A stretch of DNA of 64,000 nucleotides from Verrucomicrobiota bacterium (GTDB taxonomy: Bacteria; Verrucomicrobiota; Verrucomicrobiia; Chthoniobacterales; UBA10450): assembly GCA_041167325.1 (NCBI GenBank), contig JBEEHH010000011.1, forward strand, positions 142,653-206,652, read 5' to 3'. Shown here piece by piece: positions 1 through 64,000 of this stretch. The notes under the pieces are model-generated. The model was not told where the DNA came from. It saw nothing but the letters and a program-made list of their open reading frames with translations, and did not search any database. Each line of letters begins with the position of its first letter. The first letter of the stretch is position 1. A program made the position numbers and the translations under genes.

Positions 1-1608
1 GCGGGCCATGACAAGCTTAAGTCGACTCCCTACCGCTTTAGTTTTCTTCCGAGCGGTCTCCCGATCGACCGCCGCATGCTTCGTCTCTACCGAGAGGCTC
101 TCACTAAGTTCAACCAAGGGCTCGATCGAGAGCCGCCCAGCCCATTTGGCGCTGAAGGCGAAGAAGGCTTTCTAAGTTGGCTCAACGAGCCGCTCAGTGG
201 AGACAAGCCGATCGTCACGCGCTATATGCTCGCCGTCCATGGCGAAAGAGAAGATGTAAAGCAGGCATTCCCCGATCCAATCGGGGCGGACGCAATTGGC
301 TTTCGCCACTGGTACTTTGTATTCGGACAACAAGAGATGGATTTGCCTGCTCATTTGTTGCCCCCGGACGCAGCGCAAGAGGGGCCGGGCGATCCGATCG
401 TAGAGCAGCAAGGTTCGGCGCACCGCCCTGTAAATGTGGTTGGTTACTTTAACGCGGAGCTCGGGATTGGCGGAGCCGCGCGCGCACTTCTGGCCGCGTT
501 GGAAGCATCGGAGATTCCGTTCAATACGATGTCGTTTGCGGAGACCGCCAATCGCCAGAGCCATCCCTTCGAGCATCGTCAGGCAGAAAGTGGATCGGCC
601 GATATTAACATCGTGTGCATCAACGCCGATCAGATCTCCATCTTCGCGGAGAAGAACGGACCCGAACTACTTCATGGTCGCTACACCATAGGTGTTTGGT
701 TTTGGGAGGTGGAAGACTTCCCAGAGCTATTTCACGGCGCTTTCAACTATGTCGATGAAGTGTGGGTGGCGAGCGAGTTCATGCGCGAAACGTTCCTTAA
801 GGTATCGCCAAAACCTGTATTCAAGTTCGATTTGCCCGTCCTAAGGCCGCAAATCGACCTATCTCTCTCTCGCAAAGATCTGCGCCTGCCAAATCAGTTC
901 GTGTTTCTCTTCAGCTTCGATTTTTTCAGTGTCCTGGAGAGGAAGAATCCGGTGGGACTAATCGAGGCATTTAGCCGAGCATTTCGGCCCGGCGAAGGGC
1001 CGGCCCTGGTTATCAAGACAATCAACGGTGACAAACGCACCCGTGAAATGGAGAAACTCAAGTATGCAGCCCGTCACTGTCCGGATATTACTCTGATGGA
1101 TGGTTACCTTTCTGCGATCGAAAACAGCACGCTGACTGCGCAGGCCGATTGTTACGTGTCACTTCATCGCTCGGAAGGCTTTGGCCTGACCATCGCGGAA
1201 GCCATGGTGCTGGGCAAGCCGGCCATCGCCACGGCCTATTCGGGGAATCTTGAATTCATGACGGCGGAGAACAGCTATCTTTGCCCATTTGAGCGCGTTC
1301 AGGTGGGCCCAGAAAATGAACCGTATCCGGCGCTGGCGCACTGGTCGGAACCGGATATTGACTCCGCAGCTCAATTGCTTCGACAGGTTTACACAAACCA
1401 GGAGGAAGCCCGTGACAGAGGCCGGCGGGCCGCGGAGGACATGCGCGAGAGCCATTCTCCCGAGAGCGCCGGCCCCATCATCAGGGATCGCATCGCGAAA
1501 ATTCGTCGTCGCCGAGAGACGGTGCACCCCAGGCGCTCGACTGCCTTCCTGGAAGACCGTCTGGAGGAACTGGAGGCGATGAATGCCGGGCGGAAAAGGC
1601 CTGCCTAA
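1..1608 (+). CDS. Glycosyltransferase, GT-B fold family 1 (GT4-like); possibly 5'-partial
   Basis: ORF 76..1608 (510 aa). The C-terminal half carries the GT4 signature (..SLHRSEGFGLTIAEAMVLGKPAIATAYSGNLEFM..). The same frame has no stop codon between nt 1 and the ATG at 76, so the gene may begin upstream of the window. Confidence 0.85.
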   Translation, partial: AGHDKLKSTPYRFSFLPSGLPIDRRMLRLYREALTKFNQGLDREPPSPFGAEGEEGFLSWLNEPLSGDKPIVTRYMLAVHGEREDVKQAFPDPIGADAIGFRHWYFVFGQQEMDLPAHLLPPDAAQEGPGDPIVEQQGSAHRPVNVVGYFNAELGIGGAARALLAALEASEIPFNTMSFAETANRQSHPFEHRQAESGSADINIVCINADQISIFAEKNGPELLHGRYTIGVWFWEVEDFPELFHGAFNYVDEVWVASEFMRETFLKVSPKPVFKFDLPVLRPQIDLSLSRKDLRLPNQFVFLFSFDFFSVLERKNPVGLIEAFSRAFRPGEGPALVIKTINGDKRTREMEKLKYAARHCPDITLMDGYLSAIENSTLTAQADCYVSLHRSEGFGLTIAEAMVLGKPAIATAYSGNLEFMTAENSYLCPFERVQVGPENEPYPALAHWSEPDIDSAAQLLRQVYTNQEEARDRGRRAAEDMRESHSPESAGPIIRDRIAKIRRRRETVHPRRSTAFLEDRLEELEAMNAGRKRPA

Positions 1609-1684
1609 CCCGGCCCAACCCTCCTGACGGAAGCCTACTACGTAATATGAGTAACAATCAGCCCGCCCGGGATGTTATTTTTCG

Positions 1685-1714
1685 TTGACGGCGCGCCGGA
1701 TTCTTATCCATAAT
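1685..1714 (+). promoter_or_regulatory. Candidate sigma70-like promoter for the beta-helix gene
   Basis: TTGACG at 1685-1690, an 18-nt spacer, then CATAAT at 1709-1714, about 45 nt upstream of the ATG at 1759. This is a pattern match only. Confidence 0.25.
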
Positions 1715-1758
1715 GGGCGCCGTTCAGAAAACTAATAACCCATGACCCCATTACCCAT

Positions 1759-2688
1759 ATGAAAACTCGACAATACCTCACACTTCCTCTCATCTGCGCC
1801 TTCGCAGTGATCGGCGCCGCCACATTAAACGCCCAAGCAACCCGGACCTGGGTGTCAGGCGTTGGCGATGACGTAAATCCATGCAGCCGCACGGCTCCCT
1901 GCAAGACATTTGCCGGGGCGATTTCAAAGACCGCTGAAGGTGGCGAAATTGATCCGCTCGATCCAGCGGGCTATGGAACCCTCACCATCAACAAGGCCAT
2001 CACGATTGACGGCGGCACGGGTTCAGGTTGGGCGTCCGTCCTGAATACCGGCGGCATCTCCGGCTTCAACGTCAACGTCACCACCGGCACTCATGTCAAT
2101 GATGCGGTCGTGATTCTGCGAAACATCACGGTCAACGGCGCAAGCCAGTCTCCCAGTGTCGCTGGACTCCACGGCGTCAACTTCATTAAAGCCGCCAACC
2201 TAATTGTGGAGAACTGCGTCTTCGAGAACCAAAGCACCACCGGCATCACCGAGACGCTGGCGACCAGCGGGGTTCTCCGGGTCAATGATTGCTTTTTCGA
2301 TAATACAAACATCGGCATCACGGTAACCACGAGCGCGGGCACTTCTGCGGCGCATCTCGACCACTGCCGCTTCAATGCCCTGGCCGGTGGCGTTAAGACT
2401 ACTTCGAACGCCTTCGTCACGATCCGCGACTGCTTCTTTGCCCAAACCACCAGTGCAAATGGCGGGGTTCTCGCTAGCACCGGCTGCCAGATCAATGTTA
2501 CGAACAGCACATTTTCCAGGAACAACATCGGGGCTAATATGGGCGGCGGAATAATCCGTTTGTCGAACAATGATTTTTACGATAACGCGTCAGCCATCTC
2601 CGGTGGCACGGCTGAATCCGCTAACAACAACAGATTCAGGAATAACGCCGCAGACGGAAGTACAACCAATGTCATTGTGGTCAAATAG
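1759..2688 (+). CDS. Secreted right-handed parallel beta-helix repeat protein (possible glycan lyase/hydrolase-like fold)
   Basis: 309 aa. The N-terminal signal peptide is MKTRQYLTLPLICAFAVIGAATLNAQA. The mature part is G/N/T-rich, with repeated short beta-strand motifs (..ITIDGG.., ..ILRNITVNG.., ..LIVENCVF.., ..LRVNDCFF.., ..VTIRDCFF.., ..INVTNSTF..) typical of pectate-lyase-like beta-helices. Confidence 0.8.
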   Translation: MKTRQYLTLPLICAFAVIGAATLNAQATRTWVSGVGDDVNPCSRTAPCKTFAGAISKTAEGGEIDPLDPAGYGTLTINKAITIDGGTGSGWASVLNTGGISGFNVNVTTGTHVNDAVVILRNITVNGASQSPSVAGLHGVNFIKAANLIVENCVFENQSTTGITETLATSGVLRVNDCFFDNTNIGITVTTSAGTSAAHLDHCRFNALAGGVKTTSNAFVTIRDCFFAQTTSANGGVLASTGCQINVTNSTFSRNNIGANMGGGIIRLSNNDFYDNASAISGGTAESANNNRFRNNAADGSTTNVIVVK

Positions 2689-2754
2689 CCCATTACAATA
2701 GCGCGTCGCTCTCGGGTCGAACTCAAGAGCGGAACAGTGTAATTCTCTTTTCAA

Positions 2755-2790
2755 GTGGCCGCGAGAGCATCTCGCGGCCACCGCGCTTTT
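2755..2790 (+). terminator. Rho-independent terminator candidate downstream of the beta-helix gene
   Basis: Perfect 11-bp stem gtggccgcgag (2755-2765) pairing with ctcgcggccac (2771-2781), with a 5-nt loop agcat. It is followed by cgcgcTTTT (2782-2790). Confidence 0.55.
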
Positions 2791-2980
2791 GGCGCCCATC
2801 GATCCACCGCGCGGTTTCACCAAGTCAAGAAGCTCACGGAACTGCTGAAGATCAGTGAAAATGATCACGCCGATCGACAGGAGCAGATCGACCTAGATCA
2901 GGCCGAGGCAAGTAAGCCCCCACGATTACCAGCGAGCCCCAATCAGGCTAAGGCGAGCACGGCTCGAGAAGCGGGATAAG

Positions 2981-3700
2981 ATGACGGAATTCAACCGGGA
3001 CTTCCCATATGGCGCCGGCGAGACCGAGCGAGTAGTCGAAATCCCCTGGGCCTTATCCAAATATGACGGCGGCTCAAGGGTATTGGAGGTGGGCTGTTCG
3101 TTCGCATCCGAAAATCCAAAATACATTCAAGGTCTGATGGCTCTCAATATCCCCGAGCTTCATGGGATCGACATTTCATCCATTGAAGCGCCGCACTTTA
3201 TAAAAAAAACCGCCGACATTCGCGAGAGCGGGTATGAGACGGGATTTTTCGATTTCATCCTATGTATCTCCACCCTTGAGCACGTCGGCAAGGACAATAC
3301 CAAGTACTACCTGCCGGTCGCCGAACTGCAACGCGATCGGCAAAACCCTTCGCAACCTGACGCAGAAGCCCTCGTGGAAATGTTTCGGATTCTAAGACCG
3401 GGTGGCAAACTGATCGTGACCGTTCCTTTTGGCAAGTTTGTGGACTACGACTGGTTTACTCAGTACGATGCCCAAGCTATCTCGACCTTATTCGAGGCAA
3501 TTCCATCGGGAACCATTACCGCGGAATATTTCAAATATACGGAAGCTGGATGGGCTCCTTGCGCCGCAGATGATCTGGCGCAAACTGCGTACGGGGACAG
3601 CGGCGCTCCCGCGGCGGCTGGCTTAGCCTGCTTTGAGATTACAACTAATACCGGGCAGGCACATAACTCCTGTACAATAATCGATGCTTTAGGAGGTTAA
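2981..3700 (+). CDS. Class I SAM-dependent methyltransferase (paralog of 55420..56109)
   Basis: 239 aa. Motif I-like VLEVGCSFAS and post-motif LRPGGKLIVTVPFG. Roughly 80-85% aa identity by eye to the minus-strand ORF 55420..56109. Confidence 0.85.
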   Translation: MTEFNRDFPYGAGETERVVEIPWALSKYDGGSRVLEVGCSFASENPKYIQGLMALNIPELHGIDISSIEAPHFIKKTADIRESGYETGFFDFILCISTLEHVGKDNTKYYLPVAELQRDRQNPSQPDAEALVEMFRILRPGGKLIVTVPFGKFVDYDWFTQYDAQAISTLFEAIPSGTITAEYFKYTEAGWAPCAADDLAQTAYGDSGAPAAAGLACFEITTNTGQAHNSCTIIDALGG

Positions 3701-3794
3701 GATTGCTCATATTCGAGTTGTCCGAAATTCAGTCGGGAACTACACTTTTCAGTGCACTCGATGCGCGGTTCTTCGCTTACAATGTCCGCGCCGC

Positions 3795-4412
3795 CTATTG
3801 AGTTCGCGAGAGAGAAACTTCGAGACAAGATAGCCCCAGGAGCCGGGAATCCTGACCCGCGCCGAGTGATTTCGGCGACACCGCCTTCGGGATTTTAAGC
3901 GTAATAGTGAGAACGCCGCCGCTCTGGGAGATCGCGGGCGGGATTGGAGCGCTGTATTCCGCCAGCTCGCGGACGTTCCAGTCGGCTATCTTTTGATCGT
4001 TCGCAAAGACTTCGACAGGTTGAGATAGAACTTCTGGATTTCTTGTAAAACCGCCACACTTAATTTTGAGCGTGAGCGGATCGGCCACCGGGGAGATGCG
4101 CAGGGCAAGGACGGAAACAATCCCTTCGGTCCAGGAAAAGTTCGGCTCCGCGCCGCTCCAGCCAGAAACCTTGTAAGATTGCGAATTGCCATTCGTACCG
4201 AAATCAATTTTGTCCCCTATCGAATACTCACTCGCGCTCGGGGCCACATTTGAAGCGGCTCTCGTTGCCTCGGGACTGGGGCTGTTGGTCGTGGGACCTG
4301 CATTTTCCGAAGGACCGCAGGCGACGAGAAGTAAAGCCGCAATAGCGCACCAGAGAACCGGGAAAGCCAAAGACAGGCTTTTGCGGCTGACTAACAGATT
4401 AGAGTTTGACAT
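3795..4412 (-). CDS. Secreted lipoprotein with a beta-sandwich-like glycan-locus module (tandem paralog A)
   Basis: 205 aa. Signal peptide with lipobox (..AALLLVAC/GPSEN). The mature domain has YKVSGWSGAEPNFSWTEG...VEVFANDQKIADW...DSRLLGLSCLEV. It is a paralog of the adjacent ORF. Confidence 0.8.
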   Translation of the reverse strand: MSNSNLLVSRKSLSLAFPVLWCAIAALLLVACGPSENAGPTTNSPSPEATRAASNVAPSASEYSIGDKIDFGTNGNSQSYKVSGWSGAEPNFSWTEGIVSVLALRISPVADPLTLKIKCGGFTRNPEVLSQPVEVFANDQKIADWNVRELAEYSAPIPPAISQSGGVLTITLKIPKAVSPKSLGAGQDSRLLGLSCLEVSLSRTQ

Positions 4413-4418
4413 ACTTTC

Positions 4419-4964
4419 TTATCCTTTTGTGATTTGCATTTCGTAGCAGGCGACCCCCAGCACGCGAGCATCGTCGTTCATGTTTAAAGTCTTTGGCGTG
4501 GTCGCTTTCGGGGTGCGCAGTTCTATATTCAGCTTTTTCGCCCCGGCAATCTCTTTCGGAATTGCCGCGAGAAAACTCTCCGGTTCCGACACCTGCCAAT
4601 CAGCGATCTTCTGGCCGTTGACATAAACCTCGACAGGCTGGTAGGAAAGTTCCGGCGCATGAATTAGCCCGACCAGTTTCATTCTTAAAACCAAGCCTGT
4701 ATCGGTGGCGGGCACGTCAAGCGATAATGTCGCCCCTTTGCCTACGGTCCAGGTGAATTCCTTTTCGGCTCTACTCCAGCCGGAGACCTTAAATCGCTCG
4801 GAGCCACCGCTAGCACTAAAACTTATGACGGTCCCCAACGGATAAGATCTCTCGGACGCAGAAGAAGTCTCATCGGCGCGCCCGAAGTGCATCGCAACGA
4901 GAAATACGGACGCAACTAACGGCAAAATAGTCCCGCGGACAGCGAGTGCTTGACGGCTTGCCAT
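4419..4964 (-). CDS. Secreted protein, tandem paralog B of 3795..4412
   Basis: The track ORF 4419..5000 begins at a TTG. The in-frame ATG at 4964 gives a clean signal peptide (MASRQALAVRGTILPLVASVFLVAMHFGRA/DE). The domain FKVSGWSRAEKEFTWTVG...VEVYVNGQKIADW...DARVLGVACYEM aligns with paralog A. Confidence 0.75.
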   Translation of the reverse strand: MASRQALAVRGTILPLVASVFLVAMHFGRADETSSASERSYPLGTVISFSASGGSERFKVSGWSRAEKEFTWTVGKGATLSLDVPATDTGLVLRMKLVGLIHAPELSYQPVEVYVNGQKIADWQVSEPESFLAAIPKEIAGAKKLNIELRTPKATTPKTLNMNDDARVLGVACYEMQITKG

Positions 4965-5018
4965 AGCGGAGCAGATAACACACGGCCGATTTGCTGTCAA
5001 GCAGCCGACTCGTTGATC

Positions 5019-5227
5019 TTACCGATGTCGTCGGTCGACTTTTAGGTTGTAGAAAATGTATAGGAGCCCTCCCAAGAGTGCGACACCTAGTATGATGGCA
5101 AACCCGACGAATGAGGCGGCCAGGGCACATTCGCTTTCTACCTGCGCAGTTGCCTCAGAGATAAGACGAACAAATATTCGCGAACGCCAAAACCCGCGAG
5201 CGTAATCGGCAGCGCGGTTGCGGCAAG
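5019..5227 (-). pseudogene. Relic of the 3' end of a flippase-like (LPG_synthase_TM family) gene, frameshifted
   Basis: The DNA at 5043-5227 aligns by eye (roughly 70% identity) with 8923-9105, the 3' end of the intact gene 8872..9888. Shared blocks include ttgtagaaaatgta, cgacgaatga, tcgctttctac and cgtaatcgg. Translation gives LAATALPITLAGFGVREYLFVL, then a 1-nt deletion relative to the intact copy, then VESECALAASFVGFAIILGVALLGGLLYIFYN in another frame. No 5' part is present. Confidence 0.6.
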
Positions 5228-5251
5228 TAGCCTAACTCGACTATTACCAGA

Positions 5252-6688
5252 TCAGAAACGAAAATAGAGAAATGATGAGCTTCCAGATGCCATGATGCTG
5301 GACAATGCTGCAAAGAATAATATGATACTGGTCGCCCAACGTATCGTGTCGAGCTTTGGCGAATCCTTGATCATTGCAAGGCGGCGAGCCGCTTCCGGCA
5401 ATGGAATGAGGGCAATAAGCAACCCCACAGCAATCGCAGCAAGCCCATGAGGTGGAAAGATCAGGGCAAACGGCTCCGTTGTGGGCTGTAGTTGGGGAAG
5501 GACACCGTACATCCGCCCCCACAACCGCGTTGCGTACCTCAGCGAGTCGGCGCGGAATAGCACCCATGCGTTCATTACGATGAAGAAAGTCAGCAGTTGT
5601 TTTACTGCTGCGGGCGCCGGGAGAGTCCAGCCGCGTCGATCGCAGAATTTCTCCAAGGTAAGAAGGAAGCCGTAATAGGCGCCCCACAGAATGAAGGTCC
5701 AGGCTGCGCCGTGCCAAAAACCTGATATCAAAAAGACGATCCACAAGTTGAGATACAGGCGCCACGGTGCAACCCTATTACCACCCAGAGGGATATAGAG
5801 ATAAAGGCGCATCCAGTTGGAGAGCGTGATGTGCCATCGTTGCCAAAATTCGGTGACGCTCTTGGCCGTATAGGGTTGATTAAAATTTTCCGGGAATCGG
5901 AAACCGACAATCCTGCCTAGGCCTATGGCCATGTCTGAATAGCCGGAAAAATCGAAGTAGATCTGAATGGAGTAAGCAAGCACCCCCATCCATGCGTAGT
6001 GGGAAGGCAAGCTCTCGGCTGGTAAGCCAAAGATAGCATTAGCAATCCCACCGGCGGGATCCGCGATCAGTGTTTTCTTTCCCAGCCCGCGCGCAAAACG
6101 GAAAAAGCCGGCTATAAACTCCTCGGTGCCGTGAGTTCGTACTCTGATCTGGGGGCTGATCTCATGATAGCGAATGATAGGCCCAGCGATCAGTTGCGGG
6201 AAAAAGAGGATATAGAGCAAGGCATCGATGAATGAAGTCGGAGGAGATGTCCGCTGTTTGTAGAGATCGACGACAAAGCTAATTTTATGAAAGGCAATGA
6301 AGGATATACCCAAGGGTAAAACGACGCCGTACCATGACGGCCTTTCCATGCCAGCTATACGCAACAACGGCTGGACCTGATCAACAAAGAAATTGGCGTA
6401 TTTGAAGAATAACAGTGCACCAACATTGATCAGAATAGCGACGACAAGCCCGCTTTTCCTGACTCTATCGCTGTAAGTCGGCTTGGTCAGGACATGTTTG
6501 ATAATCATGTAGTCAATCCATGTCCCAGCGATGACATACCACACAAAAATCGGATCCCCCCAGGCAAAGAAGATGGTACTGAACAGTACAATCACCGCAT
6601 TGCGCAGACGAATGCCCTGCGCCACAAAATAAGTGATCAAGAATAGAGGGAGGAATACAAGGAGGAACAAGGGAGAGTTAAAAAGCAT
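5252..6688 (-). CDS. MBOAT family membrane-bound O-acyltransferase (AlgI/DltB/PatA-like)
   Basis: 478 aa, polytopic. N-terminus MLFNSPLFLLVFLPLF. Conserved block FWQRWHITLSNWMRLYLYIPLGGNR and the His-containing ISGFWHGAAW, typical of the AlgI/DltB family. Confidence 0.9.
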   Translation of the reverse strand: MLFNSPLFLLVFLPLFLITYFVAQGIRLRNAVIVLFSTIFFAWGDPIFVWYVIAGTWIDYMIIKHVLTKPTYSDRVRKSGLVVAILINVGALLFFKYANFFVDQVQPLLRIAGMERPSWYGVVLPLGISFIAFHKISFVVDLYKQRTSPPTSFIDALLYILFFPQLIAGPIIRYHEISPQIRVRTHGTEEFIAGFFRFARGLGKKTLIADPAGGIANAIFGLPAESLPSHYAWMGVLAYSIQIYFDFSGYSDMAIGLGRIVGFRFPENFNQPYTAKSVTEFWQRWHITLSNWMRLYLYIPLGGNRVAPWRLYLNLWIVFLISGFWHGAAWTFILWGAYYGFLLTLEKFCDRRGWTLPAPAAVKQLLTFFIVMNAWVLFRADSLRYATRLWGRMYGVLPQLQPTTEPFALIFPPHGLAAIAVGLLIALIPLPEAARRLAMIKDSPKLDTIRWATSIILFFAALSSIMASGSSSFLYFRF

Positions 6689-6724
6689 AAAGTATTTCGT
6701 GCAACCGAAGAGGGACTGAATCCT

Positions 6725-8863
6725 TCACCTATTTGCTTCTTGCAGCGACAGGCGTTTAACCGCTACCGCAAGTTGCCTGGGATCAGCACCGTAGGTTTTT
6801 CTCCCGTGATTCCAATCGTGATAAACAATCTCTAAAACGTTCATCCCCGTTTTCGTGTGAAGCACCATGTCTGCATCAACCACTTTTTGCATACCGATCT
6901 CTTCCGAAGAAAAGCGGCGAATATCCTCTCCATTGAGACGGATGATGACTGTTTGGCCTGGAATACCGTTCGCGAAAGCGAACTTCAACAAAAGTTGTCG
7001 CGCCTGCTCCGGCCATGTGGGATCAACATAAAATTTGATACGCGTCGCGGGTCCGAGAGCCCAGCGCAAACTGTCCTTGCCATTGCCTTCCAAACCATTA
7101 AGGCCTTCTACCAGGACATCTTCGGGCTCCTCGCCGCTGAACAAATTGATTGTTCGCATACCAGCACGGTCGAGTGTTTGGGGGGACGGTAGGACTTGGG
7201 GCGCAATCCCCTCATTCGTTTTCTTATCTGTGTCGGCACCAACCACTCGGACGCCATGCAATATTAGGTCAAGCGGTTGACCAGAGCTATCGCCCAGTGA
7301 GATTTCGGCCACAAGGGAGTCTTGCCATGGGAGGTCGGCCGGCACCGTCAAATTCAGCACTTCACGACCTCCCGATATCGTCGCCTCACCAATCACCTTG
7401 CCATCAAGTAGAACGTTCAATGGACGTGCCTCGTTGGGAGTTGGAGGCACCGTTTCCAAATCAAATGCTAGTTGAATAGAATTGCCCTTGGTTCGCGGAC
7501 GGATGGCAAAGCTAGCCACCGCGCCGACAGTACGCCATTGTTCGTTGGATGCGCGCCAGCCATCTGTTAAGAAATTCTTTGGATCAATCGGCCCGGCACC
7601 TGTCTTCGCTAGCAACCCGTCCAATAAAGCCCGCGTTGCTCCGTATTCCATGAGATCAAGATTGGAGGCGACGCGGTAGACAGAGCTGTCTGATACTTCG
7701 ATGACGAGTAACTGCTTCGTCAAGATCTCAGCCAATGCGCCACCGGGCTGGAGCGGGGTCTTTGCGGCCACCTTGCCTCTCATCCCCTCGGTTTGGCGTA
7801 CCTGAAAAAGCTCATACCGTGTTAACCAACCAGGTGACCAGCTCATGTCCGGCAGGGCTTGAGTAAGGGCATAGACAATTTGATCGGAAAAGCTGTCCCC
7901 CATGAGAACAATTTTGGGAATTTCCCCTCTGACGTTCTCCTGCGGGGTGATTTTTGGGAAGGGAGCTTCGCCAATGGTGGCATCCGTTGAGAAAATATTG
8001 AGACTTAACGCGACGTCCGTGTCTGTTCCCCTGGATTTCCCATATTCAACATCAGAACAATTAACCGTGAAAACGGGGCGCCCAGTCAAGGCTTCGGCCC
8101 TACGCATGATTTCATCAGCTACGGTACAACCCGCCCAGTAGTTCCAGTGGAAGCTTGTGGTGGTAAAGAAAGGCAGGGAGCCAGATTTTTTCTCCGCAAA
8201 AATGCGCTGCACATTGATCACGTTAACCCCAGCTTCCTCCAGTACGTCGCCATAGGAGATAGCTCGGCTCATGATGGTGTCAGGCGGGGCGATCAGATAA
8301 GGGGCAACATATTCCGGGTACAATCTTACTTTTGCCGGCGCGCTTACAACCAACAGGGCGATACCATGATGGCTCAACAACTCTTGGAGAATCCGCAACC
8401 GGTGGGCGGCGCGCTGATAATGTTGCTTGACGGCGTCATGCTGCAGAACGTCGATGTTTAAACGACTTATCGTATCGGCGGGATAGTATCCAAATCCTCG
8501 CGTCCAGATGTAACGATCATTGGGGCGGGTGGGAAATAAACGGTGTTTTGCCTCGTTGTAGGACAGGATCAAGAAGGAGCGTAAACTCCCCATATGGTTA
8601 AGGAAACCTTGCTCTAGGAATTGCTGCCATTCATGCTTAACCAACCCACTCCAAAGTTGCGTGGGTTGGGGAATGGATTGCGCCCGTTCCCGGAGTATGA
8701 ACTTGCGCACTTTAATCCCCAGCATGGGGAAAACCAGCATGGCGATGAGAGATGCAACCATTAATCGTCGATAGATTACGACGATTGCCCTTGTCCTTAT
8801 TTCGGATTTACCCATTGCCGACGATGTTGTCAACCGGATTGAAAGTCGGTCAAGAGCGCCCAA
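6725..8863 (-). CDS. AlgX/AlgJ-like (SGNH-like) polysaccharide O-acyltransferase partner with two C-terminal beta-sandwich-like modules
   Basis: 712 aa with an N-terminal membrane anchor. Motifs FFTTTSFHWNYW and VLMGDSFSDQ resemble the DHHW/GDS motifs of AlgJ/AlgX-type proteins. The C-terminal roughly 280 aa holds two modules (GWRASNEQWRTVG... and SLRWALGPATRIKF...DPRQLAVAVKRLSL). It lies directly upstream of the MBOAT gene. Confidence 0.75.
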   Translation of the reverse strand: MGALDRLSIRLTTSSAMGKSEIRTRAIVVIYRRLMVASLIAMLVFPMLGIKVRKFILRERAQSIPQPTQLWSGLVKHEWQQFLEQGFLNHMGSLRSFLILSYNEAKHRLFPTRPNDRYIWTRGFGYYPADTISRLNIDVLQHDAVKQHYQRAAHRLRILQELLSHHGIALLVVSAPAKVRLYPEYVAPYLIAPPDTIMSRAISYGDVLEEAGVNVINVQRIFAEKKSGSLPFFTTTSFHWNYWAGCTVADEIMRRAEALTGRPVFTVNCSDVEYGKSRGTDTDVALSLNIFSTDATIGEAPFPKITPQENVRGEIPKIVLMGDSFSDQIVYALTQALPDMSWSPGWLTRYELFQVRQTEGMRGKVAAKTPLQPGGALAEILTKQLLVIEVSDSSVYRVASNLDLMEYGATRALLDGLLAKTGAGPIDPKNFLTDGWRASNEQWRTVGAVASFAIRPRTKGNSIQLAFDLETVPPTPNEARPLNVLLDGKVIGEATISGGREVLNLTVPADLPWQDSLVAEISLGDSSGQPLDLILHGVRVVGADTDKKTNEGIAPQVLPSPQTLDRAGMRTINLFSGEEPEDVLVEGLNGLEGNGKDSLRWALGPATRIKFYVDPTWPEQARQLLLKFAFANGIPGQTVIIRLNGEDIRRFSSEEIGMQKVVDADMVLHTKTGMNVLEIVYHDWNHGRKTYGADPRQLAVAVKRLSLQEANR

Positions 8864-8871
8864 GCCAATCG

Positions 8872-9888
8872 TTAAGCGATAGGGTCCCCGCCCTCATCCA
8901 AACCATTCGTTTCCCTTTGAGGCTTGTAGAAAATGTAGAGAACTCCTCCCAAAAGAGAAACACATAGGATCATGGCGAACACGACGAATGAAGCAGCCAA
9001 AGCGCGCTCGCTTTCTACGTGCGCGGTCACGCTCAGGAATAAGACAAGCAAATACTCGCGCACTCCAAAACCAGCGATCGTAATCGGGAGCGCGTTTGCC
9101 GCAAGAATAATCGGGACAAAGGTTAGCCATGCCAGGAAGGGCGCGCGAATGCCTACGGAAAGGCCGGCGAGGTAAAATAGGAGGCAAAGGAGGAATTGGG
9201 TAAAGACGGCTGCTCCTACGATCTGTGCGAGCGCCATCTTGTTCACGCATAATAATCCCCAGATGCGGGCCGCTTCATCGCGAAGCGAGTGTGCCGGAAG
9301 GGCGCGCAGGCGCTTCTCAAACCACTGATGGGTAGGATGACCCGCCAGAAAGAAGGCCGCTCCAAAAATACACAGGGCCGCACCCCCGGCGAGGATGACA
9401 AGAGCCAGCCAGTAGGTTTGCCGGGAAGTCGATAGGACGTCCCATTGCCAGGGAATGCAAAGAACCGCCAACACCAGGACACTGGCCAGTCCAAGGCACC
9501 GATCAAGAACAACGGTTGTGCAGGCTTCGCCTACTCTCCCGGGAGCGAGACGGGTGATGTAGAGCATGCGGGTGAGATCGTCCCCGAGCGGGCCAGGTAG
9601 AAACATGATGAAAAACTGCCCAATCTGAGCGATAAACGTTAGCGAAAGCAGCGGGATGTGGATATCAAAGATGGCTAGCCAGCGATGCCACCGCCAGCCG
9701 GCAATGCCGATGGTAACAAGAGCCAGGAGTAGCCCGAGTGAGATGGGGCCGCGTTCAGCGTCGCGGATGCTGGTCCAAACCCGTGTCGCGTCGATCTTGC
9801 GAAAAAGCCAGGTCAAGACTACTACCGCAAAGACAAGCTTCGCCGCAAGGAAGATTAGCCGGCGCAGCCGGGCCTTATTCGAACTCAC
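8872..9888 (-). CDS. Flippase-like polytopic membrane protein (lysylphosphatidylglycerol-synthase TM-region family, UPF0104-like)
   Basis: Track ORF 8872..9987. I prefer the GTG at 9888, which overlaps the upstream gene by 14 nt. About 8 TM helices, with GWRWHRWL and FLPGPLGDDLTRMLYI motifs typical of this family. The start is uncertain. Confidence 0.7.
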   Translation of the reverse strand: MSSNKARLRRLIFLAAKLVFAVVVLTWLFRKIDATRVWTSIRDAERGPISLGLLLALVTIGIAGWRWHRWLAIFDIHIPLLSLTFIAQIGQFFIMFLPGPLGDDLTRMLYITRLAPGRVGEACTTVVLDRCLGLASVLVLAVLCIPWQWDVLSTSRQTYWLALVILAGGAALCIFGAAFFLAGHPTHQWFEKRLRALPAHSLRDEAARIWGLLCVNKMALAQIVGAAVFTQFLLCLLFYLAGLSVGIRAPFLAWLTFVPIILAANALPITIAGFGVREYLLVLFLSVTAHVESERALAASFVVFAMILCVSLLGGVLYIFYKPQRETNGLDEGGDPIA

Positions 9889-10486
9889 TTTTCTTCCCCA
9901 GAAGGATGTGCTTACAGGCCAGAAGGATCTTGGCCATGTAAACCAGCTTTTTTCGGCCAACGAAGTAATACCCATCCTTATGGACAATGTCCCCGCTTTC
10001 CACGAGACGCTGCAACCGCATCTGCATTAGCGCCCCTTCATCATAGATTCCTTCGATTTCCCGGGTTGTCTTTCCCTCAGGAGCGGCAGCGATTTCCGAA
10101 TACATGCGGAGCCTGATAGAAGTATGGCCAAGGTTGGCGAGGCCGAAGTAACAGTAAGCGAGGGCAACGTAGATAGGCCCATTGACGAAAAGACAAGTTA
10201 CCAGCCCCTGCTGTCGGATCTGGGGAATCAATATTTCCAAGGCGATCAAGGCGATGCCTCCCGCTACAAATCCCTCGATAATTGATCGAAAGAACTGGGT
10301 CCCGCCGCGGAGTCGAACTGCGAGCACCTGAGTAGTAACATTGACTCCTACGGCGGCAATTGGCGCCAACAGCGCGCAGTAAAGAGGAAGGTCAGCCGCC
10401 TTTGGAAACAGGCCCATAAAGTCTTCGATAACCAAGGACAACTCGAAAGGCAAGAGAGCCATTTCCAGCCAGAACGTATCTGTCAT
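9875..10486 (-). CDS. Polytopic membrane protein with winged-helix-like C-terminal module (paralog pair, member 2)
   Basis: 203 aa from the ATG at 10486; alternative ATGs lie at 10462 and 10417. Three to four TM helices are followed by ..RLRMYSEIAAAPEGKTTREIEGIYDEGALMQMRLQRLVESGDIVHKDGYYFVGRK... The architecture parallels 10392..10883. Confidence 0.65.
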   Translation of the reverse strand: MTDTFWLEMALLPFELSLVIEDFMGLFPKAADLPLYCALLAPIAAVGVNVTTQVLAVRLRGGTQFFRSIIEGFVAGGIALIALEILIPQIRQQGLVTCLFVNGPIYVALAYCYFGLANLGHTSIRLRMYSEIAAAPEGKTTREIEGIYDEGALMQMRLQRLVESGDIVHKDGYYFVGRKKLVYMAKILLACKHILLGKKSEFE

Positions 10487-10883
10487 TCTGCAAGCGGATC
10501 AAACCTGATGCCAGGAGGGCGGTGAGGCGGGCCTTGGCAAACGGCCGTTGCGACAAAAAGCCAAGCACTTCAGCGGCGGGAACCCCGTTGCCTCGCCCTT
10601 CCGCGAGGAAGTGCATCAGACTGAGCGTTGGACTGTCCGCCTCAATGGCAGAGTAGGTGATCGCATAAGAAAGACCTGCTGAGATCTGAAAGAGCGCAAC
10701 GTGCAATAAAATAGGAAGAGCGACACCACGAAGCACCGCGTAAACGAACCACAGGCAAAGAACGGCAGCGAAGATTATCAGCACCCCTATGATTTGACGC
10801 CTTGGCAGCCGAATCTTCCAGACAATAACATGGATGGCCAGCGAGGTGGCAACTAGAAAAAAAGCTGAAAGAAACACTGACAT
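10392..10883 (-). CDS. Polytopic membrane protein with winged-helix-like C-terminal module (paralog pair, member 1)
   Basis: 163 aa. Three TM helices are followed by ..SPTLSLMHFLAEGRGNGVPAAEVLGFLSQRPFAKARLTALLASGLIRLQNDRYVLAGNG... It overlaps the start region of the next gene. Confidence 0.65.
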   Translation of the reverse strand: MSVFLSAFFLVATSLAIHVIVWKIRLPRRQIIGVLIIFAAVLCLWFVYAVLRGVALPILLHVALFQISAGLSYAITYSAIEADSPTLSLMHFLAEGRGNGVPAAEVLGFLSQRPFAKARLTALLASGLIRLQNDRYVLAGNGSLAFRVVLGYRRLYGPVSKGG

Positions 10884-10970
10884 ACGAACAACCTACAGCT
10901 GGACTCTGATTAATGTGCGCTCAAATCAACTGTAAGGGGCTGCGGAAATGAGCGGCTCGATTCCCAAAGG

Positions 10971-12134
10971 TTACAGCACTCTAGCTCGAATCAAACTGAG
11001 GTATTGTTGGCCTCTCCCCCAAAACTGTCCGAATTTCTCCAGTGGCGGCATTACATTGGTTTTTAGATACGTATCGAGGCCGGTACCGAAGTCATCGATA
11101 GAATCCGCCGTTTCTGGCGAGAACGAGCGAACCAGAGTCGATAACTTGTGCGTAGCTGCGGCCAGCTTTGGCAGAGTGTCGCGCTTCTTGTCGAATTCGT
11201 AGCTTCTCGAAAGACCGACGGCAAAATCGCATTGCTCGATCAGGGCTCTGTTGGCCTCGATAGGTCTCGGCGGGAAACAATAGCGGTAGTCTAACAAATT
11301 GTGAACATTTTCGAGATACTGATGCACAGCCATGTCATTGAAGTACGCCCTATTGCTGTGAATGCCTTTGTACCAGGTCCAATCGGTGAAAAACTTGGGC
11401 GAGCATCCGTGGACATCAAATTCCTGTCCCACGGCGCCTATCGCGTCTTCGATCGAGAGGAGCCGCCCCGTAAAGGGGTGTAGAATACTATCGACAATCC
11501 AATCGTCGACCGGCCGGCTCCGAGCGACGAGATTACGGAGGTGAGGCTCAAAAACTGGCCGCAGACGGACGAGATTGTCGTCAATCGAGGCGTCTGGCTC
11601 AATCAGCATCGCCCCGAGAAGGCGCCGAAACATTTCGCTCAGGACTGAAACGTTATCTTCGCAGGTCGTAACAAGCACTCCGCCCGGAGCGACAAAGCGG
11701 GCGATGCAGCGCAACATGTAGGGCGGGTCGTTCTGATGAGGTATAGCTCCCTCGCAAAAGACAGCATCGAATCGCTCGGCGGTCTCATATTCTTCCATCA
11801 ACGATTCGACAAACTGTAACTCAGTCGTCTTGGGCGTATGACTGGCGAGGAGCTGTTCGGCGCGGCCTAATCCCGTTGGGTTAGCATCAATCAGAACGTA
11901 ACGACGTGGCTCAAGGCTGGCGGTGAAAACGGCATTATGGCCGCTGCCGGGTCCAAACTCAGCAACCGATTTACCCCGTAACAGAGAAGGGACAAGACCG
12001 AGATGCCGGTAAAGTGCCGACCGCCGCTGAAAATGTTTTTCCAGGTCGGTGATGTCTTGAGCAACCGGCGAGATCTGATGCTTCCGATAAAAAGCAATGA
12101 AAGGTCGCTCCTGTTCCGTTTGTTTGTCGTTCAT
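10971..12134 (-). CDS. Class I SAM-dependent methyltransferase with C-terminal extension
   Basis: 387 aa. Motif I is VAEFGPGSGHNAVF, followed by DAVFCEGAIPH and VAPGGVLVTT. Confidence 0.8.
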   Translation of the reverse strand: MNDKQTEQERPFIAFYRKHQISPVAQDITDLEKHFQRRSALYRHLGLVPSLLRGKSVAEFGPGSGHNAVFTASLEPRRYVLIDANPTGLGRAEQLLASHTPKTTELQFVESLMEEYETAERFDAVFCEGAIPHQNDPPYMLRCIARFVAPGGVLVTTCEDNVSVLSEMFRRLLGAMLIEPDASIDDNLVRLRPVFEPHLRNLVARSRPVDDWIVDSILHPFTGRLLSIEDAIGAVGQEFDVHGCSPKFFTDWTWYKGIHSNRAYFNDMAVHQYLENVHNLLDYRYCFPPRPIEANRALIEQCDFAVGLSRSYEFDKKRDTLPKLAAATHKLSTLVRSFSPETADSIDDFGTGLDTYLKTNVMPPLEKFGQFWGRGQQYLSLIRARVL

Positions 12135-12334
12135 GATCTCATCGTCTGGGAGTTTTTTGCCTTGTAAACATCAAGCGGTCACCAATATCAACTTTGGGAG
12201 TGGCCTTCTTTGATTCTGCCGCGTTTCTCATTGTATAGGATCAAAATTCTTCAAGGGCAAATCAAAAGGAATCCTATGAAGCAGGCGGTAACCTCACGTC
12301 ACCCCCGCTGGCGAATCGCCCGATTCATCGTGGC

Positions 12335-13582
12335 TCAGACAACATGTGGCTGTGGCAGCGGTATGATGAATCGCCCGCCCCGATCCTGGTAAGTTTTGTT
12401 GCGCTCCATAATCATATCGGCGTAGCGCCAGACAAGAATGATCACGCCTTCCGGTTGGCGGGCTAATAGCGTTTCCGAGGAAATAATTGGAATGTGGTGC
12501 CCGGGGCTGAAGCGATTCTGGCGAATAGGATTGTCATCAACAATCATGCGAAGCACGTTCCCCAAGTCGAACTGATAGATCAAGACCGTCGCGGTTGCCG
12601 ATGCGCCATATCCGGCCAATGCTTTGCCGCTGAACTCCGGCTGGGACAGGATCGCTTGTGTCTGTTCCTTTGTTTGATTAACTCGGTCTGCAAAGCGCTC
12701 GTAGGTTTGGTGGCGATATAGGCCGTACTCATCCTCGAGCTTGAGTAGTTCATGGACTGAGGAATGTTCCGGGCGCGGGCCGCCAGCAAGTTGAACGAAA
12801 CAGCGCAAAGTGCCGCCTTTACTCGGGGTGCGCTCGATCCGAAACAAGTGCAGACCGTGCCGATCCATAAAAAGCCGCAATGGCCTAACAGAATGGTAGC
12901 TAAGATGTTCGTGGTAGATCACGTCAAAAATCATGTTGTCCACGATGTCCAATAGGTAGGACACCTCGAAGACGAAAACCCCAGAAGGCGCCAGGATGTG
13001 CCGAATCCCGTCCGCCATATCGCCGAGGAAGTCGGAATGGGCGAAAACATTATTCGCGGTAACCAAGTCCACCGCGCCCTTTTCACTTCGGATGCGCTGG
13101 GCCACGGCGCTGGTAAAAAATTCCGGCAGAGTTTCAATTCCTCGCGCTGTTGCTCCAGCGGCGACCTCCCGCGCCGGATCCACGCCCAGCACCTGCAGCC
13201 CCCGCTGCTTGAAAAAGCTCAACAGCGTTCCATCGTTGCTGCCGATATCCAGGGCAAAGGCCCCGGGAGCCAAATCTAATTGGTTGCATACGCTGTTTGC
13301 GTAGTCCTGGAAATAGTCGACCAATCCCGGGGAGCTCCCAGTAGTATAGATATACGACCCGAAGAGCAGAGACGGTGCAACGACGTCGAGCAACTGAGCG
13401 TGTCCGCAAGCCTGACACAGATACAGATCCATTGGGAAGCTTGGTTGTGGCTCGGCCACCTGTGTCGCAGGAACAAATGCATCCACTGGCGGGCATGGGA
13501 CCATCTTTACCACTAGCTCAACTTGGGGGCTGTCGCACAAGCGACAGGTTTTTCGATGGTAACATAATGATTCGGTGTTCAT
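12335..13582 (-). CDS. NDP-hexose C-methyltransferase-type enzyme (zinc-ribbon N-domain + class I MTase + C-terminal domain)
   Basis: 415 aa. N-terminal CxxC...CxxC (CRLCDSPQV...CQACGHAQL), then ALDIGSNDGTLL and VFAHSDFLGD. This layout matches the TylC3/Coq-type sugar C-methyltransferase family. Confidence 0.8.
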   Translation of the reverse strand: MNTESLCYHRKTCRLCDSPQVELVVKMVPCPPVDAFVPATQVAEPQPSFPMDLYLCQACGHAQLLDVVAPSLLFGSYIYTTGSSPGLVDYFQDYANSVCNQLDLAPGAFALDIGSNDGTLLSFFKQRGLQVLGVDPAREVAAGATARGIETLPEFFTSAVAQRIRSEKGAVDLVTANNVFAHSDFLGDMADGIRHILAPSGVFVFEVSYLLDIVDNMIFDVIYHEHLSYHSVRPLRLFMDRHGLHLFRIERTPSKGGTLRCFVQLAGGPRPEHSSVHELLKLEDEYGLYRHQTYERFADRVNQTKEQTQAILSQPEFSGKALAGYGASATATVLIYQFDLGNVLRMIVDDNPIRQNRFSPGHHIPIISSETLLARQPEGVIILVWRYADMIMERNKTYQDRGGRFIIPLPQPHVV

Positions 13583-13594
13583 AGGCTTCGCGGG

Positions 13595-14350
13595 TTACAA
13601 CTCGGCCAACTGTCGGGCCAATACTTCCTGGTACTGCAGGGTCAGGCCTCCATCGACGATAATGTCCTGTCCCGTGACGAACGATGCCTTGCGGCTGCAC
13701 AGGAACACCACCGGTTGCACGACTTCCTCCGCAGTGCACATCCGGCCCAGCGGGATCATTTTTTCATATAGTTTCAGGAGAGACTTCTTCTTTAAGTAAA
13801 ACTCTCTTGATTCATCCTTTAAGAATGTCCCGGGGGATACACTATTGACCCGAATACCTCGTGGGCCCAAGGCAACCGCATAATAACGGACGATCTGGTT
13901 CAATCCGGCCTTTCCCAAGTGATAGCTTAGGGGCAATTGAGCGGAGATGAAGTGGGCGTTGATTGAACTGACTACAACAATGGCGCAGTCCTTAAGGTCA
14001 AAGTCTTCCACGAGAATTTCTATTACTCGCTTGGTGGCGGTCAGGCTTGTGTTGAATTCTCCGACCCAGGCGTCGCCGTCACCGCGAAAACGCTGAAAGA
14101 AAAGGAGGCTGGTGACCTTGCCGCACTTGGTGAGAATGGTTTTCAGCACCTGTCTTACTGCAGAGGCATCGGCAACATCGGCCTCCCAATAGCGGACGCC
14201 GGGGGTGCGTTGAGCTGGTGTCGCGGGGCGCTGTCGGGCAATGACGGAAACGGCATATCCTTCAGCGCGCAGCATTCGCGCTGCGACGCGACCGGCGCCC
14301 TTGGTGCCGCCGATAATCAATGCATGTTCCCTTGCTCGTCCGCGGCTCAT
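13595..14350 (-). CDS. Short-chain dehydrogenase/reductase (SDR)
   Basis: 251 aa. Motifs LIIGGTKGAGR, VVSSINA, and YHLGKAGL (YxxxK). Confidence 0.85.
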   Translation of the reverse strand: MSRGRAREHALIIGGTKGAGRVAARMLRAEGYAVSVIARQRPATPAQRTPGVRYWEADVADASAVRQVLKTILTKCGKVTSLLFFQRFRGDGDAWVGEFNTSLTATKRVIEILVEDFDLKDCAIVVVSSINAHFISAQLPLSYHLGKAGLNQIVRYYAVALGPRGIRVNSVSPGTFLKDESREFYLKKKSLLKLYEKMIPLGRMCTAEEVVQPVVFLCSRKASFVTGQDIIVDGGLTLQYQEVLARQLAEL

Positions 14351-15417
14351 TTTATGGCCGCAGACGCAGACCGCATTTGGTTAATGAATTGCTCAACCGC
14401 AGCGCGGTCCGTCTCCATGGGTGCCCAGGGCGCCCACGCCGTGTCTTCTCGCCGGAAAGGACCCGGGATCGTTTCGTGGATTACCAAGGTATCCGTCTTC
14501 ATGACCATCGAATGCCAGGCAAACGCCGGGACCCGCATGTAGAACTGGCGGCCAGAGTTGTAGTCCCCGAGAGGGATAATATCCGTGATGTTGCCCGATT
14601 CATCAAAAAAGAAAAAATCGGCTTCTCCTTCCAGAATGTGAAGGGATTCATCCTTGTCGATGTGCTTGTTTGGTTTCACGTAAGTCATGTTCGTATACAC
14701 TACGAACATTTCGTGGAGCCCATTCTCCAAGTCCTTATGCGCGCAAAGCCGAATGCGCTTGCGCTCCGTCGTAGGCACCACGCTCTTGAGGAAGTCCATC
14801 TCCTTTTTTCCCACGCTTACGATATGTTCGCTGGCCACAAAGACTTCCGGCCCCGTGCGCTCCATCTTAAGGAGCGGTCGCTCCTGGCGGGGATAGCTGT
14901 GCAACTTCTCCATAAAGCGCTGAGCGCCGCTTGTATCGGTTTCCTCAGGAGACCATGGACAAAAGATCGTGTCCTCGAGTCGGAAGGGCCCCAGGGTGGT
15001 TTCATGAATCGCGATCCCGGCTGACCGAAGCAAGAGATCGTGTTCCTGCAATTCAGGGATGCGACAATAAAACTGGTAACCTGAGTCATAAGTTCCGAGC
15101 GACACGGAGTCAATCACGCGCCCCTGATCGTCAAAGAAGAAATAATCACCGGCGCCCTCGAGCACGTGCAGGGACTCATCTTTACCCAGGTGCTTACTCG
15201 GGCGGATATAGTTTCCCTCGCCAAAGACAATGAACATCTCGTGCAGGCGCTCTTCATTTGTCTTGTGAACGCACAAGCGGATTCGCCCACGCGAGGTTTC
15301 GTGGACATTGTCTCGCAGCAACTCTATCTGCGACCGCCCGACACTGGGATACTTCTCCGTCGAAACAAAGACATCAGTGTTACGGGCTTCCATGGTGGAC
15401 ATATTATTTGTTAGCAT
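14347..15417 (-). CDS. Tandem double WbuC-family cupin protein
   Basis: Two internal halves align: RIRLCVHKTNEERLHEMFIVFGEGNYIRPSKHLGKDESLHVLEGAGDYFFFDDQGRV and RIRLCAHKDLENGLHEMFVVYTNMTYVKPNKHIDKDESLHILEGEADFFFFDESGNI. I prefer the ATG at 15417 (AAGGAA lies 6 nt upstream) over the track start at 15432. Confidence 0.8.
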   Translation of the reverse strand: MLTNNMSTMEARNTDVFVSTEKYPSVGRSQIELLRDNVHETSRGRIRLCVHKTNEERLHEMFIVFGEGNYIRPSKHLGKDESLHVLEGAGDYFFFDDQGRVIDSVSLGTYDSGYQFYCRIPELQEHDLLLRSAGIAIHETTLGPFRLEDTIFCPWSPEETDTSGAQRFMEKLHSYPRQERPLLKMERTGPEVFVASEHIVSVGKKEMDFLKSVVPTTERKRIRLCAHKDLENGLHEMFVVYTNMTYVKPNKHIDKDESLHILEGEADFFFFDESGNITDIIPLGDYNSGRQFYMRVPAFAWHSMVMKTDTLVIHETIPGPFRREDTAWAPWAPMETDRAAVEQFINQMRSASAAIK

Positions 15418-15418
15418 A

Positions 15419-16102
15419 TCAGTTTCCTTCATCCCTTCGGGCGCAACCTAACACAAATAAATAGTGCGCCATTTTCTCAAAACCAGTATGCACGACTTCG
15501 TCGTTCATCGAAAATAGAAAAACATTGTGAAAGAACCGTTGCATTAAAGCCTTCAAATCGGAACCGGTCTTGCAATTGACATGCCCGGCCTTGCTGCCTG
15601 CGGAGGCATAGAGTTGCGATTCGAGAGACGGGCTGCCCAGGATGCAAACGCCCTGCCGGTTGAGGGACTTTACCATATTGCCTACAAACCGATCCTCATC
15701 CGCAACGGCGATGTGTTCGATCACGTCCAGGGCGTACGCCCCATCGAAACCACGATCCAGGGGACCACTTAATACATCATGTGTCAGGGTCTCGAATGGC
15801 CACCGGGAATCGAAATGGCGCTTGGCATCGGCGATGAACACCGGGTCGAAATCGATCGCGGTCAATGACTCAACCTGTTGAGAGACCACACGCGTGGCGA
15901 ACGCGTCAGCACAACCAATCTCGAGGACCTTTTTTAGACCCGTGAACATTTTTGCCACGAATTTGTAGCGAGCTAACACGAACGCCAGGCGTTTGGGATC
16001 ATCATGCCAGATCTGATTGCTCATCAGGCCGAGTTCAGTCGGGTGCTCCCGGGCCAAGGCAATGCAGCGGTCATATTGCGGTTCTTTGGTATGCGACTCC
16101 AT
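15419..16102 (-). CDS. Class I SAM-dependent methyltransferase
   Basis: 227 aa. Motifs VLEIGCADAFATR and DGAYALDVIEH. Confidence 0.8.
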   Translation of the reverse strand: MESHTKEPQYDRCIALAREHPTELGLMSNQIWHDDPKRLAFVLARYKFVAKMFTGLKKVLEIGCADAFATRVVSQQVESLTAIDFDPVFIADAKRHFDSRWPFETLTHDVLSGPLDRGFDGAYALDVIEHIAVADEDRFVGNMVKSLNRQGVCILGSPSLESQLYASAGSKAGHVNCKTGSDLKALMQRFFHNVFLFSMNDEVVHTGFEKMAHYLFVLGCARRDEGN

Positions 16103-16181
16103 ATCTTTTCAAATTCGGCCCGATAACAATTTCATAATTTACCCTGATTCAAGTCATTTATCCAAAATCACGACTGCCGGA

Positions 16182-16946
16182 TCATTCGAGGGAAACCTCG
16201 ACCGGCTTTGGCCAGTGGCTGCCGTAGATCATACGGCGCAACCGTCGAATAGCCACCTCCAGAAGGGTGTGAGTAACCGAAAGCACGTTACGCAAGCTCA
16301 ACGCCGTAGAGGCTCCCGCTTTACGTTCGATCGAGTGAATAGTGACGTGCCCGTAGGACGCGCCTTCATCCAGCAATCGAGTAATAGTGTCGGCTTGAAA
16401 TCCGAAGCCGTAGCTCACCGGCGGCCAGCGCATCACATTGTAGCGGAGGTGGATGGCGAGGCCATTGTAATATCGAATGTGATAACCGCTCAGCAGATTG
16501 ACGAGGAATGTGTAGGTGGCGGTGATTACTTTGCGACTCGATTTCTTACCTGTGACCTCGTGGAACGGAATGATCATGTCCGCCTTGCCCAGACAGCGGA
16601 ACATGGGGACTAACTCTTCTTTGGGCTCGGGATTATCGCCGACGCAAAGCCGATAGTATTTGCCGCTACCGAGAAAAGCCGCCTCGACGTAGTTGTTCCC
16701 GAGGCCCCGATTTTTTTCATTGGCTTTCAATCTGATCCGCAGTTCCGGGTGCTGCTCAATATAGTTGCGGACAACGGCTACCGAGTCGTCCTTTGAAGCA
16801 TCGTCAACCACGATGACCTCGTAGGCGCATCCGGCTTCCCGGAGCGCTCCTGTGACGTTGTCCAAGGTGTCGGCAATGAAGGAAGCTTCATTGTAGCAAC
16901 TGACAAGAACTGTGATGTCAATCGAATCAGCCGTGGTTGGGGGCAT
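16182..16946 (-). CDS. Glycosyltransferase family 2
   Basis: ITVLVSCYNEASFIADTL...YEVIVVDDASKDDS. The ATG at 16946 is chosen because the longer track ORF (to 17054) overlaps the end of the upstream dehydrogenase. Confidence 0.85.
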   Translation of the reverse strand: MPPTTADSIDITVLVSCYNEASFIADTLDNVTGALREAGCAYEVIVVDDASKDDSVAVVRNYIEQHPELRIRLKANEKNRGLGNNYVEAAFLGSGKYYRLCVGDNPEPKEELVPMFRCLGKADMIIPFHEVTGKKSSRKVITATYTFLVNLLSGYHIRYYNGLAIHLRYNVMRWPPVSYGFGFQADTITRLLDEGASYGHVTIHSIERKAGASTALSLRNVLSVTHTLLEVAIRRLRRMIYGSHWPKPVEVSLE

Positions 16947-16974
16947 GATGACAACTCCTACGATTGCTCCGATT

Positions 16975-18009
16975 TCACGAGAAGAGGACGATGCATCGTC
17001 CCGCTTCACCGCCCCGAACAGCATCGAGCGCCTGGTTGATCTGATCGAAGGCAAAGCGATGTGTGACTAAACCGTCCAGCTTCAGTTTGCCATTCCGGTA
17101 CAGGCCCAAGTACCGAGGAATATCGGTGGTCGGATTCGTATGACCGCCTTCGCAGCCGATCAGGACCTTACCAAAGTGAAGCGGCAGCGAATGAATCGTA
17201 ATGTCCTGATCGTGTCGCGGGACGCCCACCAGGATGGTTCGGCCAGTCTTGGCGGTTAGTTCGTAAGCTTGTTCGATCAACCGCACCAGGCCCGTGTTCT
17301 CGACAAAGGAATCGACGCCGATTGGTCCGACGATTTTCCGGACTTCTTCGCGCAGATCTGTTTTCGCGGAATTGATCAAATGAGTCGCCCCAAATTGCCG
17401 CGCCATCTCCAGTTTATGGTCATAGATGTCAATGGCGATAATCGGATCAGCCGAAACCATCGCCGCGCCTTGGACGACGTTTAAGCCGACCCCGCCGCAG
17501 CCCAAGACAGCTATCGATTGGCCTATCTTGATCTGGGCATCGTTGTTGATCAGGCCCAAGCCGGTGGTGACCGCGCAACCCATTAGGGCGGCGATCTCGA
17601 AATCGACCTCTTTGGGAATGACTGTGAGTCGATTCTCCGAGACGACCGCGTACTCGTTGAAGGTGGTAACCCAACCTGCGTTGACCGTCCGGGCGTTCCA
17701 CTTGTAGGTCGCCGGCCGCGCCTGAATCCCAGCGCCTTTGCGCCAATGCATCACAACGCGATCGTCTTTGCGGACGGCGGTGACGCCCGGACCCGTTTCC
17801 AGGACAACCGCGCCGCCTTCGTGGCCCATCAAATGCGGCAGAAACGTGTCTTCTCCCTTGACGCCGGCGATTTCACCAAGTTGCGCCCCACAGATCCCGC
17901 TGCAATGGACCTTGACGAGGACCTGACCGCATTCCAGGGGCGGAATATCGATCTCGTCGATAATGAGAGGCGTGTTTAACGCGGTTAAGATGGCGGCCTT
18001 GGTTTTCAA
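16975..18009 (-). CDS. Zinc-dependent medium-chain alcohol dehydrogenase family oxidoreductase
   Basis: 344 aa. Motifs CSGICGAQL, GHEGGAVVLETG, and the Rossmann motif VLGCGGVGLNVVQGA. Confidence 0.85.
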   Translation of the reverse strand: MKTKAAILTALNTPLIIDEIDIPPLECGQVLVKVHCSGICGAQLGEIAGVKGEDTFLPHLMGHEGGAVVLETGPGVTAVRKDDRVVMHWRKGAGIQARPATYKWNARTVNAGWVTTFNEYAVVSENRLTVIPKEVDFEIAALMGCAVTTGLGLINNDAQIKIGQSIAVLGCGGVGLNVVQGAAMVSADPIIAIDIYDHKLEMARQFGATHLINSAKTDLREEVRKIVGPIGVDSFVENTGLVRLIEQAYELTAKTGRTILVGVPRHDQDITIHSLPLHFGKVLIGCEGGHTNPTTDIPRYLGLYRNGKLKLDGLVTHRFAFDQINQALDAVRGGEAGRCIVLFS

Positions 18010-18015
18010 TTGCGT

Positions 18016-18681
18016 CTATTCGAAGTAGATGAACTCGTAGTCGCCCGTGTAACCGAAATGGCGGTAGAGCCAGATCCACTCCGCGGTATCAAAGAAAGAC
18101 TCACAGGTGAGCGCCCAGCACTGCAGATTGAATTGCTCCAGCTCGTTCCGGTAACTCTCCAGCATGACGTAGCCTTGCTTGCCGACACGCTCGACTTCGT
18201 GAAGAGCGCTTTTCAATTCGAAAATCCGCAGGTTGTGAAAACAGCCGAGCGAAATCACGAGGTCGAAGTAATCATCGCCAAAGGGATAGGCATCCTGCGC
18301 GCGATAACGGAAAAGCGAAGCTTTCAGATCCGGTAGGGCGCTCGCCAGTCCGTGAACTGAGATGTCGAAGCCGACAAGCTCGAGGCCTGGTTCGATCAAC
18401 TGCATTTCGTAGAGGAGAAAGCCCTTCCCGCATCCGACATCGAGAACACGCGAACCAGCCTTGAGGCCGTAGGTCGTGATGAGCGCCTGGGCGACGGACT
18501 TCCACCGGCCGGGAAGATACTTATAGCCGCCGTAGCCGAAGCGGCGGTCTCCGTCCCAGTAATCCTGCTCATACTCCTTGGCCTTAAGCATGCAGGTGAC
18601 CTTGTCGTCGATCATCCGCGCAAGGTAATCCCGCTTCGTGGCTTGGTGCAGCGGGGTAACGAAATTCATTAAGTGGCTCAC
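18016..18681 (-). CDS. Class I SAM-dependent methyltransferase
   Basis: 221 aa. Motifs VLDVGCGKGFLLYEM and DLVISLGCFHN. Confidence 0.85.
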   Translation of the reverse strand: MSHLMNFVTPLHQATKRDYLARMIDDKVTCMLKAKEYEQDYWDGDRRFGYGGYKYLPGRWKSVAQALITTYGLKAGSRVLDVGCGKGFLLYEMQLIEPGLELVGFDISVHGLASALPDLKASLFRYRAQDAYPFGDDYFDLVISLGCFHNLRIFELKSALHEVERVGKQGYVMLESYRNELEQFNLQCWALTCESFFDTAEWIWLYRHFGYTGDYEFIYFE

Positions 18682-18699
18682 AGGTTCTCCTTCTGGCTG

Positions 18700-19632
18700 T
18701 TAGGCGGTCGTTCCGCGCAATTGTTTAATTACCTTTCCCAAGTGCTCTGCGGTGAGGTTGTATCTCGCCATCAGGCTGGCCTGGGACCCATATTGGTCGG
18801 GAAAAACGTCTGGTATTCCTAGACGCTGAAAGCGCTTTGACGGATTGAAACTGGCTTCAGCGATGATCTCAGCCACCGCGCTGCCTAGACCGCCCATGAT
18901 AGTATGCTCCTCGATGGTCACAACTATCGGCACACGCTCTGCATTTTCATAAATGGCTTTGGAATCAAGAGGTTTCAACGTGTGAACGTGGAGCACGCTG
19001 GCAAAGATATCCTGTTTCTCCAATTCAGCCGCGGCCGCGAGCGCGACCTGCAGACATATCCCAGTGCAAACAATCAGGGCGTCCTTGCCTTCACGCATCA
19101 AGATCGCCTTCCCGATTTCGCAAAGCAGGTTGTCGCGGCTTACGATTGGATCGCCCCCTTTGCCGAGTCGGATATAGATCGGGCCATCCACCTCCAGGGT
19201 CTGCAACATTAGCCGGCGCATCTCATCCGCGTCGGCCGGTGCGAGAATAGTCATGTTAGGAACGGCGCGCAGAATAGCGATGTCGTCGATCGCAAGATGG
19301 GTCGGCCCGAGAGGGGCATAGACAACGCCACCGCCGCTGGCGATGAGTCGAACCTTGGTGTTGTGCAGGCCGAGATCGAGCACGATCTGCTCGAAGCAGC
19401 GCCGGCTGAGAAAGGTGGCGATGGTATTGATGTAAGGAATCTTTCCTTCCAGGGCGAGGCCGGCAGCCATCGTGACAATGTTCGCTTCGCTGACGCCTTC
19501 CATGAGGAATTGAGAAGGAGATTCGGCCTTAAGTTGCTTTAAGGTATCGGGTCCGAGATCGGAGCCGATAAAGACCACGCGCCGATCGCGCTTCGCCAGC
19601 TCATAAACCATGTCCAGCGAAGTCTTGCGCAT
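18700..19632 (-). CDS. Transketolase, C-terminal (pyrimidine-binding) subunit of a split enzyme
   Basis: 310 aa. Motifs FIGSDLG, EGVSEANIVTMAAGLALEGKIPY, and IEEHTIMGGLGSAV. Confidence 0.85.
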   Translation of the reverse strand: MRKTSLDMVYELAKRDRRVVFIGSDLGPDTLKQLKAESPSQFLMEGVSEANIVTMAAGLALEGKIPYINTIATFLSRRCFEQIVLDLGLHNTKVRLIASGGGVVYAPLGPTHLAIDDIAILRAVPNMTILAPADADEMRRLMLQTLEVDGPIYIRLGKGGDPIVSRDNLLCEIGKAILMREGKDALIVCTGICLQVALAAAAELEKQDIFASVLHVHTLKPLDSKAIYENAERVPIVVTIEEHTIMGGLGSAVAEIIAEASFNPSKRFQRLGIPDVFPDQYGSQASLMARYNLTAEHLGKVIKQLRGTTA

Positions 19633-20477
19633 TACTCGTTGTCCAATGAGGCAAAAAGAGCAGCCACTTCGGTTTCACTCACCTTGGCCTTGTGATGCCA
19701 GGAAAGATTTCTCTCGGTCACGCTTGTTCCTTTGCCTTTAACGGTGTGGCAAATGAGCGCGCCCGGCTTATTCGAGTGGAACGGCGTCTGTTTCAGAACA
19801 TCTCGCAACGCATCGACGTCGTGTCCGTTCACCTCACGCACCGCGAAACCAAAGGAACTCCACTTGTCTGCCAGCGGCTCCAATCCCTGCACTTCAGCGA
19901 TGGTGCCGTAAGTCTGTTGCTTGTTGTAATCGATCAGGACCGTGAGCTGCGAGAGCTTGTGCTGGGCCGCGCACAATGCCGCCTCCCACACGCTGCCTTC
20001 GCTGCATTCGCCGTCGCCGACGATGACAAACACGCGATGCTTTTCTCCCGTGAGTTTCGCGTTCAGGGCAAAGCCAACTCCGAAGGACAAGCCATGCCCC
20101 AGACTGCCAGTCGACGCTTCGACCCCCGGCACCTTCCCGTATTCCGGATGTCCTCCGAGAATGCCGTCGCTCGCGCAGAATTTCCAAAGCTCCGCTTCGG
20201 GAAAAAACCCTTTCTCCGCCAGCATGACGTAGAGGGCGATGCAGCCGTGGCCTTTGCTGAGAATGCAGCGGTCGCGCTCGGGCCAGCGCGGATTCTGCGC
20301 GTCGTAACGCAAGATATCGTCATAGAGCACCCGCAAAATTTCCATGACCGAAAAGGCGGCTCCCACGTGGCCCCGTTTGCCGGCCTCGATCGTCCGCACA
20401 ATCATTTTGCGCAGCTCGCGGGAGCGCCGATCGAGCGCGATATCGTCAGAGATGATAGGGGAAATTGCGGTAGTCAT
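19632..20477 (-). CDS. Transketolase, N-terminal (TPP-binding) subunit of a split enzyme
   Basis: Motifs GHVGAAFSVMEIL, LSKGHGC, GSLGHGLSFGVG, and VGDGECSEGSVWEA. I prefer the ATG at 20477 (MTTAISPI..) over the track start at 20579. Confidence 0.85.
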   Translation of the reverse strand: MTTAISPIISDDIALDRRSRELRKMIVRTIEAGKRGHVGAAFSVMEILRVLYDDILRYDAQNPRWPERDRCILSKGHGCIALYVMLAEKGFFPEAELWKFCASDGILGGHPEYGKVPGVEASTGSLGHGLSFGVGFALNAKLTGEKHRVFVIVGDGECSEGSVWEAALCAAQHKLSQLTVLIDYNKQQTYGTIAEVQGLEPLADKWSSFGFAVREVNGHDVDALRDVLKQTPFHSNKPGALICHTVKGKGTSVTERNLSWHHKAKVSETEVAALFASLDNE

Positions 20478-21492
20478 GCATTGTTTGCCCCAGAAGGCCG
20501 CGAGCCTTTTCGAGCTGGGCAGTCTGGCTCCAGACGCCGGAAACGCCGACAGCAAAGCTTCGCCTGGGCGAATGGTCAAGGGTAAATTCGTTTAACAAAA
20601 TCGTGCACCATTTCAGCGCGAAAAGCGGGTAAACCGCCCGAACGCGGGCCTCAATTTCCGGTGAACCGGAAAACATCGCCAGAGCGTCGGCAAAGAAGTG
20701 CTGCTTGAGTTCGTGCGGCAATTGCATGCCGGGATGCAGGAGAAAATCGGAGATGGTTTTTGCGGGGTCGTCCCAACCGAAGTACTCAAGATCGAGGAAG
20801 GCCAACTCGCCGTCGGGCCGTCGCAGCGTGTTATGGAATCCGAAATCAGAGGGGCTAAGTGTCCGAGCGTCAATGGAGATATCCTCCGCCGGGTCGATGC
20901 CGCGGTCCTGACAGAAACCACGGCACCAGTCCTCCGCGGTTTTTCGGAACGGAACGAATTCCCGAGTGAGAAAATCGGCGAGCGCCGGTTCGCATCCAGC
21001 AGCGCGCTCCAAACCCTCGAATCGGCGATCGAGATTCTCCAAGACCGCATCGATGGAAAAACAGGCTTCGGACGCGGCGGGAAAATCGGAGGCGGCGCCG
21101 CTCGCTGCGATCTGCTTGAGTGCCCGCAAAAAGTCCAGGAGCTGATCGATATCCGCGTGGCCGATCTCAGCCGAAGTGACTTGCCGCCCTTCAATGAATT
21201 CGTAGACCGCGAGATGTTGTTCTTCATCCGCTGCGAGCGGCCTAGCCACGCTGCGCAGACCGCGCTCCCGCAACAACTGCAGCGCGCGAAATTCGCAGCC
21301 CATCCGATCCCGGCGATCCCGCGCCGAACGAAAATACGCTTTTACCGCCACGGCCGCACCGTCCGCGCAATCTACTCGGAAGACCCGGCTATTCCGTCCG
21401 CCCTTTATCTGCTGGAGCGCGCTCGCTTCCACTTTCAAATAGCGCCGGAGAATGTCGCGAATGTTCTCCTCCAATTCAGCGTCGTTCGTCAT
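20446..21492 (-). CDS. Aminoglycoside/choline-kinase-fold phosphotransferase family protein
   Basis: Motifs GGRNSRVFRV, AVKAYF, LSPSDFGFHNTL, and LAFLDLEYFGWDDP. Candidate starts are at 21534, 21507 and 21492; the shortest overlap with the upstream HAD gene was chosen. Confidence 0.7.
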   Translation of the reverse strand: MTNDAELEENIRDILRRYLKVEASALQQIKGGRNSRVFRVDCADGAAVAVKAYFRSARDRRDRMGCEFRALQLLRERGLRSVARPLAADEEQHLAVYEFIEGRQVTSAEIGHADIDQLLDFLRALKQIAASGAASDFPAASEACFSIDAVLENLDRRFEGLERAAGCEPALADFLTREFVPFRKTAEDWCRGFCQDRGIDPAEDISIDARTLSPSDFGFHNTLRRPDGELAFLDLEYFGWDDPAKTISDFLLHPGMQLPHELKQHFFADALAMFSGSPEIEARVRAVYPLFALKWCTILLNEFTLDHSPRRSFAVGVSGVWSQTAQLEKARGLLGQTMHDYRNFPYHL

Positions 21493-22150
21493 GGAAGAAG
21501 AACTCATCAAGGTCCTGCCAGGTTCGGAACACATTGATCTCCGTGCTCCCGGGAGTCACGCCGTGCGGCGCGAAAAGCAATTTCGTGACCTCGCGCGGGA
21601 AACTGCTTTCGGCAAAAACTTCCGTCAGATCATCGATAAAATGCGTGCAGCCGAGGGCGCGGATGCGTTCGATTTTTTCCAGGCGCGTGGACTCGAAGAA
21701 AACGTCGTCCGGCGAAAGCCCGCAGCCATCCGGGTCAAAAAACTTTTTCGCCTTCATCCAGGCGATCGCCGAAGCCCGCAGATCAACCGGTTTTCCATCG
21801 AGCGTGGCAAAGTGGGTTTTGTGGCTGACGATCACCGCTTTGGTTCCCAGCTTGAAGCAATGGCGCAAGAAATTTTCGCTTCCCTCGAACGCCGTCGCGC
21901 CGGACATCTGCGCTCCATACACGATGGCCTGAAGCCGGGTCCACTTGCTTTCGCCGTGGGACAAAAGGCGGATCGCATCACGAATCTGTTCCTTGCTCCT
22001 GGGAGCGGACGATTCGATCAAGCCTTCCTGGCGCGCGACGGAATGAAAGAGCTCGTCATAACAAACCAGCGTGTTGTCGAGATCGACCCCGATGATGGTT
22101 CGACCGGGAGTTTGGACGGGCTGGCGCGAGCTCAGCCGCTTTTCATTCAT
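21476..22150 (-). CDS. HAD-superfamily hydrolase (putative sugar-phosphate phosphatase)
   Basis: 224 aa with DxDxT motif IIGVDLDNTLV. It overlaps the upstream SIS gene by 8 nt. Confidence 0.75.
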   Translation of the reverse strand: MNEKRLSSRQPVQTPGRTIIGVDLDNTLVCYDELFHSVARQEGLIESSAPRSKEQIRDAIRLLSHGESKWTRLQAIVYGAQMSGATAFEGSENFLRHCFKLGTKAVIVSHKTHFATLDGKPVDLRASAIAWMKAKKFFDPDGCGLSPDDVFFESTRLEKIERIRALGCTHFIDDLTEVFAESSFPREVTKLLFAPHGVTPGSTEINVFRTWQDLDEFFFHDERR

Positions 22151-22712
22151 CCTTCAGCGCGTCCGTCAGAAATTGGCTCAGCGCCGCGTGAGCGAGTTCG
22201 ACGTGACCATAGCTGCGGGACGGAATGTAAAAATTCACATCACCCAAACTGCGCAACGGATTATCGGGCGCAAAACCCGAAAGCGTGATAATTCGGGCGC
22301 TGGCCTTCCGTGCGGCCCGGGCGCAGCGCAAAATGTTTTCGGATTGCCCCGAGCTGCTGATGGCGATGAGGACGTCGTCCGGTTCGGCCCACAAATTCAT
22401 GAGCGTCTCGTAGGCGGTCTGGTAACCATCGTCGTTGGCGAGCGCCGTGAGGAGCGACTGTTCGGTGAAGACGAGGCACCGCATCCTGACCGCCTTGCAA
22501 AGGTCGTTTTGCATGTGGCTGGCGATCGCGGCGCTGCCTCCATTTCCCACCACCACAGCTTTCGCTTTTTTCTTTTTGGCGGTGCGAATCAAATCGAGGG
22601 CCGCTTTTCCGCCTTCGTCGAGCGAGAGGTTCTCCTCCGCGGCGGTCTTAATCTCCATCGCGGAAATAAGCCGGCTCAATTCATCGAGATAAGTCGAGGC
22701 AGTGTTCATCAT
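22143..22712 (-). CDS. SIS-domain phosphoheptose-isomerase-like protein (GmhA family)
   Basis: Motifs VVVGNGGSAAIASHMQNDL and IAISSSGQSENI. The ATG at 22712 forms an ATGA overlap with the stop of the upstream gene. The longer track ORF (to 22850) is rejected. Confidence 0.8.
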   Translation of the reverse strand: MMNTASTYLDELSRLISAMEIKTAAEENLSLDEGGKAALDLIRTAKKKKAKAVVVGNGGSAAIASHMQNDLCKAVRMRCLVFTEQSLLTALANDDGYQTAYETLMNLWAEPDDVLIAISSSGQSENILRCARAARKASARIITLSGFAPDNPLRSLGDVNFYIPSRSYGHVELAHAALSQFLTDALKDE

Positions 22713-24238
22713 TTTAAGATCGTCTCGATGTGTTTCATCAGGGGCACCCGATCCACCGGCCGCTGGTTGGCGACGACGCTCACGGCATGCGCTCCCACTA
22801 CGTTCGCGGTAAAACCGACAATTTCCATCGGCGCGTTTTGTACTACGCACATGGCGGTGACGGCAAAGACCGCATCCCCTGCGCCCACCCGATCGACGAT
22901 GTGGCTGGTGAAGGCCGGCACTTCAAAAAATCCGGCGTCCTTGTCGTAGCAAAGACAGCCTTTCTCACCGCGCGTAACGATTGCACGCGAGCAGCCCAGC
23001 TTATCGGCCACCATGGCAGTTATGTTCCGAAGATCTTGTTGTCGCGTCCGGCAATCGAGCCGGATTTCGTTTTCGGAAATGCAGATGTAATCGGCACGCG
23101 GATATTTGGAGATCGTGTTGAAACCACGGTTGTGTGCATTGACCTGAGTGTTCACAGCGAGAAAAGGAGCCTTGGTCGTCAATAAATCGACAGCGCTCTT
23201 GTCGAGCATTCCGTGGCCGTAATCGAGCGCCAAGACGAGGTCGTACTCGGCCGAAGTTTTTTCCAGCTCCGAACAAAGCTGTTTCGAGCCCGCCTCATGC
23301 GTTTCCTTTTCGCTGATCACGTAAACCTCGAACATTTTTTGAAAGGGATAGAACTCGACAAACCGGCGCTTCACGATCGTCGGTTCATTCTCGAGGTAGA
23401 TAAACTTTGGTGAGACTTTCGGGTTCAAAGCGGAGCGGATAAAATCTTCGTACGAATTGGTGCTCCCGAGAAAAGTAAGCAGGTGGACGTTGTCGCAGAA
23501 GGACGCGAGATGATTGGCGACCGCGACGGAGCCGCCGGCGAAACGCTCCGTTCGTAAATGGCGCGCCGCGAGGATCGGTTCCTTGCCGGACTTTCCCATG
23601 GTCTCGCAATATTCGTATTCGTCGATGATGGTTTCGCCGACGAGAAGGACCTTTAGATCTTTTGCCCCCTTCAGAAAACTGAGCACCTTGTCCGTGGGAT
23701 GGCGGACGGAGAACGCAGCCAGGTATTCGCTGGTTTCCTTGGGAAAATTCGGGAAATGCCGGTTCAGCAGATTCGAAGAACTGAACGTGATGTCTTCCGT
23801 GAAAATAATCTTACCGCCACCAGCTTCGACGGCCTCCTGCTCGTGCACGATTCCACCGCTGATGTCTTTGCCAGCTTCGATGTAATCGGAACCTTTGACG
23901 TAGAAATCGGGCCGGAGCAGCCGGATGACTTCTATCGCAGTCGGCCATCGATTGATCGCGACAAAGTCCACGCACTCCAGCATGGCCAGCGCTTCCGCGC
24001 GCAAAGTCTCGGTGAAAGCGGGGCGTCCCGGGCCTTTGTTGACCAAGTGATCAGGCGTGATGGTGACGACGAGAATATCGCCCAGCCGCCGTGCGCCGTT
24101 CAAATGACGCAGATGGCCGATGTGCAACAAGTCGAACACGCCATGGCAATGCACCGTTTTCTTGCCTGCGGTGCGCAAGGCGGCGACTTCGTCGGCGACT
24201 TCTTCGAGGCTCTTGATTTTCTGGGCAGCAGCGATCAT
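22709..24238 (-). CDS. Bifunctional cytidylyltransferase-family nucleotidyltransferase (N-terminal) / PfkB sugar kinase (C-terminal), with HldE domains in reverse order
   Basis: 509 aa. The N-terminal domain has HCHGVFDLLHIGHLRHL (HxGH). The C-terminal domain ends with the PfkB motif VDRVGAGDAVFAV. Confidence 0.8.
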   Translation of the reverse strand: MIAAAQKIKSLEEVADEVAALRTAGKKTVHCHGVFDLLHIGHLRHLNGARRLGDILVVTITPDHLVNKGPGRPAFTETLRAEALAMLECVDFVAINRWPTAIEVIRLLRPDFYVKGSDYIEAGKDISGGIVHEQEAVEAGGGKIIFTEDITFSSSNLLNRHFPNFPKETSEYLAAFSVRHPTDKVLSFLKGAKDLKVLLVGETIIDEYEYCETMGKSGKEPILAARHLRTERFAGGSVAVANHLASFCDNVHLLTFLGSTNSYEDFIRSALNPKVSPKFIYLENEPTIVKRRFVEFYPFQKMFEVYVISEKETHEAGSKQLCSELEKTSAEYDLVLALDYGHGMLDKSAVDLLTTKAPFLAVNTQVNAHNRGFNTISKYPRADYICISENEIRLDCRTRQQDLRNITAMVADKLGCSRAIVTRGEKGCLCYDKDAGFFEVPAFTSHIVDRVGAGDAVFAVTAMCVVQNAPMEIVGFTANVVGAHAVSVVANQRPVDRVPLMKHIETILK

Positions 24239-24255
24239 GCGTTGGGAGAATAAGA

Positions 24256-25245
24256 CTAGGTCTGCAGATACTTAAACCATTCGCTGGTTGCCTGGGCGAT
24301 CGAAGATTCGTCCCAGACCGGGGCCTGCCGCCAGTAATCGATATTATCCAGCATTCGTCCCACCCCTTCTTCGAAGCTGACGCGCGGCTTCCAGCCCAGA
24401 CAGGAGGAAATTTTCGAGATATCGGCCCAGGTGCAATCCGGCTCACCCGGCCGCTTCGGCAAGTGAACCACCTCGCCGCCGCCGAGCAATTCCACGAGCC
24501 GATTGACCGATTGCGGAGCGCCCGCGGCTACGTTGTAAATTTCGCCGGTCTCTCCCGATTGGGCCGCGACAAAGAAGGCGCGCGCCAGATCGGTCACATA
24601 TAAAAAATCGCGACGCTGGGTGCCATCGCCTACCACCGTGAAAGGTTTGCCAGCCAGTTTTTGCGCAAGGAATACTCCGAACACCGCGCCGTACGCGCCC
24701 GAAGTGCGCGAGCGCGTTCCGTAGGCGTTGAAAATACGAATCGAAACGACCGGCAGCTTGTAAACTTTTCCCCAATGCAGCACCGCCTCTTCACCCATGA
24801 ACTTGCTCAAGGCATATGGATACTGCGGACTGATTGGCGCGTCTTCCCGGGTGGGGACTTCCGCAAATCCGTAACAGGTCGAGGAGGCCGCATAAACAAA
24901 CTTGCCCACCTGGGCATGGCGCGCGGCCTCGAGGACGCGCACAGTTCCCATCGTGTTGGTGGAAACGTAATCGACCGGCTGCTCGATCGATGGCACAAGA
25001 TCGCCGATACCGGCAAAGTGGAAAACGTATTGTGCGCCCTTGAAAAGCGGATCGCCCGGCTGGAGCTCGCGGATGTCGCGCACTTCCACGGTGAGCCCTT
25101 GGTTGCTCTTGTGTTGATCGAGGTTCTGGAGACGTCCGCCCGTCAGGTTATCGATGACATGGACTCGATGACCTTGCTCCAGCAAGAGATCGACCATGTG
25201 GCTGCCGATGAAGCCCGCCCCGCCAGTGACTACGGCCAGGCTCAT
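24256..25245 (-). CDS. Extended SDR, NAD-dependent sugar epimerase/dehydratase
   Basis: 329 aa. Motifs VVTGGAGFIGSHMVDLLL and YALSK (YxxxK). Confidence 0.85.
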   Translation of the reverse strand: MSLAVVTGGAGFIGSHMVDLLLEQGHRVHVIDNLTGGRLQNLDQHKSNQGLTVEVRDIRELQPGDPLFKGAQYVFHFAGIGDLVPSIEQPVDYVSTNTMGTVRVLEAARHAQVGKFVYAASSTCYGFAEVPTREDAPISPQYPYALSKFMGEEAVLHWGKVYKLPVVSIRIFNAYGTRSRTSGAYGAVFGVFLAQKLAGKPFTVVGDGTQRRDFLYVTDLARAFFVAAQSGETGEIYNVAAGAPQSVNRLVELLGGGEVVHLPKRPGEPDCTWADISKISSCLGWKPRVSFEEGVGRMLDNIDYWRQAPVWDESSIAQATSEWFKYLQT

Positions 25246-26240
25246 TGCAGTTGCAGTTTTTTGACCGCGCGGACATTGACGTAGTTGTCATCGCTCATGC
25301 TGTTCTGGAATTTTCCTTGCTTGAACGCGTGGCAAAGATCGCGCACCGCGTCTTCGATGGTGCGCTTCGGCTTCCAGCCCAGCCTTTCCGCGATCTTACG
25401 CGACGAGACGTGGTAAGAACGATTATCGTCGGACGTAGTCGTCTCCAGGCGGATGGGCGCTTTTTCCGGGAACTCGTCTTCGACTACTTTGCGCACAAAC
25501 TCCGCCAACTGCGCGACGGTGTGATTCTCGTAGCCCGCATTAAACGCTTCGCCCGCGATTTTCTCCTTCGGCATTTCCAGGAGCTCGACATAAAGATCGG
25601 TCACGTCCTCGATGTGAACATTGGGCCGCTTCTGCGTGCCGCCGAAGATCGTGATGACACCTTTGTTCACCGCGTGATTGGTCAGGATGTTGACCGTCAA
25701 ATCGAAGCGCATCCGCGGCGAATAGCCGCAGACAGTGGCGGGCCGAATGATCGTGGTGGTGAAATCCGGCGATTGATATTGGAGCAGGATCGGTTCGCAA
25801 AGGCCCTTGTACTTGTTGTAGTCGGTCAGGGGAACGAATGGATGCTCCTCGGTGACTTCCGGCGCGTCGCTTACGCCATAAACCGAGCTGGTGGAAACGT
25901 AGATGAAGCGGTCGATGCCGGCCTCCTTGCTCGCCCGAACCATCGGCTCGAAGCATTCGTAATTGATCGTGCGGCTTAGCGATGGATCAAGATCGAAACT
26001 GGGATCGTTCGAGATGCAGGCCATATGGATCACGTGATCGACTCCTTTAAGCGCCTGCGAAAAATCGCTGAGGTTGCGAATGTCGCCTTTCACCACCCTC
26101 AAGTTGGGATGAGAGGGCAGGCCGTCCGCGCCGAACAACATCAAGTCATAGGCAACGACCGCATAGCCCGCATTCAGGAGTTTGGGGACCAGGACGCAAC
26201 CCTTGTAGCCAGCGGCGCCGGTAACCAGGACAGTTTTCAT
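25242..26240 (-). CDS. Extended SDR, NAD-dependent sugar epimerase/dehydratase
   Basis: 332 aa. Motifs VLVTGAAGYKGCVLV and YNKYK. It overlaps the downstream SDR gene by 4 nt. Confidence 0.85.
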   Translation of the reverse strand: MKTVLVTGAAGYKGCVLVPKLLNAGYAVVAYDLMLFGADGLPSHPNLRVVKGDIRNLSDFSQALKGVDHVIHMACISNDPSFDLDPSLSRTINYECFEPMVRASKEAGIDRFIYVSTSSVYGVSDAPEVTEEHPFVPLTDYNKYKGLCEPILLQYQSPDFTTTIIRPATVCGYSPRMRFDLTVNILTNHAVNKGVITIFGGTQKRPNVHIEDVTDLYVELLEMPKEKIAGEAFNAGYENHTVAQLAEFVRKVVEDEFPEKAPIRLETTTSDDNRSYHVSSRKIAERLGWKPKRTIEDAVRDLCHAFKQGKFQNSMSDDNYVNVRAVKKLQLQ

Positions 26241-26323
26241 AAGGATCGGAAATGAATCACCAAAATTGCTTCTGGCTAGTCATTTCGAAGAAATTTACGC
26301 CCCCGCAGCGCAATGATTCACGA

Positions 26324-28507
26324 TCAAAGTTCTTCAATTTCAACCGATGTAAACGAATGGGAGACGAGTCTCGGATCTGTGGCATTCGGGTGGATTGGAT
26401 CGAGCTCGGAGATGATGTCGACCTCGTTGTCTCCCTTATTAAGCGCTAACTCAGATATTTTAATCTCCTTGCGCCCATCGGGCTGACTATCGGTGACAGC
26501 GCTGAGCCGTTCGCCGTGAAATACGACCGTTAGACGGTCATTTTCCCGCAACGGATAACAAATCAGCCTCAAACGAACCCGCACGCCGTTGTCCTGCGAA
26601 TGTAAAATAACCGAAGCGCGCTTGCCATCTTTGCCCGACCACACATGACCGGTTTCTCCAAGAAACCATCCTACGCCCAATTCGGCTCTAACCCTTCTCT
26701 TCGCGGGCCCGACCAGAACAAATCGTTTGTTGAGGGGCGCAACCACAGGTGTTTCGATCGGCTTTACATGAACAATCTCGGCGCGTGAGCGAGCGTTATC
26801 CTCCAAGTCGTATTCCCCAATGAGCTCACTCATTTGATAGTAGCTTTGATGGGCAAGGTAGAGCTTCTTATGGATGAGAAAATATGCAGTCCACAGGGTC
26901 GGCCAATAGACATCCGCCAGGACGTTGATCGACTTCACGCTCCTCGTATGCTCAACACCGCGGAGGACCTCAAATTCTGGTTCGACCCTGGCTAGACGTG
27001 CGGGACGCAGCATAGTGTTATCGGCCATGGCATAACCTCCAATTACAGCCGCCACCACGACTGACTTAACGGCCAGATCAATCCATCTATATCCAGATTT
27101 CACAACCGCCAATAACGCGACAAGAGTAACGCCGAAAAGCGGGAGAAAGAAAACCACCAGCTTAAAAGACTTATAACCTCCCATAATCCCGTCTTGGCGC
27201 CCCATCACAGCCAAAGCGAAACAGCCAGCGTAGACGGTGACGCATGCTAGTCCCAAGGCGACAATGCGCCGAAAACCGTTACGATGAGCAATGTACATCG
27301 AACATATAAATGCGAGCGCCAGGATGATCGATAATGCCAATCGCACGCGCCAATCGCTCCCCACCTCTAAGAGCGGGTTCTTATACATCAGGCCAGCGAT
27401 ATAATCAGGTGCCATCCAGGGGATGAACCATCCCGCTTCAACGGCCGCGTAGATTTTAAATATGGCGAAGAACGGTCCTATGCGCTGCGGTAAGATCAGC
27501 CCGGTTGCCAGGACCGCCAAAATATTCGTCACGGCACAGATTCTGATCCCATGCCAGCTTCTTTCAAGAAATCCTAAGATGATTGAATAGAAAGCCACAA
27601 AAAACCAAACGAAAACCAGCATATGCGGATAATTCAACAGGAGTCCGCATGTAAGTAATGTAAGCAATAGCCACAATTTGAGCTTATCGAAAGGAGCGCT
27701 ATTTTTATCGAGTAGTTTTGTGTTCGTCCAAAATATCAGGAGCGCCAGACCAGTACCTATCACCTGTGGGAAAAAACCTTCCAAGGCAACGAATTGGATC
27801 ATCGGGTGGAACGCGACAAACGCGACGCCAAACAAAGCCGCGCGTGCGCTCAACTGTAAGGTCTCGTTCAGAAGAATGAATGTTACCGCAGCGCCCAGGG
27901 CAGAAAGCAAGAATACGCACAGGCTCAGCTCTTGATGAGGCATCAGCCCCAGTAATTTACCTGTAAAAGCCACGAAAGATGCGGGACCAAAATAGAAATC
28001 CTTTGTGGCCCATTCCAATGGAAGCGGAGAAAGGGCCATCTGTCCGACGAAGCCCTCCATTGAATGGCGGCTAAACTCCGATAAGTATCGGGCCATCGCG
28101 GCGTAAGTTGCGATGTCATTATTCCCCAGGGAGACTGTCGTAAGACTGCCGGCCGGCCAAAAGACAGGAATAGAGACAACGACAAATCCCCCCGCAGATA
28201 TCGCCAACGCGCCTAACGTTGGAATATGCCAGGTAGCCCGTCCCAGCTTCTCATGACGTTTCCTGATCAGCGCTACGACGAGACATACGACCGGTGCAAT
28301 CAGAATTAGTCTGGCGGTCTGGCGGCCAATTTGTCCTCCATAATAGAACACGTACCAACAGGGCAAATTTGCGTAACAATATCCGATCCAAGGCGCGATT
28401 ATGAGTGTGTAGCGCCGCAGCGACTTGGGTAGGAGCAATATCGCAAAACCAAGACCTAACGCGTACAAGACAGCGAGGACGGCCAGCGCGTAGCAGAAAT
28501 ATTGCAT
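26324..28507 (-). CDS. Large polytopic membrane protein (GT-C-like or polymerase-like) with C-terminal beta-sandwich-like module
   Basis: 727 aa with about 14 hydrophobic segments. The C-terminal roughly 130 aa (GVGWFLGETGHVWSGKDGKRASVIL...VVFHGERL...DPRLVSHSFTSVEI) shares its pattern with 3795..4412 and 4419..4964 and with the C-terminus of 6725..8863. Confidence 0.7.
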   Translation of the reverse strand: MQYFCYALAVLAVLYALGLGFAILLLPKSLRRYTLIIAPWIGYCYANLPCWYVFYYGGQIGRQTARLILIAPVVCLVVALIRKRHEKLGRATWHIPTLGALAISAGGFVVVSIPVFWPAGSLTTVSLGNNDIATYAAMARYLSEFSRHSMEGFVGQMALSPLPLEWATKDFYFGPASFVAFTGKLLGLMPHQELSLCVFLLSALGAAVTFILLNETLQLSARAALFGVAFVAFHPMIQFVALEGFFPQVIGTGLALLIFWTNTKLLDKNSAPFDKLKLWLLLTLLTCGLLLNYPHMLVFVWFFVAFYSIILGFLERSWHGIRICAVTNILAVLATGLILPQRIGPFFAIFKIYAAVEAGWFIPWMAPDYIAGLMYKNPLLEVGSDWRVRLALSIILALAFICSMYIAHRNGFRRIVALGLACVTVYAGCFALAVMGRQDGIMGGYKSFKLVVFFLPLFGVTLVALLAVVKSGYRWIDLAVKSVVVAAVIGGYAMADNTMLRPARLARVEPEFEVLRGVEHTRSVKSINVLADVYWPTLWTAYFLIHKKLYLAHQSYYQMSELIGEYDLEDNARSRAEIVHVKPIETPVVAPLNKRFVLVGPAKRRVRAELGVGWFLGETGHVWSGKDGKRASVILHSQDNGVRVRLRLICYPLRENDRLTVVFHGERLSAVTDSQPDGRKEIKISELALNKGDNEVDIISELDPIHPNATDPRLVSHSFTSVEIEEL

Positions 28508-28635
28508 TATCAGAGTGGCCGGTCTCGCTTTCGTCTATTGCGGCAATGCTGAGTCGATTACCGGCAGGAGCGAAGTTCGTACCCGATGGTTCCCGCTAAA
28601 GCAAGCCCTTAAAACTTCGCTAATAAGTGCCCTCA

Positions 28636-29841
28636 TCACCCAAGTTGGCGGGAGGTTTTCTCGATCCGATCAACAACATAACTCGCAAAAGGAAGCGAGC
28701 AGGTCCAGCCCGGTGAAACGGCGTTCAGCAAGTGGGTTGATCGTTCGTCTCCTTCGATGACAAAATCCATCTCCAGCTTTCGGGACTTGATATCGAGCAG
28801 TTGGGCCCGGATGCCTGGTTGACCCCAGCGCTGGTAATGTTTGAGGTCCACGCCGGATGCCAGCCGAGAGGCAAGTGCGACAAGGCGCGGCCTGGAGTAT
28901 TTCTTTAATTCTTCCACCGCCAGCTGCTTGAAATCAAAACTCGAGGAAAACATCAGACCGGCCTCGCGAAAGAGAATCTCCACGAATTCGCCGAATCTGA
29001 AGTTATCAAAGGCGCCATACTGTTCGCGCCAAAATGCCGGGATCGCGGTCGGGCCAATCTTGATGTGCCCATCTTCCTTGATTGTAAAATGCACTCCGAG
29101 AAACGGGTTTCGCAAGTCCGGGACCGGGTAAATGTTGGTCCGCAACGAGCCCGGAGCTTCATCCGATTGCAGATACAAACCCTTAAAGGGGAGGATCCGG
29201 TAGTTTTGCGAGAACCCAAAGTCCAGGGCGATCTTGTCGGCGTAAAGGCCGGCGGCGTTGATGACGTGGCCCGCGTCGTAACGCGCGGTCGAAGTGATAA
29301 TGGCGTCAGCGGTTCGCTGGAGGTACCGGTTTCCGTGAACGATCGTGATCCCTTCACGTTTGGCATCTTGCTCCATTGCTTCTATGACGCGGTGTGGGTT
29401 GCCGGACGAAGTAGTCGGCGAAAAAATTGCGCGCTGGTACGTCTTGACGCGAGGCTCGATTTCCCGCGCCTGTTCTTCGGTGAGACTTTCCAGGGGCACC
29501 TTGTTGCGGGCGCCGCGGGTTAGAAGCTCGTCGAGCTGAGGCAGCTCGGTTTCGTCCTTCGCGACAACGAGTTTACCGCATTTATTCAACGGGATATTCC
29601 GTGACGCGCAGTAGGCGGTCATGGCTTCGTTTCCTATTCGGGTGAATCGCGCCTTCAGGCTATCAGCGGAATAGTAAAACCCGGCGTGAAGAACGCCGCT
29701 ATTGCGGCCGCTGGCGTGCAAACCGGAGGCCTTTTCCTTTTCAATTAGAGTAACTGTCGCATCGCTGAAGCGACTTTTGAGTTCGCGCGCGATGCTGATG
29801 CCTACGATGCCACCGCCGATGACAAGGAAATCAGGCGTCAT
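28636..29841 (-). CDS. lhgO: FAD-dependent L-2-hydroxyglutarate oxidase/dehydrogenase family protein
   Basis: Motifs DFLVIGGGIVGISIAREL, GRNSGVLHAGFYY, and SLKA, resembling E. coli LhgO (YgaF). I prefer the ATG at 29841 over the TTG at 29874. Confidence 0.7.
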   Translation of the reverse strand: MTPDFLVIGGGIVGISIARELKSRFSDATVTLIEKEKASGLHASGRNSGVLHAGFYYSADSLKARFTRIGNEAMTAYCASRNIPLNKCGKLVVAKDETELPQLDELLTRGARNKVPLESLTEEQAREIEPRVKTYQRAIFSPTTSSGNPHRVIEAMEQDAKREGITIVHGNRYLQRTADAIITSTARYDAGHVINAAGLYADKIALDFGFSQNYRILPFKGLYLQSDEAPGSLRTNIYPVPDLRNPFLGVHFTIKEDGHIKIGPTAIPAFWREQYGAFDNFRFGEFVEILFREAGLMFSSSFDFKQLAVEELKKYSRPRLVALASRLASGVDLKHYQRWGQPGIRAQLLDIKSRKLEMDFVIEGDERSTHLLNAVSPGWTCSLPFASYVVDRIEKTSRQLG

Positions 29842-30153
29842 TGCCAATAGGCAGAGAAAACTTCTCCAATGCAATGCCAGTCCGAACTAACGACGCCATG
29901 CCCGGCAACTTCATACCTCATTCATAATCTGTATTTTCCTGCTGCCAACTCGAATCACCGCGATCATCACCGAGAAAATAATTCAACCCCGTGGATGGCA
30001 ACATCTTGCGCCAAGGCCGGGAACATCCGGACCGGGAATGGGGTGCGCGAGTTGGTTTGACTCCTGCAATTTGAGATGACACTGGGCTGGATAAGTGATA
30101 AGGCCTAACCGTGACGATCTTTTCCATTTCCTGCGTGGGAAGCAACGAATTCT

Positions 30154-30759
30154 ATGCATAACGGTCATGATAATGCGGATGCGCTCATCCGAGAGTTGCG
30201 GGATGAAGTCCGGCGCCGAAAGCAGGGTCTGGGGCCACAAAAACCCGAGCCGCTGATCCAGCCCGAAGCGGTTACGGCTACTTCTTCGCTTGCCCCAGTT
30301 GCGCCGCCGCAGTTACCACCCGCGTCACCACAGATCGAGCCGGTTAAGCCGCTCCAGGGAGCTCGTGGAGCCCTTAATCGTGCACGCTCGAAAAACGCCG
30401 ACGCGAGTCGCTGGCCCCGCTTCCTTCGCGGCTTGCGGCGCAATCAAACGGCCGTCAACGAGTCGCTCATTCGCGCCTTGACCTCCGTTGTGGAAGCGAT
30501 CGAGCGGCTGCGGCAGAGATTTGCCCTGCTTGATCTGCGCGTAGGCGACCAAAGCGTTTGGCACGACGCACAGGAAACAAAAAATCAGCTCGCGCAGGCC
30601 CAAAGCCGGCTGGCGGATGAATCAAGCCCACGGGGCTCATTGCCATCACAGGAGCTTGATTTTCACCTTTTTTGTTGTTCAATTAGCGGCCCTCCAACCA
30701 GAGGTCTTGGCGTCCAGCTGATGATTGAAACTCAAATCCATGCAAAACGGCCACGTTGA
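30154..30759 (+). CDS. N-terminal-domain-only paralog of the downstream coiled-coil methyltransferase (truncated duplicate, possibly a pseudogene)
   Basis: MHNGHDNADALIRELRDEVRRRK and SRWPRFLRGLRRNQTAVNESLIRALTSVVEAIERLRQRFALLD align with MQNGHVDPRELIERVRDEVRKRK and RGWPRFLRAIRRNQAAVNQSLIQGLRALIETGIWMREHFSLLD of the next gene. It has no long coiled coil and no MTase domain. Confidence 0.55.
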   Translation: MHNGHDNADALIRELRDEVRRRKQGLGPQKPEPLIQPEAVTATSSLAPVAPPQLPPASPQIEPVKPLQGARGALNRARSKNADASRWPRFLRGLRRNQTAVNESLIRALTSVVEAIERLRQRFALLDLRVGDQSVWHDAQETKNQLAQAQSRLADESSPRGSLPSQELDFHLFCCSISGPPTRGLGVQLMIETQIHAKRPR

Positions 30760-33031
30760 CCCCAGGGAATTAATCGAGCGCGTTCGCGATGAAGTGCGAA
30801 AGAGAAAGGTGCGCTTGGAGCACCAAGCTCCATTGGTTCCATTGGTCTCCATCGGCGCTGCTGTTGCGGAAACGCCGGCTACCGCACCCGTGGCTGCACC
30901 GTCGGCCAGTCCTTCAGAACCTCTCGCTCCGAGCTTACCCCCACTGGCTGTTTCGTCATCGGCTTCACCACCGGTTCCTAGATCGGAAGAAGGTCATTCC
31001 AAGCCCCGGCTTAAACATGCACTGGTGGCACTTGAACGAGCGGGCAATAAGAACGAACAGGGGCGCGGCTGGCCGCGTTTTTTGAGAGCAATTCGACGAA
31101 ATCAAGCTGCCGTCAACCAATCATTGATCCAAGGCTTGCGAGCACTGATTGAGACGGGGATCTGGATGCGCGAACACTTTTCACTGCTTGATTCGCGGAC
31201 GACCGAACAAGGCCGGTGCGCCCGGGAACAACAAGCCGCGCTCGCCCAGCTCAATCAACGCCAGGAAGAGAGCTATCGTCATGCGGCAGAACAAATGCAG
31301 CGCGCGGAGCAGCTTGGCCAACAGCTTGTCGCGCTAGATTCAAAGCTAAGTAAAGCACTAGAGCGCCAGCATCGGCAGATGAGTGAATTAGATCGGAATT
31401 TTGAAGAACGAAGACGACTGGCGGCGGAACAAGAACAGCGCATCGCGGAACATCAGAACCAGCTCATAGGGCTCAGCTACAAGCTGATCGAGTATCAAAC
31501 TGCAACTGATGCGCGACTAAATGGAGCGGCAGCGCAGCAATTGCAAGATAAGGCGCAGTTACTGGAGAACCAGCGTGCCGCTCGGGAGCACGAGCAGGAG
31601 TTGAAAGGGCTTCGGCAGTTTGTCGCTGAGCAGCAAAAACAAACTGCCGAAGAACAGCGCCAGTTTGAGGAATATCACAAAGAGCTAGAACGGCTGATGC
31701 AACTGGCCGTGCGTTTTGAGAACGAGATTACACTTGGCAGAACCCAGCAGAGCCAGCATCAGCAGGAATTGAACGATCTTCGGCGGTTTGTCGCTGAGCA
31801 GCAAAAACAAACTGCCGAAGAACAGCGCCAGTTTGACGAAAATCAAAAGGTGCTAACGCGGCTAACACAACTGGTCGAGCGTTTTGAGAACGAGATTACG
31901 CTGGGCAAAACCCAGCAGAATCAGCATCAGCAGGAATTGAACGATCTTCAGCATTTTGTCGGTGAGCAGCAAAAACAAACTGCCGAGGAACAGCGCCAGT
32001 TCGACAAAAATGAAAAGGAGCTTTCTGCGATCAGCGCCAACTTAATCGAATATCAAAACGACGCCTTCGCCCGCTTCCATTTGACTGCAGAACGACAGGA
32101 GCAATTGACAATTCAACTCCAGGACATGCAGAACTTCGTTAATGCGCAGGAGCGACAAACAACGGAAGAAAACCGTATCCTGGCGGAGCAGCAACAGCAA
32201 CTGACCGAGATCCGCGCTAGTTTCGAAGAATACCGCGCCAAGAGCGGCCACGGTGCTCCAGCGTTATTGGCCGACATTGCAGTTGTCCGCGACAAAGTAA
32301 ACTCACTGCAAGGCTCTCTTGCCATTGTTCAAGCCCACCTATCTAAGAGGAAATCGCCTGCGCTTTCAAGCCCGGCAGCGCGTTCGCTAAGCGAGGATTT
32401 AAAGGAGCATGAGGCGGATGCCTTCTATCTTGCCTTTGAAAATCAATTCCGTGGAAGTCGCGACGAGATTAAACAGCGGCTTCGTTTTTACGTGCCCCTT
32501 CTCGCGGAAGCCAAGATTGCCACAGGCCATACATCGGCTCTCGACATTGGCTGCGGCCGCGGAGAATGGCTCGAGCTGTTGTTGGAACAGGGTTATGATG
32601 GGCGCGGCGTCGATCTGAACATTTGCATGGTAGAAGAGTGTCGCTCGCGTGGCCTCAATGCCGAGGGTGCTGATGCCATGGGCTACCTTCAAAATCTAGA
32701 TTCCGGCTCACTATCAGTTCTCACCGGCTTTCACATCGTGGAGCATTTAACTTTTGCGCAACTGCTCGACCTGTTTCGGGAAAGCTTTCGGGTTTTGCGA
32801 CGCGACGGCAAAGCGATTTTTGAAACGCCGAATCCCGAATGTGTTAAGGTCCCAACTTACAACTTTTTCTTCGATCCAACTCATCGAAATCCTATTCCAC
32901 AAGAACTCCTTTGCTTCCTTGGGCGCCAGGTTGGGTTCGGTGAAGTTCGAGTGGAACGGTTGCAGCCCTATTTTGAGGACGGTACTCTCAAAGGTTACTT
33001 CGACTACGCCGGGATTTTCACGAAGCGCTAG
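30740..33031 (+). CDS. N-terminal domain + long repeat-containing coiled coil + C-terminal class I SAM methyltransferase
   Basis: 763 aa from the ATG at 30740 (the track start at 30725 is a TTG). The central roughly 400 aa is Q/E/R/L-rich with heptad-like periodicity. The C-terminus has LDIGCGRGEWLELLLEQG and LRRDGKAIFETPNP. Confidence 0.85.
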   Translation: MQNGHVDPRELIERVRDEVRKRKVRLEHQAPLVPLVSIGAAVAETPATAPVAAPSASPSEPLAPSLPPLAVSSSASPPVPRSEEGHSKPRLKHALVALERAGNKNEQGRGWPRFLRAIRRNQAAVNQSLIQGLRALIETGIWMREHFSLLDSRTTEQGRCAREQQAALAQLNQRQEESYRHAAEQMQRAEQLGQQLVALDSKLSKALERQHRQMSELDRNFEERRRLAAEQEQRIAEHQNQLIGLSYKLIEYQTATDARLNGAAAQQLQDKAQLLENQRAAREHEQELKGLRQFVAEQQKQTAEEQRQFEEYHKELERLMQLAVRFENEITLGRTQQSQHQQELNDLRRFVAEQQKQTAEEQRQFDENQKVLTRLTQLVERFENEITLGKTQQNQHQQELNDLQHFVGEQQKQTAEEQRQFDKNEKELSAISANLIEYQNDAFARFHLTAERQEQLTIQLQDMQNFVNAQERQTTEENRILAEQQQQLTEIRASFEEYRAKSGHGAPALLADIAVVRDKVNSLQGSLAIVQAHLSKRKSPALSSPAARSLSEDLKEHEADAFYLAFENQFRGSRDEIKQRLRFYVPLLAEAKIATGHTSALDIGCGRGEWLELLLEQGYDGRGVDLNICMVEECRSRGLNAEGADAMGYLQNLDSGSLSVLTGFHIVEHLTFAQLLDLFRESFRVLRRDGKAIFETPNPECVKVPTYNFFFDPTHRNPIPQELLCFLGRQVGFGEVRVERLQPYFEDGTLKGYFDYAGIFTKR
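31601..32030 (+). repeat. In-frame 168-bp tandem repeat, about 2.5 copies, inside the coiled-coil region
   Basis: Units lie at 31601-31768 and 31769-31936, with a partial unit at 31937 to about 32030. Copies 1 and 2 share an identical stretch of about 50 nt (gtttgtcgctgagcagcaaaaacaaactgccgaagaacagcgccagtttga). The encoded units are L(K/N)(G/D)LR(Q/R)FVAEQQKQTAEEQRQF(E/D)...RFENEITLG(R/K)TQQ(S/N)QHQQE. Confidence 0.9.
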
Positions 33032-33055
33032 TTTCGCCGGTTGAATTAGCCACGG

Positions 33056-34639
33056 ATGGACACACGGAAAGGTGCTGGATCGCGACTTGTCGTCGCGGTG
33101 GACCTGATCCCACTGCGGCCGGCAGGTGAAAACGGCGGTCTTAAACCAGCAGTTTTTACTTTGTTACGTGCGGTCGCAGCTGAGGCCCAAGACTCACTCG
33201 CATTTCTTTTTCTGACAAATTCTGCTTCCCACGCACAGGTCCGCGATTTGGCCGGCCCCCAGGATATTCTGATCTGTGTGATTGAAGAGCCGGCATTCCC
33301 GTTTGCTCAACCCACGGATGCAAACCCCATGGAGTCGACCATGCGGTCCAGCGAATTCAAAATCGCGCCGCCGCCGCCTGATTTTCTCCGAACGCTCGGA
33401 GCCGATCTTCTGTATTGCCCGTTTGGAGCAACCACGTTTCACGTGTCGGGTATCCCTACTATCGCTCTGATCGTTGATCTCCTGCACAAAGATTATCCTT
33501 ATACGCTCCCGCAGGAAGAGATCCGTCACCGGGAAACTTACATTGAGGAGACCGTACGCGTTGCAAACAAGCTGCAGTGTATCAGCCGAACCGGGATGGA
33601 ACGATTGGTTGAGCATTACAATGTGCCAGGTGAAAGGCTGTTCTACACGTATCTGCCAATTCATGTTCGTCTAGACCGTGCCTTACACAATTCCAGCCGA
33701 GCCACTGAATCGGAGCGGCCTTTCTTTTACTATCCAGCGAACCTCTGGATTCATAAGAACCACGAAGTTTTACTTGTAAGTTACGCGCTGTATCGACAGC
33801 AAGCAGGTGATGCAGCTTGGGATTTGGTTCTTACCTTTCAAGAAGAGCCCAGGGCGGATGAACTGCGAAGCCTGGCGAAAACTTTGAGCCTTTCCGAGCA
33901 CGTCCGCTTTGCTGGTTTTTTACCCGAAAACGAGCTCAGGTCTATTTGGCGAACGGCAGGGGCACTAATTTTTCCTTCTTTACATGAAGGGTTCGGGATC
34001 CCACTGGTTGAGGCGATGCATTACGGTGTTCCGATCATTACCGGAAGCGAGTTTTCGCTCAAGGAGGTAGCCGGCGATGCGTGCTACCCTATTGATCCGC
34101 GGAAACCGAGATCGATTGCCAGCGCCCTCTTGGAGGTTAGCAAGAATAGCGAACTGCGCGGTGAACTAAGTCGACGCGCTCGGGCGCGGCTTATTCTTTT
34201 TGATTTGGAGAGGGCTGCCGCAGTCCTACTCCGAGAGTTTCACTCGGTCCTTCGAACACGGAATGATTTTCCTCGCGATCCGGTCTATTGCTCTCACCTC
34301 GCGATACTCGCTTGTCCCACTCCGGCATCAGAAGAGACGTGGGAGATCAAGATCGCAGCCGACCTGACGAATTCAGACCAGAAGCTGTCGGTCTATCTGG
34401 ATAATTTTCCGTACGGCAGCTTCGACGAACGTTCGGGGGCGGATGGGTTTTCCTTCGTATGTCGACCGGAAGCCCGCACGCTCGTTGTGCGTCGGAGCGT
34501 TAATCAGAGAATTGAGGGGTCTGCGGAATCTAATGAACGACAAGCTTGTCCGGCTCTGATTACAAAAATCGTCGCTGAGGATCTTCGCGGGCGACAAATT
34601 CTGTTGTACAACAACGAAGAAGCGGATAGAATTGGATGA
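33056..34639 (+). CDS. Glycosyltransferase family 1 (GT4-like) with C-terminal extension
   Basis: 527 aa. Motif FPSLHEGFGIPLVEAMHYGVPIITG. An extra domain of about 120 aa follows the GT-B fold. Confidence 0.85.
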   Translation: MDTRKGAGSRLVVAVDLIPLRPAGENGGLKPAVFTLLRAVAAEAQDSLAFLFLTNSASHAQVRDLAGPQDILICVIEEPAFPFAQPTDANPMESTMRSSEFKIAPPPPDFLRTLGADLLYCPFGATTFHVSGIPTIALIVDLLHKDYPYTLPQEEIRHRETYIEETVRVANKLQCISRTGMERLVEHYNVPGERLFYTYLPIHVRLDRALHNSSRATESERPFFYYPANLWIHKNHEVLLVSYALYRQQAGDAAWDLVLTFQEEPRADELRSLAKTLSLSEHVRFAGFLPENELRSIWRTAGALIFPSLHEGFGIPLVEAMHYGVPIITGSEFSLKEVAGDACYPIDPRKPRSIASALLEVSKNSELRGELSRRARARLILFDLERAAAVLLREFHSVLRTRNDFPRDPVYCSHLAILACPTPASEETWEIKIAADLTNSDQKLSVYLDNFPYGSFDERSGADGFSFVCRPEARTLVVRRSVNQRIEGSAESNERQACPALITKIVAEDLRGRQILLYNNEEADRIG

Positions 34640-35505
34640 GAATAAGCATCGTTATCCCCTCTTACAACCAAGCTCAGTTCTTGCCCTTGACCCTGGACAG
34701 CGTGCTCTCACAGCAATATCCAGATCTTGAAGTCTTGGTCGTCGATGATGGCAGCACCGATGAGAGTCTTTCTGTCCTTAAAAGATACGACGGAAAAATC
34801 GAATACGTCTCGCGGAGAAACGGGGGTCAGCCCAACGCGATCAATTTTGGCTTGGGGCGCGCCACTGGTCAGATACTCGCCTACCTAAATTCAGATGACG
34901 TTTACCTTCCCGGTGCGCTCAAGTGCGTCGTCGATCACTTCAGGACGAATCCGGAGTCGCTCGTTTTGTACGGTGAGGGGTGGCATCTGCACGAAGACGG
35001 CTCGATCATGGAGCGTTATTACAGCGAGCCATGGTCGTATCCACGACTCCTTGATGTCTGCTACCTGTGCCAGCCGGCGGTGTTTTGGCGTCGCGAACTG
35101 AGCGAACGCTTCGGTCTCTTTGATGACTTGCTGCACTACGCAATAGACTACGACTATTGGCTGCGAATTGGCCGCGAAGTTGAATTCTCTTATCTTGAAG
35201 GAACATACTTGGCGGGTTCACGCTTGCACCAAGAAGCAAAGACACTGAAACGGCGCGTTAGTAATCATCATGAAATTCTCGAAGTGGTAATGAGGCACAG
35301 TCCAGAACCGCCGTATCGTTGGCTGATGAACTTGGCCTCGGTGATTGTGGAAGCAGCGCGACAACGAAATGGCGGTGTCGAAATGGATGAAATGACCCGA
35401 CGCGGTTTACTCGTTGAAGCCGTGTTGGAAAACGCCGACGCCTACCAGATACCTCTAAGCGTCGACTTTTTGAAGACGCTAGAGCAGATGATGCCGTCGA
35501 TGTGA
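34636..35505 (+). CDS. Glycosyltransferase family 2
   Basis: 289 aa. ISIVIPSYNQAQFLPLTLDSVLSQQYPDLEVLVVDDGSTDES. ATGA overlap with the upstream gene. Confidence 0.9.
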   Translation: MRISIVIPSYNQAQFLPLTLDSVLSQQYPDLEVLVVDDGSTDESLSVLKRYDGKIEYVSRRNGGQPNAINFGLGRATGQILAYLNSDDVYLPGALKCVVDHFRTNPESLVLYGEGWHLHEDGSIMERYYSEPWSYPRLLDVCYLCQPAVFWRRELSERFGLFDDLLHYAIDYDYWLRIGREVEFSYLEGTYLAGSRLHQEAKTLKRRVSNHHEILEVVMRHSPEPPYRWLMNLASVIVEAARQRNGGVEMDEMTRRGLLVEAVLENADAYQIPLSVDFLKTLEQMMPSM

Positions 35506-35506
35506 C

Positions 35507-36616
35507 ATGAAGATCGGGTTTGACGTCGCACAGACTTGCACTCAACGCGCCGGTTGCGCCTGGTATGCGGATTCTCTTATCCACGCCATGGTGGATGTCG
35601 CTCCCGACAACGAATACTTTCTTTATCATCAATTCGGCACCTGGATTAACGAAGACACGGGCACTGGCACCGTAATTAAGCATCCCTCCGCGCATCTGCC
35701 TTTCCTGGGGATGGATGCCGACCAGGCACGCGCGCGCTGGAACACCGGTGGACTGGTCGGCGATCCGGAAATTGTCCAGAGCAACTCTTTTCAAGTCGTT
35801 CCAACCGGTTCCGCCAAATTAGTGTTCGTCATCTACGACATTAGCTTTTGGATCTATCCCGAGTTTACGACTGAAGCGAATCGGCTTAACTGTCAGTACG
35901 GTGTGCTCAAGGCGCTCAGCGCGGCGGACGGCCTGATTTTCATTTCCGAGTCTGGTCGAAATGAATTTGACTCTCTGTTCCCGGGATTGCTGGAACGGAA
36001 GGGCAAACATTTCGCGGCCATACCGCTGGCTTCGCGCCTCCCGGTGCCAAGCCAATCAAATAAGACGACAGAAAGCTTCTGGCTGGCGGTAGGCTCGATG
36101 GAGCCCAGAAAAAACTATGACGCAATCTTTTCCGCTATCGACCTGTATTGGCGTAGGAGCAAGAACCCTTCTCCAGTGTGGATAGCGGCAGCAGCGGCCG
36201 GATGGAAAAATGAAGCTATGAAGACACGGGCCCGCGATCTCGAAGCGAAAGGCCGCATCCGTATCCTGGGTTACGTGGAGGAACGACGGCTTGCCACCCT
36301 CTACCGGGACTCGTTAGGTCTTATTTTTCCGAGTTGGTATGAAGGCTTTGGGTTGCCAGCCCTGGAGGCGATGCAATGCGGATGCCCGGTGATTTGCAGC
36401 AATCGCACCAGCCTGCCCGAGGTAGGTGGAGACGTCCCCCTTTACATAGATCCGGCCCAGCCCGAATCAATCTGCGATGCCATGATCCTTTTAGAAGAAG
36501 ACCCGTCAAGGCGCCAACGGTGCCGTGAAGCCGGCATGGATCGCGCCAAGAAATTCAGTTGGAACCAGACGGCCGAGGCCACGCTGGAGTTCTACCGCAA
36601 GATCCTCGAAAGTTAA
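35507..36616 (+). CDS. Glycosyltransferase family 1 (GT4-like)
   Basis: 369 aa. Motif FPSWYEGFGLPALEAMQCGCPVICS. Confidence 0.9.
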   Translation: MKIGFDVAQTCTQRAGCAWYADSLIHAMVDVAPDNEYFLYHQFGTWINEDTGTGTVIKHPSAHLPFLGMDADQARARWNTGGLVGDPEIVQSNSFQVVPTGSAKLVFVIYDISFWIYPEFTTEANRLNCQYGVLKALSAADGLIFISESGRNEFDSLFPGLLERKGKHFAAIPLASRLPVPSQSNKTTESFWLAVGSMEPRKNYDAIFSAIDLYWRRSKNPSPVWIAAAAAGWKNEAMKTRARDLEAKGRIRILGYVEERRLATLYRDSLGLIFPSWYEGFGLPALEAMQCGCPVICSNRTSLPEVGGDVPLYIDPAQPESICDAMILLEEDPSRRQRCREAGMDRAKKFSWNQTAEATLEFYRKILES

Positions 36617-37017
36617 TGAACCGGACAGCCTTCTTGTGGTTCGCGACTTGCGGGCGGCTGCATTGTCGTGACATTCGGAAGCGAACCTGCGCGTTAGGCG
36701 CGTGCGTCCCCGATAATGAATCTTTCCGCGCCGAAACTACATGGATGGCCAACGCTTGACCTCGCCACGTCTTCGCAGGCGCTATTGCGTTTATTGCCTG
36801 TAACGCCTTGGTTTTATCTCGAAGTATCGATGACCTCGCCTCGAGGCCGCCGGGCGACGAATGGCCGAGCGCTTGCGGGAATCGTTGCGAGTTAACGCGT
36901 AATTCTGATTTGATATTTCAAGAATCGCCGCGCGGCGGCGGGTTCGACACCCTCCCGAACACGATATTCTCGTTGGACATAGGAGGGGAATCTGGACGAT
37001 TAAAGCAGCGCCTACCT

Positions 37018-37986
37018 ATGAAAATGTTTGTAACCGGCGCCGCGGGCTTTATCGGCAGCTCACTTGTCGACCAATTACTCGCGCGTGGAGACGAGGTTAT
37101 TGGCTGGGATAATTTTTCGACTGGGCAGAAACGTTTTCTGGAGCAGGCGGGCAAAAATTCATGTTTCCGGTTGATTGAGGGAGACAACCTTGATGGCGTT
37201 GCCCTCACCGCGGCGATGGCAGGCTGTGAGACCGTTTTCCACCTTGCGGCTAATGCGGACGTCCGTTTCGGTCTGGACCGTCCGCGCAACGATCTGGAGC
37301 AAAACACGCTCGCTACCTTCAATGTGCTCGAGGCGATGCGGAGCAATGGGATTAATCGGATTGCGTTTTCGTCGACGGGATCCGTTTACGGCGAAGCCGA
37401 AGTGATCCCCACCCCTGAGGATGCTCCTTTTCCGATCCAAACATCGCTTTACGGAGCGTCCAAGGTCGCGGGAGAAACCTTGATCCAGGCTTACTGCGAG
37501 GGTTTTGGTTTCGAAGGTTACATATTTCGTTTCGTCTCAATTCTTGGGGAGCGTTACACCCATGGACATGTTCTCGATTTTTACCGGCAACTCCTGGAAC
37601 ATCCCGACCACCTGCGCGTTCTCGGCAACGGCGCCCAGCGGAAGAGTTACCTTTATATCCAGGAGTGTCTCGAGGCGATGCTGCATGTGGTGAAGCTCGG
37701 TACGGCCCGCGATGCAAAACATCGCTCGCAAGTTTATAATCTCGGCGCTCCGGAGTACTGCTGCGTCACGGATTCCATCGGTTGGATCTGCGACCATCTC
37801 GGTTTGAAGCCGAAACTGGAGTTTACCGGCGGCGACCGTGGCTGGATCGGCGATAATCCGTTTATCTTTCTCGACACCGCAAAGATTCAGAAAACTGGGT
37901 GGCGCTCTCAATTGACGATCCGCCAAAGCACCGTTCGAACACTCGAATGGCTGCAGGCAAACCAGTGGGTCCTGGAGAAACGGTGA
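37018..37986 (+). CDS. Extended SDR, NAD-dependent nucleotide-sugar epimerase (paralog of 46966..47961)
   Basis: MKMFVTGAAGFIGSSLVDQLL, YGASK, and C-terminal GGDRGWIGDNP (the paralog has GGDRGWKGDVP). The track extension back to 36808 is rejected because the added 70 aa have no domain. Confidence 0.85.
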   Translation: MKMFVTGAAGFIGSSLVDQLLARGDEVIGWDNFSTGQKRFLEQAGKNSCFRLIEGDNLDGVALTAAMAGCETVFHLAANADVRFGLDRPRNDLEQNTLATFNVLEAMRSNGINRIAFSSTGSVYGEAEVIPTPEDAPFPIQTSLYGASKVAGETLIQAYCEGFGFEGYIFRFVSILGERYTHGHVLDFYRQLLEHPDHLRVLGNGAQRKSYLYIQECLEAMLHVVKLGTARDAKHRSQVYNLGAPEYCCVTDSIGWICDHLGLKPKLEFTGGDRGWIGDNPFIFLDTAKIQKTGWRSQLTIRQSTVRTLEWLQANQWVLEKR

Positions 37987-39269
37987 AGGTCGTCGTTTTC
38001 GGCCTGTGGCACCTGGGCTGTGTCACGGCGGCGTGTGGCGCCGAACATTTCGCCGTTGTCGGTCTCGATTTCGATCCGGAAATCATCGCGAACCTCCGAC
38101 GCGGACGAGCGCCGATTTTTGAGCCGGGCTTGAATGAACTCATTCAGAGCGGCCTGAGATCCGAGCGACTCCGTTTTACGACAGATGAACAAGAGGCGCT
38201 CGAGAACGTTGATGTTTTCTGGGTCTGTTATGACACGCCCGTCGATGAAAGTGACGTGCCGGATGTCGGTTTCGTTATCGATAGAATTGAACGCTGTCTG
38301 CCGTATCTGCGTCCCGGTGCGATCGTCTTAATCTCCTCCCAGCTGCCAGCTGGCACTTGCCGGCGCCTGGAACAGAAGCATGCGGATGAGGGGATTTCTT
38401 TTGCTTGCAGCCCCGAAAATTTACGGCTCGGCAAAGCACTGGATATTTTTCGTAACCCGGATCGCGTCGTCGTGGGCGTGCGAGACGCGCGACCGCGCAA
38501 GACTATCGCGGAACTATTCGCGCCGTTTGCCAGCGACCGCGTCTTATGGATGAGTCCCGAATCGGCGGAAATGACCAAGCATGCGATCAACGCATTCCTT
38601 GCTCTCTCGGTTACCTTCGCGAATGAAATTGCGCGACTGTGCGAGGTGGTGGGCGCGAACGCGCGGGAGGTGGAGGAAGGACTTCGCTCCGAAAGCCGGA
38701 TCGGGCCGAAAGCTTATATCCGCGCCGGAAGCGCGTTCGCCGGTGGCACCTTGGCGCGCGACGTCGTAACTGTTACGCGGATCGCGGCTGACCACGGTGA
38801 ATCAGCGGAATTAATCGCTGCGATTTTGCGCAGCAACGAGGCACACAAAGCCTGGGCGTTGCGCAGGCTGGAAGCAATTTATGGCAATCTCCGCAGCATC
38901 ACAGTTGCGGTCCTCGGTCTGACTTATAAACCGGGCACCGACACGCTGAGACGCAGCAGTGCAATCGAACTTTGCCTGGGATTGCTCGAGCGGGGCGCGC
39001 GCGTCCGATGCTATGATCCGGTAGTGAAAGCGCTACCCTCGGAGCTGGCCGCCGCAAAGATCTGCGAAAGCCTGCCGGACGCGCTCCGGCAAGCGGAGGC
39101 TGCGGTGATCGCAACTGAGTGGCCCCAAATCAGGGATGCGGATTGGCCGGCGCTCGTGCAAACTATGAAACAGCCGCCGGTTATCCTGGATGCGAATCGG
39201 TTCCTCAACTTGACCGCGGATGCGTTGCAGGGCGGGCGCTACTTTGCCGTAGGCAGCTCCATCTCATGA
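37983..39269 (+). CDS. Nucleotide-sugar 6-dehydrogenase (UDP-glucose/GDP-mannose dehydrogenase family)
   Basis: VKVVVFGLWHLGCVTAAC Rossmann N-terminus, then IFEPGL, and LGLTYKPGTDTLRRS. The GTG at 37983 forms a GTGA overlap with the upstream stop. Confidence 0.85.
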   Translation: MKVVVFGLWHLGCVTAACGAEHFAVVGLDFDPEIIANLRRGRAPIFEPGLNELIQSGLRSERLRFTTDEQEALENVDVFWVCYDTPVDESDVPDVGFVIDRIERCLPYLRPGAIVLISSQLPAGTCRRLEQKHADEGISFACSPENLRLGKALDIFRNPDRVVVGVRDARPRKTIAELFAPFASDRVLWMSPESAEMTKHAINAFLALSVTFANEIARLCEVVGANAREVEEGLRSESRIGPKAYIRAGSAFAGGTLARDVVTVTRIAADHGESAELIAAILRSNEAHKAWALRRLEAIYGNLRSITVAVLGLTYKPGTDTLRRSSAIELCLGLLERGARVRCYDPVVKALPSELAAAKICESLPDALRQAEAAVIATEWPQIRDADWPALVQTMKQPPVILDANRFLNLTADALQGGRYFAVGSSIS

Positions 39270-40132
39270 AGCTGCAAAATCGAAACGCTCTCGTCACCGG
39301 TGGCACGCACGGTTTGGGACGGGCCATCGTCGAGCGCTTTGTAGAAGAAGGCGCGAACGTTCTTTTTTGTGCACGCGACAGCGCCGTGCTCGCGCAGGTT
39401 GAGCGCGAGTTAAGAAAGAGCGCCGGCACTGGTCAGCGGATTTGCGCGCAGGCTTGCGATGTTTCGTCGGCCACTGACATCGAGGCACTTTTCCGCACCG
39501 CGGATGACCAGTTCGGCCCTCTGCACATTCTCGTCAACAATGCCGGCATCTATGGCCCAAAGGGTCCAAGCGAAGAAGTTCCCTGGGACGAATGGTGCCG
39601 TTGCATTGAGATCAATTTATACGGCACCTTCCTGCCGTGTCGCCACGCCATTAACCGATTTAAGAGGTCGGGCTACGGCAAAATCATCAACCTCTCGGGT
39701 GGCGGCGCGACCAATCCATTGCCGAACATTAGTGCCTACGCCGCGGCCAAAGCCGCTGTGGTGCGGCTGACAGAAACGCTGGCCGAGGAGTTGCGCGCCT
39801 TTCGTGTCGATGTAAATGCCGTCGCGCCCGGCGCGCTCAACACGAGACTTCTCGACGAGGTGTTACAAGCTGGTCCCGAAAAAGTGGGTGTCGATTTCCA
39901 TGCCCGCGCGCTCAAGCAATCACAGGAAGGTGGTGTCCCATTAGAATTAGGCGCCGCTCTCTGCGTTTATCTTGCTTCCGCCGAGAGCGATGGTGTTACC
40001 GGCAAACTGCTTAGCGCAAAATGGGATCCGTGGGCCACGTTGCATACCCGCACGCACGAGTTGGACTCGAGTGACATCTACACCCTTCGCCGGATTGTGC
40101 CGGAGGATCGCGGCAAGAAGTGGCAAGGATGA
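39266..40132 (+). CDS. Short-chain dehydrogenase/reductase (SDR)
   Basis: ALVTGGTHGLGRAIVERF, NNAGI, and YAAAKAAV. ATGA overlap at 39266. Confidence 0.85.
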   Translation: MKLQNRNALVTGGTHGLGRAIVERFVEEGANVLFCARDSAVLAQVERELRKSAGTGQRICAQACDVSSATDIEALFRTADDQFGPLHILVNNAGIYGPKGPSEEVPWDEWCRCIEINLYGTFLPCRHAINRFKRSGYGKIINLSGGGATNPLPNISAYAAAKAAVVRLTETLAEELRAFRVDVNAVAPGALNTRLLDEVLQAGPEKVGVDFHARALKQSQEGGVPLELGAALCVYLASAESDGVTGKLLSAKWDPWATLHTRTHELDSSDIYTLRRIVPEDRGKKWQG

Positions 40133-41142
40133 AACTGACCAAAGACCGAAGTGCGCCCCGTTTTGCAATCATCGGCTGCGGCCTGATTGGCCGAAAACGT
40201 TTCGCCAGTTTGCGCCATGGCCAACTCAGCGTGGCGTGCGACCTGGATATAAGCCGGGCAGACGCCCTCATCGCGACCGCTGGCCGGGGACGCGCCACTG
40301 CAAATGTGGAGGATGCGGTTCACGATTCCGCAGTGGATGCCGTGATCGTTTCCACCCTGAACAGTTCGCTTGCGCCAATTGCCCGGCAGGCGATCGAAGC
40401 GGGAAGGCATGTGCTGGTGGAGAAGCCGGCCGGAATTTCTGTAGCTGAGATCGACGACTTGATGGCGTTATCCGCTGAGAAAGGTGTTCAGGTGCGAGTT
40501 GGCTACAACCATCGTTTTCATCCCGCTGTATTGGGCGCTCGCGAGTTAGTCGATGCCGGCTCTCTGGGGCCTTTGATGTTTCTTCGGGGTCGCTACGGCC
40601 ATGGGGGACGTATTGGCTACGACCGCGAATGGCGCGCCGATCCGGAGCTTTCCGGGGGCGGCGAATTAATCGATCAGGGCGTCCATCTCATCGACCTTGC
40701 GGCATGGTTTCTCGGGCCTTTCCCCGGCGTCGAGGGCCATGTCGCGACTTATTATTGGGACATGCCGGTCGATGACAATGCGTTCCTGAGTTTGCGCACG
40801 GCCACGGGCCAGACCGCCTGGTTGCACGTGAGCTGCTCGGAGTGGAAAAATCTTTTCTCCCTCGAAATTTACGGAAGAGCGGGCAAGCTGCAGATCGACG
40901 GGCTCGGGGGAAGTTACGGGATGGAGCGACTCACGCTTTACAAAATGCTTCCGCAAATGGGCCCGCCCGAAACAACGTCTTGGGATTATCCCAGCGGCGA
41001 CGATTCGTGGGCGCTGGAAATGGAAGCATTTCTGGAGGATATCAAGCAGGGGCGGACGCCGGTCCCCGGATTGAAGGAAGCGCGGGCCACCTTGGACGTG
41101 GTCGAGAAGATCTACCGCAACAGCAGTTCTCCAAAGTCATGA
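40129..41142 (+). CDS. Gfo/Idh/MocA family oxidoreductase
   Basis: FAIIGCGLIGRKR, VLVEKP, and GYNHRFHP. ATGA overlap at 40129. Confidence 0.85.
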   Translation: MKLTKDRSAPRFAIIGCGLIGRKRFASLRHGQLSVACDLDISRADALIATAGRGRATANVEDAVHDSAVDAVIVSTLNSSLAPIARQAIEAGRHVLVEKPAGISVAEIDDLMALSAEKGVQVRVGYNHRFHPAVLGARELVDAGSLGPLMFLRGRYGHGGRIGYDREWRADPELSGGGELIDQGVHLIDLAAWFLGPFPGVEGHVATYYWDMPVDDNAFLSLRTATGQTAWLHVSCSEWKNLFSLEIYGRAGKLQIDGLGGSYGMERLTLYKMLPQMGPPETTSWDYPSGDDSWALEMEAFLEDIKQGRTPVPGLKEARATLDVVEKIYRNSSSPKS

Positions 41143-42119
41143 TCATTACCCGCTCTCCTCTGCGCATCTCGCTCGGCGGGGGCGGCACCGATTTGCCTTC
41201 CTACTATCGGGAGCATGCCGGGTTTCTTATCGCTGCTGCAATCGACAAATACGTTTACATCACTTTGCACCAGACGTTCGTGCCGGAGTTGATCATCAAA
41301 TATTCCAAACTGGAACGCGTCCTCACCGTTGACGAAGTAGAGCATCCGATCATTCGTGAAGCTCTCAAACTGGTCGGAATTCCTGCGCTCTCCCTTGAGA
41401 TTACAAGCATGGCGGACATTCCGGCCGGGACGGGCCTCGGCTCATCGGGGAGTTTTACCACGGCCTTACTCAAGGCCTTTCACGCCTTGAAGAAAAATCT
41501 CGTCCATCCCGCGGAACTCGCCGAACAGGCCTGCCAGATCGAAATAGAGAAACTCAATGAACCGGTTGGCAAGCAAGATCAGTACATCGCAGCCTACGGA
41601 GGGATTACCTGTTTCAAATTCATGCCGGACGGTCGGGTCGAGGCCTGGCCTCTCAAGATTTCAGAAGAAGCCCTCTTTAATTTGGAAGACAACCTTCTGC
41701 TCTTCTTTACCGGGTACTCGCGCTCCGCATCCACGATCCTGAAGGAACAAGACGACAAGAGTAAGAAAGCGGATAAATCGATGATAGAGAATCTCCATTT
41801 CGTAAAAGAGCTGGGTAAACAAAGTCAGCATGCCCTGGAAGGGAACGACCTTCACGAGTTCGCGCGCTTGATGGATGTGCACTGGCAACGCAAGAAGGAG
41901 AGGTCCCAGGGAATGAGTAATCACGATATCAATGATTGGTACGACTGCGCGATGGCCAATGGTGCGCTCGGAGGAAAATTAATCGGTGCCGGAGGCGGAG
42001 GTTTTTTGATGTTTTACGCGGATGACAAAGCCCGGCTGCGCCATGCCATGCGCGAGAAAGGACTCACTGAAGTGCGCTTCCGCTTCGATTTTGAGGGAAC
42101 CAAGATCCTTAACCAATGA
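41139..42119 (+). CDS. hddA: GHMP-family sugar kinase, D-glycero-alpha-D-manno-heptose-7-phosphate kinase-like
   Basis: MIITRSPLRISLGGGGTDLPSYY, IPAGTGLGSSGSFTTALL, and GAGGGGFLMFY. ATGA overlap at 41139. Confidence 0.7.
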   Translation: MIITRSPLRISLGGGGTDLPSYYREHAGFLIAAAIDKYVYITLHQTFVPELIIKYSKLERVLTVDEVEHPIIREALKLVGIPALSLEITSMADIPAGTGLGSSGSFTTALLKAFHALKKNLVHPAELAEQACQIEIEKLNEPVGKQDQYIAAYGGITCFKFMPDGRVEAWPLKISEEALFNLEDNLLLFFTGYSRSASTILKEQDDKSKKADKSMIENLHFVKELGKQSQHALEGNDLHEFARLMDVHWQRKKERSQGMSNHDINDWYDCAMANGALGGKLIGAGGGGFLMFYADDKARLRHAMREKGLTEVRFRFDFEGTKILNQ

Positions 42120-43837
42120 GCCTGCAGCCGGCAGCCGATTATCCAATGCACGACCACGCTCCTTCTGCCCGGCGCCTAATAAGTCACTGCCCAACCTGTC
42201 GTAGCGGGAGACTACACTATGCCTTCTCGGTATCTGGTCACCGAGTGGTGCGATGTGACGACTGCGGCTTGCTCATGGCAAATCCACAGCCAAGCGATGA
42301 CGAACTGGCGAGCATTTATGGAAAGGGCTACTTCCTCGTGGAGGAGACCGAGGCGGGCCAGAGGGATGTTGACGAGCTGAAACAAGGCACAGCTGATCTC
42401 TATCTGGATTTGTTGGAACGCTATCGGGGAAAAGCGCCGGGAACACTATTGGAGATTGGCTGCGGCCAGGGAGATTTCCTGGTGCGCGCCGCCGAGCGCG
42501 GCCTTGCAGTCACCGGCATAGAATATTCCGAGCATGCGTGTGAAGTTGCCCGACGAAAACTTGGAAACTCCCCGAGCTCGATGGTCCTTCGCGGCGAGAT
42601 CAGTTCCCTTTCGAGAACGGATCAATACGACATTTGCGCCTGTTCGGACCTAATCGAACACGTCCGAGACCCACGCCTTTTCCTCGAGCAAGTTCATAAG
42701 TTGCTGCGCCCGGAGGGTGTTGTGTTGATAGCCACGCCCACGCTCGATTCCTGGTCAGCGCGTCTCTTAAAAAACCGGTGGATGGAATTCAAGGCCGAAC
42801 ACCTCTTCTACTTTAAGGCAGCCACGCTCCAAACCCTCTTGATCGATTGTGGGTTCCAACAGATTATCGATCGCCCGGGGGTAAAGACGCTCAGCATTGA
42901 CTACGTAGCCAAACATTTTGAGCGCTATCCGGTGCCGACGCTGTCGTGGTTAGTGAGGGCAGTACGACGCGCCACGCCCGCACCTCTCCGGCGCAAAGCT
43001 CTCCGGGTAGTTGCAAGCGGCATGGTCTTGATGGCGCGTAAACAGGAGAAGCGCCAGGCCCATCGGCTCTCAGTTATATTACCTGTCTACAATGAGGCGC
43101 AGACCTTTCGGGTCGCATTCGATCGGCTCCTCGATAAAAAGATGGAAGACATCGATATAGAAATCATCATTGTGGAGAGCAATTCCACGGATGGAAGCCG
43201 AGAGCAGGTGCTGGAATATCGACAACATCCACGCGTGAAGGTCGTCTTGGAAGACACTCCGCGGGGCAAAGGGCATGCAGTTCGTGCCGGGCTCCAGCAT
43301 GTTACCGGCGACTTTGTAATGATCCAGGACGCCGACTTGGAATATGACCTGGAAGACTATGAGGCATTGCTCGAACCGCTTCTCTATGGCCGGGCCGCTT
43401 TTGTGCTGGGTGCGCGCCATGGTGGAGGTGCGTGGAAGATGCGTCAGTTTAACGATCAGCCCATCGTCGCCGCGATACTTAATCTCGCCCACTGGTGCTT
43501 CACAGCCTCGATCAATATCTGCTTCGGTTCCCGGCTAAAGGATCCGTTTACCATGTATAAGGTGTTTCGCCGGGATTGCCTTTATGGATTGCGGCTGGAG
43601 TGCGACCGGTTCGATTTCGATTGGGAATTGGTTATCAAGTTCTTGCTCAAAGGTTACAAACCAACCGAAATTCCCGTTAACTACCGGTCACGCTCTTTTG
43701 CGGAAGGAAAAAAAGTATCGCTCTTTCGCGATCCGCTCACCTGGATGAGGATTTTGTTCAAGCTCCGCTTTTCTCGCTTCGATACCCTCGATGAAGTTGA
43801 ACGCCAGCGGCGAGAACGAACTGACGCCGATTCATAG
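42116..43837 (+). CDS. Three-module fusion: zinc ribbon + class I SAM methyltransferase + GT2 (polyprenyl-phosphate-glycosyltransferase-like)
   Basis: 573 aa. CPTCRSGRL...CDDCGL, then LLEIGCGQGDFLV and LRPEGVVLIATP, then LSVILPVYNEAQTF, IIIVESNSTDGS and MIQDADLEYD. Confidence 0.85.
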   Translation: MSLQPAADYPMHDHAPSARRLISHCPTCRSGRLHYAFSVSGHRVVRCDDCGLLMANPQPSDDELASIYGKGYFLVEETEAGQRDVDELKQGTADLYLDLLERYRGKAPGTLLEIGCGQGDFLVRAAERGLAVTGIEYSEHACEVARRKLGNSPSSMVLRGEISSLSRTDQYDICACSDLIEHVRDPRLFLEQVHKLLRPEGVVLIATPTLDSWSARLLKNRWMEFKAEHLFYFKAATLQTLLIDCGFQQIIDRPGVKTLSIDYVAKHFERYPVPTLSWLVRAVRRATPAPLRRKALRVVASGMVLMARKQEKRQAHRLSVILPVYNEAQTFRVAFDRLLDKKMEDIDIEIIIVESNSTDGSREQVLEYRQHPRVKVVLEDTPRGKGHAVRAGLQHVTGDFVMIQDADLEYDLEDYEALLEPLLYGRAAFVLGARHGGGAWKMRQFNDQPIVAAILNLAHWCFTASINICFGSRLKDPFTMYKVFRRDCLYGLRLECDRFDFDWELVIKFLLKGYKPTEIPVNYRSRSFAEGKKVSLFRDPLTWMRILFKLRFSRFDTLDEVERQRRERTDADS

Positions 43838-43867
43838 ATAGTTGGGCGATTAAAGCAGCCCAAAGTT

Positions 43868-46800
43868 ATGAAGCTCTCCGTGCCGAAACTGCAGATTTGG
43901 TTGGTTCTCTTGCTGGCCGCAATTTTTGCGGGCGCCGTTGCCCTCATCGTCTCGGCGCTCACGCCAGGATTTCATCTCGAGATCACCATGACCTCGTCGC
44001 GAGGTGGCACGGCTCGCGCTTTCTATGACATCGGCGCAGGCATCAATGAGCGACACTCCGCTCGCACCGCGTTGCAGAGCGGTCCCAGAATCCTGTATCG
44101 TTTTCCTCTTCCGGAAGGTGACTTCCGGGCGATTCAATTTCATCCAGCGGATCGCGGTAACTGTGACATTGTCCTTCACAGCGTTAGGATCGTGGATCTG
44201 TTTGGGCGCCCGGTCAGGGATTTCTCTACCAGGGACCTGGTCGCCGGCCATGGCATCTCTCGCTTTGAAGTGGCTGGTAGCGAAGTGAAACTCACCCTCG
44301 GATCTGGAGACACCGACTCGACACTTATCCTAAGTCCCGGCTTAGCGTTATCGTTGCGCTCGGCCGGTGCCAGCAGGTGGATTTATGGCCTGAGGCTTTT
44401 CTTGATCTCATTTCTCCCGCTGGCTCTGGCGGGCATCGCCTGGCTGGTCTTCGCGCCTCCACTTTGGCGGAAACTAGAACCGAGCTATTCGAGAATTGCC
44501 GAATGGGGCCGCGGTCATCCTCGCCGGGCGATACTCATTCTCTCGTTCATGAGCGTCATCGTCAGTTGTTATCCTGTCGTATTTCTCGGCCGAAGCTTTG
44601 TTTCCGCAAACATCGTTCCCATGCTTTATCCCACCCCTCCGACCTTGCCGGGCCATCGCGACACGCGTTCCGAAAACTTCAACGGGGCAGATAATGGAGC
44701 CATGATGTGGTATTTCGTTCCAATTACCTTCGTCCAAAGCCGGGCTCTGGCTCGGGACGTCGAACTGCCCCTTTGGAACCGGTATAATTCAGGCGGGGTC
44801 ACTTTGCTTGGGCAAGGCCAGTCCATGTTCGGAGATCCCTTGCACATGCTGGTGGTTGCCGCGGCGGGAGAGGCCTGGGCCTGGGACCTTAAATTTCTCC
44901 TGGCGAAGGTTCTATTTTGTTGGGGAATCGGTCTTGCAGTCTACGCCTCTTCCCGGCATTTGACTGTAGCGCTGTTATTGGCCTGCTCTTCAGCGTTTAT
45001 CGGGTTCTTCGCCTACCGGTTCAACCATCCGGCGTTCTTTAGTCTGTGTTACGCGCCATGGCTTCTGTTGAGTTGGATTGAGATAACACGTGCTGCCACC
45101 GCGCGAGCTGGCGCTCGCTGGATACTAGTGCTTCTCCTGGCGACCTGGGCAGAGTTAAACAGCGGCACGGCAAAGGAAGCTTACATGCTACTTTTAAACC
45201 TGCATGGGTGCGGTCTCTTAATCTTCCTTCTGTCGCCGACCACTCACCGGAACCGAAAGCTGATCCATCTTAGCATCGCCGGGACAGCCTTCCTTCTTAT
45301 CTCTGCTCCCGTGTGGCTCACCTTCTTCGATGCATTGCGGAAGGCTCGTGTTATGTACAAAGAAGCCGCGTTGGTTTTCCAAATCCAGCCAGGTCTACTC
45401 ATAGGCCTCTTTGACGACATCTTCCATCGCGTGCTCAATCCGGGCAACTGGGTTTACAACCCGTCCGCGAATTTTCTCATCCTTCTTGGATGTATATTTG
45501 CGATAATTTACTTCAGAAGCCTTGTCCGGAATCGGATTTTCCTGGGAGTAGGTTTGGCAGCGCTCTGCTCGCTTGCGCTGGTCTTCGGGGTGGTCCCTCC
45601 ACAGTTGATCGAACGGATCCCAATGATCAAAAACATCTGGCACGTGGACAATACTTTTTCCTGCGGCTTGATTATTGAGCTGGTGGTGCTGGCGGGATTT
45701 GGCTTCAAGTTCTATTTGGAACGTGGAATTCGGAGAGGGTGGAAGATGGATCTTACCCTGCTCACTTTGGTGCTCCTTACGATCTTCGGCTCCTATCTCG
45801 GCCTGACGCACGCTTGGCAGCGACCTCCAAATAGCTTTGCGCCGCTGGCGCCAACAGGAGTGATGAACGCTTTCTTTTACCTTTACAGCTTTTCCCTCAT
45901 GGTGGCATTGGTGGCCCTGCCCTGGCTCGTCCGAGCCCTGGTTCGACGATCTTCTTTTGCCTTCTTGGTCGGGCCAATTGTTCTCCTGGCTCTAATTTGT
46001 TTGCACTGGCGGCATGGGTTTCAAATGAACACTGGGGTAGCTCAAATCGATGACTATGTCGTCAACCCTGCCCCACGGATCGACCTGCGCGCCGGTTCGC
46101 TCGCCATGGACTTCATCCAGAATCAGCCGGGCGTTTATCGCACCGTCGGCGTCGGCAGTGTCTTGTTTGCGGGCTTTAATGGCATTCCCGGTCTGGAATC
46201 ACTCTCCGGCCCGGATGCGCTTATGAATCCCTACTACCATCAGTTACTTCTCTCCGCTGGGATTACACAGGACTGGGGCTGGAGATGGGTCGTCGAACGG
46301 GAGAAAGTGAAAACCGCTCTCCCACTCTACAATTTGCTTAATGTCCGATATTTTCTGGACATGCCTATGAGGGGTCGGGCCCCCCTCTTTGAGGGCGAGC
46401 CCAAACGGCTTGATTTAGAAATTTCGCAAAATGAAGGAGCGTGGCCTCGCGCGTTCTTTGCCGGCGACGTCCGGAGTTACGATCGGGTGGACGAGTTTGT
46501 GCAGATGCTGCGTCAGGAGGATTCCCATCCATTTGCCGCCGTTCAAAAAGGAGAAAGGACTGGCCTTACAGATGAAGCGTTAATTTTTGGTAACTCAGTT
46601 AGCGCAGCACCTTCACTGGTCGTTCCGGCTCGCGACTATCAATTGACCAATAACACTACGACTTTCACTATCGACGCGCCCGGTCCAGGTGTGGCGGTTC
46701 TGACAGAAGCGTATCTCGCCGGCGACTTCAGGGTAAGTGTTAACGGAGCAGCCGCGGATTACTTTCGCGTTAATCACGCCTTCCGCGGCGTCGCTCTCCC

Positions 46801-46963
46801 GGCCGCCGGCAAATATGTTATTTCCTATTCGTATTGGCCGAAACATTTCACGGTCTCTTTGCTCATGGCCGCGTTTGGCGCATTGCTGCTCGGCGGATGG
46901 ATGATAGTTACCTTTCGGCGCGCATTGCCCGCACGTGAAGACGATTTGCTCGCCCCAGGTTAA
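43868..46963 (+). CDS. Very large polytopic membrane protein, YfhO-like GT-C candidate
   Basis: 1031 aa with an N-terminal extracytoplasmic domain of about 150 aa. About 15 or more TM segments; loop motif ELPLWNRYNSGGVTLLGQGQSMFGDPLHML. The C-terminal soluble domain ends in a final TM helix. Confidence 0.65.
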   Translation: MKLSVPKLQIWLVLLLAAIFAGAVALIVSALTPGFHLEITMTSSRGGTARAFYDIGAGINERHSARTALQSGPRILYRFPLPEGDFRAIQFHPADRGNCDIVLHSVRIVDLFGRPVRDFSTRDLVAGHGISRFEVAGSEVKLTLGSGDTDSTLILSPGLALSLRSAGASRWIYGLRLFLISFLPLALAGIAWLVFAPPLWRKLEPSYSRIAEWGRGHPRRAILILSFMSVIVSCYPVVFLGRSFVSANIVPMLYPTPPTLPGHRDTRSENFNGADNGAMMWYFVPITFVQSRALARDVELPLWNRYNSGGVTLLGQGQSMFGDPLHMLVVAAAGEAWAWDLKFLLAKVLFCWGIGLAVYASSRHLTVALLLACSSAFIGFFAYRFNHPAFFSLCYAPWLLLSWIEITRAATARAGARWILVLLLATWAELNSGTAKEAYMLLLNLHGCGLLIFLLSPTTHRNRKLIHLSIAGTAFLLISAPVWLTFFDALRKARVMYKEAALVFQIQPGLLIGLFDDIFHRVLNPGNWVYNPSANFLILLGCIFAIIYFRSLVRNRIFLGVGLAALCSLALVFGVVPPQLIERIPMIKNIWHVDNTFSCGLIIELVVLAGFGFKFYLERGIRRGWKMDLTLLTLVLLTIFGSYLGLTHAWQRPPNSFAPLAPTGVMNAFFYLYSFSLMVALVALPWLVRALVRRSSFAFLVGPIVLLALICLHWRHGFQMNTGVAQIDDYVVNPAPRIDLRAGSLAMDFIQNQPGVYRTVGVGSVLFAGFNGIPGLESLSGPDALMNPYYHQLLLSAGITQDWGWRWVVEREKVKTALPLYNLLNVRYFLDMPMRGRAPLFEGEPKRLDLEISQNEGAWPRAFFAGDVRSYDRVDEFVQMLRQEDSHPFAAVQKGERTGLTDEALIFGNSVSAAPSLVVPARDYQLTNNTTTFTIDAPGPGVAVLTEAYLAGDFRVSVNGAAADYFRVNHAFRGVALPAAGKYVISYSYWPKHFTVSLLMAAFGALLLGGWMIVTFRRALPAREDDLLAPG

Positions 46964-46965
46964 AT

Positions 46966-47961
46966 ATGCTAACGGCGACTTACACGCCTGGCTGGAGCGA
47001 AGTTTTCATCTCTGGAGGAGCTGGCTTTATCGGCAGCCATCTCTTGCGGTCATTGCTTGGGGATCCCAGGGTGAAGCGGACCGTCATTTTCGACAACTTC
47101 ACTTCCGGGCGACTATCGTATCTCGAAGAAGTTTCGAGTGACGCCCGCGTGCAGATCGTAAACGCGGACTTGAAGGATGTCGCGGCCGTTACTTCGGCGA
47201 TGGCGGGCTGTGATACGATCTTTCACCTCGCGGCCAACCCGGACATTGCCAAGGCAGTCACGCAACCCGACATCGACTTCTGGGAAGGAACCTATCTCAC
47301 CCAGAATATTCTCGAAGCGATGCGGATCAACAACGTCCGCAAGATTCTGTATACCTCCGGCAGCGGCGTTTACGGGGAAAACCCTGGGGTAGCGTTCGCG
47401 GAGGATTACGGCCCAAGCATCCCCATCTCGACTTATGGCGCAAGCAAGCTCGCGTGCGAAGGCCTTATCGCCGCTTACTGTCATATGTTCGATCTTTGCG
47501 GGCGGGTGTTTCGCTTTGCCAATGTAGTGGGCGCCCGGCAAACCCACGGCGTCGGCTATGATTTTGTCCGTCGCCTGTGTTCCGATCCCACCCGGCTGCG
47601 GATCCTTGGCGATGGCAGCCAGAAGAAGAGTTACATTCATGTCGAGGATGTCCTGGCCGCGATTCGGCTGGCGGACGCGCGTGCCACCAGGAGATACGAT
47701 GTCTTCAATGTAGCTACAGGTGATTACATCACGGTTCGCGAGATTGCCGACCTGGCCGTGAAGGTAAGTGGTATTCCGGTCGGAGAGACCACTTATGAAT
47801 TTACAGGAGGCGACCGTGGCTGGAAAGGTGATGTGCCGATCGTGCAATTTGATTGCTCGAAGATCGAAGCCCTCGGGTGGCGGTGCCAGCGGACCTCGGC
47901 CGAAGCTGTCACCGGCGCGATGAAAACTATGCGGATGGAGTTAGATCATGAGCGACGTTAA
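46966..47961 (+). CDS. Extended SDR, NAD-dependent nucleotide-sugar epimerase (paralog of 37018..37986)
   Basis: VFISGGAGFIGSHLLRSLL, YGASK, and GGDRGWKGDVP. Confidence 0.85.
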   Translation: MLTATYTPGWSEVFISGGAGFIGSHLLRSLLGDPRVKRTVIFDNFTSGRLSYLEEVSSDARVQIVNADLKDVAAVTSAMAGCDTIFHLAANPDIAKAVTQPDIDFWEGTYLTQNILEAMRINNVRKILYTSGSGVYGENPGVAFAEDYGPSIPISTYGASKLACEGLIAAYCHMFDLCGRVFRFANVVGARQTHGVGYDFVRRLCSDPTRLRILGDGSQKKSYIHVEDVLAAIRLADARATRRYDVFNVATGDYITVREIADLAVKVSGIPVGETTYEFTGGDRGWKGDVPIVQFDCSKIEALGWRCQRTSAEAVTGAMKTMRMELDHERR

Positions 47962-49141
47962 ACACCGATTGCCGCCCGGCCTCGTTCCAAGTCCGGTCGA
48001 CGTCAGCATCGTCGTGCCCGCTTTGAACGAAGAGATCACCGTGGGTGAATTCGTCGATTGGTGCAAGGAAGGCGTGAAGCGAGCTGGTGTAACCGGGCAG
48101 ATTCTGATTGTAGATAGCTCGACCGATAAGACGCCGGAGATTGTCCTGGCGCATGGCGGCGAAGTCCTGCGCACTCCCAAACGTGGGCTTGGCCGGGCTT
48201 ACATTGATGCCGCTAGCTACATCCGCGGCAAATGGATTGTCATGGGCGACGCTGACCTGAGCTACGATTTCCGCGAACTAGCTTTCTTTGTAGAAGCTTT
48301 CCGCAACGGGGCTGAGTTTGTCATGGGCAGCCGTTTTCGCGGCAGCATAGAGAAAGGTGCGATGCCCGGCCTGCATCGTTATTTTGGCACACCCCTGACA
48401 ACCTGGATTTTGAATCGGATCTATCACAGCCGCTATTCCGATATCCATTGCGGGATGCGCGGCCTGACCCGCGCGGCCTTCGATAAGATCGACCTGAAGT
48501 CTCAGTCGTGGGAGTACGCCAGCGAGATGGTGCTGAAGGCGGCGCGACTGCGTTTGGCTACGGCTGAGGTGCCCGTAAAATTCTACAAAGACCGGGAGGG
48601 ACGGCTCAGTCATCATCGCCGGATGGGCTGGCTCTCTCCCTGGATTGCCGGGTGGTTGAACCTGAAAGTCATGCTGGTGTATACGCCCGACTCCTTTCTC
48701 CTGAGGCCGGGAATTGTTCTTACCGCCATCGGCGCGGTTATCGCGAGCGCACTGGCCGTCGGACCGATCACGATCGGAGGAGTTGGCTTAAGCCTGTATT
48801 GGATGCTGTTCGGAGTGACCTGTGTAACTCTCGGCTACAGTTCCATCCAGATTGGAGTGCTGGCGAGAGTGATGCACGGGCTCCGCGCTCAATCCCTGAG
48901 ACGATTGCGCCGGGTTCTTACCTACGACCGTGGGATGGCCATCTCGGGTGGTTGCGTGGTGGTCGGCATTGTTCTGCTAGGCACGCTCGTTTACCGTTAT
49001 TTGCGTGCCGATTTCCGTTTATACGAGATCTCGCATCCGGCGATCTTCGGGTTACTCCTTGTCATTGTCGGCTTCCAGACTTTCTGCTTCACCTTATTAC
49101 TAGAGATGGTGCAACGGGTAGCGCCCGAGCGAAAAGTGTGA
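47948..49141 (+). CDS. GT2 glycosyltransferase with C-terminal TM helices (GtrB/ArnC/DPM-like polyprenyl-phosphate glycosyltransferase candidate)
   Basis: 397 aa. VSIVVPALNEEITV, LIVDSSTDKT, and VMGDADLSYD. Four hydrophobic helices lie in the last 170 aa or so. Confidence 0.8.
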   Translation: MSDVKHRLPPGLVPSPVDVSIVVPALNEEITVGEFVDWCKEGVKRAGVTGQILIVDSSTDKTPEIVLAHGGEVLRTPKRGLGRAYIDAASYIRGKWIVMGDADLSYDFRELAFFVEAFRNGAEFVMGSRFRGSIEKGAMPGLHRYFGTPLTTWILNRIYHSRYSDIHCGMRGLTRAAFDKIDLKSQSWEYASEMVLKAARLRLATAEVPVKFYKDREGRLSHHRRMGWLSPWIAGWLNLKVMLVYTPDSFLLRPGIVLTAIGAVIASALAVGPITIGGVGLSLYWMLFGVTCVTLGYSSIQIGVLARVMHGLRAQSLRRLRRVLTYDRGMAISGGCVVVGIVLLGTLVYRYLRADFRLYEISHPAIFGLLLVIVGFQTFCFTLLLEMVQRVAPERKV

Positions 49142-49755
49142 ACACCCGAACGCATGAGGCCTATGGCGAACAACGCCTCACCTTCGTCGATCGCGCCGGC
49201 GTTTGGCTGTCGCAGCGCGCCATCTTGCGTTATCTGCCCAGGCGCCCGGACCTGGAGGTCCTGGAACTGGGCTGCGGTTTTCGCGCGACCCAGCTCGTAG
49301 CACTCGGGCCGCGCCTGAAGCGCGGCATCGGTGTCGACTTCCGGATCGCTCCGGAAGTGCAAACCTCGGCGAAGTTTAGCTTCCATGAAGGCGCCATCGA
49401 GGAAACACTTCCGAAACTCCAGGCTGAGCGCCTTGACGCAATCATGCTCATCTCCGTGCTGGAACATCTGCGCGACGCGCTTTTCGTCATCGAAGCGACG
49501 CGACGAATGCTGAAGCCTTCGGGCGTGCTGCTAATCAATGTTCCAACGTGGTGCGGTAAGAGTTTCCTGGAGCTTTCCGCTTTCCGGCTCGGTCTTAGTC
49601 CCCGGATCGAGATGGACGATCATAAGATGTATTACGACAAGCGAGACCTTTGGCCGTTGCTGGTGCGGGCCGGTTTCAAACCGAGCCTGATCAAGCTTCG
49701 TTACCATAAGCTTGGCCTCAATCTTTTCGCGGCAGCTACTCGCGAGAATGTCTAG
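49138..49755 (+). CDS. Class I SAM-dependent methyltransferase
   Basis: VLELGCGFRATQL, MLISVLEHL, and LKPSGVLLINVP. The GTG at 49138 forms a GTGA overlap with the GT2 stop. The track ORF starting at 48652 is an out-of-frame shadow over the GT2 gene. Confidence 0.75.
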   Translation: MNTRTHEAYGEQRLTFVDRAGVWLSQRAILRYLPRRPDLEVLELGCGFRATQLVALGPRLKRGIGVDFRIAPEVQTSAKFSFHEGAIEETLPKLQAERLDAIMLISVLEHLRDALFVIEATRRMLKPSGVLLINVPTWCGKSFLELSAFRLGLSPRIEMDDHKMYYDKRDLWPLLVRAGFKPSLIKLRYHKLGLNLFAAATRENV

Positions 49756-50526
49756 CGCGCCTCGTTCTTCGCCCGACGACTGGGACGCGCATTGGGAACA
49801 TTACGCCGAGTCGGCCGGGCAGAACCCGGCGCAACGGATGCGCCACGAAATCATCGCGCGTTGCTTTGTGGGAACGCTGCGAGCGCTCCGATGCGCGTTT
49901 TTGATCCCGGCAGCGGCCAGGGAGATCTGGCGCAAAAGCTCGACACGCTGCTGCCCGATGCGCAGTTATTGCGAGCGGAGCTGAGCGAACAGGGCGTGGC
50001 AATTTCCCGCCGCAAAGTCCCTCGAGCCAGCTTTATCGTTGCCGACATTTTTGCGCCGCCGCCAGCGCTCGATGAGTATGCAGGCTGGGCGACGCACGCC
50101 GTCTGTTCCGAGGTGCTTGAACACGTGGACGATCCCGTCGCGTTTCTCGAACGCGCCAGCCATTACCTGGCGCAGGACGCTACCTTGATCGTCACTGTGC
50201 CGGGCGATCCAATCTCGGCGTTCGATCGCCACATCGGGCATCGCCAACATTTCGATCGCCAAAAGGTGCGGCAGATCCTCGCGCAGGCCGGGTATTCGGT
50301 CGAACGCGTCTACCTGAGTGGCTTCCCGTTTTTCAACCTATACCGCCGTTTGGTTATCGCCCGCGGCGAACGGTTGGTGTGTGACGCCGGAGCCGAATCG
50401 AGCAGGCCTTCTTCGACGCTGGCCGGCTTTATCATGAAGATGTTCCATCTTCTTTTCCATGCTAACCTGCTCGACTCACCATTTGGCTGGCAGGTGGTAG
50501 CCTTGGCCCGTAAAACTTCGGCATGA
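49748..50526 (+). CDS. Class I SAM-dependent methyltransferase with an apparent frameshift near 49860-49890 (pseudogene, assembly error, or shorter gene starting at the ATG at 49891)
   Basis: Frame A from the ATG at 49748 (8-nt overlap with the previous stop) encodes MSSAPRSSPDDWDAHWEHYAESAGQNPAQRMRHEIIARC.. and stops at 49984. Frame B (49792..50526) carries the motif I region MRVFDPGSGQGDLA, then VCSEVLEHV, and the rest of the fold. Confidence 0.6.
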
Positions 50527-50557
50527 TCGACTTCAAAGGCACCAGAATACTTAACCA

Positions 50558-51304
50558 ATGAAGCCGGCGGCTGAGGCGTTTGATCTGGCCGATTGGCCTG
50601 TGGCGATCCTGGCCGGTGGATTGGCCACGCGCCTGCGGCCGATCACGGAAACAATTCCCAAGGCGCTGGTCAATGTTGCGGGCCAGCCGTTTCTTGCGCA
50701 TCAAATGCGGTTGCTGCACGGCGCGGGCGTGAGGAAGGTCGTGCTCTGTGTCGGTTATCGAGGCGAGATGATCGAGGAGGAATTCGGTAATGGCGCCGCC
50801 TTTGGGATAGAACTGAAATACTCTTGCGATGGCCCGGACCTGCTTGGCACCGGCGGCGCAATCAAGAAAGCTCTTCCTCTCTTGGGTGAAGAATTTCTCG
50901 TGCTATATGGCGATTCGTATTTGCCGATCGACTACGCCACGCCGGCCCGCGCTTTCGCGCACAGCGGAAAACTCGGCCTGATGACCATATTCAAGAATGA
51001 AAACCGCTGGGAGCCGAGTAACGTTTGGTTTGAAGCGGATGAAATCATGCAATACGACAAGCGCAATTTGATCCCTGAAATGAAACACATCGATTATGGC
51101 CTTGGCTATCTCCGCCCGGCAGCCTTCGCTAATCGGCCTGACGGAGTCCGGTTTGACCTGGCTGATCTCTATCAGGATTTGGTGCGTGAGAAACAATTGG
51201 CCGGCTACGAAGTCGAACACCGCTTCTACGAGATCGGTTCGCCCCAAGGTCTGGCGGAACTTGATTCAATGCTGCGCGGCCAGCAACTCCCGGTTAATCC
51301 ATGA
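50558..51304 (+). CDS. hddC: Sugar-1-phosphate nucleotidyltransferase (heptose-1-phosphate guanylyltransferase-like)
   Basis: 248 aa. VAILAGGLATRLRPITETIPKALVNVAGQPFL, and YGDSY. Confidence 0.65.
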   Translation: MKPAAEAFDLADWPVAILAGGLATRLRPITETIPKALVNVAGQPFLAHQMRLLHGAGVRKVVLCVGYRGEMIEEEFGNGAAFGIELKYSCDGPDLLGTGGAIKKALPLLGEEFLVLYGDSYLPIDYATPARAFAHSGKLGLMTIFKNENRWEPSNVWFEADEIMQYDKRNLIPEMKHIDYGLGYLRPAAFANRPDGVRFDLADLYQDLVREKQLAGYEVEHRFYEIGSPQGLAELDSMLRGQQLPVNP

Positions 51305-51897
51305 GCTATTCCGAACAACATCTCCGTGAGACGACCGAGGTCGTCGCCAGGCTGGACCCGGCGCTTTGCGAGAAAGCGGTCGAGCTTCTAGTTAAAGTGC
51401 GGTCGCGCGGGGGGCGTCTTTTCATTTTGGGAGTCGGTGGCAGTGCCGCGAACGCGTCTCATGCCGTAAATGATTTTCGCAAGATCGCCGGGATGGAGTG
51501 CTATGCGCCGACCGACAATGTTTCCGAACTAACAGCCCGGACGAACGATGACGGCTGGACCACAGTTTTCGTTGAGTGGCTCAAGGGTAGCCGTCTAACA
51601 GACAAGGACGCCTTGCTCGTGCTATCGGTCGGCGGTGGTAACGTTGAAAAAAATGTCAGTCCCAATCTGGTTGCGGCCTTGCAATTGGCGAAAGAGCGCG
51701 GCAGCTCGGTGCTCGGCATTGTCGGCCGCGATGGCGGCTACACCGCCCAGGTCGCCGATGTCTGCATTATTATTCCGACGGTCAACCCGATGAATACCAC
51801 GCCGCATGCGGAAGCGTTTCAAGCAGTGGTCTGGCATTTGTTCGTCTCTCATCCCGCGCTGAAAACCGCGCAGACGAAATGGGAGAGCACGAAATAA
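51301..51897 (+). CDS. gmhA: SIS-domain sedoheptulose-7-phosphate isomerase-like protein
   Basis: 198 aa. LFILGVGGSAANASHAVNDF, and LVLSVGGGN. ATGA overlap with the upstream gene. Confidence 0.7.
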   Translation: MSYSEQHLRETTEVVARLDPALCEKAVELLVKVRSRGGRLFILGVGGSAANASHAVNDFRKIAGMECYAPTDNVSELTARTNDDGWTTVFVEWLKGSRLTDKDALLVLSVGGGNVEKNVSPNLVAALQLAKERGSSVLGIVGRDGGYTAQVADVCIIIPTVNPMNTTPHAEAFQAVVWHLFVSHPALKTAQTKWESTK

Positions 51898-52439
51898 AAA
51901 AACGCGCGGTATTTCTCGATCGCGATGGCGTCCTCAATCAGCCAGTGGTGAAGGATGGGGTTCCCTGCCCGCCTGCGCAGCTCAGCGAGTTTAAGCTCTA
52001 TCCGGACGTCGCAGAAGGTTGCGCCCGACTTAAGCAAGCCGGCTTCCTCCTTATTGTAGTCACTAACCAGCCTGATGTTGGACGCGGAACTCAGACCCGC
52101 GAAGCGATCAGGGCCATGCACGCGAGATTAACAGCCGAACTCCCAGCCATCGCCGACATCGAAGTTTGTTTTCACGCCGGCAGCGCTCACGGCGATCCAT
52201 GCGATTGCCGGAAGCCAAAACCGGGCATGCTGTTGCGCGCGGCGGCGACGCACCCGATCGACCTCAAGCGAAGTTTCCTTATCGGCGATCGCTGGCGCGA
52301 CGTCGATTGCGCCCATTCCGCCGGCTGCCGCGCGGTTTTTATCGATCACGGTTACCGAGAAAAATTGCGAGAACTGCCGGAGTTCACGGTTTCGAATTTT
52401 GGCGAGGCTGTCACTGCTATTATGGAGGCGATTTCGTAA
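51879..52439 (+). CDS. gmhB: HAD-IIIA D,D-heptose 1,7-bisphosphate phosphatase-like
   Basis: 186 aa. AVFLDRDGVLN, VVTNQPDVGRG, CDCRKPKPGML, and LIGDRWRDV. Confidence 0.8.
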   Translation: MGEHEIKKRAVFLDRDGVLNQPVVKDGVPCPPAQLSEFKLYPDVAEGCARLKQAGFLLIVVTNQPDVGRGTQTREAIRAMHARLTAELPAIADIEVCFHAGSAHGDPCDCRKPKPGMLLRAAATHPIDLKRSFLIGDRWRDVDCAHSAGCRAVFIDHGYREKLRELPEFTVSNFGEAVTAIMEAIS

Positions 52440-52482
52440 AACGACTTGTGGGAGTCGCGCAGTCGGCACTAGCGTCCAGCTC

Positions 52483-53208
52483 ATGAAGACAAAGCTGCTC
52501 GAAGATTTGCCGATAAAGATTTTCGCCGACGGCGCGGATCGTGAAGGTATCGCAGCGCTTTATGCCAAACCGTACATCAAAGGCCTTACAACTAATCCGA
52601 CGTTGATGCGCAAAGTCGGCATTCCCGATTACGAGAAGTTCGCGCTCGCCGTCCTCGAGGTCGTGAAAGAGAAGCCGATTTCGTTCGAAGTTTTTTCCGA
52701 TGAATTTCCGGAGATGCGCCGTCAGGCGCTCAAGATCGGAAAGTGGCAGGAGAACGTTTACGTCAAGATTCCCATCACCAACACCCGCGGTGAATCGGCG
52801 CTGCCGCTGATTCGGGAGTTGAGCGCCGAAGGCGTGAAGTTGAATCTCACCGCGATCCTGACCCGCGACCAGGTGAAGGGCGTTGCCGAGGCAGTCAGCC
52901 GTGAGGTTCCCTGCGTGGTTTCGGTCTTTGCCGGCCGGGTGGCGGACACCGGCGTCGATCCCATCCCGCTCATGAAAGAGTCGCTCGAAATCCTGCGCGA
53001 ACGTCCGGCGGCGGAACTACTCTGGGCCAGTGTGCGCGAGGTGTTGAACATTTTTCAAGCCGCTGCCTGCGGATGCCACATCGTGACTGTGCCTCACGAC
53101 ATTCTCGAAAAGGTAGCCAAGCTTGGCGGGATGGATTTGGCCGAGCTATCTTTGGATACCGTCCAAATGTTTCATCGCGACGCCGTGGCCGCCGGGTTCA
53201 GGCTCTAG
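52483..53208 (+). CDS. Transaldolase family protein (short TalC/FSA-type)
   Basis: The ATG at 52483 gives MKTKLLEDLPIKIFADGAD. Motifs GLTTNPTLM, VYVKIPIT (putative Schiff-base Lys), NLTAI, and SVFAGR. Confidence 0.85.
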   Translation: MKTKLLEDLPIKIFADGADREGIAALYAKPYIKGLTTNPTLMRKVGIPDYEKFALAVLEVVKEKPISFEVFSDEFPEMRRQALKIGKWQENVYVKIPITNTRGESALPLIRELSAEGVKLNLTAILTRDQVKGVAEAVSREVPCVVSVFAGRVADTGVDPIPLMKESLEILRERPAAELLWASVREVLNIFQAAACGCHIVTVPHDILEKVAKLGGMDLAELSLDTVQMFHRDAVAAGFRL

Positions 53209-53212
53209 CGGC

Positions 53213-54223
53213 TTATAAGTAGTGAGACTGGTTCTTGCGGAAGTAACTCAAGGTAGACTCAATCGTTTCGCGAAGCGTTCTTTTTGGCTTCCAACCTAAT
53301 TCAGAAGTTATCTTCGAGAAGTCGGCATAGTAGTCGCCGATATCGATGGCGCGCCGGTCCGAAGGGAACTCGCGGATGGCATATTCGCCGGAGCCATTCA
53401 CTTCGACCATCAACTTCGCCAGACTTACCAGATCGATGACTTCGCTGCCGCCCAGGTTATAGACCTGGCCGTTGGTGGAAGGACTGGCAGCCGCCATGAG
53501 AAAGGCATCCACGGCATCTTCGACGTCCGTGAAATCGCGAAGTTGTTTTCCGCCCCACACCTCGACGGGCTTCCCTTCGAGCAACTGACGGATCCACAGA
53601 CCTACAAACGTCTGGCGGGCGTCCTTGATGCGCATCCTGGGCCCGATCGTGTTCGTCAAGCGCAGGGCGGTCGCATGTATTCCGTAGAGATCGCTGTAGA
53701 GAAGGTGATACTTCTCGCCCGCCATCTTGTTGATCCCATTAATGTCCACTGGGTTTAGCGGATGGGTTTCTCCTACGGGCAGGTGATCGGGCCGCCCATA
53801 AATCTGCCGGGTGCTGGCAAAGACGATTTTGATCTGCGGGTTGTGGGCGCGACAAGTCTCAAGGATTGAGAGCTGCGCCTGACAATTGATCTCCAGGTCC
53901 GGCATCGGATTCAACATCGAATCGAGATGGCTTGTTTGTCCGGCGAGGTTGAAGAGGTAGTCCTTCTCCTGGACCAGGTAGCGCAAGCTATGGCTATCGC
54001 GAACGTCCGACACATTAACCTGGAGGCGCTGTTGCAGCCCTTCAACGTTATGAAGGTTGCCGCCGTAGTCCGGAATCAAGCTGTCGACCACCGTGATGGA
54101 TGCGCCCAGACCATCGAGGCGCCGCGCCAGATTGGAACCGATGAAGCCCAGACCTCCGGTAATAAGGACGCGCGCTCCCTGGAACGGGTCTTTCACGGTT
54201 ATTGAACTTTCCAATCGTTGCAT
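53213..54223 (-). CDS. Extended SDR, NAD-dependent sugar epimerase/dehydratase
   Basis: VLITGGLGFIGSNLARRL. An alternative GTG start lies at 54196, just after the DegT stop. The gene converges on the transaldolase gene with a 4-bp gap. Confidence 0.85.
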   Translation of the reverse strand: MQRLESSITVKDPFQGARVLITGGLGFIGSNLARRLDGLGASITVVDSLIPDYGGNLHNVEGLQQRLQVNVSDVRDSHSLRYLVQEKDYLFNLAGQTSHLDSMLNPMPDLEINCQAQLSILETCRAHNPQIKIVFASTRQIYGRPDHLPVGETHPLNPVDINGINKMAGEKYHLLYSDLYGIHATALRLTNTIGPRMRIKDARQTFVGLWIRQLLEGKPVEVWGGKQLRDFTDVEDAVDAFLMAAASPSTNGQVYNLGGSEVIDLVSLAKLMVEVNGSGEYAIREFPSDRRAIDIGDYYADFSKITSELGWKPKRTLRETIESTLSYFRKNQSHYL

Positions 54224-55320
54224 GCGGCGATCACAGCATCCACTTCTGCGTCAGTTAAGAAAGGATGGACCGGCAAGGATAGCTCGCAGCGCGCAAAGCG
54301 GCGAGCGTTTGCAGGTTCCATTGCATTGTGCGATGACCACTTCTTCAGCGCCGCCTGCTCGGGAATGATATGCGGATAATGGACGCCGGTCATGACGTCA
54401 CGAGTCTCAAGATAGATCCGAAGTTCGTCGCGCGATCCTTCCGCGGCCAGGACAGGGAAGAGATGCCAGACAGGAGACATGGCGGAATCGGGAGCAAGGA
54501 GTTGAATCGAAGGATGCTTGATCCGGCTTAGATACTTTTGCGCGATGCGTTGCCGTGCCTCCGTCCATGTTGACAGATTGGGCATGAGTGCTGCGCGCAG
54601 CACCGCGGCATGAAGCTCGTCGAGTCTGCTATTCAGACCGAGCATGGAATGAACGTAATGCTCCGTTTGCCCGTAGTTGCGGAGAGTCCTGGCCGTCTCC
54701 GCGAGAGCCGCGTCGTTCGTTAAGAGCGCTCCGCCGTCCCCGAGCGCTCCGAGATTTTTTGTCGGATAGAAACTGGTCGCCACCACCTGACCTGCTGTTC
54801 CCACGCCGACGCCTCCATAAGACGCGCCGATGCTTTGCGCACAATCTTCCACTATGCGCAGTCCGAAATCTGTCTTGAGCCGCGCCAGCTCCTGCATCGG
54901 CAACGGCAATCCATAAAGGTGAACTGGCACGAGGAAGCGGATCGATCTGTCTTTCTCCAGGACCTCACGAGCTTGCGCCAGATCAATGCAACCGAAGTCA
55001 TCGACATCGACGAAGACCGGCACGCCGCCGGCGCGAAGAATGGCGAGAGTGGTCGCGAACGCCGAGAGAGGCGTCGTCAAAACCTTTTCGCCCGGCTGCA
55101 GATCCAGGCAGCGCAGCCCAATCTCGATGGCGTCCATGCCGTTGCCGACTCCGACTGCATGCGCCACGCCCCAGGATTTCGCGAGAGCAATTTCGAAAGC
55201 CTCTACTTCCTGGCCAAGAATATACCCCCCGCTCGATCCCACTCGGCGGACCGCATCCAAGGCCGAGTCTTCCACGACCGCCCACTGACGTTTGAAGTCG
55301 TTCTGGAGTATCATTGGCAT
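54199..55320 (-). CDS. DegT/DnrJ/EryC1/StrS family PLP-dependent sugar aminotransferase
   Basis: 373 aa. EVEAFEIALA, IVEDCAQSIGA, and ATSFYPTKNLGALGDGG (PLP lysine context). Confidence 0.9.
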   Translation of the reverse strand: MPMILQNDFKRQWAVVEDSALDAVRRVGSSGGYILGQEVEAFEIALAKSWGVAHAVGVGNGMDAIEIGLRCLDLQPGEKVLTTPLSAFATTLAILRAGGVPVFVDVDDFGCIDLAQAREVLEKDRSIRFLVPVHLYGLPLPMQELARLKTDFGLRIVEDCAQSIGASYGGVGVGTAGQVVATSFYPTKNLGALGDGGALLTNDAALAETARTLRNYGQTEHYVHSMLGLNSRLDELHAAVLRAALMPNLSTWTEARQRIAQKYLSRIKHPSIQLLAPDSAMSPVWHLFPVLAAEGSRDELRIYLETRDVMTGVHYPHIIPEQAALKKWSSHNAMEPANARRFARCELSLPVHPFLTDAEVDAVIAACNDWKVQ

Positions 55321-55419
55321 GATGTCGCTGCCAAGCGCCTGCGTTTGGTGTGGGCTAAATAGTTTGTTGACTTGATTCCTCTCACGACGAACTCACCGTG
55401 TTGTGATGGGTTCCTGCAA

Positions 55420-56109
55420 TCAAGCCAGAACATTGCGGCAGATTTCAAAGCAGGCGAGGCCGGCGGCCGCGGGCGCGCTATTGTCCCCATAGCTGGTTTC
55501 GGCCAGCTCAGCCGCGGCACAAGGCATCCAGCCGTTTTCCGTGTATTTGAAGTATTCGGCGTTTATCCGTGCCGATGGGATTGACTGGAACAAGGTCGAG
55601 ATGGCTCGTGAGTCGTAGTGGGTAAACCAGCCATAGTCCACGAACTTGCCAAAAGGAACGGTCACGATCAGCTTGCCCCCCATCTTTAAGATGCGAAACA
55701 TTTCTACCAAAGCTTCTGCATCGGGCTGCGAATCGCTTTGCCGATCCCGCGGAAGTTCCGCGACTGGCTTATAGTGTTTGGTATTGTCCTTGCCGACATG
55801 CTCAAGCGTGGAGATGCATAAAACGAAATCGAAGAATCCCGGCTCATAGCCGCTCTCGCGGATGTCGGCCGTCTTTTTAATAAAGTGTGGCGCTTCGACG
55901 GACGAAACGTCGATCCCGTGAAGCTCGGGGATATTAAGAGCCCGCAGGCCCTGGATGTATTCGGGACTTTCGGAGGCGAACGAACAGCCAACCTCCAGCA
56001 CTCTTGGCCCGCCATTATATTTGGATAAAGCCCAGGGAATTTCGATTACTCTCTCAGTGGCACCGGCGCCGTAGGGAAAGTCTCGGTTAAATTCCACCAC
56101 GTTACCCAT
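55420..56109 (-). CDS. Class I SAM-dependent methyltransferase (paralog of 2981..3700)
   Basis: 229 aa, collinear with 2981..3700 over the whole length (NRDFPYGAG.TERV.EIPWALSKY.GG.RVLEVGCSFASE...). Confidence 0.85.
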   Translation of the reverse strand: MGNVVEFNRDFPYGAGATERVIEIPWALSKYNGGPRVLEVGCSFASESPEYIQGLRALNIPELHGIDVSSVEAPHFIKKTADIRESGYEPGFFDFVLCISTLEHVGKDNTKHYKPVAELPRDRQSDSQPDAEALVEMFRILKMGGKLIVTVPFGKFVDYGWFTHYDSRAISTLFQSIPSARINAEYFKYTENGWMPCAAAELAETSYGDNSAPAAAGLACFEICRNVLA

Positions 56110-56150
56110 TCGCTTTTCCCATGGTTTTCCTCATACGCGATGATTCGAGA

Positions 56151-57242
56151 TCATCGTCCTGCCATTTTGGCCGTTACTGATATGGAGAATTCTTGCAGGA
56201 TTTCAGGTCGTATATTCTCAAACCAGCATACACCCTCTTGCAGCATCGTTGTTTGCAAAACGTATTCTCCAGGTCGATTCGGCGCCATAACCGCCATTCG
56301 ACAATGCCCAACTTCGTTTGCATCCAGGCCAGGGAAGAAGCCACTACGGTTGCCATCGAATACGACTACCTGGCGTGTTACTTTTTCAATCCAGTGATAG
56401 GCAAGACGCACGGCGTGGGGAGGTACGGAATACAGCGGTTCGTTCGTTGCGTTCGTAACCTGTGCGTCGAGCCAGAACATGCTGGAAATGCGCACTTCTC
56501 GCGGGGCCGTGTTAACTTCGAGCGATATCTTTGCGATTTTCTTCGAGGAAAGCTCATCCATCCGGATGATCTCTCGGTTGAAATCCAATTTCGTTGGCTC
56601 AGAGACTGGCGCCTGGGATGGCCGATAATCCTCATATAAATAGTAGTATCCAGAGCCAAAACCCGGCCGCAGCCGCTCGTAATAACGGGCCTTCTGTTCA
56701 CGCTCCTCGCGAGATAAAAGCCAAAGGACATGGTGATAAATCCCTAGATTCTGGAAAGATGCCCCGGCACCAGGGACATGCATTAGGTCGTGCAGCTTTG
56801 TGGGGAACGTAGTGCCTTCGAGGTTATTCCGAAAGAGCCGCAGTTGAAAATCAGGCCACCAGGGGTTTGCGTTAATGTACCGTTTCGAAGATACGGTCCA
56901 TTGACGGGGAACCAAAAAATGGCTGAACGAAGTGCTCTCCAGAATCTGTCGCCATTCTTTTTGTTGCCATTCGGAACTGAGCTGTTCATCGTACTCGAGT
57001 GTGAACACCCAATCAGCGTTACACCTGGCAAGCAGCGAGATACGGTTTGGGTCATACCAGGTTTCGCCAGTGTTCGATACGACGCGAGTGCCCACTTTTT
57101 TCGCGCGGGCAGACGTGCCTGCAGTAACACGCTTCTTATCAATAAGGATAATCAGCTCGTCGAACACGCTCCGGGCTTCCTCCATCCAAGGCATTGATTC
57201 CTCAGGAAGATGGTGCGTGGGAACAACGGCCGCGACGCGCAT
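56151..57242 (-). CDS. GT-A-like glycosyltransferase with C-terminal Ig-like/beta-sandwich domain
   Basis: 363 aa. The N-terminus VAAVVPTHHL..., WVFTLEYDE (DxD-like) resembles GT2-related domains. The C-terminal roughly 120 aa (FWLDAQVTNATNEPLY..VRLAYHW...GEYVLQTTMLQEGVCWFEN) resembles the Ig-like module common in glycan enzymes. Confidence 0.6.
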   Translation of the reverse strand: MRVAAVVPTHHLPEESMPWMEEARSVFDELIILIDKKRVTAGTSARAKKVGTRVVSNTGETWYDPNRISLLARCNADWVFTLEYDEQLSSEWQQKEWRQILESTSFSHFLVPRQWTVSSKRYINANPWWPDFQLRLFRNNLEGTTFPTKLHDLMHVPGAGASFQNLGIYHHVLWLLSREEREQKARYYERLRPGFGSGYYYLYEDYRPSQAPVSEPTKLDFNREIIRMDELSSKKIAKISLEVNTAPREVRISSMFWLDAQVTNATNEPLYSVPPHAVRLAYHWIEKVTRQVVVFDGNRSGFFPGLDANEVGHCRMAVMAPNRPGEYVLQTTMLQEGVCWFENIRPEILQEFSISVTAKMAGR

Positions 57243-57392
57243 GGGCTTTTCTACACTTTATGGATTAGCAAGCAACTGCGAACCGATCCGATGGCTTCTA
57301 CGAGAAAGCGCCCAATTGCGGATGCTCTTTTCGCCGAATGATCTTCGCGGTCTCGCCCTCCATCCCAACTGCCCGAAATCGAGGTGCCGCTG

Positions 57393-58523
57393 ATGGCCGA
57401 CTTTGCCTCTGAGCTGTTTCGTAAACTGCTCGACTCACAGTTTGAGAATCATGTGCACAATTACGATACGTACCGTTTTGGAGATGAGGTCAAATCACGC
57501 AGTTGGTCCAGCTTTCGCGGCATTATAGATTCCCTCGCGCGCAAGGCAGGTTTCGTTCGCCGTCAGGAGCTATTCTCGACGACGTCGAAGCTCGATCTGG
57601 AGGCATGGTCGCCTCACTTCCCTGCTCTTGACTGGATGTTTCAAAACCTAGCGGACGACGAATCTCGCCGTCTTCTCATTGACTTGGCAGCGTATCGCAT
57701 CCTCGGGTACCGGCATATTCGGCTTCCGCTTTCCACCCCACGCTTCTGGACGCAACTAACTGATTGTGCTTCGCTCGCGGACGAAGGGGACACAATGAAA
57801 GGCGCGGGCGGTTTTACACTCATGCGGCAACGTTTGGACAAGCTCGGGTTTCCTATCTCCCTCTATATGCCGAAAGGCGGACCTTTGACTACCTTTGTTC
57901 TTGGTCAATATAGTTACAGGCAACCAGGAATCGGCGTTAACCGTGGCGATGTCGTAATTGATGCTGGAGCCTGTTGGGGAGATACTGCGCTCTACTTCGC
58001 GCATCTCGCAGGGCCTTCAGGCAAGGTCTATTCTTTTGAGTTCATGGAGGAGAACATCCGCGTTTTCGAGCGTAATATCAGCATGAATCCATTGCTGGCT
58101 AATCGTATCGAACTCATTGCTCAGCCCTTGTGGAGCTCCTCTGGGGTGTTGATGACGAGTTCCGGCGCGGGTCCAGGCAGTCGAACTGTCGCCGCGACGA
58201 AGGGCTGCGAATCTGGACTTCACAGTTCTCTCGCGATTGATGATTTCGCCAAAGATCGCCGCTTGGCTCACATCGATTTCATAAAGATGGATATAGAGGG
58301 GGCCGAGCTTGAAGCGCTCTCCGGCGCCCGGGAGAGTCTAATTGCCTTTCAGCCTGACCTTGCATTGTGTGTGTATCATTCCGTGGACCATTTCTGGCTT
58401 CTGGCGCGTTACTTAGACGGCCTAGGATTGGGATATCGTTTCTATCTCGGTCACTTTACTATTCACGCGGAGGAGACCGTGCTTTTCGCCACGGCTAGAT
58501 CTAAACCTGTGTCAATCCATTGA
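57393..58523 (+). CDS. FkbM family methyltransferase
   Basis: VVIDAGACWGDTALYFA, and IDFIKMDIEGAELEAL. I prefer the ATG at 57393 (GAGG lies 9 nt upstream) over the GTG at 57384. Confidence 0.85.
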   Translation: MADFASELFRKLLDSQFENHVHNYDTYRFGDEVKSRSWSSFRGIIDSLARKAGFVRRQELFSTTSKLDLEAWSPHFPALDWMFQNLADDESRRLLIDLAAYRILGYRHIRLPLSTPRFWTQLTDCASLADEGDTMKGAGGFTLMRQRLDKLGFPISLYMPKGGPLTTFVLGQYSYRQPGIGVNRGDVVIDAGACWGDTALYFAHLAGPSGKVYSFEFMEENIRVFERNISMNPLLANRIELIAQPLWSSSGVLMTSSGAGPGSRTVAATKGCESGLHSSLAIDDFAKDRRLAHIDFIKMDIEGAELEALSGARESLIAFQPDLALCVYHSVDHFWLLARYLDGLGLGYRFYLGHFTIHAEETVLFATARSKPVSIH

Positions 58524-58529
58524 TCGCCT

Positions 58530-59240
58530 ATGCGTCTCGCCATTATGCAGCCTTACTTCCTGCCTTACATAGGTTATTTCCAATTGATGGCAGCGGTGGA
58601 CAAGTTCGTGCTCTTGGACGACGTGAACTTCATTAACAGAGGGTGGATTAATCGTAACCGGATCGCCGTGAACGGCGAACCTTACTGGCTGACGTTGCCA
58701 CTCGCGAAGGCGAGTCAAAACCGGCTGATCAATGAGATCGACATCATCGATGATCCAGAGTGGAGGCGAAAGACCATGCGAACTGTGGAACTCGCTTATA
58801 ATGATGCCCCCTTCGCCGGCAGCGTTCTTCCATTCTTCCAGAAGCTCTTGAGCGATGCCACCGGATCGCTGCCGAAGTTCCTCTTCGGGCAGCTGCGGCA
58901 AATAGCCGATTATGTCGGGATTAGAACAGAGATGGAGCCCACGTCGGCAATCTATCCCAAACAAGGGCGCACTGGACAGGATCGAATTCTGGATATCTGT
59001 GCCCGGGAAGGCGCTACGAGCTATCTGAATCTGCCTGGGGGACGATCGCTTTATGATACCGAATCATTCGCTGCGACCGGTATCGAACTGCTTTTTCTCG
59101 ATCCGAACTTGCCGGCACTCACCCTGCAGCATAGTGGCGCGCAAGGGCCCGTCCTCTCCATTCTTGATATCCTCATGCTCAATTCGGCTGGTGCAATTCG
59201 CGAAGCGACCCAAGCCGCCGGCTTAGAGCCAGCGCAATAA
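58530..59240 (+). CDS. WbqC family protein
   Basis: 236 aa. MRLAIMQPYFLPYIGYFQLMAAVDKFVLLDDVNF is characteristic of the WbqC-like family found in O-antigen loci. Confidence 0.8.
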   Translation: MRLAIMQPYFLPYIGYFQLMAAVDKFVLLDDVNFINRGWINRNRIAVNGEPYWLTLPLAKASQNRLINEIDIIDDPEWRRKTMRTVELAYNDAPFAGSVLPFFQKLLSDATGSLPKFLFGQLRQIADYVGIRTEMEPTSAIYPKQGRTGQDRILDICAREGATSYLNLPGGRSLYDTESFAATGIELLFLDPNLPALTLQHSGAQGPVLSILDILMLNSAGAIREATQAAGLEPAQ

Positions 59241-59254
59241 GACCTCGACCCGAC

Positions 59255-59479
59255 ATGGATCTGAAAATTGTCTTCGCAGAGGTTTTCGCGATCCCGCAGA
59301 AAACGGTTCAGGATTCTTTGCGTCTGCGAGAAATTCCTTCTTGGGATTCTATGTCCCATATGATGTTAATTACTCGAATAGAAGAGGCCTTTTCGGTTGA
59401 GTTGACCGGCGACGAAATTGCGGATTTTCGCAGTGTCGGCGATGTTCGTGAAGCGCTCAACCGCCGTGGCGTAAAATGA
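59255..59479 (+). CDS. Acyl/peptidyl carrier protein
   Basis: 74 aa. The phosphopantetheine attachment context is LREIPSWDSMSHMMLI (DS motif at the start of helix 2). Confidence 0.8.
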   Translation: MDLKIVFAEVFAIPQKTVQDSLRLREIPSWDSMSHMMLITRIEEAFSVELTGDEIADFRSVGDVREALNRRGVK

Positions 59480-60225
59480 ATCTTTCCGAAGCTCAAGTTT
59501 TGGTCACTGGGGGTGGGCGCGGCGTTGGACGCCATCTGGTCCAACGGCTTGTCGCAGAAGCGGGTCGCGTCTCCGTTTTCGAGAACGACGAGAGTGCTAT
59601 AGCTGAACTTATGGCAGCACATCCCGGCATTCACTGTTACTCCTGCGATGTAACTGACTCAGCGGCGGTGGCCGAAGCCGTGGCGGCAACGGAAGACGAT
59701 GGGTTCGAGCTCGACCTCCTGGTAAATAACGCCGGCCTTATTCACAGCGCTCCGCTCATTAACGTGCTCGAGAAGAAGGATCGCGTACACTCGGCGGAAG
59801 TATGGCAGCAGGTTCTCGCTGCAAACCTGTCATCGACCTTTTATGTCACCGGCCATGTAGTCGATCATATGCTTAGGCATCGCAGGAAAGGCGTTGTTGT
59901 CAGCATGAGCTCGATCTGCGCCCGCGGAAACGCGGGACAATCTGCTTACTCCGCGGCCAAGGCAGGCGTGAATGCGTTGACCGCTACGTGGGCGAGGGAG
60001 CTCGGAGGTTTTGGAATCCGTTTTGCTTCAATCGCGCCAGGCTTTCTCGATACTCCTTCTACTCGACAAGCAGTGAGCGAAGCCATCCTTACGAAGCTGA
60101 AAGAACGGATTCCGCTTCGCCGCCTGGGCGAAGTCGAACATATCTATCAAGCAGTCCGCTTTATCGTAGAGAACGATTACATCAATGGCTGTGTTCTCGA
60201 CGTTGACGGCGGGCTGATCTTGTAG
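59476..60225 (+). CDS. SDR, FabG-like 3-oxoacyl reductase
   Basis: VLVTGGGRGVGRHL, NNAGL, and YSAAKAGV. ATGA overlap with the carrier protein gene. Confidence 0.85.
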   Translation: MNLSEAQVLVTGGGRGVGRHLVQRLVAEAGRVSVFENDESAIAELMAAHPGIHCYSCDVTDSAAVAEAVAATEDDGFELDLLVNNAGLIHSAPLINVLEKKDRVHSAEVWQQVLAANLSSTFYVTGHVVDHMLRHRRKGVVVSMSSICARGNAGQSAYSAAKAGVNALTATWARELGGFGIRFASIAPGFLDTPSTRQAVSEAILTKLKERIPLRRLGEVEHIYQAVRFIVENDYINGCVLDVDGGLIL

Positions 60226-60242
60226 GGTCTGCCAAAGAAGCA

Positions 60243-61793
60243 ATGGCTCACACTTCCAATCTCGCACTAAAATTTCGGGACGTCGCCCACGCTCATTTCG
60301 AGCGACCCGCGTTGCGCTCGCCAGATGGCTTAATTACGAGCTATGGATATCTCGAGCAACTCTCGAATCAGATCGCGCGTTTACTCCTTCAGCACGGTCT
60401 GGGTCGGGGCGATGTCGTCGCGCTTTTTCACGATAAATCTCCGGCCGCGTTCGCTGCCATGATCGGATGCCTGAAGAGTGGGATCATCCACACCAATCTT
60501 GATCCCCATGGTCCATGGGAACGGCTTCGGAAGATCATTGAGACCTGCGAGCCCAAAGCGATCATCAACGGCTTTCCAGATTTACCTCACGCGGACCAAG
60601 TCGAGCGGAAGGGGATACGAACGATCCACCTGCGGCAGCCGGAGACCATGGCGCAACTTGATGGCCTCGAGGTCTCGGAGCTACCCGGTCTCGATGCGGT
60701 TACAGGCGCACATCCAGCCTACATAATGTTTACCTCTGGATCGACCGGCATGCCGAAAGGCGCAGTGATGTCACACGCCAACGTCCTGAACTTCATTGCC
60801 TGGGCGCAGGACCGCTTCGACCTGACCACAGAGGACGTGCTCTCGAACGCGAACCCAATTTATTTCGATAATTCCGTCTTCGACTTCTACGCCGCGATTT
60901 TCTCCGGTGCGTCCATGGTTCCGATCTCCTCGCGGCAGGCTCGCGATCCCAGGATATTGGTGGGAATTGTGAACAACACGCGTTGCACGATCTGGTTCTC
61001 GGTGCCTTCGCTTCTTGTTTATCTGCTCACGACTCGGACTCTGAGCGCCCATGATTTTCCCGCCGTTCGCAAGATCATTTTCGGGGGGGAAGGCTTCCCC
61101 AAGACGAAGCTGAAACAGCTTTACGATCTTTTCGGCAATCGCGCCGACTTGGAAAACGTTTATGGTCCCACCGAGTGTACCTGTATTTGTTCCGCGCACA
61201 CGATCAGGCCGTCTGACTTCGATGATATGCATGTGCTCGCTACGCTCGGATTCCTTGCGCCCAACTTTGATTATGAAATTTTGTCCGCCGGAGAGTCCAA
61301 GACTGTCGGCGAGCTGTTCCTACGAGGACCAAATGTCGGTCTCGGGTACTATAACGACCCGGAACGCACGGCCAAAGTCTTCATCCAGAATCCGACGCAT
61401 CACCGATTCGCCGATGTTGGCTACCGCACGGGCGACCTCGTGCGTCGGGATGCTAGTGGTGAGCTGCATTTCGTTGGGCGGATCGATTTCCAAATCAAAC
61501 ACATGGGCTACCGGATCGAATTAGAAGAGATCGAAGCCGCGCTCGCCGCGGTCCCTGAAGTCAAGGAATGTGCCGTCATTTATCGGAGACTAGGAGATGG
61601 CCTCGGAGAGATTATCGGGTTCGCAGCTTTGGCTACGCCCAAGCCTGCCGAGGATATAATCCGGGAGGTTGCCGGAATCGTTCCTCCGCATATGGTGCCC
61701 AAACGTGTGAAACTGCTCGATGATCTTCCAAAGAATGCGAACGGCAAAATCGATCGAATTGCCCTTCAAACCATTGCGTCCGCAGCGGCATGA
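60243..61793 (+). CDS. ANL-superfamily adenylate-forming enzyme (DltA / amino-acid-adenylation-like carrier-protein ligase)
   Basis: 516 aa. YIMFTSGSTGMPKGAV, YGPTECT, YRTGDLV, and PKNANGKIDR. Confidence 0.9.
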   Translation: MAHTSNLALKFRDVAHAHFERPALRSPDGLITSYGYLEQLSNQIARLLLQHGLGRGDVVALFHDKSPAAFAAMIGCLKSGIIHTNLDPHGPWERLRKIIETCEPKAIINGFPDLPHADQVERKGIRTIHLRQPETMAQLDGLEVSELPGLDAVTGAHPAYIMFTSGSTGMPKGAVMSHANVLNFIAWAQDRFDLTTEDVLSNANPIYFDNSVFDFYAAIFSGASMVPISSRQARDPRILVGIVNNTRCTIWFSVPSLLVYLLTTRTLSAHDFPAVRKIIFGGEGFPKTKLKQLYDLFGNRADLENVYGPTECTCICSAHTIRPSDFDDMHVLATLGFLAPNFDYEILSAGESKTVGELFLRGPNVGLGYYNDPERTAKVFIQNPTHHRFADVGYRTGDLVRRDASGELHFVGRIDFQIKHMGYRIELEEIEAALAAVPEVKECAVIYRRLGDGLGEIIGFAALATPKPAEDIIREVAGIVPPHMVPKRVKLLDDLPKNANGKIDRIALQTIASAAA

Positions 61794-62470
61794 AATCGAT
61801 CGTCCTTTTCGGCACCGGCAAAATCGCCGAAGTCCTCTTTTATTTTCTCCGTTACCACAGCGATTTCGAAGTCGCGGCTTGCACGGCTGACCGGTCCTTT
61901 CTTCCTGGTGAAACCTGGCAAGGCATTCGCGCGGTCGCTTTCGAGGAAGTGGAGCAGTTTTTTCCACCCGACCAGTACGGAATGTTTGTAGCGCTAGGGT
62001 ACCAGGAGTTAAATGGGCTACGTGCCCGCAAATGCTCAGAAGCAAAGGCCAAAGGCTACAGTCTTATTTCCTATGTTCATCCTGAGTCTGGCTTACCACA
62101 AGACTGTGAGTACGGGGAGAATTGTTTCATCATGAATCACGTTATGATTCACCCCCGTGTCCGGCTCGGAAACGATGTCTTTGTCTGGAGCGGCGCGATG
62201 ATCGGACATCATAGCACCATCGGCGATCACTGCTGGCTTACCTCTTGCGCTAACATTTCAGGGGTCGTTACTGTGGGGAAGAATTGCTTTTTCGCAGTTA
62301 ATGCGACAATCGCGCACAATGTTGTCATCGGAGATGAGTGTTTCATTGGGGCGAATGCGCTCGTCACCAAATGTACCGACGACCGCCAGGTTTTTTTGGC
62401 TGAGCACACCAAGCCATTCAGACTTACCAGCCATCAGTTTTTGCGGATGTCCAATTTTGCCCAACTATGA
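61790..62470 (+). CDS. NeuD/PglD-type left-handed beta-helix sugar N-/O-acyltransferase
   Basis: 226 aa. The N-terminal Rossmann-like region is IVLFGTGKIAEV. The C-terminal hexapeptide repeats are ..IHPRVRLGNDVFVWSGAMIGHHSTIGDHCWLTSCANISGVVTVGKNCFF... Confidence 0.85.
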   Translation: MKSIVLFGTGKIAEVLFYFLRYHSDFEVAACTADRSFLPGETWQGIRAVAFEEVEQFFPPDQYGMFVALGYQELNGLRARKCSEAKAKGYSLISYVHPESGLPQDCEYGENCFIMNHVMIHPRVRLGNDVFVWSGAMIGHHSTIGDHCWLTSCANISGVVTVGKNCFFAVNATIAHNVVIGDECFIGANALVTKCTDDRQVFLAEHTKPFRLTSHQFLRMSNFAQL

Positions 62471-63075
62471 CATCCTCTTTGATGACACCGGCTTCAACGT
62501 CTACGTTCCTTCTTCCCCACTTCCCCGAAGGCTATCAGCTCCAGACCGAGCGGTTGGTTCTTCGCCCGCCGGCGTTAGAGGACGTTGACGCTCTTTGGCC
62601 GCACGTCAGCGATCCGCGCATCACTCGTTTTCTGGCCTGGGGTCCTCATCCAAACAAAGAGGTCACGAAAAGCATGTTGCGGAGCCTCATCGAAGCACAA
62701 AAGCAAGGCAAGGGTTTTCACTGGATTGTCTTTCGCGGTAAAGAACTGCTCGGGATCCTTTCGCTGATTGATGTTCGTCGAACCCACCGGTGCTGGACGT
62801 TAGATAGGGCCGAACTCGCATATTGGCTTGGTCCTGCCTGCCAAGGCTTTGGCTATGCCACTGAGGCCGCGCGCTGGGTCTTACAGTTCGCGTTCGAGAA
62901 GTTGGCGCTTCATAAAGTTATTGTCTATCACGTCAGTGAGAATCCCTCTTCGGGTGCCGTTGCCCAACGTCTCGGCTTTCGTTACATTGGCGAGGAGATG
63001 GAGGCCTTTCAGAAGGAAGGTCACTGGTACCATCTCAAACATTACGAAATGCTCAAGCGAGAGTTTTGCGCTTAA
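62467..63075 (+). CDS. GNAT family N-acetyltransferase (RimJ/RimL-like)
   Basis: 202 aa. LRPPALEDVDALW, and AELAYWLGPACQGFGYATEAARWVLQFAFEKL. Confidence 0.85.
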   Translation: MTSSLMTPASTSTFLLPHFPEGYQLQTERLVLRPPALEDVDALWPHVSDPRITRFLAWGPHPNKEVTKSMLRSLIEAQKQGKGFHWIVFRGKELLGILSLIDVRRTHRCWTLDRAELAYWLGPACQGFGYATEAARWVLQFAFEKLALHKVIVYHVSENPSSGAVAQRLGFRYIGEEMEAFQKEGHWYHLKHYEMLKREFCA

Positions 63076-63085
63076 CCCCCATCAC

Positions 63086-64000
63086 ATGCGCGAAGGTCAA
63101 AAGGATTTTTACCGCTCGCCTGCGACTGGAGCTTCGTTGACCTTACATGCCACCTTGCAGAACGGGGACAGCGTCTTGGAGGGCGAGTTCTTGACCGCCG
63201 ATAATGGCGCGCGTTTTGAGATCCACGACGGGATTCCCGACTTCACCTGGCCACCGATATTGGCGGAGGCTGATTCGCAGACGCGCGCCTCTTACGAGAA
63301 AATGGCTGATGAGTATGACATGTATGCGCCGTTGCCTTTCCAGACCTATCGTGCCGACGAAGAGGCCGTGCGTGAACACATGGTGGACTTGCTCGAGGTT
63401 AAGGAGGACTCGAGGGTTCTCGAAATTGGTTGTGGAACAGGCCGCGGAGCGCCCCATATAGCATCAAGGTTGAGTGCTGCCGGGCAGCTCTATCTGCAAG
63501 AGCTATCTTCCAAGCTGCTCGCTAAGGCTGTGGAAAAGCTCAAGGCAATGACCGTGCCGATCGAGTTCTCCATCGCCAATGGCAGCTATCTGCCCTTTCC
63601 CGATAATTCCTTTGATGCAGCGCACCATTTCGGAGGGATCAACACTTTCGCTGAAATCCCGCGCTGCCTGTCGGAACTCGCGCGTGTCGTGCGACCGGGA
63701 GGGAAAGTGGTGGTTGGCGACGAAGGCTTAGGCCCGTGGCTGAAGGATACCGAGTTCGGAAAGATTATGGCCAACTCGAATCCGCTCTTGAAATGCGAGG
63801 TTCCTTTGGGGTCACTGCCTCCCACCGCCAGTGAAGTACGCGTAGAATGGATTTTGATGGGAGCCTTCTTTGTTATCGACTTCAGAGTAGCGCCGGCTCC
63901 TCCGAGTCCGGATTATCATTTGCAGATTCCCAGCGCGCGCGGTGGTAGTCACTGGACACGTTACTTTGGCCAACTCGAAGGAGTAACTGATGAGACGAAG
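63086..64000 (+). CDS. Class I SAM-dependent methyltransferase with Trm112-like N-terminal segment (3'-partial)
   Basis: Not in the supplied track because it runs off the window. From the ATG at 63086 there are 305 codons with no stop up to nt 64000. FEIHDGIPDF, then VLEIGCGTGRGAP, and VRPGGKVVVGDEG. Confidence 0.8.
   Translation, partial: MREGQKDFYRSPATGASLTLHATLQNGDSVLEGEFLTADNGARFEIHDGIPDFTWPPILAEADSQTRASYEKMADEYDMYAPLPFQTYRADEEAVREHMVDLLEVKEDSRVLEIGCGTGRGAPHIASRLSAAGQLYLQELSSKLLAKAVEKLKAMTVPIEFSIANGSYLPFPDNSFDAAHHFGGINTFAEIPRCLSELARVVRPGGKVVVGDEGLGPWLKDTEFGKIMANSNPLLKCEVPLGSLPPTASEVRVEWILMGAFFVIDFRVAPAPPSPDYHLQIPSARGGSHWTRYFGQLEGVTDETK

What the first reader, a model, noticed from the sequence alone, without database searches (positions are those of the whole stretch)
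31601..32030. In-frame 168-bp (8-heptad) tandem repeats in a coiled-coil methyltransferase: candidate length-tunable molecular ruler / chain terminator
The 763-aa product of 30740..33031 has three parts: an N-terminal domain of about 150 aa, about 400 aa of Q/E/R/L-rich helical sequence, and a C-terminal class I SAM methyltransferase. Inside the helical part the DNA carries about 2.5 head-to-tail copies of a 168-bp unit (31601-31768, 31769-31936, partial 31937 to about 32030). Copies 1 and 2 share an identical stretch of about 50 nt, which is a good substrate for slippage or unequal recombination.

168 bp equals 56 codons, which is exactly 8 heptads. Gain or loss of a unit would therefore preserve both the reading frame and the coiled-coil register. 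More diverged copies of the same module flank the repeats (the LIEYQ..., ..FV.(A/E)Q(Q/E).QT.EE.R.. pattern recurs).

Established precedent: in E. coli O9a, WbdD (a methyltransferase-kinase with a coiled coil) caps the O-antigen, and the length of its coiled coil sets the chain length. Here the domain order is inverted and there is no kinase. At about 0.15 nm rise per residue, one unit would change the rod by roughly 8 nm.

Hypothesis: this protein methyl-caps the glycan made by this locus, and repeat copy number tunes the modal chain length.
Basis: partly seen in the sequence, partly recalled or inferred. Interest (0 to 1): 0.75.

Follow-up and report, generated by a model that had tools for sequence, protein, structure and literature searches.

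The report
Repeat-extended coiled-coil glycan methyltransferase
A sugar-polymer gene cluster of a soil Verrucomicrobium encodes a methyltransferase on a very long helical rod that contains a recent in-frame 168-bp (8-heptad) tandem repeat; it belongs to a large, mostly unstudied family that probably caps glycan chains, and whether repeat number really varies in nature is still open.

Summary
There are 2.6 head-to-tail copies of a 168-bp unit (31587/31593-32022, 87% matches, no indels) inside a 763-aa protein built as conserved N-terminal region, about 400-aa heptad-periodic helix, then a C-terminal class I SAM methyltransferase.

The protein is not a WbdD relative: the methyltransferase lineage differs, there is no kinase, and the domain order is inverted. 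It belongs to a large cross-phylum family (6015 clusters at E<=1e-30) with the same N-motif / heptad rod / C-terminal methyltransferase layout. In 53 of 79 species genomes a family member lies within 10 kb of a Wzt-type ABC ATPase, 48 with the cap-binding C-terminal module. In its own clade the gene always heads a GT4-GT2-GT4 operon. All recent tandem repeats in the clade's rods are multiples of 7 residues (21, 28, 56, 63).

Two points count against it. No ABC transporter, Wzx, Wzy or Wzz lies in the roughly 75-kb locus. The only copy-number difference found (2.6 vs 4.6 units) is between assemblies that are otherwise 100% identical over 47 kb, and two other short-read assemblies break inside the array. 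The window's count may therefore be an assembly collapse. Capping and length tuning remain inference.

The parts
30740..33031 (+). Gene for the 763-aa coiled-coil methyltransferase. An otherwise identical 875-aa version exists in another assembly.
   Evidence: ORF listing; homologues start MQNGH; Pfam methyltransferase domains; the 875-aa P0001 equals this protein plus 2 x 56 aa.
30740..30826 (+). N-terminal conserved helix motif (aa 1-29, MQNGHxDPxxLIxRVRxEVRKRK). It is amphipathic with net charge +3 and is the counterpart of the 'NPEI(N/D)VDELMxKIRxEVxKR' motif of the wider family. I infer it to be an anchoring or docking element.
   Evidence: Invariant columns M1 N3 G4 L11 R16 E18 R20 R22 K23; helix 8-28 in the model; the motif recurs at the N-termini of relatives in many phyla; hydrophobic moment 0.37.
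30827..31003 (+). Pro/Ala/Ser-rich disordered linker (aa 30-88), variable in length among homologues.
   Evidence: pLDDT <50 and no secondary structure at 29-88; homologue P0003 carries 26-aa tandem repeats in this linker.
31004..31189 (+). Second conserved N-terminal element (aa 89-150), including the (R/K)WP(R/D)(F/K)L motif and RRNQxxxN. It is basic and amphipathic and marks the start of the long helix.
   Evidence: Invariant W111 R119 R120 N121 Q122 N126; 'R(T)KWPDK' counterparts in cyanobacterial relatives; hydrophobic moment 0.52, charge +4.
31076..32344 (+). Helical rod (aa 113-535), Q/E/L/A/R-rich and heptad-periodic, in 3-4 register blocks separated by LIEYQ..DAR elements. It would be about 58-63 nm long if one continuous coiled coil.
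   Evidence: AlphaFold2 helices 113-334, 343-501 and 507-535 at moderate confidence; register analysis and permutation tests; composition and length arithmetic.
31587..32022 (+). Tandem array of the 168-bp (56-codon, 8-heptad) unit: copies at 31587-31754 and 31755-31922, plus a partial copy at 31923-32022.
   Evidence: TRF; gap-free repeat families D1 and D2; unit identity matrix.
31618..31668 (+). 51-nt stretch identical to 31786-31836 in the next unit. It is the crossover site implied by the hybrid unit seen in the 4.6-copy allele.
   Evidence: Longest identical run. Hybrid unit L2 matches unit 2 before this stretch and unit 1 after it, and it appears in two independent samples.
31786..31836 (+). 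Second copy of the identical 51-nt stretch.
32387..33031 (+). C-terminal class I SAM-dependent methyltransferase module (aa 550-763): a two-helix lead-in carrying FYLAFENQFRG, the SAM-binding loop DIGCGRGEWL, and the conserved ETPNPE and DPTHRNP motifs.
   Evidence: Pfam; constant 201-202 aa from the FYLAFEN motif to the C-terminus in 19 homologues; invariant columns; model pLDDT 82 and pTM 0.82; best solved match 3dli_A at E=1e-46 and TM 0.80.
30154..30759 (+). 201-aa ORF that is the 5' remnant of a different allele of the same gene (P0010/P0013/L006 type). It overlaps the start of the intact gene and is probably a scar of allelic replacement rather than a functional part.
   Evidence: 76% aa identity to the N-terminus of P0013 over 147 aa; 84% DNA identity over 703 nt to locus L006; only 39% identity to the intact downstream gene; no Pfam or NCBIfam hit.
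33056..36616 (+). Three glycosyltransferase genes directly downstream and co-directional: GT4 (33056-34639), GT2 (34636-35505) and GT4 (35507-36616). This trio follows the coiled-coil methyltransferase gene in every clade locus examined and is the candidate polymerase partner.
   Evidence: Pfam; conserved order in L001-L006.

Best explanation
The gene encodes a member of a large family of cytoplasmic glycan-assembly methyltransferases. The layout is a short conserved basic N-terminal region, a heptad-periodic helical rod of very variable length, and a constant 200-aa C-terminal class I SAM methyltransferase.

Shown here: the architecture, the periodicity, the family, its genomic company, and the recombinational behaviour of the repeat.

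Inferred mechanism: the N-terminal motifs hold the protein at the membrane or on the GT4-GT2-GT4 polymerase encoded just downstream. The rod holds the methyltransferase tens of nanometres away. A polyprenol-linked glycan that has grown long enough to reach the enzyme is O-methylated at its non-reducing end, and this stops extension. This is the logic demonstrated for WbdD and WbbB, with the polypeptide running in the opposite direction.

The 168-bp array is a recent in-frame duplication of an 8-heptad (about 8.3 nm) rod module. Unequal crossing-over in the 51-nt identical core adds or removes whole modules without breaking frame or heptad register. A sister assembly carries exactly the product expected from that event: a hybrid unit plus an extra copy, 4.6 units in all. 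Rod length, and by inference glycan length, can therefore change in quantised steps.
For: Architecture and periodicity:
- Pfam methyltransferase domains at aa 601-738.
- Helices 113-501 in the full-length model.
- One heptad register held across 25 heptads, p<=2e-4.
- No TM segment in the protein.

Family:
- 19 close homologues of 555-1064 aa share a constant methyltransferase module.
- 6015 clusters match at E<=1e-30, and the module is C-terminal in 148 of the top 150.
- The N-terminal motifs are conserved across phyla.
- N-terminal extensions have a median of 278 aa with long single-register runs.

Genomic company:
- The gene precedes GT4-GT2-GT4 in all clade loci.
- Distant relative P0019 abuts a Wzt carrying Wzt_C.
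- 53 of 79 species loci hold a Wzt-like ATPase within 10 kb, and 48 of these align into the Wzt_C region.
- JGI names the 875-aa version 'O-antigen chain-terminating methyltransferase'.

Heptad quantisation:
- Tandem repeats in clade rods have periods 56, 28, 28, 21, 21 and 63.
- Length differences of 28, 77, 112 and 175 aa occur between close pairs.
- 9 of 17 repeat-bearing relatives in other phyla have periods of 7n.

Recombination: the 4.6-copy allele has L1 = unit 1, L2 = a hybrid with its junction in the 51-nt core, L3 = unit 2, and L4 = unit 2 with one SNP. The hybrid is present in two samples.

Precedent: a coiled coil is the marker of terminator proteins (PMC11231755), and WbdD coil insertions or truncations change modal length (PMC5082667).
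Against: - No Wzm/Wzt, and no other recognisable exporter, lies in the roughly 75-kb locus or within 10 kb in five sister loci of the clade. The hallmark partner of capped-glycan systems is therefore missing locally.
- The locus holds at least 12 other methyltransferase genes. Methylation here need not be terminal.
- The rod's core is rather polar (Q, T, G, H at many core positions), and the full-length model is only moderately confident (pLDDT 61, pTM 0.31). Rigidity, oligomer state and full extension are unproven.
- Older indels between homologues are not all multiples of 7 (5, 8, 11, 15, 32, 38, 78 aa).
- The only copy-number difference is between assemblies that are identical elsewhere, and it may be an assembly artefact.
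- P. aeruginosa PA5457/PA5459 are methyltransferases that resemble WbdD of serotype O8, yet they do not act as WbdD-like length regulators (PMC3560663).
- There are no biochemical data for any member of this family that I could find.
Confidence: 0.55

Rival explanations
1. The protein is a decorating methyltransferase, not a terminator. It O-methylates internal residues or a precursor of the glycan. The coiled coil serves only to oligomerise it or to scaffold it with the glycosyltransferases, and its length is nearly neutral. Repeats come and go because long coiled coils tolerate any whole-heptad indel.
For: - The locus is full of methyltransferases, and no Wzt with a cap-binding module is nearby.
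- Rod length varies about three-fold among close relatives with no accompanying change in the operon, as expected for a weakly constrained spacer.
- Differences between units 1 and 2 are mostly non-synonymous (15 vs 6 codons).
- Older indels are not heptad-quantised.
- PA5457/PA5459 show that terminator-like methyltransferases need not set chain length (PMC3560663).
Against: - The methyltransferase module family co-occurs with Wzt ATPases carrying the cap-recognition module in 48 of 79 species loci. That association is specific to capped-glycan systems.
- A rod of 400-700 aa is costly for a mere dimerisation device.
- The conserved terminal motifs at the end opposite the enzyme suggest a defined polarity.
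Confidence: 0.3
2. The 2.6-copy array in the window is an assembly collapse. The real genome has at least 4.6 copies, and there is no evidence of natural copy-number variation. The repeat is then a fixed, recently expanded part of the rod rather than a tuning device.
For: - The window is 100.000% identical to JGI contig Ga0467078_0000002 over 13.7 + 22 + 11.5 kb. The array is the only difference.
- In sample 3300044839 two contigs (602 kb and 1.09 Mb) end and start inside the array and overlap by exactly 127 nt. That is the signature of a k=127 de Bruijn assembly broken by the repeat.
- A Logan contig ends 61 nt into unit 1.
- The window's unit order (1, 2, partial) is the shortest path through a graph of the 4.6-copy array.
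- Short-read assemblers usually under-count tandem copies (general knowledge).
Against: A mixed population with both alleles would give the same graph breaks. The 4.6-copy allele is exactly what unequal crossing-over would make from the 2.6-copy allele, so both may exist. Neither possibility can be excluded without reads.
Confidence: 0.55
3. The helical region is a flexible tether or a single alpha-helix-like linker rather than a rigid multi-stranded coiled coil. It raises the local concentration of the enzyme near its partners without measuring anything.
For: - The core is polar: Q/T/G/H at many a/d positions and only 23-24% hydrophobic residues.
- Each unit contains an ITLG(R/K)TQQ segment with Gly in a core position.
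- The register shifts at the LIEYQ..DAR elements.
- Helix confidence in the model is moderate and there is a break at 335-342.
Against: A significant a/d hydrophobic pattern is kept in one register for 25 heptads. New tandem repeats are restricted to 7n residues in all six clade arrays. A register-free single helix would not need that restriction.
Confidence: 0.15

Closest known systems
WbdD of E. coli O9a / Klebsiella O3 (and the methyltransferase-only WbdD of O8/O5)
   Same: Both are cytoplasmic enzymes that combine a class I methyltransferase with an extended coiled coil and are encoded with GT4 glycosyltransferases. In WbdD the coil is a trimeric ruler of about 20 nm, and insertions or truncations change O-antigen modal length (PMC5082667, PMC3482155). 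The proposed working principle here is the same.
   Different: - The domain order is reversed: the methyltransferase is C-terminal here.
- There is no kinase domain.
- The methyltransferase is not specifically related. WbdD is absent from PDB profile hits up to E about 0.1 and from the Foldseek top 50, and the best match is 3dli.
- The rod is about 400-535 aa, which would be about 60-80 nm against about 20 nm.
- The conserved N-terminal motifs replace WbdD's C-terminal amphipathic membrane helix.
- No wzm/wzt lies in the locus.
Other coiled-coil terminator proteins of ABC-transporter-dependent O-antigen assembly: WbbB (Klebsiella O12), ORF6 of O7 (methyltransferase-kinase-coil-GT2-GT2), ORF7 of O4 (PMC11231755)
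   Same: A terminator module sits at one end of a coiled coil, and polymerase modules are either in the same protein or recruited to it. The coil is regarded as the diagnostic marker of the strategy. The ORF6-O7 methyltransferase also resembles CgnL (7pd7), which appears among the structural neighbours here.
   Different: All characterised examples carry the terminator at the N-terminus and are encoded next to wzm/wzt. None is reported to carry near-identical tandem repeats in the coil.
Archaeoglobus fulgidus SAM-dependent methyltransferase, PDB 3DLI
   Same: It is the closest solved structure to the methyltransferase module: profile E=1.3e-46 over the whole module, 32% identity, TM 0.80.
   Different: It is a stand-alone 240-aa protein from structural genomics with no coiled coil and no known substrate. 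It gives no functional information.
PA5457 / PA5459 of the Pseudomonas aeruginosa common polysaccharide antigen cluster (PMC3560663)
   Same: They are methyltransferases in an ABC-transporter-dependent glycan locus and were suspected of terminal methylation.
   Different: They lack the membrane-interaction and glycosyltransferase-interaction domains of WbdD. Over-expression does not shorten chains as WbdD does. Homology to the protein studied here was not tested.

Membership tests
Class I SAM-dependent methyltransferases | Rossmann-like alpha/beta fold with a Gly-rich SAM-binding loop; matches curated Pfam models above their cut-offs | tested here: met
   Methyltransf_23 40.4 bits (cut-off 27), Methyltransf_25 37.1 (27), Methyltransf_11 37.0 (21.2). 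DIGCGRG loop invariant. Model pLDDT 82; hundreds of class I methyltransferases in Foldseek.
N-motif / heptad rod / C-terminal methyltransferase family (unnamed; 3DLI-like module) | 200-aa module with F(Y/L)xAFE(N/D)xFRG ... GCGRGEWL ... ETPNPE ... DPTH(R)NP, placed at the C-terminus | tested here: met
   All motifs are invariant in alignment A1. The module is C-terminal in 19 of 19 close homologues and in 148 of the top 150 representatives.
N-motif / heptad rod / C-terminal methyltransferase family (unnamed; 3DLI-like module) | Conserved N-terminal helix (DELMxKIRxEVxxR-like) and (R/K)WP motif followed by a heptad-periodic extension | tested here: met
   LIERVRDEV at aa 11-19 and GWPRFLR at aa 110-116. 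The same motifs occur in Cyanobacteria, Proteobacteria, Acidobacteria and others. Heptad runs in the N-terminal extensions.
WbdD family (E. coli O9a/O8 chain terminators) | Methyltransferase domain homologous to that of WbdD | tested here: not met
   WbdD chains are not among the PDB sequence or profile hits listed (best 60, E up to about 0.1) nor in the Foldseek top 50 for either model. Only the generic fold is shared.
WbdD family (E. coli O9a/O8 chain terminators) | Kinase domain (O9a type) and order N-catalytic / coiled coil / C-terminal membrane-binding helix | tested here: not met
   No kinase family in Pfam or NCBIfam. The catalytic domain is C-terminal.
Capped-glycan systems (coiled-coil terminator plus Wzm/Wzt with a carbohydrate-binding module; hallmarks as summarised in PMC11231755 and, from my own knowledge, Mann et al. 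2019 Glycobiology 29:822, which I could not read here) | Terminator-type enzyme fused to an extended coiled coil | tested here: met
   Terminator activity itself is not shown.
Capped-glycan systems (coiled-coil terminator plus Wzm/Wzt with a carbohydrate-binding module) | ABC transporter whose Wzt carries a C-terminal cap-binding module, encoded with the terminator | tested here: not met
   No ORF combining Walker A and the ABC signature exists in the window. No ABC_tran, ABC2_membrane or Wzt_C hit appears in Pfam scans or precomputed annotation from about 7 kb left of the window to about 9.5 kb right of it. The feature is met for relatives elsewhere, 48 of 79 loci. The rest of this genome could not be searched.
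Capped-glycan systems (coiled-coil terminator plus Wzm/Wzt with a carbohydrate-binding module) | Polymerising glycosyltransferases encoded alongside and recruited by the coiled-coil protein | tested here: inconclusive
   The adjacent GT4-GT2-GT4 trio is conserved. Physical recruitment is not testable here.
Capped-glycan systems (coiled-coil terminator plus Wzm/Wzt with a carbohydrate-binding module) | Terminal (non-reducing end) modification that stops polymerisation; coil length sets modal chain length | not testable with these tools
   This needs glycan structure analysis and genetics.
Contingency / length-variable repeat loci | Repeat copy number differs among genomes of one strain or population | tested here: inconclusive
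   2.6 vs 4.6 copies between assemblies with 0 mismatches in 47 kb of flanks. Two further assemblies break in the array. Collapse and true heterogeneity cannot be separated.

The most novel reading that the evidence does not exclude
In this clade the ruler domain of a glycan chain terminator evolves by unequal crossing-over between near-identical heptad-multiple modules (21, 28, 56, 63 aa). Rod length, and with it the modal length of a surface polysaccharide, then varies in quantised steps between strains and perhaps within one population. That would be a natural, reversible 'length dial' for a glycan. The terminator would be of inverted topology and work without a locally encoded Wzm/Wzt exporter.
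Probability: 0.25. Interest if true: 0.7.

Novelty: new variant of a known kind. Interest (0 to 1): 0.45.

Why it matters
Polysaccharide length has no template. The coiled-coil ruler of WbdD and WbbB is the best-understood way bacteria measure it, and it has been tested only by engineered insertions and deletions in a few enterobacterial proteins.

This family offers thousands of natural rods, from about 90 to more than 700 residues, attached to one constant enzyme module in the opposite polarity. In this clade the length changes are recent, still near-identical, whole-heptad duplications. If rod length tracks glycan length, the family is a ready-made natural experiment on the ruler model and a toolbox for glycoengineering defined chain lengths.

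A practical lesson also follows. Short-read assemblies break or collapse exactly in these arrays, so database lengths of such proteins are unreliable.

Tried and rejected
- WbdD homology: PDB sequence and profile searches and two Foldseek searches gave only generic class I methyltransferases. I rejected membership.
- NCBIfam: no specific family. There were only sub-threshold methyltransferase hits and a weak SMC hit caused by the coiled coil.
- Search for an exporter: Pfam on essentially all ORFs >=150 aa, a Walker A / ABC-signature scan, and walking 7 kb left and 9.5 kb right of the window found nothing.
- The two large membrane proteins (727 and 1031 aa) gave no Pfam, NCBIfam or PDB sequence match. 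Their role stays open; 'GT-C-like' rests on topology alone.
- Counting copy number in more assemblies:
  - The metagenome-contig scan for the unit marker found 0 matches, because that collection lacks these samples.
  - Exact-protein look-ups for P0002 and for window ORF 76-1608 found nothing.
  - Look-ups through the neighbouring genes worked but returned only broken arrays.
- Papers not held: Mann et al. 2019 (Glycobiology), Whitfield et al. 2020 (JBC review) and Hagelueken et al. 2015 (NSMB). A search for 'chain-terminating methyltransferase' gave 0 papers.
- The idea that all length differences in the rod are multiples of 7 is rejected. It holds for recent tandem repeats and some pairs, but not for all older indels.
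- The idea that the 201-aa upstream ORF is a functional N-domain-only decoy is considered unlikely. It is absent from the other clade loci and looks like a remnant of a replaced allele.


Full report
**1. The observation**

The + strand ORF 30740-33031 (ATG; an in-frame TTG lies at 30725) encodes 763 aa. Homologues begin MQNGH, which fixes the ATG as the start.

- Tandem Repeats Finder reports one array, 31593-32022, with period 168, 2.6 copies, 87% matches, no indels and score 650. It is the only array scoring >=60 in the whole window.
- In gap-free register the copies are 31587-31754, 31755-31922 and 31923-32022.
- Units 1 and 2 are 85% identical and share an exact 51-nt run, 31618-31668 = 31786-31836.
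- Pfam places Methyltransf_23/25/11 at aa 601-738.
- A full-length AlphaFold2 model (mean pLDDT 61, pTM 0.31, so only secondary structure is usable) gives a helix at 8-28, disorder at 29-88, helices at 89-106, 113-334, 343-501 and 507-535, then an alpha/beta domain.
- The helical part is 50% Q+E+R+L with a single proline.
- A sliding-register analysis shows one heptad register from about aa 253 to 441, right through the repeats. Other registers hold at 155-259, 442-518 and 498-546, and the shifts fall at the LIEYQ..DAR elements.
- Over aa 267-441 the hydrophobic fraction is 0.68 and 0.40 at two positions three apart and <=0.24 elsewhere, with permutation p<=2e-4. The two flanking blocks are also significant.

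**2. Copy number**

The nearest database protein, P0001, is 875 aa and comes from JGI metagenome 3300044816, contig Ga0467078_0000002 (1.89 Mb). It is the window protein plus exactly 112 aa, which is 2 x 56.

Its locus (L001) and two further stretches of the same contig (L091, L088) are 100.000% identical to the window over 13.7 kb, 22 kb and 11.5 kb. The array is the only difference.

The 4.6-copy array reads as follows:
- L1 = unit 1.
- L2 = a hybrid. It is like unit 2 up to the 51-nt core and like unit 1 after it, with one unit-2-type base.
- L3 = unit 2.
- L4 = unit 2 with one SNP.
- L5 = the partial unit.

This is the product expected from unequal crossing-over in the 51-nt core, followed by one more duplication.

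There is a technical alternative.
- In sample 3300044839 a 602-kb contig ends 123 nt into L2, and a 1.09-Mb contig starts 4 nt before L2. The two overlap by exactly 127 nt. That is a k=127 de Bruijn assembly broken by the repeat.
- A Logan assembly of SRR24887168 ends 61 nt into unit 1.
- The window's arrangement is the shortest path through such a graph.

Two conclusions follow. The hybrid unit and the longer array are real, because they are seen in two samples. The window's 2.6 copies may be either a collapse or a co-existing allele. I put the collapse at slightly better than even.

**3. What the protein belongs to**

The 19 close homologues are all from Verrucomicrobiota/Chthoniobacterales metagenomes and run from 555 to 1064 aa.

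- The distance from the FYLAFENQFRG motif to the C-terminus is 201-202 aa in all of them. All length variation therefore lies in the N-terminal linker and the rod.
- A profile of the methyltransferase module found at least 544 related loci among GTDB species genomes, in Cyanobacteria, Proteobacteria, Acidobacteria, Bacteroidota/Ignavibacteria, Nitrospirae, Firmicutes and an archaeon.
- The same profile found 6015 clusters at E<=1e-30 among 1.84 billion representatives, and the module is C-terminal in 148 of the best 150.
- The N-terminal extensions have a median of 278 aa (range 90-545), are poor in Pro and Gly, and hold single heptad registers for 45-223 aa.
- Two short motifs at the far N-terminus are shared across phyla. 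One is 'NPEI(N/D)VDELMxKIRxEVxKR'; here it reads DPRELIERVRDEVRKRK. The other is 'R(T)KWPDK'; here it reads RGWPRFLR.

By sequence and by fold, the module's nearest solved relative is the uncharacterised A. fulgidus protein 3DLI (E=1.3e-46; TM 0.80). WbdD does not appear among the listed sequence or profile hits or in the Foldseek top 50. NCBIfam has no specific model.

**4. Genomic company**

In the window the gene heads a co-directional string that starts with GT4 (33056-34639), GT2 (34636-35505) and GT4 (35507-36616). Sugar-nucleotide enzymes, a methyltransferase-GT2 fusion, a 1031-aa membrane protein, a GT2 with a C-terminal TM domain, more methyltransferases and heptose-pathway genes follow. 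Divergently upstream lie a DAO oxidoreductase, a 727-aa membrane protein, epimerases and an HldE-like enzyme.

The trio GT4-GT2-GT4 follows the gene in every clade locus I fetched.

The whole locus spans about 75 kb. Its left end is about 2 kb beyond the window, next to copper-resistance genes. Its right end is about 8 kb beyond the window. It contains no ABC transporter, no Wzx, no Wzy and no Wzz by Pfam, and no ORF combines Walker A with an ABC signature.

Outside the clade the picture differs.
- The most distant homologue, P0019, abuts a Wzt with ABC_tran + Wzt_C.
- In 53 of 79 species loci a Wzt-like ATPase lies within the fetched +-10 kb, usually 0-4 kb away.
- 49 of those are >=380 aa, and 48 align into the Wzt_C region.
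- Half of the 26 loci without one are short contigs.

According to PMC11231755, an extended coiled coil is the characteristic marker of terminator proteins in ABC-transporter-dependent assembly. From my own knowledge of Mann et al. 2019, which I could not read here, a Wzt with a carbohydrate-binding module is the other hallmark. The module family therefore keeps the right company in general, but not locally in this clade.

**5. Heptad quantisation**

Recent tandem repeats (>=70% identical) in the rods of clade members have these periods:
- 56 aa (window, P0001)
- 28 aa (P0004, P0013)
- 21 aa (P0005/P0009; P0008; P0004)
- 63 aa (P0008)

That makes six arrays, all multiples of 7. At a chance of 1 in 7 each, this is about 1e-5 if the arrays are independent.

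- Between close pairs, anchor-to-anchor distances differ by 28, 77, 112 and 175 aa, but also by 5, 8, 11, 11, 15, 32, 38 and 78 aa.
- In other phyla, 9 of 17 repeat-bearing N-terminal extensions have periods of 14, 28, 35, 42 or 84 aa. Others have 11 or 22 (a hendecad-like period), 18, 31, 39 or 78, or 40 aa.

Whole-heptad duplication is thus the dominant recent mode of length change, as expected for a register-constrained coiled coil. It is not an absolute rule over longer times, probably because the rod is segmented at the LIEYQ..DAR elements.

**6. Mechanism**

Shown: the architecture, the periodicity, the family, the operon context, and the recombinational origin of the array.

Inferred:
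- The basic, amphipathic N-terminal elements (hydrophobic moments 0.37-0.52, net charge +3 to +4) hold the protein at the membrane or on the polymerase.
- The rod would be about 58-63 nm with 2.6 units and about 79 nm with 4.6 units if it is one continuous coiled coil. Each unit adds 8.3 nm. It keeps the methyltransferase away from the polymerase.
- Methylation of the non-reducing end stops growth. WbdD sets the precedent (PMC5082667, PMC3482155).

Weak points:
- The core is polar and there is a Gly-containing segment in each unit.
- The oligomer state is unknown.
- No exporter is encoded locally.
- The locus has many other methyltransferases.
- PA5457/PA5459 are a precedent for terminator-like methyltransferases that do not regulate length (PMC3560663).

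**7. Comparison and novelty**

Functionally the closest systems are the coiled-coil terminators WbdD, WbbB and the Klebsiella O4 and O7 proteins (PMC11231755). The protein fails the membership tests for the WbdD family: methyltransferase lineage, kinase, domain order and a linked Wzm/Wzt.

It is a clear member of a large, apparently uncharacterised family with reversed polarity. JGI's pipeline already labels the 875-aa form 'O-antigen chain-terminating methyltransferase', so the functional idea is not new.

Three things appear to be new:
- very long rods;
- near-identical whole-heptad tandem modules with direct evidence of unequal crossing-over;
- a clade in which the gene has no locally encoded ABC exporter.

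I rate it a new variant of a known kind, of moderate interest.

**8. Side observations**

- The 201-aa ORF at 30154-30759 is the 5' remnant of a different allele of the same gene. It is 76% identical to the N-terminus of P0013, shares 84% DNA identity over 703 nt with locus L006, and is only 39% identical to the intact gene. The gene was therefore replaced by recombination.
- Two conserved polytopic membrane proteins (727 and 1031 aa) have no family assignment.
- Two methyltransferase genes at 2986-3636 and 55442-56095 are inverted paralogues at 80.5% DNA identity.

Noticed in passing
window 30154-30759 (+): A 201-aa ORF overlapping the start of the coiled-coil methyltransferase gene is the 5' remnant of a different allele of that gene. 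It is 76% aa identical to the N-terminus of P0013 and shares 84% DNA identity over 703 nt, including the intergenic region, with locus L006. It is only 39% identical to the intact gene downstream. It looks like a scar of allelic replacement by recombination.
   Followed up: yes
window 26324-28507 (-) and 43868-46963 (+): Two polytopic membrane proteins conserved across the clade (727 aa and 1031 aa). Each has about 12-14 predicted TM segments plus a soluble C-terminal part, and neither has any Pfam, NCBIfam or PDB sequence match. Their topology resembles GT-C or YfhO-type periplasmic glycosyltransferases, and a GT2 with a C-terminal TM domain lies at 47948-49141. They may be an unclassified family.
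   Followed up: partly
whole window, plus L091 (left) and L088 (right): The glycan locus spans about 75 kb. It holds at least 12 methyltransferase genes, nucleotide-heptose pathway genes (SIS, HAD, GHMP kinase, NTP transferase, HldE-like), split transketolase genes, a WbuC cupin, WbqC, and an acyl-CoA ligase with a carrier protein. It has no recognisable exporter (ABC or Wzx), polymerase (Wzy) or co-polymerase (Wzz).
   Followed up: partly
window 5252-8863 (-): An MBOAT (AlgI-like) gene lies next to a 712-aa protein with an AlgX SGNH domain, followed by an LPG_synthase_TM protein (8872-9987). The set looks like a periplasmic O-acetylation module for the exported glycan.
   Followed up: no
window 2986-3636 vs 55442-56095: Two small methyltransferase genes, 52 kb apart and in inverted orientation, share 80.5% DNA identity. 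They are paralogues within the same locus.
   Followed up: no
L094, L096 (JGI 3300044839); L097 (Logan SRR24887168): Megabase-scale contigs of short-read assemblies end and start inside the 168-bp array with a 127-nt overlap, and a Logan contig ends 61 nt into unit 1. Database lengths of coiled-coil proteins with such repeats are therefore unreliable.
   Followed up: yes
P0003 (homologue), aa 47-109: 26-aa tandem repeats in the Pro/Ala-rich linker between the two N-terminal conserved elements. The linker can therefore also expand by tandem duplication, and here the period is not a multiple of 7.
   Followed up: no
L089, L090 (other samples): Related strains at 99.4% and 99.8% DNA identity to the right end of the window occur in other samples (SRR24887270, JGI 3300044841). 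Strain-level comparison of the array would be possible if contigs spanning it existed.
   Followed up: no
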